From positions 1,170,001 to 1,202,000 of the forward strand of contig NC_010655.1 in the NCBI RefSeq assembly GCF_000020225.1: 32,000 nt of DNA. The letters are read 5' to 3'. The position numbers and the translations under genes are program-made. The notes below the pieces were generated by a model. It saw nothing but the letters and a program-made list of their open reading frames with translations, searched no databases and was not told the DNA's origin. This document shows, piece after piece, positions 1 through 32,000 of this stretch; positions within the stretch are counted from its first letter, which is position 1; each line of letters starts with the position of its first letter. Origin of the DNA: Akkermansia muciniphila ATCC BAA-835 (GTDB lineage Bacteria; Verrucomicrobiota; Verrucomicrobiia; Verrucomicrobiales; Akkermansiaceae).

Positions 1-697
1 CGCTCTGAGATCTGCCTTCTCCTCTCGAAGGTCGGATTTTTCTGTTGAAAGTATCGCCTGTTTGACTATAACATGTTTTGTTATAACAATCAAACCAAGT
101 ATAAACTACATAACAACAATTTTCTTTACATATATTATTATGATCACATTCAGATGTGAAATTAGGACTTTTAACCGATGCTTTAACATTAATTCCTTTT
201 GTTCCTGCATCCTGAATGATCGGATGTTCCTGTGATCTTTTGCATTCTTTGCAACATTTTGAACATGGATCCCCTGTTTTTATAAACCCCTTTTTTAACC
301 CCAAAGCATCAAACTTATCTTGAGGGCTGTTCCCGAGGAACGCATATAAATTCCACCCCCCTTCTTCAGCAATGGGATCGCGGTTGATCCATCTGCCGTC
401 TTTTGGGTTGTAAAAGCGGTAATTGTAATAGACCAGGGAGGATTCTTCGTCGTGCATCTCGCCGGACCACTGGACGGGCTGGACGAGGCTGCCCGTACTG
501 GTCACGGCCCCATAGGGGGAGTAATCGTAAGCCGCCGCGATCGTTCCCTGTGCGTCGAAGACCTCTGTGACATTCTTGTTGAAGTCTACGCCGTAGCAGT
601 ACAGGGAAGCGCCCTGCACGAGGGCCAGGGGGCGCGTGGCCATCTCTTCCAGAGAATCCCACAGCAGGGTGCCAAGCACGTTACGGTTGTTGATCAT
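1..697 (-). CDS. Orphan Rhs C-terminal cassette, partial (3' end beyond left edge): Rhs core-end fragment fused to a distinct Cys-rich tip domain
   Basis: Not in the ORF track because there is no in-window stop. Hand translation of the minus strand, in the frame opened by TAA at 713-715 with the first ATG at 697-695: MINNRNVLGTLLWDSLEEMATRPLALVQGASLYCYGVDFNKNVTEVFDAQGTIAAAYDYSPYGAVTSTGSLVQPVQWSGEMHDEESSLVYYNYRFYNPKDGRWINRDPIAEEGGWNLYAFLGNSPQDKFDALGL, then KKGFIKTGDPCSKCCKECKRSQEHPIIQDAGTKGINVKASVKSPNFTSECDHNNICKENCCYVVYTWFDCYNKTCYSQ... The first part parallels the end of the Rhs core of 1299-7157 almost residue for residue. The tip is unrelated to that gene's tip. Confidence 0.75.
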   Translation of the reverse strand, partial: MINNRNVLGTLLWDSLEEMATRPLALVQGASLYCYGVDFNKNVTEVFDAQGTIAAAYDYSPYGAVTSTGSLVQPVQWSGEMHDEESSLVYYNYRFYNPKDGRWINRDPIAEEGGWNLYAFLGNSPQDKFDALGLKKGFIKTGDPCSKCCKECKRSQEHPIIQDAGTKGINVKASVKSPNFTSECDHNNICKENCCYVVYTWFDCYNKTCYSQTGDTFNRKIRPSRGEGRSQS

Positions 698-708
698 ATC
701 CTGCGACG
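345..708. repeat. Direct repeat copy 1 (orphan Rhs core-end), homologous to 1891-2254
   Basis: By-eye alignment at a constant offset of 1546 nt (for example gatccatctgccgtcttttgggttgtaaaagcggtaatt at 386 versus gatccacctgccgtctttggggttgtaaaagcggtaatt at 1932). Most positions are identical over about 360 bp. Similarity stops where the AT-rich sequence begins on both sides. Confidence 0.9.
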
Positions 709-910
709 CTAGTTACAAGTAGCTACGGTCATTCTATTTAAGGATTTTTAGGGAATCCACATTTTTTATGATTTTTTGTCATCTTTGATACAATTGTTCT
801 GATACTATTATATCATTGGAAAATCTTCCGATTCAATTCTCTTCCTGTATTCTTTATAATACACTAGCTTCTTATAAAATAAGTCTGAAAAGATTTTTTT
901 CATGATTATT

Positions 911-1213
911 TCAATTAGAATCAGATTTATTTTTTATTTTTTTCAAGACATATGTTATTCTGAAACATTCAATGACTATAATGAGATAACCAAGAATTAA
1001 TACTGTATATGATATTAAAAGTTCATTCGAAAAGTTTTCCCATAATAGATTTATACCATGATACATTGTTGACAAAATTCCAATTATTCCAGAGATCAGA
1101 AATAAATAAATTGTGAGTTTGATAATTGGAAAAGGGAAGTTATTAAATGAAAAATTAAGAGTATTTTTTTTAACCAAACAAGAATTCTTAAAAATAGGAT
1201 TACAAAAACACAT
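911..1213 (-). CDS. Small two-TM membrane protein, candidate immunity protein for the Rhs tip
   Basis: 100-aa ORF with an ATG start, 85 nt downstream of the rhs stop on the same strand, with the same AT-rich composition as the rhs tip. It has two hydrophobic stretches (IIKLTIYLFLISGIIGILSTM and LLISYTVLILGYLIIVIECF). The position matches the usual toxin-immunity gene order. No family was recognised. Confidence 0.55.
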   Translation of the reverse strand: MCFCNPIFKNSCLVKKNTLNFSFNNFPFPIIKLTIYLFLISGIIGILSTMYHGINLLWENFSNELLISYTVLILGYLIIVIECFRITYVLKKIKNKSDSN

Positions 1214-1298
1214 CCATAAACTAATTCAAAATATTCATATACAGTTAAAGGAGACTCAGGGTAAATCATAATACAGGTAACTAATTATATTTCGTTCA

Positions 1299-4200
1299 TT
1301 ATTTAGACCATATTTTTATATTTTCATTAAAAGATTTGTTAACAAGTTCTTCGTTTTGATCTATGATAAATGGGATTTTTAAAGTAGCGTCAATCTTAAT
1401 ATATTCCGTTGCATCTAAAGTTAAATATATTGGTTTTGCGTTCAAAGTTAATCCAGAACTTATCTTAAAATCGATAGAATAAGATGCTTGTATATAAGAT
1501 GATAGTGTAATGCCTGCATCAATTCTGTGAGAAAATCCTAATAATTCTTCCCGATAGGATGTTAAAGTTTTGCCATTACAATTGTCAATTTTAAGTATTT
1601 TTTCATTACTTAATCCAGCAATCATAGTTTTTAAAGAATATTCAATATCAGGAAGAATAGGCCACCATTTTTGTTTAATTTTAAGCCCTATACCTACACC
1701 TATACCAACATCTGTTCGTAATTTTGCTTCAATGCATACACAATTTTTCTTTTTTTCTATTGATATACTTCCCTCAATAATAAGAAGAATGGGTATGTAA
1801 CCCGCAGGAATAGTCATTGTGTAGCCAAATTCGTTAGTTTCTTTTCCGAGATAATCAATAGAAAATACCACTCCATTATCAACAAACCCGTACAAATTCC
1901 ACCCTCCCTGTTCAGCGATGGGATCCCTATTGATCCACCTGCCGTCTTTGGGGTTGTAAAAGCGGTAATTATAATAGGCCAGGGTGGGTTCTTCGTCGTG
2001 CATCTCGCCGGACCACTGTACGGGTTGGACGAGGTTGCCTGTGCTGCCAACTATCCCATAGGGCGAGTAGTCGTAAGCCGCCGCGATCGTTCCCTGTGCG
2101 TCGAAGACCTCCGACACATTCTTGTTGAAGTCCATGCCGTAGCAGTACAGGGAAGCGCCCTGCGCGAGGGCCAGGGGGCGGGTGGCCACCGGTTCCAGAG
2201 GATCCCACAACAGCGTGCGAAGCACGTTACGGTTGTCCAGCATATCCAATGCCGCTATTTGTAAATAGCCGCGGTATAGATAGCGTTCGTGGCTGGCGAC
2301 CGTGCCGTTTTGGGTCACTTTCTTCATGTAGCGGCGTCCCTGGTAATCGTAGCCGCATTCCACGACTGTCGCGCCGTCCCGGCTGGTGAAGCTCACCGCG
2401 CGGTTGGCCGCGTTGTACACGGCCGTCCAGATGCCCGTTGACGTCTTGATGAGGGTCTGGTTGCCCGAGGCGTCGTACGTCGGCACAAAAGGAGCTTCCC
2501 CGCTTTCTTCAATGCCGGTGTACTGGTTGAGCCCGTTGGCCGCGTAGGCGAGTTCTTCGGCCGGTTCCCGTGCCGTCTTGCGGTTGCCGATGTTGTCGTA
2601 GCTGTAGCCGTAGGGGGCGGCGCCCAGGGTAGCGGCGGTGAGTTCGTTTCTGCCGTTGTAGCTGAAGCTGTCGCTGCGGGCGGGTTCCGTTCCACGCTGC
2701 TGGGTGCGGGTGACCGGGCGTCCCAGGGCATCGTAGCCCTGGCTGCGGGAGACCAGCACGGTTTCCCCCAGGCGGCAGTTGATTGCCGTGACCAGGTTGC
2801 GGCGCTGTTCATAGGCAAGTTCCCGGACGATGCCGTCGGGCATCGCAAGGCTGGAGAGCAGGCTGCTTCCTGCCAGGTAGCCGTAGGCGAAGCTTTGCTC
2901 CGTTCCCCCGTGCCTGATTCCGGCGCTGGCCAGCCTTCCGTCGGTTTCATAGCCCTGGCTGGCTTCCTGGAGGACGTCGGTTCCCTGTTTCAGGGTATAG
3001 CCGGAGGAGCGTCCGTAAGTGTCGTAGTGTTCCTGGAGCTGGTAAGAGCTCCCTCCGATGGTGATGCTGTCGGTGTCCGGTTCGTTGCAGGGGGTGTACG
3101 TGAGGACGCGCGAGCCGGAGGCGTCCGTGACCTGGGTCAGCTGGTTGAGGTGGTTGTAGGCGTACTGGATGCCGGGCGTGGAGTCGCTGTAGGAGACGGA
3201 GTTGTTGACCCCCTTCTTCAGGTTGTAGCCCCAGGTGGTGACCACCCCCCGCGCGTCCATGAGCGTGGATTTGAAGTTCAGGGCATTGTAGGCGGTGTCT
3301 TCATGGGTGCCGTCCGCCCAGGTTTTGCGGATGAGCAGGCCCGTGGCGTCATCGTAGCTCCACGTAGTGACGTCCCCGTCCGTGCGTCCCGTGGGGTCGG
3401 CGGTGATGTCGCCCGCGTCCTCCCGGAACGTGGTGAGGCTTATCATCCTGTCCGCCTCGTCATAGCCGAAGAGCAGGGGCTGGGCCCTCGTTCCCCATTG
3501 CGCCGTGTTGCGGCCCCGGAGGTCGTAGCCGTAGCAGGTCGTGTTGCCCAGGGCGTTGGTGACGACGGCAGGCTGGTCAAACCAGGGGCCGTAGGCGGTA
3601 GAAGTCGTGTTGCCCGCCGCGTCCGTCACCGAGATCGTGCGCCCGGTAAGGTCGGTGTGCGTCGTGACCGTGTTGCCCCGGCCGTCCGTGCTGGCGTAGA
3701 TGACGCCGGTTTCCGTGTAGGCGCGGGTATGCGTGGCCGTGACGCCCGCATGGTCCGTTTGCGAGATGATAAAACCGTCGATGACCGTAGCGGCGGCCGT
3801 GATGTCGGAGGTGGGGATGCTGCTTTTCTGCGTCCGGACGGCGCCCGGACCGTATTCGCTCCATTGTTCGGAAGCGTTTCCCCTGGGGTCGATGGAAATG
3901 ACTTTGCTTTCCAGCGTGGACGAGAGGGAGGAAGCCAGCGTTTTCTGCGTTTCGTTATAGGTCGTTCCCCGGCTGTTGTTCCTGGTCGCCGTAACAACGC
4001 GGTATACTTCATCCTGGGCCTGTTCCACGCCGTAGCTCCACGTGGTGATGCGCGAGTTGGATGTCGTGGCCGGATCGGCGAGTTTCCAGGTTTCTTTCGT
4101 TTTGTTGCCGAAGGCGTCGTATTCCCACAGGGTCGGGGCCATCGTCGTGGCCGCATTGCCCGCGTCCGTCTGCGTTTTGGTGAGCTGCCCCCTGGCGTTG

Positions 4201-7088
4201 TAGGTGTTCCTCGTGTAAATGACGCCACCGGTGGTGTTGGGGACGCCCGTGCGCAGGGTTTCCCCGGCTCCGTTGACAATGCTGCGCTGCAGCTCGGTTT
4301 GCGTTTCCCCGGAGACGGCTTTCGTGAAGGTCCGCACACCGTCGCTGACCAGGTCGATGGCGTAGATGACGTGCCGCTGCCCCGTGCCGGATTCTTCCAT
4401 CACCGTTCCGTCCGGCGCGCTGCGCGTGATGAATGTAGCCCCGGAAGGGACGGTTTGCGTGACCGTCAAGCCGTCCTGGCTGTAGGCGTAGGTAGTGACC
4501 CGGCCCAGGACGTCCGTGGTGGAGGTTGTTCTGCCAAGAAGGTCGTAGGTGGCGCTTTCCCGCGTGGTCATCGCCCCCGTGTCTTGACGCGTGGAGAGTA
4601 CGCGCCCTGCCGCATCCCGGACGTAGGTGGTGATGGTTTCCGGCGTGATGACGGTTTCCCCGTCCATCACGGCGGAACGCGTGACTTCCACCAGTTGGCG
4701 CGCCGTGTCGTAGGCGTAGTCCGTCCTGATGCCGTTTTCATCGATTTCCCACAGCAGGCCTCCGTCGCACATCAGTTCGCGTTCCGTGAGCCGGCCGTTG
4801 CCCGCCGTCCGCTTCACCCACCGGTTCTGCGTGTCAAATTCGTAGACGGCGCTGCCCGTGAGCGCCCATTGCCCGGTGGAAAGCAGGAGGTAGTTTTCTT
4901 CCCTGACGCGCTGCCCTTCCGCCGTGATCCAGGTGACGGCGCGCGTGCTTTGTCCCGGCACGGCTTCTCCGTTGATGCGCGTTTCCACCGTTTCCGTGTA
5001 GAGGGCGCCGTGCTCCGTCGTGGCCGCGTAGTCGTGCCACGTTTGCACGCCGTCGAGGTCCCGGCTGAACCGCGTGCGTCCGCGGGCATGGATGTTGGCG
5101 GCTCCGGCCAGCCATTGTTCCTCCGCCGTCAGGCGCGTGCCCGTCACGCCCAGTCCGGTGACCCGCCGTTCCGTTCTTTTGATGTGGTTGGCCGTCGTGT
5201 ATTTCCAGGTGGTGGATGTCAGCGTTTTGACGTGTCCTTCCAGCGGAAGCAGGTCTGCCGTTTCCGTGGCGGGTTCGTTGCTGAAGTCGGCTTCTCCCGA
5301 ACAGGCGTAGGTGTAGCGCGTGATGCGCCTGCCGCTTTCCGCCCACGGTTCGTCCCGGCTGAGCAGGCGGCCGTAGAGGTCATAGGCGTAATGAGTCTGG
5401 CTGCCGCCCGGGGCCGTTTCCGTTCTGAGCCGTCCGCACTGGTCGTAGGCGTATTGCGTGGTTTGCTCCTCCGGGCTTCCGTAGCCTTCCGCCAGCGTGA
5501 GCAGCAGGTCGCCCACGTCCGTGGTCTGGTAGATGGCGCAGGTGCGCGCCGCCACGATTCCGTTTTTGGAGATTTCCGTGACCAGCTGCCAGACCGAGTT
5601 TTCCGGTTCCAGCTCCGTGCGCGTGCGGAGGGTCGTGAGGGCGTCTTCCCCCGTGCCCTGCCGCATGTTCCACGCCAGGCCGTCGTTCCACCAGGTGACG
5701 GCGTAGGGCTGCCTGGCAGGCGCCTGTTCCGTGATGGTGAACTTTTCCTCAGCATCCAGGGAAAGAATAAATGTTTTCAAGGGAGCGCCCGTAACGGTAT
5801 AAAATCCCTGTTCGTCCGTTCCGGTGATTTGCCCAGGGGTATAGAGCGCGATGGTGTAGCCCGTGGAGGTGACGTTTTCCACGTTGAGCAGGCCGTCCCA
5901 CAGGTTCCAGATTTGCCTCAGCGAGCCGTCTCCGGCATGCCTGACGTCCAGATAGGATGACGCGTTGGAGATGACCTGCCTGTCCGTGGTGGTGTAGGAG
6001 AGGAGCGTTCCCGTTTCCGCCGAGAAGAGGTATTGGCTGCCGTCTTCCACCACCCAGCGCAGGCAGGATTGTCCTTCCACCGTGGCCAGCGCCGCACGCC
6101 CTCCGCCCGACGTGTCCACCCCGATGGGCAGCACGGACCCGTCCGTGTAGCAGCGCATGGCAATCACCCGGTCTCCCTGCACCAGGTTGAACCGCACTCC
6201 CGGCGCAATGCCCCCTTCCGGCACGTCCAGACGGCTGTTCAGGGGATGGTTGTAGGCCAGCGAGGAGGGGCTTTCCAGGCCGGAGACGTTTTGTTCAGCC
6301 CTCAGTTCCACCCTTCCGGCCGGAAGGCCCCCAAGTCCACGGAACGCTCCGAAGTTGCAGGACCAGTACATCAGCGTGGCCGTGCTTTCCGCCGTCACGC
6401 TGCACCCCGCCGAGCTGTAGTTTCCCAGGGCGCCGCTTTCCATGCCCGCCTCAGGGCACGACCGGGCCTGCGGCGGGGAGGGCGGCGTTCCGCCGCTGTT
6501 GTCGCACGTGTCTCCCTCGCAGGGACACGGTTCGGGTTCTTTCCTGCCCCCCGGTTCCGTCGGCACCACGTCGATGCTGTAGTTGCAGATGGAGGTGTTG
6601 CCGCTTGCCGGATTGTAGTCGATGTTGGTCTGGCTGACTTCCCAGCTGTAGGTGCCGGAGGGGAGCTGCGCCCCGCCAGTCCCCGTGTGGTATTTGTGCC
6701 CGCCCTGTTCGCCCGCCGTCTGCGGGTTTTCTTTCAGATCCACCTGCGCCACCACGTTGCCGCCGGAGTCCTTCACCTCCAGGATTCCCCAGTCGTCCAC
6801 CCCAAGGAAGAGCGAGCAGGTGCCGTAGAGTTTTTTGCCCTCCGCTCCTTCCGGGATGGTGAATGTCCCGTGCGCGCTGTGCCCGTCCGCCGACGTGCTC
6901 GGCGGCCCCACTTTCCTTTCCTCATGGATCCGGATCGCTTCAAACGGCAGCGGATCGGGATCCGGCTGGCCGGATAAGCGCACGCGGCGAGTAGAGCCGG
7001 ATTGGCTGGCACCGGAACCAAAGTACCATTTCCGGTAAGCGGGAACGGCAGAACGATGGGCGGAGGAGGAACGATGAGGCGGATTCAT
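1299..7088 (-). CDS. Rhs/YD-repeat protein with C-terminal polymorphic toxin domain (ORF stays open up to a TTG at 7157; first ATG at 7088)
   Basis: 1952-aa ORF. Many YD repeats are present (YAYDQCGRLRTE, YAYDLYGRLLSR, YDAFGNKTKE, YGYDLRGRNT, YSYDNIGNRK, YDYQGRRYMK). The Rhs core-end signature is YNYRFYNPKDGRWINRDPIAEQGGWNLYGFVDNGVVFSIDYLG. The track start at 7157 is a TTG; MNPPHRSSS at 7088 is the first ATG. Confidence 0.93.
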   Translation of the reverse strand: MNPPHRSSSAHRSAVPAYRKWYFGSGASQSGSTRRVRLSGQPDPDPLPFEAIRIHEERKVGPPSTSADGHSAHGTFTIPEGAEGKKLYGTCSLFLGVDDWGILEVKDSGGNVVAQVDLKENPQTAGEQGGHKYHTGTGGAQLPSGTYSWEVSQTNIDYNPASGNTSICNYSIDVVPTEPGGRKEPEPCPCEGDTCDNSGGTPPSPPQARSCPEAGMESGALGNYSSAGCSVTAESTATLMYWSCNFGAFRGLGGLPAGRVELRAEQNVSGLESPSSLAYNHPLNSRLDVPEGGIAPGVRFNLVQGDRVIAMRCYTDGSVLPIGVDTSGGGRAALATVEGQSCLRWVVEDGSQYLFSAETGTLLSYTTTDRQVISNASSYLDVRHAGDGSLRQIWNLWDGLLNVENVTSTGYTIALYTPGQITGTDEQGFYTVTGAPLKTFILSLDAEEKFTITEQAPARQPYAVTWWNDGLAWNMRQGTGEDALTTLRTRTELEPENSVWQLVTEISKNGIVAARTCAIYQTTDVGDLLLTLAEGYGSPEEQTTQYAYDQCGRLRTETAPGGSQTHYAYDLYGRLLSRDEPWAESGRRITRYTYACSGEADFSNEPATETADLLPLEGHVKTLTSTTWKYTTANHIKRTERRVTGLGVTGTRLTAEEQWLAGAANIHARGRTRFSRDLDGVQTWHDYAATTEHGALYTETVETRINGEAVPGQSTRAVTWITAEGQRVREENYLLLSTGQWALTGSAVYEFDTQNRWVKRTAGNGRLTERELMCDGGLLWEIDENGIRTDYAYDTARQLVEVTRSAVMDGETVITPETITTYVRDAAGRVLSTRQDTGAMTTRESATYDLLGRTTSTTDVLGRVTTYAYSQDGLTVTQTVPSGATFITRSAPDGTVMEESGTGQRHVIYAIDLVSDGVRTFTKAVSGETQTELQRSIVNGAGETLRTGVPNTTGGVIYTRNTYNARGQLTKTQTDAGNAATTMAPTLWEYDAFGNKTKETWKLADPATTSNSRITTWSYGVEQAQDEVYRVVTATRNNSRGTTYNETQKTLASSLSSTLESKVISIDPRGNASEQWSEYGPGAVRTQKSSIPTSDITAAATVIDGFIISQTDHAGVTATHTRAYTETGVIYASTDGRGNTVTTHTDLTGRTISVTDAAGNTTSTAYGPWFDQPAVVTNALGNTTCYGYDLRGRNTAQWGTRAQPLLFGYDEADRMISLTTFREDAGDITADPTGRTDGDVTTWSYDDATGLLIRKTWADGTHEDTAYNALNFKSTLMDARGVVTTWGYNLKKGVNNSVSYSDSTPGIQYAYNHLNQLTQVTDASGSRVLTYTPCNEPDTDSITIGGSSYQLQEHYDTYGRSSGYTLKQGTDVLQEASQGYETDGRLASAGIRHGGTEQSFAYGYLAGSSLLSSLAMPDGIVRELAYEQRRNLVTAINCRLGETVLVSRSQGYDALGRPVTRTQQRGTEPARSDSFSYNGRNELTAATLGAAPYGYSYDNIGNRKTAREPAEELAYAANGLNQYTGIEESGEAPFVPTYDASGNQTLIKTSTGIWTAVYNAANRAVSFTSRDGATVVECGYDYQGRRYMKKVTQNGTVASHERYLYRGYLQIAALDMLDNRNVLRTLLWDPLEPVATRPLALAQGASLYCYGMDFNKNVSEVFDAQGTIAAAYDYSPYGIVGSTGNLVQPVQWSGEMHDEEPTLAYYNYRFYNPKDGRWINRDPIAEQGGWNLYGFVDNGVVFSIDYLGKETNEFGYTMTIPAGYIPILLIIEGSISIEKKKNCVCIEAKLRTDVGIGVGIGLKIKQKWWPILPDIEYSLKTMIAGLSNEKILKIDNCNGKTLTSYREELLGFSHRIDAGITLSSYIQASYSIDFKISSGLTLNAKPIYLTLDATEYIKIDATLKIPFIIDQNEELVNKSFNENIKIWSK
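1302..1844 (-). other. Rhs C-terminal tip (toxin) domain, 181 aa, family not recognised
   Basis: Begins immediately after ...SIDYLG; the K codon is at 1844-1842. The sequence is KETNEFGYTMTIPAGYIPILLIIEGSISIEKKKNCVCIEAKLRTDVGIGVGIGLKIKQKWW...IKIWSK. There is an abrupt switch from GC-rich core to AT-rich DNA near 1880. Confidence 0.7.
1891..2254. repeat. Direct repeat copy 2 (end of the full-length Rhs core), homologous to 345-708
   Basis: See copy 1. This copy encodes LDMLDNRNVLRTLLWDPLEPVATRPLALAQGASLYCYGMDFNKNVSEVFDAQGTIAAAYDYSPYGIVGSTGNLVQPVQWSGEMHDEEPTLAYYNYRFYNPKDGRWINRDPIAEQGGWNLY. Confidence 0.9.
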
Positions 7089-7580
7089 CAGGTATTCAAG
7101 AGTTGGGAGTAATGAATGAAGCGAGGGGTGGCCGCCCTTTCCTGATCGTTTTATCAATAGTATGATCCGAAGTCGGTGTCGATAGAATTTTATTTGTATG
7201 TTTTTGATTTTTTATAAAAGATGGTCATTATTTTACACGAAAAGATAATATTATAATTCTTACGTTCAGTGCATTCCCTTAATAGACATCAATGTTGTCT
7301 GTTTGTTAGAAAATGTTTCCCTCTCATGCTGAGCCCTTGACAGGATGCCATCCCTTCCGGGCATCAGTCTAATTCCTGTAATCAATGTTTCTTTCTCTCG
7401 AAGAAAGATGGGGGCCGTCGCTGTCGGAAGGGGGCTTGCTTAGGTTTCGTCCGGCATTTCCAAGTACAGTCTCCTGGATTACTGGGAACCTTCCAGTGTA
7501 ACATTTATTTTTTACGCTGCGCGACGATGAGGAAGCAACTGTCTGATATTTTATTCCTGGTTCAAGGAAACCTGATAATG

Positions 7581-7618
7581 AAAAAAACTCCCGACAGCCG
7601 ATGCCGCCGGGAGTTTTT
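7581..7618 (-). terminator. Rho-independent terminator of the sdh/frd operon (A/T runs on both sides)
   Basis: The sequence is aaaaaaACTCCCGacagccgatgccgCCGGGAGTtttt. An 8-bp stem (7586-7593 / 7608-7615) is followed on the minus strand by a T run, about 30 nt after the sdhB stop. Confidence 0.75.
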
Positions 7619-7645
7619 ACAGAGCGTCTTAAGAAGGAATCTTCT

Positions 7646-8413
7646 TTAGAAACAGAGACCTTCCTTGGCGTTGGCTCGCATGAAGTCGCGGTTGAGGCGG
7701 GCGATGTTGTCCACGCTGATGCCTTTCGGGCAAGCAGCTTCACATTCATACTGGTTCGTGCAGTTGCCGAAGCCTTCCGCTTCCATTTGCTTCATCATGG
7801 CCAGGACGCGCTTGGAACGTTCCGGCTGGCCCTGCGGCAGCAGATTGAGATGGGCGATCTTGGCGGAGGTGAACAGCATGGCGGAGGCGTTTTTACAGGA
7901 GGCCACGCAGGCGCCGCAGCCGATGCAGGCGGCCGCGTCAAAGGCGGCGTCCGCCTTCACTTTTTCCACGGCGATGTTGTTGGCGTTCGGCGCGGAACCG
8001 GTACGCACGTCAATATAGCCTCCGGCGGCGATGATGCGGTCCAGGGCGGAGCGGTCCACCATCAGGTCCCGCAGGATTGGGAAAGCCTTCGCGCGGAAGG
8101 GTTCAATCCAGACGGTATCGCCGTCCTTGAACTTGCGCATGTGAAGCTGGCAAGTGGTCACCTGGCGTTCCGGCCCGTGGGGAATGCCGTTGATGGTCAG
8201 GGAGCACATGCCGCAGATGCCTTCCCGGCAGTCGTGGTCAAAATGGATGGGTTCCTTGCCTTCCTTGACCAGGCCTTCATTGACGATGTCCAGCATTTCC
8301 AGGAAGGAGGCGTCCACCGGAATGTCCTTGGCGGCATAGGTCTCAATGCGGCCCTTGGCTTCCCGGTTTTCCTGGCGCCAGACCTTGAGAGTGAGATTGA
8401 GTGTTTTAGCCAT
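7646..8413 (-). CDS. sdhB: Succinate dehydrogenase/fumarate reductase iron-sulfur subunit
   Basis: Three Cys clusters: CREGICGMC (2Fe-2S), [11 protein letters not shown] (4Fe-4S) and [14 protein letters not shown] (3Fe-4S). The track ORF starts at 8476 but would overlap sdhA. ATG at 8413 ([14 protein letters not shown]) leaves a 40-nt gap after the sdhA stop. Confidence 0.93.
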
Positions 8414-8453
8414 GTTATAATCTTTCTTTTGAGTGTTAATGTATTGGCTATCT

Positions 8454-10412
<1,959 letters not shown>

Positions 10413-10433
10413 GACTTTGAGAGGAGTTGATGG

Positions 10434-11135
10434 TTATTTGATGATACCCAGAAGAACCGAGACCGGCACGGAGATGAAGCCCAGGCAGATAATCGCGCCG
10501 TAGGCGATGGCGATAAAGTTGTAGAAGGGCCGGATTTTGCGGGAATCGACGCCCACAGTCTGGAAGATGGACTGTACCCCGTGGCGCAGATGGCTGAACA
10601 GCATCAGAACGGCCAGGATGTAGAAGGCGGAGCACCATACGTTGGAGAATCCGGTCACGATCATCTTGTACACGTCAAAGGTTTCCACCGTACCGTCGGA
10701 AATGAAGGTGGTGAACTGGGCGGGGTCGTATCCCACGCGCAGGGTGTACTGGTACAGGTGGTAGATCAGGAACACCAGGACGGTCAAACCGGTATAGATC
10801 ATGTAGCGGGAGGAGAGCGTTGCCTTAATGGTGTTCTTGAACACGTAGGGTTCGCGGGCCGCATGGTTTTCCAGCTTCAGCTGGATGGTCAGCCAGACGT
10901 GGATGATGAAGATCACCGCAAGCCCCGCGCGGATTCCCCAGAGGGCTGCTTCCGGCATGGAGTGCAGGCCGTGGGCGTAGGTGTTGATCCATTCAGGGCC
11001 TCCGAAGATGAGAAGGTTGCCTGCCAGGTGTCCCGCAAGGAACAAGACCAAACATAACCCCGTCAGAGCCACAATGATTTTGCGGCCGATGGAGGATGTC
11101 ACGAATGTACATATGGTTTTTACTAGTGCATTCAT
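10434..11135 (-). CDS. sdhC: Succinate dehydrogenase/fumarate reductase cytochrome b subunit (single large membrane anchor)
   Basis: 233-aa polytopic membrane protein with about five hydrophobic helices and several His residues, 21 nt upstream of sdhA. The C-A-B gene order with one anchor subunit is as in Bacteroides/Wolinella-type enzymes. Confidence 0.85.
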   Translation of the reverse strand: MNALVKTICTFVTSSIGRKIIVALTGLCLVLFLAGHLAGNLLIFGGPEWINTYAHGLHSMPEAALWGIRAGLAVIFIIHVWLTIQLKLENHAAREPYVFKNTIKATLSSRYMIYTGLTVLVFLIYHLYQYTLRVGYDPAQFTTFISDGTVETFDVYKMIVTGFSNVWCSAFYILAVLMLFSHLRHGVQSIFQTVGVDSRKIRPFYNFIAIAYGAIICLGFISVPVSVLLGIIK

Positions 11136-11335
11136 AGGCGCTCTAATGAAATAAATGCGTCTTCACAGGATGCCCGGTTCAAGCCCGGATGGCAAGCCTC
11201 TTCTTGAATTTCCGGCGCTTTTCGGATTTTTGAAAAACCGGGGAAAGAGGTTGCTGTTTATCAGTTTGGAATGGTTATCATTTTGTTGCCTGTTCCGGCT
11301 TGACGAGGCTTTCCGCATAGGCGTATCGTCTGTGC

Positions 11336-11608
11336 ATGAAAAGAAGTAAAAAGGAGGTGCTGGACGCGGATTTCGCAGCGGCGCGCGCCGGCGTTCTGGA
11401 TGTGGCCGCATTTCTGGACCGGGTGGACCGCGGGGAAGGGGAGGCGGATTTCCGCTACCATGCCCTGATGGATGTTCTTCCCCTCTTGTCCGCATCCGGC
11501 CCCGGACGCGTCCGGGCCATTCTGGAAGCCCTTTCCTACAGGGATGACACCGTGCCGGAAACCGCCGCAGCCAAAGCGGCCTGCGGAGCCCCGAACCTCA
11601 GCAAATAA
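11336..11608 (+). CDS. Hypothetical 90-aa protein, translationally coupled to the TatD-like gene
   Basis: ATG ORF ending 2 nt before the next ATG (TAA 11606-11608, ATG 11611). Acidic/Ala-rich; no family recognised. Confidence 0.5.
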   Translation: MKRSKKEVLDADFAAARAGVLDVAAFLDRVDRGEGEADFRYHALMDVLPLLSASGPGRVRAILEALSYRDDTVPETAAAKAACGAPNLSK

Positions 11609-11610
11609 GA

Positions 11611-12426
11611 ATGATGGCTTTCATAGAACCTCATATACATATGGTGTGCCGCACCACGGACGAATACCGGGCCATGGCGCAGGCCGGCTGCCTGGCGGTA
11701 GGGGAACCGGCGTTCTGGGCCGGTTACGACCGTTCGTCCGCGGACGGTTTCCGGGATTATTTCGTACAGCTTACGGAATGCGAACCCGCCAGGGCGGCCA
11801 AGTTCGGCATGGACCATTACACATGGCTGTGCATCAATCCCAAGGAGGCGCAGGACGTGGCTTTCGCGCGGGATGTGATGAAACTGATTCCGGAGTTCAT
11901 TGACCGGCCCAATGTCCTCGGCATCGGGGAAATAGGGCTGAACCGGAATACTTCCCATGAAATGACTATTTTTGAAGAGCATCTGGATCTGGCGGTGCGC
12001 CTCAACCAGCTTGTGCTGATTCACACTCCCCATCTGGAAGACAAGCTTAAGGGGACCGTAATGATTCTTTCCGCCCTGAAAAACCGTCCGGATCTGGACC
12101 CTTGCCGCGTGCTGGTGGATCACTGTGAGGAACATACCTTCCCGCTGGTGAAGGAGGCCGGTTACTGGGCCGGGCTGACCCTTTATCCCACCAGTAAGCT
12201 GAATCCCAAGCGGGCGGGGGATATTCTGGAATTGTACGGAATGGACCGTGTCTGGGCCAATTCCGCGGCGGACTGGGGGGATTCCGATCCCCTGGCGCTG
12301 ACGGCCCTGGCCTGCGAGCTGCGCAGGCGCGGTTTTTCCCGGCAGGAAACGGAACGTCTTCTCCTGGAAAATCCGGAGACATTCATGGGACAGTCCCCGA
12401 AGTTCCGGAAAGTGTCGTCCCGCTAA
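11611..12426 (+). CDS. TatD-family metal-dependent hydrolase
   Basis: 271 aa. N-terminal HxH (FIEPHIHMV), followed by IGEIGLNR, VLIHTPH and LVDHCEEH metal-ligand-like motifs typical of the TatD/amidohydrolase fold. Confidence 0.8.
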   Translation: MMAFIEPHIHMVCRTTDEYRAMAQAGCLAVGEPAFWAGYDRSSADGFRDYFVQLTECEPARAAKFGMDHYTWLCINPKEAQDVAFARDVMKLIPEFIDRPNVLGIGEIGLNRNTSHEMTIFEEHLDLAVRLNQLVLIHTPHLEDKLKGTVMILSALKNRPDLDPCRVLVDHCEEHTFPLVKEAGYWAGLTLYPTSKLNPKRAGDILELYGMDRVWANSAADWGDSDPLALTALACELRRRGFSRQETERLLLENPETFMGQSPKFRKVSSR

Positions 12427-12459
12427 TTCCGCCCGAGGCGCGGCGGAGGGTACGGCCCT

Positions 12460-12693
12460 CTAGTCCCCGTCCGGGAAAAAGACGGTGAGGACGGCGCCCA
12501 GGATGACCGCCGCGTCATCCAGAAGGCCCAGCCTGCCGATTCCGTCAAACAGGAATTCGTCGGGAGTCAGGATGTAGGCGCCGGCGGCGGCCAGAAGGCA
12601 TATATTCCGTTTGTTGAAAAAACGCGGTTCTCCTTTTCTGCTTTTGAAATACCGGAACAGGCGCAGTAGCAGCTGCTGTTTTTGAAGGTTCAT
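12460..12693 (-). CDS. DUF1232 (YkvA-like) small membrane protein
   Basis: The C-terminal 77 aa of track ORF 12460-13077, from ATG 12693: MNLQKQQLLLRLFRYFKSRKGEPRFFNKRNICLLAAAGAYILTPDEFLFDGIGRLGLLDDAAVILGAVLTVFF. The xxPxDxxPDxxxxxGxxDD pattern matches DUF1232. The upstream 128 codons are P/R/S-rich and not protein-like. Confidence 0.6.
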   Translation of the reverse strand: MNLQKQQLLLRLFRYFKSRKGEPRFFNKRNICLLAAAGAYILTPDEFLFDGIGRLGLLDDAAVILGAVLTVFFPDGD

Positions 12694-13062
12694 GGACGGG
12701 AACGGGGGATAAAGGTTCAAGCTCGGCCATTTTCCCACTCCTTTTCCCTGTTTCGGGGAAGGAGTCTGTTGCCGACGGACGGAAACCGCAGCGATCCGGA
12801 CCGTGCGGGGAAATGGATTGCTGAAAGGATGGGCTGTTCCGGATGCTGAGGGAAGCCGGGCTTTGCATGCTCCGGTTCCGGCTGTCCCGGCATGGGAAAA
12901 AGGGGCGTGTACGGAAGTGGGGCGGGGCCGGAAGCTCTTGAAATGACCCTCCCGGGGGAGCCTGAATGCCATTTCCCCGTCAAGTGCTGGCCGTGAGGGT
13001 ACCGCAGCAAATGGAAGCTTCTTCCCCCCTGTTTTTTCCGGCAGATGTTTGAACGGATAAGG

Positions 13063-13094
13063 AAAAGGCCGGCTCACGATTTTGTGAGCCGGCC
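13063..13094 (-). terminator. Rho-independent terminator after the PEP-CTERM gene 13125-13832
   Basis: Perfect 11-bp stem GGCCGGCTCAC / GTGAGCCGGCC (13067-13077 / 13084-13094) with a 6-nt loop, followed on the minus strand by TTTT. It lies 30 nt after the stop. Confidence 0.75.
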
Positions 13095-13124
13095 TTTGAA
13101 TATAGGGAGGCGGACGGTACAGGC

Positions 13125-13832
13125 TTATGCCCTGCGGCGGCGCATCATCAGCGCGGCCAGTCCCAGCAGGCCCAGGGAAGCCGTGGCGGGTTCCGGGATG
13201 CTGGCGATTTCACTCATCAGTTGACCAACTTGTTCCTGGGAAAGGAGGGAGTCGTGGATGTAGAGCTGTTCGATGGATTCAGCCAGTCCTGCGTCCATGA
13301 GAATCTGATCAATTTGCTGGTTGCCGAATTTCAGGCCGCTGTTGGAATAGTACGTAGCGCTGTCTCCAAAATAGATGCGGGTGCCAAGATCTCCGGTGAC
13401 TACGGAAATGGTCAGGGAACCTTCCGTGCCCAGCGGGGTGTCAACGACGGGCCCGTTGTATGAGGTGTTGTTCCATAATCCCTGGAGTTTCCGGTCCGTG
13501 TTCAGGCCCACGCCCCAGCTTACACTGCTGTTTTTGGCGTTAAACAGAGCGGTATAGGCGTCCGGAGTGTTGATTTTGGTCAGGTCAAGAACCATCGTCA
13601 CAGACATAACGTCGCGGTTGTTGGCACCGTATCCGTTGAAGGTTATCCCGGATAACGTCAGATTGCTGTCGTCAGACGTGATGGAAACGGAATCTTTCAG
13701 GGTGCCGAAATCCGCCGTTTGGGAGGCAAAGTCCGAATATCCCACGATGGAGCTATCCAGCAGAGAGGTAGCCGCGGTAGCGCTTAGGCTCATGCCGGCC
13801 GAAAGAATCAGGGTGGATAATAATTTATTCAT
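13125..13832 (-). CDS. PEP-CTERM-anchored secreted protein, LamG/ConA-like body suspected
   Basis: Signal peptide MNKLLSTLILSAGMSLSATA (ATG 13832; the track start at 13859 adds 9 aa). The C-terminus is IPEPATASLGLLGLAALMMRRRRA, i.e. PEP motif, TM helix and Arg cluster. The pre-anchor segment IEQLYIHDSLLSQEQVGQL resembles the end of LamG-type lectin folds (from memory, not searched). Confidence 0.8.
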   Translation of the reverse strand: MNKLLSTLILSAGMSLSATAATSLLDSSIVGYSDFASQTADFGTLKDSVSITSDDSNLTLSGITFNGYGANNRDVMSVTMVLDLTKINTPDAYTALFNAKNSSVSWGVGLNTDRKLQGLWNNTSYNGPVVDTPLGTEGSLTISVVTGDLGTRIYFGDSATYYSNSGLKFGNQQIDQILMDAGLAESIEQLYIHDSLLSQEQVGQLMSEIASIPEPATASLGLLGLAALMMRRRRA

Positions 13833-13889
13833 GGTCAGTATCTTAATAAAATGATGCAAGATTCAATGTATGTACTTGTGCTTGAATAA

Positions 13890-13904
13890 CGAATTTGGAA
13901 TCCG
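13890..13904 (-). promoter_or_regulatory. Shared upstream motif CGGATTCCAAAT(T/C)CG, copy for the minus-strand PEP-CTERM gene
   Basis: The plus strand cgaatttggaatccg is the reverse complement of CGGATTCCAAATTCG. It lies 58 nt upstream of ATG 13832, in the same orientation relative to its gene as the 14060-14074 copy. Confidence 0.4.
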
Positions 13905-14059
13905 CAAGCAATTAAAAATATTAAGAGTTAGTATATTGTATTTATAATTCATTGAAAATAATGATTTTTTAATATCTCTGGTCCTTTTGCTAAGATGACG
14001 GGTCAGTCTTTGTTATTCATTGGTTTCATGATTGATTTGGCCTCTTTTTCATTACTTGA

Positions 14060-14094
14060 CGGATTCCAAATCCGATTGGGGAATTCCAAATTCG
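14060..14094 (+). promoter_or_regulatory. Shared upstream motif, two tandem copies for the plus-strand PEP-CTERM gene
   Basis: CGGATTCCAAATCCG (14060-14074) and GAATTCCAAATTCG (14081-14094). They lie 53 and 33 nt upstream of ATG 14127 and are preceded by a TTGAC. Confidence 0.4.
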
Positions 14095-14126
14095 CTACAA
14101 GTTGCCATCCAAAAGGAATAATAAAT

Positions 14127-14867
14127 ATGAAGAAAACACTGACATTTTTAATCGCGATGGGAAGCTTTGCTGTTTCCTCGGAGGCAGCGACCGTTTTTAA
14201 TTATTACACTCCCGGTACGGATAATTACAATAGTACCATCCATGGGTTTTATCTTGGCCTGGGGTCTTCTTCCCTGGCTCCTTCCGATTCCTCTTCTCCC
14301 TCCTCCCTGTCCGGAGAGATCAGACTGGACAGTTTTACGCTGCGCGGAGCCGCCAACGGTTTGGGCGCTAATGTCACTTACGGCTTCCTGGTGCTGAATG
14401 GCTCCGACAATTCGGTCATCGGCTGGAGCACCAATACGGGAACTACTGCAGCAGGGATTAATCTGACGTTCAGTTTTTCTTCCCTGGATGGTTCTCCCCT
14501 GCTTCTTGACGCGGCATTGACATACCGTTTCCTGGCCGTGAGCCAGTCCGTGATGGACTTGATGCAGGATACGTCTAAAACGTATTTATATGCTGCGGGG
14601 GGAACAGCCGCCCCTACTGCTAACACGGAAGGAGATACCGTAACGATCAGCGGCGGATTGACTGCTCCCGGCATCCGCGGCCATTATGACGCCGAGGGAG
14701 CGCCTGGTGATTCTGTCGTTATTACGGGAGCCAACGGAACCAATACTTTCAGCTTATTATCCCCGATTTTCACGGAAATCCGAGGGGAAATGGTGCCGGA
14801 ACCAGCCACGGTTTCCCTGGGCCTGCTGGGACTGGCCGCGCTGATGATGCGCCGCCGCAGGGCTTGA
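14127..14867 (+). CDS. PEP-CTERM-anchored secreted protein
   Basis: Signal peptide MKKTLTFLIAMGSFAVSSEA from ATG 14127 (the track ORF starts at 13995). Ser/Thr/Gly-rich body. The C-terminus is VPEPATVSLGLLGLAALMMRRRRA. Confidence 0.8.
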   Translation: MKKTLTFLIAMGSFAVSSEAATVFNYYTPGTDNYNSTIHGFYLGLGSSSLAPSDSSSPSSLSGEIRLDSFTLRGAANGLGANVTYGFLVLNGSDNSVIGWSTNTGTTAAGINLTFSFSSLDGSPLLLDAALTYRFLAVSQSVMDLMQDTSKTYLYAAGGTAAPTANTEGDTVTISGGLTAPGIRGHYDAEGAPGDSVVITGANGTNTFSLLSPIFTEIRGEMVPEPATVSLGLLGLAALMMRRRRA

Positions 14868-14896
14868 GCTTCCTGATGGCGAAAAATCGGCGGATG

Positions 14897-14930
14897 AGAG
14901 CTGTTCTTGCGGAACAGCTCTTGTTTTTTA
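14897..14930 (+). terminator. Rho-independent terminator
   Basis: AGAGCTGTTC ttgcg GAACAGCTCT (10-bp perfect stem) followed by TGTTTTTTA, 30 nt after the stop at 14867. Confidence 0.85.
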
Positions 14931-15084
14931 TATCCAGAGAGGAAGAATTGCTTATCCGTATGCGGGATTCATGCCCTCCGGAAGGTACGGAATTTCCGGG
15001 GGCAGGGGGCCGTATCCGGTTTTTTCCGCATGGCGGCAATTTGCTGGAAACGTTTTTGAGACGCAGTACCGGAAAGCTTTTTCT

Positions 15085-15504
15085 TTACCGGAAAATGCCG
15101 TCAAATTCGGCAGCGCGCTTTTCGTCCATATGGTACACAGTAGCTTTCACATAGCGGCCTTTCAGGCCGGATAGGGACCCCCTTTGCAGCTCACAGACCT
15201 GGAGGGCCGCCGCATACATATTATTCGCCGTCCTATTCCCCGGCGCTGGTATTTCGGAAGAACGGCAATGGGCCCCATGCCCAGCACTTCATATTCTTTT
15301 CCATCGTCTGCCCTGATGACGGACGTTGCATCAACGATGTTTCCCGACGATGCGGCTGCCGTGGACGGCGACTGTATCCAGCTCCGGGATGAAGGAAGGA
15401 CTGACGCGCATGATATGGAGCAGGTAATGTTCATTGCAGCCGGGGACGAAATAGTTCCAGAGCGCTTCTCTCGTGACATGTTCCGTTCTTAATGCAATGA
15501 TCAT
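15085..15504 (-). pseudogene. GNAT-family N-acetyltransferase (YhbS/COG3153-like), reading frame broken twice
   Basis: Hand translation from ATG 15504 gives MIIALRTEHVTREALWNYFVPGCNEHYLLHIMRVSPSFIPELDTVAVHGSRIVG, then a stop at 15331-15333. It continues in the track frame 15162-15479 as NIVDATSVIRADDGKEYEVLGMGPIAVLPKYQRRGIGRR (acetyl-CoA motif Q/RxxGxG). It then plausibly returns to the first frame near 15228 and runs to TAA at 15085-15087. Confidence 0.5.
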
Positions 15505-15517
15505 GAAGGGTTGTTCT

Positions 15518-16723
15518 TTACGGCTCCCCCTTGGAGAAATTCCAGAGGCGGTGCATCGTCATAACGTCCGGAATGTTCATGGGGCGCACCACGCGGAACC
15601 CGATCATGCCTCCGTCCGTCAGGTACCAGATGCTTTTAGGGTTTTGAGGATCCTGACGGTTCCAGGCAGGGGTGCTGGCGCGGCGCGCAGCGCTTCTCAG
15701 GCTGTCCGGGTCGTCTTCCCACGAACCGCCGCGAACGATGTGAGGGGCGCCGGGGATGATGACCAGGGGGTCTTTCGCGGGCAAGCCGCTCCGTTTGCCG
15801 TAGGCATCCGGAACGTAAGAGTCCAAAACCCATTCCGCCACATTTCCGTGCATGTCCCGGAGTCCCCACTTATTTGGTTTTTTAGAGCCTGTTTTCTGGT
15901 AGCGGTCATTGGAGTTGTTCCAGTACCAGGCGTACTGGTCCAGAGAGGCTTCCCCGTTTCCGTAAGAATAGGCGCCGGGGGAGCCGGCCCGGCAGGCGTA
16001 TTCCCATTCCGCCTCCGTGGGCAGGCGGTAGTAATGCCCGGTCTGGGCGCTCAGCCATTCGCAGAATTTGCTGGCGGCGTGGTGGGACATGGAGATGGCG
16101 GGCAGACCGTGTTCATAGCCGTGACCCATGCCCAGGTTCATGGCGGTGTAGGGGGCGGTAGGCTGCGTAACGGAGTCCCACAGTTCGTCATCCGGCTGTT
16201 CCTCCAGAAGCTGACCGTCCTTGGCGCGCGGACGCCCGTTTTCCATGAAGGCCGTATAAAGTTCCCAGGGGATTTCCGTTTCCGAGATCCAGAAGGGAGA
16301 GATGCTCACTTTATGCTGCGGTCCTTCGTCCGGTTTCCGGTGCGGCTCTTCCGCGGTACTCCCCATGAGGAACGTTCCTCCCGGTATGGCGACCATGCGC
16401 AGGGAAGCTCCCGCCGCGGGAACCGTTTCCGTGTAGGATTCAAAACGTGCCGGATTTCCGGAAGCTTCAATGAGCTGATGGATTTGGCGCGTCGTGCCGA
16501 CCAGCTCCCGGGACGGCAGGTCATCCGGAATGGGAAGGGCAGGACCGGCAGCGCGGTCCAGTTCCCGTTTTTGCAGCGCGGATCGGCTTTCTCCCCACTG
16601 GCGTGCGCTGGTAATGCGCGCGGCATCTTCCGTGGCCGGGCGGGGGGAATTATTTTCTTCCCGGCACCCGGCCAGCAGGACGCTTCCTCCCAGAAAGCAG
16701 GAAACAAGGAAAATGCCGCGCAT
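15518..16723 (-). CDS. Formylglycine-generating-enzyme (SUMF1/FGE-sulfatase) family lipoprotein
   Basis: 401 aa. Lipoprotein signal MRGIFLVSCFLGGSVLLAGC. FGE-domain motifs are GGTFLMGS, RLPTEAEWEYACRAG, WGLRDMHGNVAEWVLD and IVRGGSWEDD. Confidence 0.88.
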   Translation of the reverse strand: MRGIFLVSCFLGGSVLLAGCREENNSPRPATEDAARITSARQWGESRSALQKRELDRAAGPALPIPDDLPSRELVGTTRQIHQLIEASGNPARFESYTETVPAAGASLRMVAIPGGTFLMGSTAEEPHRKPDEGPQHKVSISPFWISETEIPWELYTAFMENGRPRAKDGQLLEEQPDDELWDSVTQPTAPYTAMNLGMGHGYEHGLPAISMSHHAASKFCEWLSAQTGHYYRLPTEAEWEYACRAGSPGAYSYGNGEASLDQYAWYWNNSNDRYQKTGSKKPNKWGLRDMHGNVAEWVLDSYVPDAYGKRSGLPAKDPLVIIPGAPHIVRGGSWEDDPDSLRSAARRASTPAWNRQDPQNPKSIWYLTDGGMIGFRVVRPMNIPDVMTMHRLWNFSKGEP

Positions 16724-16746
16724 GGAATGGTGAAAACCGGAATGCC

Positions 16747-17493
16747 CTACATCGTCATGCCTCCGTCGCAGGCAATGACCTGCCCGGTGATGTAACGGGC
16801 ATCGTCAGAGGCAAGGAAGGCCGTCAGGGCGGCGATATCTTCCACGGAACCTTGTTCTTTCAAAGGTATTTTCTTAACGATTTCTTCCTTGAGATTGTCG
16901 GGAATGGCATTGGACATTTCCGTGGAGATGAAGCCGGGAGCAATGGCGTTGCACGTGACTTTGCGCGGAGCGAATTCCTGAGCCAGTGATTTGGTGAAAC
17001 CGATGAGGCCCGCCTTGGAAGCGGCGTAATTGGCCTGGCCGATGTTGCCGACGAGACCGATGACGGAGCTCATGTTGATGATGCGCCCGGCCGGGGATTT
17101 CATGAGAACGCGCTGGAGGGCCTTGACCGTATTGAACGCGCTTTTCAGGTTGGTGTCCAGAACGGCATCCCAGTCTTCCTCTTTCATGCGGAGCATCAGG
17201 GAGTCCCGCGTGATGCCGGCGTTGTTCACCAGGATGTCAATCTGCGGGAAGTCTTTCAAAATGGCGGCCATGGTTTCCTGAACGGCCGCGTAATCCGCTA
17301 CGTCGCAGGGGTAGGCCTTGCAGGAATCCGGAAATTCCTTGTTGATTTCTTCTGCGGCCCCCCCGCAGCTGGATGGACTGCGGCTGATCAGGATGACCCT
17401 GGCTCCTTCCGAAGCGAAGCGGCGCGCGACGGCATTGCCGATTCCGCGGCCCGCGCCGGTAACGATGGCTGTTTTACCTGCTAACTTTTGCAT
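16747..17493 (-). CDS. fabG: 3-oxoacyl-[ACP] reductase (classical SDR)
   Basis: MQKLAGKTAIVTGAGRGIGNA, NNAG, S...YAASK catalytic motif, and C-terminal GQVIACDGGMTM. The track start at 17520 is a GTG; ATG 17493 is preferred. Confidence 0.85.
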   Translation of the reverse strand: MQKLAGKTAIVTGAGRGIGNAVARRFASEGARVILISRSPSSCGGAAEEINKEFPDSCKAYPCDVADYAAVQETMAAILKDFPQIDILVNNAGITRDSLMLRMKEEDWDAVLDTNLKSAFNTVKALQRVLMKSPAGRIINMSSVIGLVGNIGQANYAASKAGLIGFTKSLAQEFAPRKVTCNAIAPGFISTEMSNAIPDNLKEEIVKKIPLKEQGSVEDIAALTAFLASDDARYITGQVIACDGGMTM

Positions 17494-17619
17494 GCTGCCC
17501 ACAGTAAACCCGTTTTTCACGGTTCCGGCAAGCTTGAAATGGACTTGGCCGCGCAGGAACCCATACGGGGAAAGGGCGTGCCGGGAATGAAAAAAGGGGG
17601 GGAGAAACGGGGCGGGGGG

Positions 17620-18138
17620 CTACTGTCCGGCCTCTTCATTTTCCCGGAGTGCACCGGGGGGCGCACCGTCTTCATCCGGTTCTGCCAGGTCGCTGAATTC
17701 ATCCGAATTTTCCAAAATGTCCTTTAAGGCGGCGGAACCGTAATAGCGGGCCTCAAACAGGCGTTTGCCTTCCTGCCTGCAGCGGTTGTCCAGCATTTCC
17801 ATTCGTTTTTCCATTTTTTCCATCAGGGCGTCTTCTTTCTCCTTTTCCGCATCGTTCAATTTATCCTGAAGCTGGAGGAAATGCCGGATGTCCTTCTGAA
17901 TGTCCTGCAGCGTTTTGACGGCGTTGTCCGCGCTTTCCTTGTCCTGAACGCCTGCCAACGTCTGCTGGATATTGATGGCAAAGGAAAAGGCCTGGTTGAT
18001 CAGGGATTCCGCGGAAGGAATTTTTTCCGCCGGAGCCGCTGCTGCGGGGGAAGCCGTTCCGGCGGCCGTTTCACCAAATGCAAGAGAGGCTCCGGACAGA
18101 AGCGCAGAATATAAGAGAGGAACAAGAAAAGCCTTCAT
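17620..18138 (-). CDS. Secreted hypothetical protein, helical/charged
   Basis: Signal peptide MKAFLVPLLYSALLSGASLAFG. The remainder is rich in E/K/L/Q heptad-like sequence. No family recognised. Confidence 0.6.
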   Translation of the reverse strand: MKAFLVPLLYSALLSGASLAFGETAAGTASPAAAAPAEKIPSAESLINQAFSFAINIQQTLAGVQDKESADNAVKTLQDIQKDIRHFLQLQDKLNDAEKEKEDALMEKMEKRMEMLDNRCRQEGKRLFEARYYGSAALKDILENSDEFSDLAEPDEDGAPPGALRENEEAGQ

Positions 18139-18200
18139 CCTGTTCTTTTAAGGCAGGATGAAATCCACGGCAAGGAAAAAGGGGAAACTGAAAAAGAGCC

Positions 18201-19811
18201 TTATTCCGCCGTGATGCCGCCTTTTTCATCGTCCAGAATGCCTGACTTTTCCAGATAGTAGTCATATCCGCCTGCGTAGGCGGTGATGGTCCCCCGGTTC
18301 ACATGCAGGGTTTTTTGTGCCAGGGAACGGATGAAGTGCACATCGTGGGAGATGAAGACCAGTGTTCCTTCATAATGCTTCAGAGCCTGCACCAGGGCTT
18401 CTACGGACAAAAGGTCCAGGTGGGTGGTCGGCTCGTCCATCAGCAGGAGGTTGGGCGGATCCACCAGGAATTTGACCAGGCTGAGCCGCGATTTTTCCCC
18501 GCCGGAAAGAACGCTGACGCGTTTTTCCACATCCAGCCTCCGGAACAGGAAGGAACCCAGGATGGAACGCGCTTCTTCCTCCCGGATTTCAGCGCTGCAT
18601 TTCATGATTTCCTCCAGCACGGTATTTTCCGGGTTCAGGTTTTCCGTTCGCGCCTGGGAGAAGTAGCCGATGCGCGTCGTGGTACCGGGAGTGCGTTGTC
18701 CGGAGTCAATGGGGATGATGCCCGCCAGGATTTTGAGAAGAGTGGATTTGCCCGCGCCGTTCGGGCCTACAAGAACAGTGCGCTCCCCGCGTTCCACCAG
18801 CAGGTCCAAATTTTCATAAACCCTGCGGTCGCCATAGGATTGGCAGACTTTTTCCAGCTCAATGACTTTCTGGGTGCTGCGCGGAGGCTGGGGGAAGTTG
18901 AATTTAAATACTTTCCTGCAGGCTACCGGTTTTTGAATGATTTTCATCTTTTCCAGCTGCTTGATGCGGCTCTGGACTTGCCCGGCTTTGGAATTGATGG
19001 AGCGGAAACGGTCAATAAATTCCTGAATGTGCGCTATTTCCTTCTGCTGGTTGCGGTAGGCCGCCTGAAGCTGCTCGAAGCGCACGTCCTTTTGTTGGAG
19101 GAAGTCCGAGTAATTGCCGCGGTATTCCACCAGTTCTTCGTTGTCGATGTCGTACACGCTTTCCACCAGCTCATCCATGAAATCCCGGTCGTGGGAAATC
19201 ATCAGGATGGCTCCGGGGTAGTTTTTCAGGTATCGCTGGAGCCACAGCAGGGACAGGAGGTCCAGGTGGTTAGTAGGTTCGTCCAGCATCAGGAGGTCCG
19301 GCTCCAGGACAAGGAGCTTGGCCAGGTACGCGCGCATAATCCAGCCGCCGGACATTTCCCGGGCGGGGCGGTGGAAGTCGCTTTCCCGAAAGGCCAGCCC
19401 TTTGAGAATTTTCTTGGCTTTGGGCTCCAGCTGGTAACCGTTGGCGGCGTTGAAGGTGTCAATGGCTTCCGCGTATTCCGGCGTATCCGTTTTGTTGGCG
19501 TTTTCCGCCGTCCGGATGGTGTGGATGGCCTGTTCCATTTCCGGCGTGATGCCCAGGGCGATTTCCAGGACGGTTTCATCCTTCGGTTCGCTGGCTTCCT
19601 GGGGAAGATAGCCCACGATGGCGTATTCATCCATGCTGATGGAGCCTTCGTCCGGCGTGTCTTCTCCCAGAATCATGCGGAACAGGGTGGATTTGCCTGC
19701 TCCGTTGGGGCCAACCAGAGCCACCCGTTCCCCCCAGTTAATGGTCATTTCCGTTTCCCTGAACAAGGTCCGTCCGGCGTGGGATTTTGTGAGATTTTTG
19801 ATCGTCAGCAT
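18201..19811 (-). CDS. ABC-F family ATPase (two fused ABC domains, no membrane domain)
   Basis: Two Walker A motifs (GPNGAGKST twice), two signature motifs (MSGGW, LSGGEKSR), two Walker B motifs (LLMLDEPTNHLD, LLLMDEPTTHLD), and a charged inter-domain linker. ATG 19811 (MLTIKNLTKS) is preferred to the track start at 19856. Confidence 0.9.
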   Translation of the reverse strand: MLTIKNLTKSHAGRTLFRETEMTINWGERVALVGPNGAGKSTLFRMILGEDTPDEGSISMDEYAIVGYLPQEASEPKDETVLEIALGITPEMEQAIHTIRTAENANKTDTPEYAEAIDTFNAANGYQLEPKAKKILKGLAFRESDFHRPAREMSGGWIMRAYLAKLLVLEPDLLMLDEPTNHLDLLSLLWLQRYLKNYPGAILMISHDRDFMDELVESVYDIDNEELVEYRGNYSDFLQQKDVRFEQLQAAYRNQQKEIAHIQEFIDRFRSINSKAGQVQSRIKQLEKMKIIQKPVACRKVFKFNFPQPPRSTQKVIELEKVCQSYGDRRVYENLDLLVERGERTVLVGPNGAGKSTLLKILAGIIPIDSGQRTPGTTTRIGYFSQARTENLNPENTVLEEIMKCSAEIREEEARSILGSFLFRRLDVEKRVSVLSGGEKSRLSLVKFLVDPPNLLLMDEPTTHLDLLSVEALVQALKHYEGTLVFISHDVHFIRSLAQKTLHVNRGTITAYAGGYDYYLEKSGILDDEKGGITAE

Positions 19812-19933
19812 GGTGAAGAGAGGATGTATTCTACCGGGATGGAAAGGGGAAGGCAAGAGCCGTCAGGGCGGAGGCAGGCATTTTTGAAAGCTTTACTGGA
19901 TTTTTACGCGTAGTCTGCTAGCCTTGGCGCGCC

Positions 19934-20641
19934 ATGCCGACCACGCAGACATTCAGGCTTTTGCTTGCTGCCGCCCTTTTGTGCGGATGGAGTTCCTGCT
20001 GTACTCCTCCGGCGGAGGATTATATACAAAAACCTTACGTGCAGCAGCAAATGTCCGGGCTGGCTAATGCCTTCCTGGCGCTGCTGCCGCCGGATCAGGC
20101 CGCTCTTCCCGCTGCCGGAGCGGAGGCCAGGTGGCTGGCGGACACGGCCGTGGTCCAGTCCGCCGCGATTGCCCGGGACAACAGGACTGTGCTGTTTGGC
20201 TGGCTGAACAATATTCTGGTCAATTCCAACCTGCGCGACAGGGGGCTGTGCTGGCAGGTCCAGCAGGATTTGTACCGGGACCTGCGCCGCCGCCCCGTGA
20301 AGTATTTCCGCATAGGGCTGACGATTCGAGACCGTGGAACGGGCAGGGAGCACAGTTGCGTGTATGTCAATGCCGCGGGGAAGGGATTGCAGGGCTCCAT
20401 TGTTCTGGATGCCTGGAAGAACTGCGGGCATCTGGTGACGCTGACCCAGAAGGACCGGGAAGGCGGCAAATGGGAGGAGGACTGGCGGGAACCATTTGTT
20501 TCCAAGGCCTTTCCGGAGGGCCATTCCTACGGCATGGAACATCACCTGGTCTGGCCCGGGTGGGCCAGGAAACGCCCCATGCTGGTTCAGCGGATATTCC
20601 AGTCCGATCAGCAGAATGAGGCGAAGGCGGCCGCTGAATAA
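19934..20641 (+). CDS. Hypothetical exported protein / possible lipoprotein
   Basis: N-terminal MPTTQTFRLLLAAALLCGWSSCC signal-like region. It is followed by a terminator. It was chosen over the antisense ORF 19904-20674, which has no such features. Confidence 0.6.
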   Translation: MPTTQTFRLLLAAALLCGWSSCCTPPAEDYIQKPYVQQQMSGLANAFLALLPPDQAALPAAGAEARWLADTAVVQSAAIARDNRTVLFGWLNNILVNSNLRDRGLCWQVQQDLYRDLRRRPVKYFRIGLTIRDRGTGREHSCVYVNAAGKGLQGSIVLDAWKNCGHLVTLTQKDREGGKWEEDWREPFVSKAFPEGHSYGMEHHLVWPGWARKRPMLVQRIFQSDQQNEAKAAAE

Positions 20642-20686
20642 AGGGGAAGCCTGATCCGGCAGGAATCGGCACACGGTGCTGCACCG

Positions 20687-20713
20687 CGGCGGTTTGCGGT
20701 ATCCGCCGTTTTT
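20687..20713 (+). terminator. Rho-independent terminator
   Basis: CGGCGG tttgcggtat CCGCCG followed by TTTTT, about 45 nt after the stop at 20641. Confidence 0.65.
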
Positions 20714-20765
20714 AAGGAAAATCCCGGCGAATCGGCAAATGGCGGAGGGAATCCGGACTCAGGGC

Positions 20766-20800
20766 AAATAAAAACGCACTCAGTGCGTACACCGAGTGCG
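20766..20800 (-). terminator. Rho-independent terminator after the small lipoprotein gene
   Basis: On the minus strand: CGCACTC ggtgtacgcact GAGTGCG followed by TTTTTATTT. Confidence 0.55.
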
Positions 20801-20850
20801 GATTAATTGGATAATTTGCTAGTGTTGCAGGGCAAAACCCCGCTGCAAAC

Positions 20851-20979
20851 TTACTTGCCCTTGGCCTGCACAACCGGAGCGGGAGCAGGAGCGGTGGTTT
20901 GCTGTTGCTGCTGCTGCTGGGAGCAAGAAGCGACCAGGCAAGCGGCGCCGGCGATGGCGAGGATAGCGATGTTCTTCAT
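20851..20979 (-). CDS. 42-aa lipoprotein with poly-Gln tract (below the ORF-track size cutoff)
   Basis: Hand translation: MKNIAILAIAGAACLVASCSQQQQQQQTTAPAPAPVVQAKGK. Signal peptide plus lipobox LVAS-C. Stop TAA at 20851-20853. Hairpins lie on both sides. The track ORF 20807-21007(+) is its antisense. Confidence 0.6.
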   Translation of the reverse strand: MKNIAILAIAGAACLVASCSQQQQQQQTTAPAPAPVVQAKGK

Positions 20980-21108
20980 AATTCGAATTAAATACAGTGT
21001 TTGTTAACTACTGGAACCTCCGCATCCACGGAGGTTTGCTGGCACCAATGTAAATGGTGGCAAGTAGAAATCAAGAGATTTTCTTGTTCCATGTCACGGC
21101 ATTACAGA

Positions 21109-21146
21109 AAAGAGCAGGACCCCCGGTTTCTGAAGTCCTGCTCTTT
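21109..21146 (-). terminator. Rho-independent terminator after hpf (bidirectional shape)
   Basis: AAAGAGCAGGAC ccccggtttctgaa GTCCTGCTCTTT, with T runs on either strand, about 45 nt after the hpf stop. Confidence 0.75.
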
Positions 21147-21192
21147 TTGATGCGTTATGGAAAACGGATTGTTTCAAAACCGTTTTTTGCGC

Positions 21193-21786
21193 TTACAGGC
21201 TGCTCCCAAGCTCAATGATGGAGTAGTCCCCGTCCGGCCTCCGATACACGATCTGGAGCACGTCTCGCCGCGCATTCCTGTAGAGTACGAATGGCTTATC
21301 GGAAAGTTCCAGTTCCATGATGGCTTCTTCCTTGTAAAGCTTTTTGAGATTGTAGCTTTCTCTGTGAATGAGCAGGGGTTCCGGGTCTTCCGGGGAATCT
21401 CCTGGGTAATCCAGCACGGAATCGTCATATACCGTTTCATCCAGCTTGCGGATGGTTTCCTGGTGATGGGGACGGAAATTCTTCATCAGGCGCGTTTTGT
21501 GCTTGCGCATGCGGCGCATGATTTTGGTGATCGTCTCATCAATGCAGGCGTACATGTCCGTCCCTTCCGTGGACGCGTCAATGGTGATATGATCCGAGCA
21601 GAACAGGATTACCTGGGAAATCTTGCGGTCGCGTTGCACATCAAGCAGTACTTTAACCTCCATAATGCGCGGGAAATCCAGGCGGATCCCCTCAATTTTT
21701 TTCGTTACGAATTCCCGAATCGCGTCTGTGACTTCCACGTGGCGCCCCGTGATCGTAATGGGTGTGTTTACGTTTACCTTTTGCAT
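21193..21786 (-). CDS. hpf: Ribosome hibernation promoting factor, long form
   Basis: 197 aa. N-terminal RaiA/S30AE-like region (ITITGRHVEVTDAIREFVTKKIEGIRLDF...MYACIDETITKIMRRMRKHK), a linker, and a C-terminal dimerisation domain (KLYKEEAIMELELSDKPFVLYRNARRDVLQIVYRRPDGDYSIIE). Confidence 0.9.
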   Translation of the reverse strand: MQKVNVNTPITITGRHVEVTDAIREFVTKKIEGIRLDFPRIMEVKVLLDVQRDRKISQVILFCSDHITIDASTEGTDMYACIDETITKIMRRMRKHKTRLMKNFRPHHQETIRKLDETVYDDSVLDYPGDSPEDPEPLLIHRESYNLKKLYKEEAIMELELSDKPFVLYRNARRDVLQIVYRRPDGDYSIIELGSSL

Positions 21787-22073
21787 TGTCGTACCTCTTT
21801 CTAGTTGATGTTAATGCGCGGACCCCGTCCGCACCTTTCAAGATATACAGATTTGACAATGCTTGTCGAGGAATCCTTTCTTTTTTTCGCGTGCGGGGAA
21901 AGGCGCTTTTCCTTTTCCGTTTCCATATGCCGGACCTGGGCGGCTCTCCTACCTGTTGTGAGCCAATCAATCGGGGAGCGGCCGTTTCCGTTTATCGCTT
22001 TCCGTCGTCTTCGGAATACGTTTGAACGTCTTTGTCATACAATTGCGGGTATAAAAAAATTATTTGAAAGTAC

Positions 22074-22101
22074 TTGACATGCTGCGGAAATGCCTTATAA
22101 C
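22074..22101 (+). promoter_or_regulatory. Sigma70-like promoter for the tRNA gene
   Basis: TTGACA (22074-22079), a 16-nt spacer, then TATAAC (22096-22101), about 34 nt upstream of the tRNA 5' end and preceded by an A/T-rich UP-like stretch. Confidence 0.5.
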
Positions 22102-22134
22102 AGTTGCGCACTCCTCTACAGATGCTCTCTAAAT

Positions 22135-22211
<77 letters not shown>

Positions 22212-22215
22212 TTTG

Positions 22216-22250
22216 AAAACCCTGCAAGTTCATTGCTTGCAGGGTTTTTT
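22216..22250 (+). terminator. Rho-independent terminator of the tRNA gene
   Basis: AAAACCCTGCAAG ttcatt GCTTGCAGGGTTTTTT: a perfect 11-bp core stem plus a T6 run, starting 5 nt after the CCA end. Confidence 0.9.
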
Positions 22251-22258
22251 CGTTACGG

Positions 22259-22710
22259 ATGGAAAAGCATCCGGCGAGTATTGGGAGTCTGTTGTTTCTG
22301 GGAGTTTTTGTATTCGGGGAACTGGCGCCCAAGAGGGTTGGAATGTGTGCTCCGGAAGTAATTTCCAAACTGGCGGCTGTGCCGATGAAAGCCTTTTCTT
22401 GTGCCGCAGCTCCCTTTGTATGGGTGCTTTCCAAAAGCACAGTTTTCGCATGCAATTTGCTGGGAGTCAGGAATACGACTGACAGAGTGACGGAAGAGGA
22501 AATCCGCCTAATGATTCAGGAAAATGCCCGGGATGGGGATGTGCAGGATGTGGAACGTATATTTAATTTCGGTGACCGGAATTTGGAGTCCATCATAACT
22601 TCGCGGGGGGGGATATTGCATGGCTGGATGCCAAGATGACGGAACAGCCGTGCGGTCAGGGTCAGAGGTCCGTTATCCGTTTTGGTCCTTATTATAAATG
22701 GGTAACATGA
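22259..22710 (+). pseudogene. Internal fragment of a CNNM/TlyC/CorC-family (DUF21 + CBS) gene, truncated at both ends and frameshifted
   Basis: SLLFLGVFVFGELAPKRVGMCAPEVISKLAAVPMKAFSCAAAPFVWVLSKSTVFACNLLGV...VTEEEIRLMIQENARDGDVQDVERIFNFGDRNLESIITSRG matches the last DUF21 helices and the linker of hemolysin-type CNNM proteins. The expected continuation DIAWLDAKM is in another frame after the G8 run at 22605-22612. There are no upstream TM helices and no CBS/CorC_HlyC domains. Confidence 0.6.
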
Positions 22711-22800
22711 GAAACGTCGCCATCAATGTGGCTGGTCGTTTTTTTCATGTTGTTTTGTTGGGATGATCTACGGTGTTTCCCTTTTGATGCTGCGTTGATT

Positions 22801-23706
22801 TCAGTAAGCTTCATTTTGTGCTTTGCCTGCCGTTTTCGATTGTCTGAGAGGTTTTCTCTTTTGAATCTGCGGTTTCAACGGACCGTAGAAATAGGAGGCG
22901 GTGGCTCCCCCGTCAATCAGGAAGTCCGCGCCGGTGATGAAAGCCCCCTTGCCGCCCATCAGCAATTCCGCTACATGGGCTATTTCATCCGCCGTACCGG
23001 GTCTTCCTGCAGGGCACTTCGCAAACATGTTTCTGTAAAAATCACCTCTGGGACCGTTGAATTCATCGATTGCCAGAGGGGTGACTATAATGCCCGGGGA
23101 AATGGAGTTGATGCGTGCGCCTTTGGCACCCCATTTGACGGCTTCCGCCATGACACGCTTGACGTTGCAGCGTTTCGCCATCTGGTAGGCATGCAGAGTG
23201 TCCTTGATATTTCCGGGTTGGAGGAGTTCGAGGTTCAGCAATTCCTCTGTTGGAGTCATGGCCAGTTGTTCGTCCTGTTCGGCAGTCAGAGCGGGCATGC
23301 GGTGATCGGATTGGCTGGAGATAGTTACTCCCGAGCCGCCGGGGCAAATAACTTTCCCCACCTCTTCCAGCAATACGGCGGTTCCGTAGAGATCCACTTT
23401 AAGAATGGTTTCAACGGATGCCTGGCTGGGGGAAACCCCCGCTGCATTGACGAGCATGGAAATATTGCCGTACCTCTGTGCTTCTGCAATCAAATGCAGG
23501 ATGGAGTACCGGGAAGAGAGATCCATCTCTAAGGGGATGGTGTCAAATCCGGCCTGATTCATCGTCCGGGCAATGGCATGCGCGTTCCCGATATTTTTGT
23601 CGCCAATGACGATTTTCATGCCGCTTCCTATTCTGCGGGCAATGGCCATGCCGATTTGCCCGGCTCCCGTCAATATCATGACTTTTTTGGATAGACGTTG
23701 TTCCAT
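22801..23706 (-). CDS. SDR-family oxidoreductase
   Basis: 301 aa. Rossmann motif VMILTGAGQIGMAIA, NAAG, and catalytic YQMAK. The C-terminal ITGADFLIDGG is typical of SDRs. Confidence 0.85.
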   Translation of the reverse strand: MEQRLSKKVMILTGAGQIGMAIARRIGSGMKIVIGDKNIGNAHAIARTMNQAGFDTIPLEMDLSSRYSILHLIAEAQRYGNISMLVNAAGVSPSQASVETILKVDLYGTAVLLEEVGKVICPGGSGVTISSQSDHRMPALTAEQDEQLAMTPTEELLNLELLQPGNIKDTLHAYQMAKRCNVKRVMAEAVKWGAKGARINSISPGIIVTPLAIDEFNGPRGDFYRNMFAKCPAGRPGTADEIAHVAELLMGGKGAFITGADFLIDGGATASYFYGPLKPQIQKRKPLRQSKTAGKAQNEAY

Positions 23707-23887
23707 GGGCTATGAAATTAGTTGAAATGACCGGTTTTTATTCCTAGCCATATGTTATGTTTCTCTAGCTGGACGGTATGGCCCTCCCGCAAAAAGGGCA
23801 ATGCAAAAACGGCCATAGGTGATGGTATTGCAAAATGGGTCATATGGATTGAAAAACTGAGGGGGGATGAAAGAACCCAGGCAAAAG

Positions 23888-25174
23888 TCATGGCAGCATG
23901 CCGATTCTTTTCAGCCATGTTTTGACGCCTGCGGCATTGCCCGGCATGTCAATTCCCTCATCATCGGCACGTCCGGGAGTTGTAATATCTCCTGGGTCAA
24001 GGTCTTCTGGAAGAGTTGACGGAATGTGCCGGGAATGGGGCGTAAGCCTGTAAATTTGTTGCATGGATTCGTTTAAATAAGTAGTCGCGTCATAAGTAAA
24101 GAAGGGAATGAGCGTTTTCCCTTTCAGGTCAAATGCCTCTAAAAAGGTGCAAATCACCATGGCAGGCTGATGCCACCAGATTGGAGAGCCGACGAAGATA
24201 GTATCATATTTCGCCATCAGGGAGGCTTCAGGCAAGTTAGCGACCTTTGGGCGCAGGTTTTCATAAGCTTCTTTTTTGACACGGTCGCTGTCGCGGTAAG
24301 GGTCGGCATTGTAGGCCTCGGCGGCTTCAATCCGGTAGAGATCCGCTCCGGTCAGTTTCGCAATTTGTTCCGCCACCGCTTTGGTATTGCCCGTTGCGGA
24401 GAAATAAACAACCAGCGGTTTTCCCGCATCTTGTCCGGTTCTGCGGACAACAGGCAGCCCTTTTGCCTGCAACAGCGTGTTCAGCTCTTTCCGGACTGCG
24501 TCTGCTTCCCCGGGGCCGATGTTCCTGGACACGATGTCAAGCAGCTGGTGCAGCTGTGCGGGTGTTATGCCCAGATTCAGGCAGATGCCCATGTGAGAGC
24601 GGGCCATTGGTTCCACACCGCCTATGGCCGCGAGGATGGATACGGTAGCCAATTCGCGTTCATCATAGGTCAGAACGTCCCGTTCAAAAATATCTGCAAA
24701 AAGGTGTTCTTTCAGGAAACGTTCCATGACCGGGGCAAATTCGGCATAGGCAACTTTCGGCGCATTGACGGGAATGCCGGAGATTTCCGCAAGAATGGCG
24801 CACCCGCGATCGTAGCGGCTGCGCTTGTCCTTTGTGGGGCAGGCATCTTGTCCCGGGGCATCGGCTATGCCTCGGGACTTTCTTTTATCCAGCACGGAGA
24901 TGAATGCCTGCAACCCCCTCAGGCTTCGCGGAAACCCGCAATAGGCGTAGGAATGCACTAAAACTTCCCGGATTTCATTTATCGTCAATCCACTGTCCAA
25001 GGCGGCATTCAGGGCCGGCTGCAGCTGATGCAAATCCCCTCTGCCGGTATAGGCGGCAATGGTGATGATGTGTTTCTGCCTGGAGGTCAATTCCTGGCTG
25101 GAAAGGGCGGAATTTGCCGCCAGAGCCAGCACGCACGACATCAGGCAGAACAGGACAGACGATAAAAGTTTCAT
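23888..25174 (-). CDS. Carboxymuconolactone decarboxylase-family (two CMD repeats) fused to flavodoxin, with N-terminal signal peptide
   Basis: Signal peptide MKLLSSVLFCLMSCVLALAA. CMD-like segments are GLTINEIREVLVHSYAYCGFPRS and RELATVSILAAIGGVEPMARSHMGICLNLGIT. The C-terminal KPLVVYFSATGNTKAVAEQIA...IFVGSPIWWHQPA is flavodoxin-like. Confidence 0.75.
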   Translation of the reverse strand: MKLLSSVLFCLMSCVLALAANSALSSQELTSRQKHIITIAAYTGRGDLHQLQPALNAALDSGLTINEIREVLVHSYAYCGFPRSLRGLQAFISVLDKRKSRGIADAPGQDACPTKDKRSRYDRGCAILAEISGIPVNAPKVAYAEFAPVMERFLKEHLFADIFERDVLTYDERELATVSILAAIGGVEPMARSHMGICLNLGITPAQLHQLLDIVSRNIGPGEADAVRKELNTLLQAKGLPVVRRTGQDAGKPLVVYFSATGNTKAVAEQIAKLTGADLYRIEAAEAYNADPYRDSDRVKKEAYENLRPKVANLPEASLMAKYDTIFVGSPIWWHQPAMVICTFLEAFDLKGKTLIPFFTYDATTYLNESMQQIYRLTPHSRHIPSTLPEDLDPGDITTPGRADDEGIDMPGNAAGVKTWLKRIGMLP

Positions 25175-25192
25175 GAACCTGGGAGAGCAGTT

Positions 25193-26326
25193 TTACAGGT
25201 TTTTCCCGAAGAATTCCGCCAGCTTTCCGACAGCCTGATCCACGTATTCCGGCACGTAGTAGGTCTTGATATGCGTGGCGCCCGGAATGAGGAACAATTC
25301 CTTGTTGAGGGTTCCCGTGGCGCGGCTGTAGCATTGTTCCGTCATGTAGAAGGTGTCGGCTCTGCTGCCCGCCATCATCAGCAGGGGCTGGTTAATCAGG
25401 TGCATACCTTCGCTCGCGTCAAAGGCAAAGAGGTCCATCAGGCTGCTTTTGGTATAGCGGAAGGTGGAATTGGGGTGGGCGTGGCTTTGCAGATAATAGT
25501 CGTAGCCGTCCCGGTAGAGGTCAAAGGGCAGTTGGGCCGCCTGTTCCGGCGTTACTCCTTTCATGTCTCCCACGTATTCCGGCTGACCGCCTTCCGCTTC
25601 GCGCTGGCGGGCGGCGCAGGCGTCGGCAAGGCGTTCCTGCACGCTGTTGATCTGCGAGTCGAGAAACCCGTTGCGCCGGACCAGGCCGGTGTTGAACATG
25701 CTGAGCGTGGCGACTGCCTTGAAACGCTTGTCCGTCTGTGCGGTTTTCAGGGTGTAGCCTCCTCCGCCGCAAATGCCCAGGATGCCCAGACGAGAGGCGT
25801 CCGCTCCGGGATATTGCAGCAGGATGTCCGCGGCGCGGCGGATGTCTTCCATGCGGTTGGCGGGTTTGTCCGTATTGCGGGGAGCCCCTCCGCTGGCCCC
25901 CTGGTAGGCCGCGTCAAATGCCAGGCAGATGTAGCCCTGTTCCGCCATGCGCTGGCTGTAAAGTCCGGCCACCTGCTCCTTCACGCCGCCGTTGGGATGC
26001 GCCACGACAAGGGCGGGGTATTTTTTCGAGGCATCATATCCGGCGGGCGTATAAACATGGGCGGCAATTTGCAGTCCGTTCAGCGTATAGGTGATTGGAT
26101 GGATGTTGACGCGGCCTTCCATGTTTTCCGTGACGGCTCCCCGGTAAACCAGCCCCCAGGGATTGGCGTTGTGGCTTTTAATGCTTTTTGCTTCCGTAAA
26201 TGGGGTTTGGCGGGCTGGGGCTGTTGAAACGACCGGAGAATCATTTGTGTTCATTTGCTGCGCATTTAACTGGTGGTTGAAGGAAATCAGGGAAAGGGCT
26301 ATTGAAATAATGGCGTTTGTTTTCAT
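25193..26326 (-). CDS. Alpha/beta hydrolase (dienelactone-hydrolase-like), secreted
   Basis: Signal peptide [22 protein letters not shown], then [15 protein letters not shown]. The nucleophile elbow reads [12 protein letters not shown] (Cys at the GxSxG position). It sits 18 nt upstream of the CMD-flavodoxin gene, which implies an operon. Confidence 0.8.
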
Positions 26327-26385
26327 GGCATGTACTTTGCTTCCTCAAACAGTTCCCATTCTATCATGAAAGGCTCTCTTCCCGT

Positions 26386-26423
26386 CGATAGACGGATTAC
26401 AGGTTTTGCTACCATGATTACAG
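26386..26423 (-). promoter_or_regulatory. 38-bp operator-like element, copy 1 (GATTACAG direct repeat at 21-bp spacing)
   Basis: cgatagacGGATTACAGgttttgctaccatGATTACAG is identical to 28710-28747. It lies 59 nt upstream of ATG 26326. Confidence 0.6.
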
Positions 26424-26464
26424 ATGGCGGACGCAGAAAGTAAATGTGCGGGGGAGTGTGCCTG

Positions 26465-27576
26465 TCACCTGTCAAGTTTGTTCTGCCGGAGCCAGGCGGC
26501 CATATGGTCGGCAATGATGTTATTGTTTTTATCGGACATCAGAAAATGCGTATTTCCCCGGATGCCGATTTTGGGCAGTTCCACCAGAGCAGCATGGCCG
26601 CCATGCCTGTTGACGGCCTCCACAAATTTGCGTCCCATTTGCAGACGTACGCGCCAGTTTTCCCCTCCAAGCTTATCGGTGACGTTTTCAGGAATATAAT
26701 CTCCGAAGTAGAGGATGATGGGGATTTGGGTGAGCTTGTTGAATTCCTCCGGCGGAACGGCGATTCCCTTCATCGTGCCGGTGAGGCTGGGCATGTCTTC
26801 GGGAACCTCCCCTTCCGGGAAGACGTAGGTGCCCGGTTCCAGGGAAATGATGCCGCGCACTTCCGGGCTGCGGATGGCCGTCAGCCAGCCGGGGAATCCC
26901 CCTGCGGAGTGAGTGACCAGGATGCCCTTGCCCACGCGCTTGAAGAGGGCGCTCAGGGCATCGAGTTCTTTTGTCATATCGTGCGTGCCGATATCGGGTG
27001 TCATTTGTCGGAAAAACTGGTCCAGGGAATCCTTGTCCGTAGGGAACTGTACTCCCGGGTTGAATGCGGGCCATTCGCCGATCCGGAAGATGTCGAACCA
27101 GAACTGCTCGTCGGCAAGTGGCCTGATGGCGGTTTCCGCCGTCGTTCTGCCCGCCCGTCCCCGTCCTGGGAGGTCAACCAGGTAGGTGGCGTATCTTTTG
27201 CGCAGGAACATGTCATTAAAGCCCTCCCGTCCGGTGTTGTCTGCCAGCACCGGGCGGACTGTCCATAGCCATGAATGAAGATTAGAGGAAGCATGCGGGC
27301 ATCGGCCGGTATCTGGAAGTCCACGGCGGCGTGGTCGGCATGGTAACTCTGGCCGGCTTCAACTGCTTTCCCCCAGCCGGGAAAACGGCTGTTGTCATAT
27401 GTTCCCGGGCGTTGCAGAATGTTCCCGCCCACGGCAAAACTGCCCTGCCTTGCAATAAGCAGGGGGGCTTGTTCCGCAGCTGGAACAGGGGGGATGCCTC
27501 CCGCCTGAATCATGGCCGGAGGCGTGAATATCGATAAGAAAAAGGCAGGGAGGATTAACCGTTTTTTTTTCATCAT
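26465..27576 (-). pseudogene. Alpha/beta hydrolase with signal peptide, split by a frameshift near 27225-27250
   Basis: Track ORFs 27001-27576 (MMKKKRLILPAFFLSIFTPPAMIQA...LPLIFIHGYGQSARCWQTTPDG) and 26465-27250 (...REGFNDMFLRKRYATYLVDLPGRGRAGR...ILVTHSAGGFPGW...GNTHFLMSD) overlap in different frames. Together they read as one enzyme of about 370 aa with an HSAGG nucleophile elbow. Confidence 0.7.
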
Positions 27577-27635
27577 TTCATGAAGGAGACTGAGTTGTCA
27601 TGCTTTTGCAAGGGAGGAAAAGCGTGATTTGTTGA

Positions 27636-28675
27636 TTAATGGGTTGATGATTTTTCTGTGATGGGGCTTCCTCCAAACACGTCGGACATATTCATGAAGG
27701 AGAGAGCTGCGTCGATCTGCCGGACTTCATCCGCGGATAGTATTACATGGGCTGCCTCTGCGTTTTCTTTCAGTCTGGAGAACTTTCGTGTCCCCGGAAT
27801 GGGAACGATCCAGGGCTTTTTGCAGAGCATCCACGCCAGGGAAATTTGTGCCGGAGTGGCCTGTTTTTCTTCCGCCAGATTGCGGAGCAGGAGGAAGAGA
27901 TCCTTGTTGGCGTCAAAGCTTTCCGGTCTGAACTGAGGCATGGAACTGCGGTAGTCCGTCCCCGGCTCAAACGTGGAATTTAGGTTGTAGCGGCCGGAGA
28001 GCAGGCCGTTGGCCAGGGGGGAGAACGCTACAAAGCCGATGCCCAGTTCTTCCAGTACGGGAAGAAGGGATTCATGATAGCGCGCCATCATGGAATAACG
28101 GTTCTGGATGGCGGTGACCGGACATGTTACGTGTGCGCGCCGTATGGCTTCCTCCGTTGCTTCGGAAATACCCAATGCGCGATTTTGCCTTCACGGATCA
28201 ACTCCTGCATGACGCCCGCCACTTCCTCCGGCGGTACGGAATCATCCATGCGGTGCTGGTAATACAGGCCGATGCGTTCTACTCCCAGCCTTTTAAGGGA
28301 ACTTTCCACGGATTGGCGGATTGTGCCGGGGCGGGAATCGGTGATCAGCGGGTATGGTCCGGGGCCTGCCGTGCCGCTGAAACGGATTCCGAATTTGGTC
28401 GCAATAACGATCCTGTCCCGGTAGGGCGCCAGCGCTTTCCCCAGCAGTTCTTCGTTGTCGTGGGGGTGTCCGGGCGTTCCGTACACTTCCGCCGTATCAA
28501 AGAATGTATATCCCATATCCACGGCCCGGGAAAGGAGTTCCGCCATTTCCTTTTTGTCTGCGGGCGCTCCGTAGGCATGGCTCATTCCCATGCAGCCCAG
28601 GCCTATGGCTGAAACCTTCAGGCCGCTTTTGCCCAGCTCCCTGCATGTCATGTTTTGCCCGTTAATTGTTTTCAT
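27636..28675 (-). pseudogene. Aldo/keto reductase split by a 1-nt frameshift in a C/G run at 28161-28163
   Basis: Track ORFs 28127-28675 (...CRELGKSGLKVSAIGLGCMGMS...FFDTAEVYG...LYYQHRMDDSVPPEEVAGVMQELIREGKIAHW) and 27636-28175 (GISEATEEAIRRAHVTCPVTAIQNRYSMM...IPGTRKFSRLKENAEA) read as one AKR. Adding one G to CAT TGG GTA TTT restores ...IAHWGISEATEE..., matching the AKR consensus GKIRHWGLSEAS. The probable true start is ATG 28651 (MTCRELGKSG). Confidence 0.8.
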
Positions 28676-28709
28676 GCCTGCAAAACTACCATAGGATTTC
28701 TATTTTTTC

Positions 28710-28747
28710 CGATAGACGGATTACAGGTTTTGCTACCATGATTACAG
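28710..28747 (-). promoter_or_regulatory. 38-bp operator-like element, copy 2, in the divergent AKR/AraC intergenic region
   Basis: Identical 38-mer to 26386-26423. It lies 58 nt upstream of ATG 28651 and 67 nt upstream of the araC-family start at 28815. Confidence 0.6.
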
Positions 28748-28814
28748 GTTCCCGGAATGAGCTGGATAGCCGGCTCCCTTCCTGCTATGCTCCGGTCAAA
28801 AGCAGAGAAAGGGC

Positions 28815-29711
28815 ATGGGCATTATTCTGAACATGGATTCCGTAGGGGACTACAACTCCTTTTTGGGGCAGGAAACGCTGCACTCGCTGGTCAGCGTCGT
28901 TGATTTTTCCAGGGTCCCGCCGCTGCGGCATGCCCGCAAGGCTTACGGGTTCTATGCCGTTTTCCTGAAGGACCTGAAATGCGGAGACCTGCGGTACGGA
29001 AGACATTATTATGATTACCAGGAGGGAACTCTTGTCTTCGTATCTCCCGGCCAGGTGCTGGGCAATGATGACAACGGGGAATATTTCCGGGTAGAGGGCC
29101 ATGCCCTCCTGTTCCATCCCGATTTGCTCCGCGGCACCTCCCTGGGACGCAGGATGAAGGACTATACCTTTTTTTCCTATGACGCTTCCGAGTCCCTCCA
29201 TATGTCGGAGAGGGAAAGGAATTTATTCCTGAACGGCCTGACGGAGATCCGGGAGGAACTGGAACGGGGCGTTGACCGGCATACCAAGTCCATCGTGACG
29301 GCCAACATCGAAGTTCTCCTGAACCACTGCATGCGTTTTTACGACCGCCAGTTCATTACCCGCGAGAATGTGAACAGGGATGTGCTGACGGAGTTCGAAC
29401 GTCTGCTGGATTCCTACTTCGAGGGAGACAAGCCTCAGGAATGGGGGCTGCCCTATGTGCAGTATTTCGCGGATGAACTGCATCTCTCCGCCAACTATTT
29501 CGGTGATCTCGTCAAGAAAGAGACGGGAAAAACTCCCCAGGAGCATATCCATATCAAGCTGGTGGACAAAGCCAAGGAGCTCCTTTGCGCCACCAATAAA
29601 TCCGTTAGTGAAATCGCCTATGAACTGGGGTTCAAGTATCCCCATCACCTGAGCCGCATGTTCAAGAAGAATACGGGATATTCCCCGAACGAGTTCAGGT
29701 TGTCGGCGTGA
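28815..29711 (+). CDS. AraC-family transcriptional regulator
   Basis: 298 aa. The N-terminal ligand/dimerisation region is MGIILNMDSVGDYNSFLGQETLHSLVSVVDFS.... The C-terminal double HTH is YVQYFADELHLSANYFGDLVKKETGKTPQEHIHIKLVDKAKELLCATNKSVSEIAYELGFKYPHHLSRMFKKNTGYSPNEFR. Confidence 0.9.
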   Translation: MGIILNMDSVGDYNSFLGQETLHSLVSVVDFSRVPPLRHARKAYGFYAVFLKDLKCGDLRYGRHYYDYQEGTLVFVSPGQVLGNDDNGEYFRVEGHALLFHPDLLRGTSLGRRMKDYTFFSYDASESLHMSERERNLFLNGLTEIREELERGVDRHTKSIVTANIEVLLNHCMRFYDRQFITRENVNRDVLTEFERLLDSYFEGDKPQEWGLPYVQYFADELHLSANYFGDLVKKETGKTPQEHIHIKLVDKAKELLCATNKSVSEIAYELGFKYPHHLSRMFKKNTGYSPNEFRLSA

Positions 29712-30251
29712 CGCCCGCTCCCTGTCGCCGGACGGCCTGCGGCATTCTGTCTGGAGCGGAACGGTTCGTTCCGGATTGATAGCCGGGCCGGGAATACAGA
29801 AAATAATCTTCTGTTCCGAACGGCAATAAACAGGAATGCATCTTTTTTCAGCTGTTCTGTTGTCCGCGGTATTCCTATTGGCACATGCAGGCAGTTTCCG
29901 GTGCCTAGGGAATGTATTGCCGGGGGTACAATAATGGCTTCAGCCTGCCGGATTCATATTACGGTTTTATGCCGTGGAGAAGAAATAACGTCATCCTGGA
30001 AAGGCAACCTTTTATGAACAGGTATTTTATGAACGTGTGGAGCGATCGTGCGCCGTTACTGCCGTCTTTGGCCTTGTTACGGTTGCGGACAAAGGGTATG
30101 GTGCGGCAAGATAACCTGCGCCATTAGACGGCATGATGAATGAAAGCGGTCTGCTGCCCTTCAGGAGACGACCGTTTGCATCCTTCCCGCAACGCCGTTC
30201 CGCTGAATAATATAAAACACTACAATAATGGGAAACTCAATAGACCATGGC

Positions 30252-32000
30252 ATGTTCCGGAAGTCCGTCCTGCTGGCTTTCGGATTGTCCATTTCCTTCT
30301 CGGGCTTCGCGCTTGCCGCATCGGAAGAACCGGTTTCGGAGCAACAGGCCCAGGCCGTTGAAGGCGCCAGAAAAATCAATCCTGCCGCCGTGGAAGTGTT
30401 GCTTGACAACAACCGCCGGATGACGCTCGATTTTTACGGAGACAATGTTTTCCGGATTTTCCGGGATGACAGAGGCGGTATTATCCGAGATCCCAAGGCG
30501 GAACCGGAAGCCCGCATTCTGGCGGACAGTCCCCGGAGGCCGGTTTCCCGGCTGGATGTGGACCAGCAGGGCGATGCGGTTGTCATCACTACGGGGAAGG
30601 TCAGGATTGAGATAAATAAAAAGACCTCTCTTTTCAAGGTGATCAATCTGAAGGATCATTCCGTGGTGGTGGAGCAGGCGTCCCCCGTGCTTTTTGGAAA
30701 GGGCAAAACCAGCTTTTCCCTGAAGGCGAAGCCGGACGAATATTTTTACGGCGGCGGCGTACAGAACGGCCGTTTTTCCCACAAGGGAAAGGTCATTTCC
30801 ATAGAAAACCAGAACAGCTGGACGGATGGCGGCGTGGCTTCCCCCACTCCCTTTTACTGGTCCACCGGCGGGTACGGCGTCATGTGGCATACCTTCAAGA
30901 AAGGGCAGTATGATTTCGGTTCCAGGGAAGAGAATCTGGTGAACCTCTCGCATGATGAAAATTATCTGGATGTCTTTTTCATGGTCAGCGACGGGCCGGT
31001 CAGCCTTTTGAGGGATTTCTACCAGCTTACTGGCGCTCCCGTTCTGCTGCCCAAGTTCGCCTTTTACCAGGGCCACCTGAACGCCTATAACCGGGATTAC
31101 TGGAAGGAAGATGAAAAAGGCATCCTGTTTGAGGACGGGAAACGGTACAAGGAAAGCCAGAAGGATAACGGAGGCATTAAGGAATCCCTGAACGGGGAAT
31201 TGAATAATTACCAGTTTTCCGGCCGCGCCGTCGTGGACCGTTACAAGGCCCATGACATGCCGCTGGGATGGCTTCTGCCGAACGACGGCTACGGAGCCGG
31301 GTACGGCCAGACGGATACCCTGGACGGCAATATTGCGAATTTGAAGAGCCTGGCGGACTACGCCAGGAAAAACGGCGTGGAAATCGGTTTGTGGACCCAG
31401 TCCGACCTGCATCCCAAGCCGGAAATCAGCGCTTTGCTCCAGCGCGATATCGTGAAGGAAGTGCGGGACGCCGGAGTGCGCGTGCTGAAGACGGACGTCG
31501 CCTGGGTAGGCGCGGGCTATTCCTTCGGTCTGAACGGTATTACGGACGTAGCCCAGATCATGACTTACTACGGGAATAACAGCCGCCCGTTCATTATTTC
31601 CCTGGACGGCTGGGCCGGAACCCAGCGGTATGCCGGCATTTGGTCGGGCGACCAGACGGGCGGCGTCTGGGAGTATATCCGTTTCCATATTCCCACCTAC
31701 ATCGGCTCCGGCCTTTCCGGGCAGCCCAATATCTGTTCGGACATGGACGGCATTTTCGGCGGAAAGAACCCGTTGGTGAACGTCCGCGATTTCCAGTGGA
31801 AAACGTTCACCCCCATGGAACTGAACATGGACGGCTGGGGAGCCAATGAGAAGTATCCCCATGCCTTCGGGGAACCTTACACCTCCATCAACCGATGGTA
31901 CCTCAAGCTCAAGTCGGAACTGCTTCCGTACGCTTACAGCATTGCGGAGGAATCAGTTTCCGGCCTGCCCATGATCCGGGCCATGTTCCTGGAATATCCC
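30252..32000 (+). CDS. Glycoside hydrolase family 31, secreted, partial (runs off right edge)
   Basis: Not in the ORF track because there is no stop in the window. Hand translation from ATG 30252: MFRKSVLLAFGLSISFSGFALAASEE...EYFYGGGVQNGRFSHKG...SPTPFYWSTGGYGVMWHT...MPLGWLLPNDGYGAGYG...GVRVLKTDVAWVGAGY...YAGIWSGDQTGG...MIRAMFLEYP. The KTD and WSGDQ regions match GH31 catalytic regions. The frame is open for all 583 codons to position 32000. Confidence 0.88.
   Translation, partial: MFRKSVLLAFGLSISFSGFALAASEEPVSEQQAQAVEGARKINPAAVEVLLDNNRRMTLDFYGDNVFRIFRDDRGGIIRDPKAEPEARILADSPRRPVSRLDVDQQGDAVVITTGKVRIEINKKTSLFKVINLKDHSVVVEQASPVLFGKGKTSFSLKAKPDEYFYGGGVQNGRFSHKGKVISIENQNSWTDGGVASPTPFYWSTGGYGVMWHTFKKGQYDFGSREENLVNLSHDENYLDVFFMVSDGPVSLLRDFYQLTGAPVLLPKFAFYQGHLNAYNRDYWKEDEKGILFEDGKRYKESQKDNGGIKESLNGELNNYQFSGRAVVDRYKAHDMPLGWLLPNDGYGAGYGQTDTLDGNIANLKSLADYARKNGVEIGLWTQSDLHPKPEISALLQRDIVKEVRDAGVRVLKTDVAWVGAGYSFGLNGITDVAQIMTYYGNNSRPFIISLDGWAGTQRYAGIWSGDQTGGVWEYIRFHIPTYIGSGLSGQPNICSDMDGIFGGKNPLVNVRDFQWKTFTPMELNMDGWGANEKYPHAFGEPYTSINRWYLKLKSELLPYAYSIAEESVSGLPMIRAMFLEYP

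Follow-up and report, generated by a model that had tools for sequence, protein, structure and literature searches.

In the Pseudomonas aeruginosa H1-T6SS, the C-terminal toxin (Tse5-CT) of the Rhs protein Tse5 is a pore former, and two transmembrane (TM) regions are predicted in its immunity protein, Tsi5 (PMC9637101). In that system the membrane location of the immunity protein suggested a membrane-acting toxin, which was later confirmed by depolarisation and bilayer experiments (PMC9637101, PMC10684867). Immunity proteins are located where the effector acts, and those integral to the membrane accompany pore formers, as exemplified by Sip4, the integral-membrane immunity protein of the pore former Ssp4; both Ssp4 and another toxin, Ssp6, act on the inner membrane from the periplasm (PMC12669606). 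The locus described here, from a genome of the Akkermansia muciniphila type, is a polymorphic-toxin cassette of the ordinary bacterial toxin/antidote kind. It resembles Tse5 (RhsP1)/Tsi5 in having an Rhs shell, a C-terminal toxin without an enzymatic signature and a small integral inner-membrane immunity protein. The tip and its membrane immunity protein represent a new toxin/immunity family within this well-known kind of system.

The carrier is an Rhs/YD-repeat protein encoded on the minus strand at 1299..7157 of the window, i.e. the whole 32,000-nucleotide stretch of DNA that was analyzed. The mechanically predicted ORF (1952 aa) starts from a TTG codon at 7157; as read from the translation, the ATG at 7088 (MNPPHR...) is a more plausible start, which agrees with the start of the remnant in L003. 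The protein matches the PF05593 RHS_repeat (1.2e-25, 8 stretches) and TIGR01643 YD_repeat_2x (3.7e-18) profiles. Its Rhs-associated core (...YNYRFYNPKDGRWINRDPIAEQGGWNLYGFVDNGVVFSIDYLG; 1845..2069, minus strand) spans residues 1697-1771 and covers positions 1-75 of the 76 in profile TIGR03696 (4e-17). The core presumably carries the aspartyl autoprotease and the cleavage motif that closes the conserved shell. Self-cleavage is established for Rhs/Tc proteins. Since the Rhs_assc_core match stops at residue 1771, the tip begins at residue 1772 (window position 1844), and the shell bears a 181-residue payload that starts right after the conserved core. The GC content is 0.57-0.69 in the Rhs core versus 0.23-0.33 over positions 800-1900. 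No PAAR or other recognisable delivery domain was found in the protein by a Pfam scan. The sequence features of an Rhs polymorphic toxin are present: repeats, a core directly before the tip, a tip of odd composition, an adjacent gene and orphan modules. A preliminary description of this DNA had given positions for the Rhs ORF and the tip boundary and had quoted several sequence features; all were confirmed where it had placed them.

An orphan Rhs C-terminal module (2..697, minus strand; Rhs_assc_core, 1.2e-21) lies downstream and is cut off by the left edge of the window; a complete copy of it is present in L002 (2623..3369). In it a repeated core segment precedes a low-GC, Cys-rich tip that differs from the 181-aa one, and the direct repeats at 339-638 and 1885-2184 are 88% identical. 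In L001 and L002 the 181-aa tip is itself found as an orphan, and the module, attached to a full-length Rhs protein in the window, is tandemly duplicated in L010. Three neighbouring modules have immunity candidates whose N-termini, judged from the sequence, all resemble signal peptides, a feature that fits toxins acting outside the cytoplasm.

The tip, a putative toxin payload (1302..1844, minus strand; stop codon at 1299-1301), belongs to no recognised family. At a GC content of ~27%, where ~8.5% of random codons are stops, the calculated chance of 181 open codons is ~1e-7. Between the two allele types of the tip dN/dS is 0.22, with a dS of 0.17, which independently speaks against a chance ORF. 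The sequence contains 1 His and 3 Cys residues, 22 K+R against 21 D+E, and has a GRAVY value of -0.01. A hydrophobic segment highlighted in the preliminary description, IPILLII, is indeed present but is too short for a TM helix: the most hydrophobic stretch of the tip (TIPAGYIPILLIIEGSISI; residues 11-29; 1758..1814, minus strand) reaches a Kyte-Doolittle maximum of 1.57 over 19 residues, and no 19-residue window exceeds the value of 1.6 used as the cut-off for TM helices. The alternation of polar and apolar residues, noted in the same description, proved to be real, with a beta hydrophobic moment of z = 4.8 against 1000 shuffles (none of which reached the observed value) and an alpha moment of z = -0.8. 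The longest beta-amphipathic run (CVCIEAKLRTDVGIGVGIGLKIKQKW; residues 35-60; 1665..1742, minus strand) maintains a beta moment of at least 2.0 over 26 residues. This run is identical in the window (type A) and in all nine type-B tips, and the sole change within residues 1-70 among 12 aligned tips is I29V (L001, L002 and L014).

Within residues 35-60 there is a GxGxGxG motif (G47, G49, G51 and G53), which had been labelled as glycine-zipper-like. This label is wrong, because the spacing has a period of 2 and does not fit the (G/A/S)xxxGxxxG pattern. The in-register flanking residues are R43, D45, K55 and K57, so that no three small residues stand at i, i+4 and i+8, and no match to the Pfam Gly-zipper family was found in the tip. 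Glycine-zipper membrane toxins, e.g. the C-terminus of EsxX (PMC12744356), carry (G/A/S)xxxGxxxG in a hydrophobic helix, and the tip contains no such motif. As an alternating hairpin candidate, the run of residues 35-60 reaches the length needed to span a bilayer, which is a necessary rather than a specific property; an ordinary soluble beta-sandwich would be just as likely to contain amphipathic strands.

Searches for relatives gave a narrow family. No family or PDB match to the tip was found in Pfam, NCBIfam, PADLOC, PHROGs or a PDB sequence search, and when both the tip and the immunity protein were compared with the first four of these, only sub-threshold noise emerged (DUF5095, 0.025; LapA_dom, 0.014; PDC-M48A, 0.007). 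A full HMMER pass over 1.84 billion protein representatives recovered only tip relatives with at least 80% identity, and the named ones all come from Akkermansia. The lone match outside the family, P0085 (E = 2.7e-6), is a Big_12 Ig-repeat protein and was judged spurious, since its score adds up seven copies of a strand-like match of ~30 residues (ISAGLTLNA…IDAT.Y) and the tip itself has no Big_12 match. Genome-scan matches in two MAGs, labelled Mollicutes and Stoquefichus, raised the possibility of a Firmicute donor of the tip; both contigs were read as mis-binned because they bear GC-rich Rhs core sequence of the Akkermansia type. The tip/immunity cassette appears to be confined to Akkermansia.

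The structure prediction and Foldseek comparison of the tip proposed in the preliminary description were carried out. The AlphaFold2 model, built from a shallow alignment, consists entirely of strands with a pLDDT of 39, which is too low a confidence for use, and the Foldseek search against the PDB, made uninformative by this query, returned nothing below E = 0.05. The non-significant entries of that search (E of at least 0.05) were long-hairpin proteins (MAC, gasdermin and outer-membrane barrels) and were not used as evidence.

The candidate immunity gene (911..1269, minus strand) is located 3′ of the tip. Its relatives are mostly 119 aa long and have three TM helices, with the ATG corresponding to position 1269; in the window the gene is split by a frameshift into an ORF of 57 aa (1096..1269, minus strand), which holds TM1, and an ORF of 100 aa (911..1213, minus strand), which holds TM2 and TM3. 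The adjacent gene had been described as encoding a two-TM protein: its integral membrane nature was borne out, but 911..1213 is only the 3′ part of the three-helix gene, whose 5′ end had been missed. Three Kyte-Doolittle segments above 1.6 are present in the full-length protein and two are left in the 100-aa allele of the window. AlphaFold2 modelled three helices (residues 10-36, 47-78 and 82-118; pLDDT 61), and TM2-loop-TM3 is the most conserved part. The positive-inside rule suggests that the N-terminus is outside and the basic C-terminus inside; according to this model the parts exposed to the periplasm would be limited to ~15 residues at the N-terminus and a loop of 14 residues.

The role of this gene as the cognate immunity gene, also put forward in the preliminary description, is supported by strict adjacency to the tip, purifying selection and the survival of intact copies where the toxin is shattered or missing. 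The gene follows the tip within ~11-30 nt in each of the 13 intact modules examined, which come from 12 sources. It is co-inherited with the tip, type-A tips being paired with type-A immunity genes and type-B with type-B, at a dS of 0.17 in both genes, and its dN/dS between the two allele types is 0.27. The gene is intact beside shattered tips in L003-L006 (P0067, on 103 contigs), and copies without a toxin were found in L026 and L027. No sign of diversifying selection at the tip/immunity interface was seen (dN/dS 0.22-0.27). A search with a profile built from nine diverse immunity sequences, aimed at distant relatives encoded next to known toxins, found no match outside the family.

By analogy with Tse5/Tsi5 and Ssp4/Sip4, we consider a membrane-acting toxin to be the best reading of the tip, with a probability of roughly 0.45. 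So little of the immunity protein is predicted to lie outside the bilayer that it could hardly neutralise a soluble enzyme, which makes action at or in the membrane the most likely. We infer that the payload would be set free by aspartyl self-cleavage of the Rhs core. The toxin would then act at or in the cytoplasmic membrane of the target cell, reached from the periplasmic side, where insertion of an amphipathic beta-hairpin (with residues 35-60 as the candidate) could create an ion-conducting pore or lesion and dissipate the membrane potential. Kin would be protected by intramembrane contact with the conserved TM2-loop-TM3 of the immunity protein. It counts against this reading that the tip is not hydrophobic overall and has no segment of TM-helix grade.

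Alternatively, the tip could be an enzyme with a new fold whose substrate (lipid II, undecaprenyl phosphate, a phospholipid or a membrane protein, for example) is embedded in the membrane or faces the periplasm, with the membrane immunity protein shielding the substrate or binding the toxin at the membrane surface. The mostly polar tip, with its balanced charges, looks like a soluble domain, the immunity candidates of the neighbouring modules look exported, and a membrane-located immunity protein suits any envelope-acting toxin, not pore formers alone. However, the tip matches no enzyme family or solved structure and has one His only, in line with the preliminary description, which had recognised no catalytic signature in it, and the part of the immunity protein outside the bilayer that might block an active site is very small. 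We therefore regard an envelope enzyme as unlikely, though not far-fetched; it would add one more to the many unclassified Rhs tips.

A toxin active in the cytoplasm, e.g. a novel nuclease or NADase, is clearly improbable. The membrane protein would in this case block import across the inner membrane, or it would be an accessory or holin-like release factor instead of an immunity protein; with its small size, three helices and basic tail at the C-terminus (…VLKKIKNKSDSN), it is superficially holin-like. Most characterised Rhs tips are cytoplasmic enzymes, and in many assemblies an intact toxin gene stands alongside a frameshifted membrane-protein gene. Against this, intact copies of the membrane-protein gene persist without an intact toxin, as expected of an immunity gene; a release factor would serve no purpose without its toxin. 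Moreover, the ORF list of the window contains no cytoplasmic-type immunity ORF in the interval that separates the tip from the next orphan module, and neither the Pfam and NCBIfam scans nor the composition of the tip revealed nuclease or NADase motifs.

The frameshift in the immunity gene maps to an A8 homopolymer (1164-1171, minus strand), which a DNA alignment showed to be A9 in L001 and L002 and which sits in frame as a slippery heptamer, A_AAA_AAA. The exact 100-aa product was found on 297 contigs (568 index blocks) from four sources, so this allele is not a one-off error and sequencing error was rejected as a sufficient cause. No frameshift-stimulating structure was detected downstream of the A8 run (z = -0.3), and a promoter/terminator scan gave nothing above chance. 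The tip contains two further runs of this kind. An A6 run (…SNEKIL…; 1598..1603, minus strand) is A7 in many assemblies, which results in a truncated toxin (…SNEKNT followed by a stop); variants of this run were seen in L018-L021 and in the P0014 cluster of 52 members. Length variants of an A7-G-A5 run (…EKKKN…; 1744..1756, minus strand), in which A8 occurs in L019 and L020, likewise truncate the toxin (…EKKEKLCMH followed by a stop). Toxins truncated in this second way form the P0023 cluster, which occurs on genome-scale contigs (2.9-3.0 Mb) of A. muciniphila.

In the commonest type-A genotype the toxin is intact and the immunity gene frameshifted, which is awkward if the toxin is potent, self-delivered and in need of the full immunity protein, and the frequency of truncated toxin alleles implies that the module may often be inactive. 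For the allele of the window two explanations can be envisaged: the slip from A9 to A8 may leave a TM2-TM3 ORF that suffices for protection, or the full immunity form may be produced at a low level through -1 ribosomal or transcriptional slippage on A_AAA_AAA. That the module is a decaying relic without current function, with both the tip and the immunity gene being lost via homopolymer frameshifts, is very improbable: the variants at the three A-runs, the truncated toxins on genome-scale contigs and in many assemblies, the frameshifted immunity gene of the window and the shattered tips of L003-L006 would fit such decay, but the tip frame of the window is open over 181 codons in DNA of 27% GC, dN/dS between the allele types is low in both genes, and the module is carried by a full-length Rhs protein in the window and tandemly duplicated in L010.

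Akkermansia muciniphila is under consideration as a next-generation probiotic. Within one host, one of its clades usually excludes the others. Rhs proteins are enriched in A. muciniphila vesicles and have been proposed, without proof, as weapons in this clade exclusion (PMC11923206). The cassette provides a concrete candidate toxin/immunity pair for the exclusion question, and its homopolymer variants offer a simple genetic marker for armed, disarmed or merely immune strains. A bolder proposal, which we regard as a long shot, is that the tip is the first Rhs-borne pore former of the beta type (hairpin or barrel), neutralised within the bilayer by a mini membrane protein, and that the A-runs of the toxin and immunity genes are contingency switches toggling the toxin and the full-length immunity protein in Akkermansia populations. 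A membrane toxin of the beta type would constitute a new mechanistic class among Rhs payloads, and such switches could feed into strain or clade exclusion in the gut.

In beta pore formers the membrane-spanning hairpins alternate apolar and polar residues. Residues 35-60 of the tip, a long, strictly alternating stretch containing Gly, Ser and Thr, resemble in this respect those of aerolysin and alpha-hemolysin/leukocidin, a likeness that does not imply homology, and the tip is much smaller than these toxins. No match to a beta-pore-forming toxin family (aerolysin/ETX-MTX2 or leukocidin/hemolysin) was found in Pfam, and the best Foldseek value was E = 0.05 with a query of pLDDT 39. To our knowledge, no beta-barrel pore-forming toxin has been described as an Rhs payload, and we know of no precedent for a beta-type mechanism among the characterised pore-forming T6SS/Rhs effectors (Tse5 and Ssp4 are predicted to be alpha-helical).

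Compared with Tse5/Tsi5, neither the tip nor the immunity protein shows sequence similarity; all significant matches except P0085 were close relatives from the same module, and those with a name were all from Akkermansia. Tse5-CT is hydrophobic and predicted to be alpha-helical with TM helices, whereas the tip has beta periodicity and no segment of TM-helix grade. In addition, the T6SS delivers Tse5, whose N-terminus is PAAR-like; no such domain was detected by the Pfam scan of the Akkermansia protein. The Serratia T6SS pairs Ssp4/Sip4 and Ssp6/Sip6 also consist of toxins without a family and integral inner-membrane immunity proteins, but these toxins are not Rhs-borne, are predicted to be alpha-helical and have no homology to the tip, and Sip4 has four TM helices (PMC12669606). 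In the Rhs/WapA loci with arrays of orphan CT/immunity modules (Koskiniemi et al. 2013, cited in PMC8920140 and PMC11923206), the characterised tips are for the most part cytoplasmic enzymes, nucleases among them, and their immunity proteins are soluble, in contrast to the polytopic membrane immunity protein found here and a tip that falls in no described family. With these loci the Akkermansia locus shares a conserved GC-rich core, a variable low-GC tip that follows the core motif, an immunity gene next to the tip, orphan modules downstream that contain a repeated core segment, and orphan immunity genes.

The Rhs gene is a single ORF of 1952 codons (window 1299..7157, minus strand). It adjoins a succinate dehydrogenase/fumarate reductase operon with genes for Fe-S, flavoprotein and cytochrome b subunits (7646-11135), directly downstream of which it lies on the same strand. 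Its product carries RHS/YD repeats (PF05593, 1.2e-25; TIGR01643, 3.7e-18) and an Rhs-associated core domain at residues 1697-1771 (TIGR03696, 4e-17). Since the latter match reaches residue 1771, the conserved shell, whose last residues are …FSIDYLG, stops there and residue 1772 (window 1844) is the first of the variable tip, exactly where the preliminary description had placed the boundary. The core has a GC content of 0.57-0.69, against 0.23-0.33 across approximately 800-1900. No signal peptide, PAAR or other recognisable delivery domain was found at the Rhs N-terminus (6600-7157), where a FlgD_ig match (residues 126-178) was sub-threshold only. An orphan Rhs C-terminal fragment located downstream (2..697, minus strand; Rhs_assc_core, 1.2e-21) shares 300 nt of the core with the main Rhs gene as a repeat (339-638 versus 1885-2184, 88% identity), followed by a different tip that is Cys-rich and low in GC. 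The arrangement is a textbook one for Rhs polymorphic toxins.

The 181-aa tip has no recognised family, as stated earlier: Pfam, NCBIfam, PADLOC, PHROGs and a PDB sequence search gave no match. Word-seeded searching across 5.8e9 protein clusters gave 24 hits, every one at least 80% identical. The only addition from a filter-only HMMER pass over 1.84e9 representatives was P0085; this Big_12 repeat protein owes its score to a short strand-like match summed over seven copies, and it was rejected as spurious. All relatives with names belong to Akkermansia muciniphila or Akkermansia sp., and outside Akkermansia-type sequences the family appears to be absent. Judged by its sequence the tip is a real gene, because its frame is open for 181 codons in approximately 27% GC DNA (chance probability of about 1e-7 by our own arithmetic) and dN/dS between its two allele types, A (that of the window) and B, is 0.22.

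In 13 of 13 intact modules examined (12 sources, L010 holding two), a membrane-protein gene follows the tip by approximately 11-30 nt. Type-A tips are paired with type-A and type-B tips with type-B neighbours, and both genes show the same synonymous divergence (dS 0.17) and purifying selection. Akkermansia sp. BIOML-A17 and contigs resembling it (L003-L006) retain the Rhs gene as a deleted remnant, its tip broken by frameshifts and stops, but the 117-aa homologue of the neighbour (P0067, 103 contigs) is intact. On contig L026 (3570-3953), a 127-aa homologue (61% identity) directly follows exosortase EpsH/EpsI genes and has no Rhs sequence close by; it represents an orphan immunity gene standing alone in another genomic context. 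A free-standing copy lies at an array end on L027. Retention of the antidote after loss of the poison is how immunity genes behave; persistence without the toxin would not be expected of a release or chaperone factor. The small polytopic membrane protein behaves as the putative immunity of the Rhs payload, the role first suggested for it.

Most relatives of the immunity protein have 119 aa and the N-terminus MIYPESPL…, corresponding to an ATG at window 1269. The 100-aa ORF originally described (911..1213) exists, but starts later than these. DNA alignment revealed an A-run of eight (A8) at 1164-1171 versus nine (A9) in contigs L001 (784-802) and L002 (2212-2230), which are otherwise almost identical; the 1-nt shorter run splits the gene in the window. 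In the full protein, residues 13-33, 47-68 and 82-105 are hydrophobic segments, and three helices are predicted (pLDDT 61). The window allele retains TM2 and TM3, so the term "two-TM protein" fits this ORF but not the full form. Charge distribution suggests that the acidic N-terminus is outside, and the first-loop KK and basic tail inside; very little of the protein would then face the periplasm.

A8 as a one-off error was rejected, since 297 contigs (568 index blocks), drawn from NCBI, JGI, ENA and Logan, encode the exact 100-aa product, against four for the intact 119-aa type-A form that matches it. The divergent lineage P0066/L027 has its N-terminus in the same alternate frame, and type-B alleles carry ATC+A8, in frame. 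In the commonest type-A genotype the toxin is intact and the immunity gene carries A8 (the window, L016, L017, L022, L023 and L025). In such strains TM1 may be dispensable, a second gene copy may be present elsewhere, or the full protein could be restored by -1 ribosomal or transcriptional slippage on A_AAA_AAA, the slippery heptamer as which the run sits in frame. A search for a stimulatory RNA structure downstream of the run found none.

Two A-runs within the tip, 1598-1603 (A6) and 1744-1756 (A7-G-A5), also differ in length between assemblies (L018-L021; P0014, P0023), and the variants truncate the toxin after …SNEKNT or …EKKEKLCMH. These are frequent, also on genome-scale A. muciniphila contigs of 2.9-3.0 Mb (QWP05413.1 and others), and could reflect phase-variation-like switching or recurrent decay. 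Protein P0008 (176 aa, 89-kb ENA contig) is a chimera: residues 1-69 of the immunity protein (through TM2, …GVLSTM) are fused to the last 107 residues of the tip (VAGLSNEK…). Its junction is a "TM" dipeptide common to both parts, and it looks like a deletion between the immunity gene and the next tandem tip copy.

The structural check suggested earlier was carried out: AlphaFold2, from a shallow alignment, gave an all-strand model of the tip with pLDDT 39, for which Foldseek found nothing in the PDB below E = 0.05; no conclusion is drawn from its hits. Sequence statistics are more informative. The tip has a GRAVY of -0.01, one His and three Cys, and its best 19-residue hydropathy window (TIPAGYIPILLIIEGSISI, 1.57) is under transmembrane-helix grade. 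The alternation of polar and apolar residues reported before is borne out by a beta hydrophobic moment 4.8 SD over composition-matched shuffles, with no rise in the alpha moment (z = -0.8); residues 35-60 (CVCIEAKLRTDVGIGVGIGLKIKQKW) form the longest amphipathic stretch. Glycine zippers have a period of 4, and the GxGxGxG run, formerly called zipper-like, has a period of 2, with strand faces of Gly/Lys versus Val/Ile/Leu, and is not one.

We tentatively read the payload as membrane-acting (probability of roughly 0.45): it would reach the cytoplasmic membrane from the periplasm and act there. Immunity proteins are located where their effectors work, and those integral to the membrane are paired with pore formers, as in Tse5/Tsi5 of Pseudomonas, whose toxin is likewise Rhs-borne (PMC9637101), and in Ssp4/Sip4 of Serratia (PMC12669606). 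The present immunity protein would expose too little outside the bilayer to block a soluble enzyme, and signal-peptide-like starts in the immunity candidates of three neighbouring modules suggest that action outside the cytoplasm is general among these Rhs toxins. Of the membrane-acting toxin initially envisaged, the membrane immunity neighbour stands, while the action itself is argued by analogy. Because the tip has beta periodicity and no hydrophobic helices, we favour a beta-type mechanism over the alpha-helical one of Tse5 and Ssp4, in which amphipathic hairpins would insert to give a beta-type pore or lesion; this specific version is much less likely than membrane action overall. A novel envelope enzyme is an unlikely alternative. 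Less probable again is a toxin of the cytoplasm, in which case the membrane protein would either block its entry or have no immunity role; the intact copies beside broken or absent toxins speak against the latter. That the module is a decaying relic is the least probable reading.

The orphan tip at 2-697 (…CSKCCKECK…CDHNNICKENCCYVVYTWFDCYNKTCY…) matched no family. A complete copy (L002 2623-3369) is followed by a 149-aa ORF (3373-3822) with a lipoprotein-like N-terminus and no Pfam match. L001 (UQAI01000098.1, "uncultured Mollicutes") and L002 (JAETUM010000110.1, "Candidatus Stoquefichus" MAG) are short contigs with Akkermansia-type orphan Rhs arrays assigned to low-GC Firmicute/Mollicute MAGs, probably through mis-binning driven by tips and immunity genes of 25-30% GC. 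Other array modules (L020 1342-2690, L008 453-1578 and L010 2883-3695) contain an Ntox16 tip with a DUF6714 neighbour and, in one case, an orphan tip after which a Peptidase_S26 (signal-peptidase-I-like) gene takes the immunity position. The latter arrangement may account for the co-variation of "signal peptidase I" with Rhs genes among strains (PMC8920140).

Unclassified Rhs tips are common, and with its Rhs protein, polymorphic tip, immunity gene and orphan arrays the window locus resembles known Rhs systems; the kind of system is well known, and the toxin/immunity family is new. Pan-genome and vesicle studies have drawn attention to Akkermansia Rhs proteins (PMC8920140, PMC11923206), and we found no characterisation of any tip in the literature on them. 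What the present module adds is its host organism, a distribution that appears limited to one genus, a possible beta-type mechanism and the homopolymer variation. Its closest functional analogue is Tse5/Tsi5, with which it has no homology and shares only the membrane immunity: the tip lacks the helix-type hydrophobicity of Tse5, and whereas Tse5 and Ssp4 are predicted to be alpha-helical, the tip displays beta periodicity.

What the first reader, a model, noticed from the sequence alone, without database searches (positions are those of the whole stretch)
26386..28747. Identical 38-bp element with GATTACAG repeated at 21-bp spacing upstream of two operons next to an AraC regulator
cgatagacGGATTACAGgttttgctaccatGATTACAG occurs twice without a mismatch, at 26386-26423 and 28710-28747, in the same orientation. 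Each copy lies upstream of a minus-strand transcription unit. The first unit is hydrolase / CMD-flavodoxin / (SDR); the second is AKR / hydrolase.

If the AKR starts at ATG 28651 (MTCRELGKSG, the usual AKR N-terminus), the element-to-ATG distances are 58 and 59 nt. The flanking sequences are otherwise unrelated, which argues for selection on the element itself. The two octamers start 21 bp apart, i.e. two helical turns. That is the classic geometry of direct-repeat half-sites bound by AraC/XylS dimers overlapping the -35 region. Copy 2 sits in the divergent region shared with the araC-family gene at 28815.

Inference: this is the operator of that regulator and defines a small regulon of redox and hydrolase genes.
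Basis: partly seen in the sequence, partly recalled or inferred. Interest (0 to 1): 0.65.

Follow-up and report, generated by a model that had tools for sequence, protein, structure and literature searches.

The report
Operator of an uncharacterised AraC regulator
The repeated 38-bp element is very probably the DNA-binding site of the neighbouring AraC-type regulator, placed just upstream of two promoters for detoxification-type enzymes in a gut Akkermansia; this is an ordinary kind of switch, but it has not been described for this regulator family, and the same site is kept in gut Bacteroidales.

Summary
The 38-mer occurs exactly twice (26386-26423 and 28710-28747), in the same orientation, each upstream of a minus-strand unit.

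It is not a dispersed repeat. A degenerate pattern scanned over 185,579 species genomes gave 21 hits, about 9 expected by chance. The Akkermansia genomes that had hits carried one or two copies, all in this locus.

Phylogenetic footprinting supports the operator reading:
- All 45 distinct upstream regions of AraC orthologues (62-99% identity, Akkermansia to Bacteroidales) carry the motif in the same register.
- The consensus is aTAgACggATTACgGaTt-N5-tACCattATTACnGat, two bipartite half-sites 21 bp apart.
- The target gene always lies on the TAGAC side.
- The site ends 22 nt before the Bacteroidetes -7 box (TAnnTTTG). In Akkermansia-type loci it ends 24 nt before a TAnnnT -10, usually preceded by TG.

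This is class II activator geometry: the element spans about -35 to -72. The regulator model shows a cupin-like N-terminal domain plus a double HTH.

Extra findings: the two copies act as recombination substrates, because some strains have a precise 2,324-bp deletion of the AKR and hydrolase genes. Both of those genes are frameshifted in this window.

Binding, the transcription start sites and the inducer remain untested. Verdict: a well-supported new member of a known kind, of moderate interest.

The parts
26386..26423 (-). Operator copy 1, upstream of the DLH-hydrolase / CMD-flavodoxin / SDR unit. Predicted to span about -35 to -72 of that promoter.
   Evidence: Exact 38-mer. PWM score 54.7 bits against a maximum of 2.1 in shuffles. 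Orthologous sites lie upstream of DLH genes in L006, L007, L009, L030, L039 and L056.
28710..28747 (-). Operator copy 2, in the divergent AKR / araC intergenic region. Predicted to span about -34 to -71 of the AKR promoter and about -51 to -88 of the araC promoter.
   Evidence: Exact 38-mer. PWM score 52.5 bits. The same register is found in all 45 distinct orthologous upstream regions.
26389..26402 (-). Promoter-proximal half-site of copy 1 (TAGAC-GG-ATTACAG).
   Evidence: Highest information content in the PWM of 29 non-redundant sites.
26410..26423 (-). Promoter-distal half-site of copy 1 (TACCA-TG-ATTACAG), 21 bp from the proximal one.
   Evidence: PWM; octamer positions.
28713..28726 (-). 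Promoter-proximal half-site of copy 2.
28734..28747 (-). Promoter-distal half-site of copy 2. It is the half-site nearer to araC.
26358..26366 (-). Predicted extended -10 (TGATAGAAT) of the DLH-operon promoter. Predicted transcription start near 26351.
   Evidence: TAnnnT lies exactly 24 nt after the site in 11 of 11 non-redundant Akkermansia-type sites. This is an inference; no transcription start data were available.
28683..28691 (-). Predicted extended -10 (TGGTAGTTT) of the AKR promoter. It also reads as the Bacteroidetes -7 box TAGTTTTG (28681-28688). Predicted transcription start near 28676.
   Evidence: offset 23. Inference.
28763..28791 (+). Predicted araC promoter: -35-like TGGATA at 28763-28768 and extended -10 TGcTATGCT at 28783-28791.
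   Evidence: CTGGAT/CTTGAT and a TAnnnT element are conserved at the same offsets in L003, L006, L009, L025 and L027. In Bacteroidales the -7 box lies 39-40 nt after the site. Inference.
28815..29711 (+). AraC-family regulator (298 aa), the presumed cognate binding protein.
   Evidence: Pfam HTH_18 and HTH_AraC. Structure model with a cupin-like N-terminal domain plus a double HTH, resembling Rns, ToxT, RhaR and AraC. The residues of the HTH-domain helices are invariant among 42 homologues.
27636..28675 (-). Aldo/keto reductase, first gene of unit 2. It is frameshifted here by a 1-nt deletion in a C run at about 28171. The likely start is ATG 28651.
   Evidence: Pfam on both halves. Intact at 346-347 aa in L001, L045 and L048.
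26465..27576 (-). Alpha/beta hydrolase, second gene of unit 2. It is frameshifted by a 4-nt (CCGT) deletion at about 27227.
   Evidence: Intact in L041, L043 and L048; L045 lacks this deletion too but carries a 29-nt indel relative to the window that splits the gene.
25193..26326 (-). Secreted DLH / Peptidase_S15-type hydrolase, first gene of unit 1.
23888..25174 (-). Fusion protein of CMD (carboxymuconolactone-decarboxylase family) and Flavodoxin_4.
22801..23706 (-). SDR oxidoreductase (PRK06940 subfamily), probably the last gene of unit 1. In Alistipes its orthologues (76-82% identical) have their own copy of the site.
   Evidence: No site lies upstream of it in the window.

Best explanation
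The 38-bp element is the operator of the adjacent AraC-family regulator (28815-29711).

Anatomy. It holds two bipartite half-sites (TAsnn-N2-ATTACnG) in direct repeat, 21 bp apart. One regulator dimer would fill them, with each monomer's two HTH motifs reading the TA box and the ATTAC box, which lie about one helical turn apart.

Placement. The element sits in one fixed orientation, with its TAGAC end next to the -35 position of a promoter that has a recognisable -10 but no good -35. The bound regulator would therefore activate transcription as a class II activator, probably when its cupin-like N-terminal domain binds a small molecule.

Targets. In this window it would drive two minus-strand units: AKR plus alpha/beta hydrolase, and DLH-hydrolase plus CMD-flavodoxin plus probably SDR. 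From copy 2 it may also autoregulate araC, since that site lies at about -51 to -88 of the araC promoter.

Status of the steps.
- Shown: repeat identity, conservation, orientation rule, fixed spacing, low copy number, regulator architecture.
- Inferred: binding by this protein, activation rather than repression, the transcription start sites, and the inducer (perhaps an electrophilic carbonyl, quinone or lactone compound).
For: 1. Exact duplicate; nothing else in the window exceeds 8 bits on the PWM.
2. The same motif in the same orientation lies about 65-100 nt upstream of the AraC orthologue start in 13 loci fetched by protein identity and in 45 of 45 distinct upstream regions overall (62-99% identity). 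These include Proteiniphilum, Parabacteroides and Alistipes-like contigs.
3. Other genomes also have a second copy in front of DLH-type or SDR operons, and those copies are not identical to each other: 1-6 differences in L006, L009, L025/L030 and L027/L039. Selection, not only recent duplication, therefore maintains them.
4. The target gene is always on the TAGAC side.
5. TAnnTTTG, the Bacteroidetes -7 box (PMC7366714), begins exactly 22 nt after the site in 15 non-redundant Bacteroidales sites. TAnnnT begins 24 nt after it in 11 of 11 Akkermansia-type sites, 10 of them preceded by TG. A. muciniphila uses -35/TATAAT promoters (PMC4782308).
6. No canonical sigma-70 promoter (-35 plus -10) is found at the targets, as expected for activator-dependent promoters.
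7. An unbiased pattern scan of 185,579 species genomes gave 21 hits against about 9 expected by chance. Eleven score above 30 bits, and all eleven are in Akkermansia or Bacteroidales. The Akkermansia genomes with hits have 1-2 copies, in this locus only.
8. The regulator has an AraC double HTH and a modelled cupin-like regulatory domain similar to those of RhaR and AraC. The residues of the HTH-domain helices are invariant across the family, matching the invariant ATTAC core.
Against: - There is no binding, footprint, transcription start or expression evidence. The promoter elements are inferred from conserved spacing only.
- Most related loci were fetched through the regulator gene, which biases the observed co-occurrence. 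Only the pattern scan is free of that bias, and it allows exact IUPAC matches only.
- The representative genome of the window's own species gave no hit, presumably because the region is masked. Copy number in this exact genome is therefore inferred from sister Akkermansia genomes.
- Perfect identity at positions of low information content is more than operator function needs. It points to recent homogenisation or duplication as well.
- Activation versus repression is not settled by sequence.
Confidence: 0.8

Rival explanations
1. The element is the operator of the same regulator, but the regulator acts mainly as a repressor, occluding RNA polymerase or an UP-element or -35 contact, and is released by a ligand.
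For: The site touches the -35 position. Some AraC-family proteins are dual regulators (established knowledge on AraC). Sequence alone cannot tell the sign of regulation.
Against: The site lies wholly upstream of about -34 and does not cover the -10 or the start site. The target promoters lack a -35 or -33 element, which is the hallmark of activator dependence. The strict orientation and spacing to the -10/-7 box over two phyla with different sigma factors fits a protein-polymerase contact better than simple occlusion.
Confidence: 0.12
2. The two identical copies are simply a recent local duplication or gene conversion of a promoter segment, with no binding function of their own.
For: Identity is 38 of 38, including low-information positions. 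Recombination between the copies does occur, as shown by the precise 2,324-bp deletion in L042 and L065 and the analogous deletion in L008. Within-genome copies share some states, for example both L009 copies read ACGGATTTT.
Against: Homogenisation does not explain conservation of the motif across orthologous loci down to 62% regulator identity in another phylum. It also does not explain the fixed spacing to different core promoter elements. In sister genomes the two copies differ at 1-6 positions, yet keep the core. Gene conversion is best seen as an added process, not an alternative.
Confidence: 0.04
3. The element is a dispersed repeat (REP/MITE-like), or a site-specific recombination site that bounds mobile gene cassettes.
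For: It is a direct repeat flanking a unit that is present or absent among strains. The gene units behind each copy are modular among lineages, as in L055, L006 and L008. A phage-type integrase lies near the site in L012.
Against: The Akkermansia genomes with hits have only 1-2 copies, always in this locus, and total hits are near the chance number outside the two host taxa. There are no terminal inverted repeats or target-site duplications. No recombinase is consistently linked. The crossover point in L008 lies inside ordinary short homology. Rfam gave no match.
Confidence: 0.02
4. The element is a genuine binding site, but for a different transcription factor encoded elsewhere.
For: Some high-scoring sites (L022, L023, L026, L037) have no AraC orthologue within the fetched flank.
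Against: In every locus fetched through the regulator the site sits at a fixed distance from the regulator's own promoter. In the unbiased scan, every Akkermansia site lies on a contig that carries an orthologue near one of its sites, and the Rikenella and A. senegalensis sites have one within the fetched flank. Remote sites are what one expects of additional regulon members. The half-site layout, two boxes about 10 bp apart repeated at 21 bp, fits a dimer of double-HTH proteins.
Confidence: 0.03

Closest known systems
E. coli AraC at araI1-araI2 (pBAD), with divergent araC
   Same: - Two-domain regulator with a cupin-type N-terminal domain and a C-terminal double HTH.
- Two direct-repeat half-sites about 17 bp long, spaced 21 bp, each with two boxes about one helical turn apart.
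- The proximal half-site abuts or overlaps the -35 position.
- The regulator gene is divergently transcribed from the same intergenic region.
(The AraC anatomy is from established knowledge.)
   Different: - The half-site sequence is unrelated (TAGAC..ATTACAG against TAGC-N7-TCCATA).
- Pfam does not recognise the N-terminal domain as AraC_binding.
- There is no sign of a distant O2-type half-site or looping.
- The effector is unknown and the targets are oxidoreductases and hydrolases, not sugar catabolism genes.
XylS at the Pm promoter (Pseudomonas putida TOL plasmid), with related regulators of aromatic-compound catabolism such as PobR and HpaA
   Same: - Direct repeats with 21-bp periodicity whose proximal copy overlaps the -35 position.
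- Class II activation by a ligand-bound dimer.
- Control of aromatic or lactone-type catabolic enzymes.
- The best NCBIfam hit of the regulator is HpaA, and a JGI source names a homologue 'activator of pobA'.
   Different: - All these hits lie far below the family cut-offs (57.7 against 274.65 bits), so there is no orthology.
- The motif is different.
- The host phyla are Verrucomicrobiota and Bacteroidota.
MarA/SoxS/Rob marbox promoters (class I and class II)
   Same: - An asymmetric site with two recognition elements, whose orientation and distance to the -35 position decide the promoter class.
- Copy 2 would be class II-like for the AKR promoter and class I-like, in opposite orientation, for araC.
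- The regulated genes are stress or detoxification genes.
   Different: - MarA-type proteins are monomers without a regulatory domain and bind a single 20-bp box.
- Here there are two boxes at 21 bp and a 190-aa N-terminal domain.
REP / MITE-type dispersed intergenic repeats
   Same: Short identical intergenic copies in direct orientation, with recombination between the copies.
   Different: - One or two copies in each Akkermansia genome that had a hit.
- No palindromic structure.
- Strictly tied to one regulator family and to promoter spacing.

Membership tests
AraC/XylS-family operator with a class II activator site | The adjacent regulator carries the AraC-type C-terminal double helix-turn-helix domain. 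| tested here: met
   Pfam HTH_18 (1.6e-20) and HTH_AraC (2.3e-15) at residues 219-295. PDB sequence and fold matches to the DNA-binding domains of AraC, XylR, AdpA and MarA.
AraC/XylS-family operator with a class II activator site | The regulator has an N-terminal ligand-binding and dimerisation domain, so that a dimer can fill two half-sites. | tested here: inconclusive
   The AlphaFold model (pLDDT 83.8) shows a beta-rich cupin-like domain plus helices. Foldseek matches the RhaR regulatory domain (TM 0.73 on target), the AraC dimerisation domain (0.63) and full-length Rns and ToxT. No Pfam domain is detected there. Dimerisation was not modelled.
AraC/XylS-family operator with a class II activator site | Two asymmetric half-sites in direct repeat, about two helical turns (21 bp) apart. 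| tested here: met
   ATTACnG starts are 21 bp apart in both copies and in all orthologous sites. Each is preceded by a TA box 7 nt upstream.
AraC/XylS-family operator with a class II activator site | The proximal half-site abuts or overlaps the -35 region of a promoter with a weak or absent -35, in a fixed orientation. | tested here: met
   The site ends 22 nt before TAnnTTTG in 15 Bacteroidales sites and 24 nt before TAnnnT in 11 of 11 Akkermansia-type sites. The target is always on the TAGAC side. No canonical -35/-10 pair is found. Caveat: promoter positions are predicted, not mapped.
AraC/XylS-family operator with a class II activator site | Sequence-specific binding of the regulator, and regulator-dependent transcription. 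| not testable with these tools
   Needs EMSA or footprinting, reporter fusions or RNA-seq.
REP/MITE-like dispersed repeat | Many copies scattered over unrelated intergenic sites of a genome. | tested here: not met
   The pattern scan of 185,579 species genomes gave 21 hits (about 9 expected by chance). The Akkermansia genomes with hits have 1-2 copies, both in this locus. The window has 2.
REP/MITE-like dispersed repeat | Palindromic or terminal-inverted-repeat structure, sometimes with target-site duplications. | tested here: not met
   No inverted repeat is associated with the element. The internal repeat is direct.
Cis-regulatory RNA (riboswitch or leader) | Lies within the transcript and matches a structured RNA family. 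| tested here: not met
   No Rfam hit apart from the tRNA. The element lies upstream of the predicted -10 on both sides.

The most novel reading that the evidence does not exclude
The regulator, its operators and its target cassettes form a self-contained module that crossed between Bacteroidales and Akkermansia (Verrucomicrobiota).

After transfer, the operator and its spacing to the core promoter were kept to within 1-2 bp. The core element itself was rebuilt from the sigma-ABfr -7 box (TAnnTTTG) into an extended -10 of sigma-70 type. The AKR copy in this window still reads as both.

The operator copies also serve as short homologies that delete or shuffle whole cassettes among strains. Regulon content would then evolve by operator-mediated recombination.

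If the regulator proves inducible, this would be a ready-made native inducible promoter system for Akkermansia, for which few genetic tools exist.
Probability: 0.4. Interest if true: 0.6.

Novelty: new member of a known kind. Interest (0 to 1): 0.45.

Why it matters
The result gives a concrete, testable regulon for an uncharacterised AraC subfamily. That subfamily is very common in human-gut Bacteroidales (thousands of homologues) and is present in Akkermansia. The description includes the operator consensus, the orientation rule, the predicted promoters and the member genes: AKR, SDR, flavodoxin-like, CMD and alpha/beta or DLH hydrolases.

These enzyme types suggest a response to reactive carbonyl, quinone or lactone compounds from diet or host. 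That is an area where little is known about gene regulation in gut commensals.

The conserved operator-to-promoter spacing across two phyla with different primary sigma factors is a neat natural experiment on how an activator-dependent promoter is re-fitted after horizontal transfer.

In practice, the regulator and operator pair could become an inducible expression tool for Akkermansia.

The strain-level deletion between the two operators shows that regulatory repeats shape gene content.

Tried and rejected
- Dispersed repeat: rejected by the genome-collection scan.
- RNA element: no Rfam match in the window except tRNA-Met.
- Third site in the window, for example upstream of the SDR or at the solitary GATTACAG at 7376: no PWM hit above 8 bits. 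The 7376 octamer has no partner.
- Generic sigma-70 consensus scan: no canonical promoter at either target and no convincing terminator between the units. A weak promoter-like match lies upstream of the alpha/beta hydrolase at 27601-27572.
- Naming the regulator: Pfam and NCBIfam detect only the HTH part. The best equivalogs (HpaA, RhaS, AraC) lie far below their cut-offs. PDB sequence search matches only DNA-binding domains.
- Literature: four searches on Akkermansia or Bacteroides with AraC, aldo-keto reductase, flavodoxin or regulon found no description of this regulator or motif. One candidate preprint was read and was irrelevant. Two searches failed on syntax.
- Copy number in the window's own species: not obtainable. 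The representative genome gave no hit, probably because the region is masked, so I relied on sister Akkermansia genomes.
- Direction of horizontal transfer: not tested with a rooted tree.
Full report
**1. The observation**

The 38-mer CGATAGACGGATTACAGGTTTTGCTACCATGATTACAG is present at 26386-26423 and 28710-28747 on the + strand without a mismatch. No third copy appears even with three mismatches allowed, and none occurred in 100 shuffles. GATTACAG occurs five times in the window against 0.5 expected. Four of these are the two pairs whose starts are 21 bp apart. The fifth, at 7376-7383, is solitary.

ORF listing and Pfam confirm the gene layout on the minus strand:
- SDR at 22801-23706.
- CMD + Flavodoxin_4 fusion at 23888-25174.
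- DLH/Peptidase_S15-type hydrolase at 25193-26326.
- Copy 1 of the element.
- An alpha/beta hydrolase at 26465-27576.
- An aldo/keto reductase (AKR) at 27636-28675.
- Copy 2 of the element.
- On the plus strand, a 298-aa AraC-family protein at 28815-29711.

The distances of 59 and 58 nt to the start codons hold if the AKR starts at ATG 28651. That codon aligns with the start of orthologous AKRs.

**2. Source organism**

The regulator is encoded on a 2.66-Mb NCBI chromosome (CP174100.1) and on more than a thousand assembly blocks. GTDB representative contigs titled 'uncultured Akkermansia sp.' are 92-93% identical in DNA over the locus. The window is therefore from a gut Akkermansia, probably A. 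muciniphila or a close relative.

**3. Conservation next to orthologous regulators**

The closest homologues of the regulator (72-94% identical) come from unnamed metagenome contigs. At 62-70% identity the family continues into Bacteroidales (Proteiniphilum, Parabacteroides, Tannerella and Alistipes-like), with thousands of members.

I fetched loci for eight homologues by exact protein look-up, and 80 more from metagenomes. In every one of the 45 distinct upstream regions a recognisable copy of the element lies in the same orientation and register, ending about 65-100 nt before the regulator's ATG.

Several Akkermansia-type loci also have a second copy in front of a DLH-type hydrolase operon, as the window does: L006/L007, L009-L011, L025+L030, L027+L039 and L056-L058. 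In Alistipes a copy lies in front of an operon led by an SDR 76-82% identical to the window's SDR.

In those genomes the two copies differ at 1-6 positions but keep the core. The motif is therefore maintained independently at each site.

**4. The motif**

A PWM built from 29 non-redundant sites gives aTAgACggATTACgGaTt-N5-tACCattATTACnGat. Read at 21-bp periodicity, this is a direct repeat of a bipartite half-site: a TA-containing box (TAGAC / TACCA), two bases, then ATTACnG. The two boxes are about one helical turn apart.

The first eight bases of the 38-mer (CGATAGAC) belong to the proximal half-site and are the best-conserved part.

Scanning the window with the PWM gives 54.7 and 52.5 bits for the two copies and nothing else above 8 bits. 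The maximum in shuffles was 2.1.

**5. Not a dispersed repeat**

I scanned GATRGAYGRATTACNG-N14-ATTAC over one genome from each of 185,579 species. It gave 21 hits, with about 9 expected by chance from the pattern's information content.

Eleven hits score above 30 bits on the full PWM, and all eleven are in Akkermansia or Bacteroidales (Rikenella, Alistipes, Bacteroides, Prevotella). The other ten look like chance: Bacilli, Gammaproteobacteria, Leptospirales and others.

The three Akkermansia species with hits have one or two copies, always in this locus.

The representative genome of the window's own species gave no hit, presumably because the region is masked. If only the window region is masked, this also implies no further exact copy elsewhere in that genome, but I cannot verify that.

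**6. Geometry relative to promoters**

The target gene always lies on the TAGAC side of the element.

In Bacteroidales-type loci the -7 box of the primary sigma factor, TAnnTTTG (consensus quoted in PMC7366714), begins exactly 22 nt after the end of the site in 15 non-redundant sites. No -33 TTTG lies between them.

In Akkermansia-type loci a TAnnnT hexamer (TATAAT, TAGAAT, TAGGAT, TACGAT and others) begins 24 nt after the site in 11 of 11 non-redundant sites, and 10 of these have TG two bases upstream. In the AKR copy of the window the offset is 23. A. muciniphila promoters show -35 and TATAAT signals in Cappable-seq data (PMC4782308).

In window coordinates:
- The extended -10 elements are at 26366-26358 (TGATAGAAT) and 28691-28683 (TGGTAGTTT).
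- Copy 1 spans about -35 to -72 of its promoter, and copy 2 spans about -34 to -71.
- Predicted transcription starts are near 26351 and 28676.

A generic -35/-10 consensus scan finds no canonical promoter at these places, as expected for activator-dependent promoters.

On the regulator side the spacing is also fixed. The -7 box begins 39-40 nt after ATTACnG in 15 Bacteroidales loci. The Akkermansia loci have a CTGGAT/CTTGAT -35-like element and a TAnnnT element at equivalent offsets, at 28763-28768 and 28783-28791 in the window. Copy 2 is therefore at about -51 to -88 of the araC promoter. That position and opposite orientation recall class I sites, so autoregulation is possible.

**7. The regulator**

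Pfam and NCBIfam recognise only the C-terminal AraC double HTH. No equivalog is approached.

An AlphaFold model built from 42 homologues (pLDDT 83.8) shows a beta-rich cupin-like N-terminal domain, linking helices and the double HTH. Foldseek finds full-length Rns, CsvR and ToxT, the regulatory domains of RhaR (TM 0.73 on target) and AraC (0.63), and the DNA-binding domains of MarA, AdpA and AraC.

The residues of the HTH-domain helices are invariant among the 42 homologues, which fits the invariant ATTAC core.

**8. Mechanism proposed**

A ligand-responsive dimer of the regulator would fill the two half-sites. From the promoter-proximal half-site it would contact RNA polymerase at promoters that lack a -35 element. 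This is class II activation, as at araI1-I2/pBAD and XylS/Pm (established knowledge).

The regulon in this window would be two units: AKR with alpha/beta hydrolase, and DLH-hydrolase with CMD-flavodoxin and probably the SDR.

Across taxa the sites precede combinations of AKR, SDR, Flavodoxin_4 or FMN-reductase, CMD, cupin, RibD_C-like, alpha/beta or DLH hydrolases and an MFS transporter. This points to handling of reactive carbonyl, quinone or lactone compounds. The inducer is a guess.

I put about 0.8 on 'operator of this regulator'. Given that, I put about 0.85 on activation over repression.

**9. Why 38 of 38 identical?**

Operator function does not need identity at low-information positions. 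Two conspecific contigs (L042 and L065, 99% identical to the window) carry one hybrid copy and lack exactly the 2,324 bp between the copies, that is, the AKR and the alpha/beta hydrolase. L008 shows the analogous deletion relative to L006/L007 in an 84%-identity lineage.

The copies therefore recombine, and gene conversion is a plausible cause of the perfect identity. Some states are shared by both copies within a genome but differ between genomes, which fits this.

**10. Decay of unit 2**

In the window the AKR is split by a 1-nt deletion in a C run at about 28171. This deletion is found only in this assembly and L002.

The alpha/beta hydrolase is split by a 4-nt deletion of one CCGT unit at about 27227. 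That deletion is shared with L001 and L002 and is absent in L041, L043, L045 and L048.

Several other 1-nt homopolymer deletions are private to this assembly, so the AKR frameshift may be an assembly error. The CCGT deletion is seen in an independent short-read assembly and is probably real.

**11. Comparison and novelty**

Functionally this works like the AraC/XylS class II paradigm. All the sequence-testable membership features are met; dimerisation and binding are untested.

No paper in the searchable library describes this regulator or motif. It is a new member of a known kind.

The less ordinary aspects are two. First, the operator and its spacing are kept across two phyla whose core promoters differ, which suggests horizontal transfer followed by re-fitting of the -10 element. 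Second, the operator copies act as substrates for cassette deletion.

Noticed in passing
window 26424-28709; L042 1497-1534; L065 5896-5933; L008 versus L006/L007: Some strains of the same species (99% identical) lack exactly the 2,324 bp between the two 38-mers and keep one hybrid copy. The AKR and alpha/beta hydrolase genes are thus deleted by recombination between the operators. An analogous deletion exists in an 84%-identity lineage.
   Followed up: yes
window ~28171 (AKR) and ~27227 (alpha/beta hydrolase): The AKR is frameshifted by a 1-nt deletion in a C run, private to this assembly and L002. The hydrolase is frameshifted by loss of one CCGT unit of a short tandem repeat. That loss is shared with L001 and L002 and absent in L041, L043, L045 and L048 (L045's hydrolase is split by a separate 29-nt indel relative to the window). 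Unit 2 looks dispensable or decaying in this strain.
   Followed up: yes
window 22868, 23861, 27562, 28171: Four single-base deletions relative to several conspecific contigs, three of them in homopolymer runs (22868 is not). The one at 22868 changes the C-terminal ~20 residues of the SDR. This pattern suggests long-read assembly errors in the source genome.
   Followed up: partly
window 22259-22663: The CNNM/CBS/CorC transporter gene is truncated to 126 aa. L001 has about 1.1 kb more here and an intact 437-aa gene.
   Followed up: partly
window 22135-22211 and the neighbours of L003, L009, L012: A tRNA-Met gene borders the cluster. The genes flanking the regulator cluster differ among Akkermansia-type lineages: GH31 here, glutamate synthase in L009, and a phage-type integrase in L012. 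The regulator and SDR are 62-82% identical to Bacteroidales proteins. Together this gives an island-like, horizontally transferred look.
   Followed up: partly
L068 5829/5892; L069-L078 (e.g. L069 5830/5893); L016 7835/7896: In several Bacteroidales loci two full sites lie in tandem, 61-63 bp apart. That gives four half-sites, roughly in phase with the 21-bp period, between the regulator gene and its divergent target.
   Followed up: partly
window 28681-28688: The predicted -10 of the AKR promoter (TGGTAGTTT) also matches the Bacteroidetes -7 consensus TAnnTTTG (TAGTTTTG) at nearly the Bacteroidales offset (23 against 22 nt). It may be a relic of the donor promoter, or chance.
   Followed up: partly
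window 1-7157: A 1,952-aa RHS-repeat protein lies on the minus strand. Its 3' end runs into a low-GC stretch (30-40% against ~63%), which holds a 300-nt direct repeat (339-638 and 1885-2184, 88% identical). This is typical of Rhs toxin tips with orphan toxin and immunity cassettes.
   Followed up: no
window 13123-13196 and 14796-14869: A 74-nt inverted repeat (95% complementary) turns out to be the conserved PEP-CTERM sorting tails of two divergently oriented paralogous genes (13125-13859 minus, 13995-14867 plus). It is not a mobile element.
   Followed up: partly
L055 1090-3644: In a 93-95%-identity lineage, an extra AKR and a 427-aa membrane protein of unknown family lie between the alpha/beta hydrolase and a DLH-like hydrolase gene that carries its own copy of the site (L055 1286). 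Cassettes appear to be added as well as lost.
   Followed up: no
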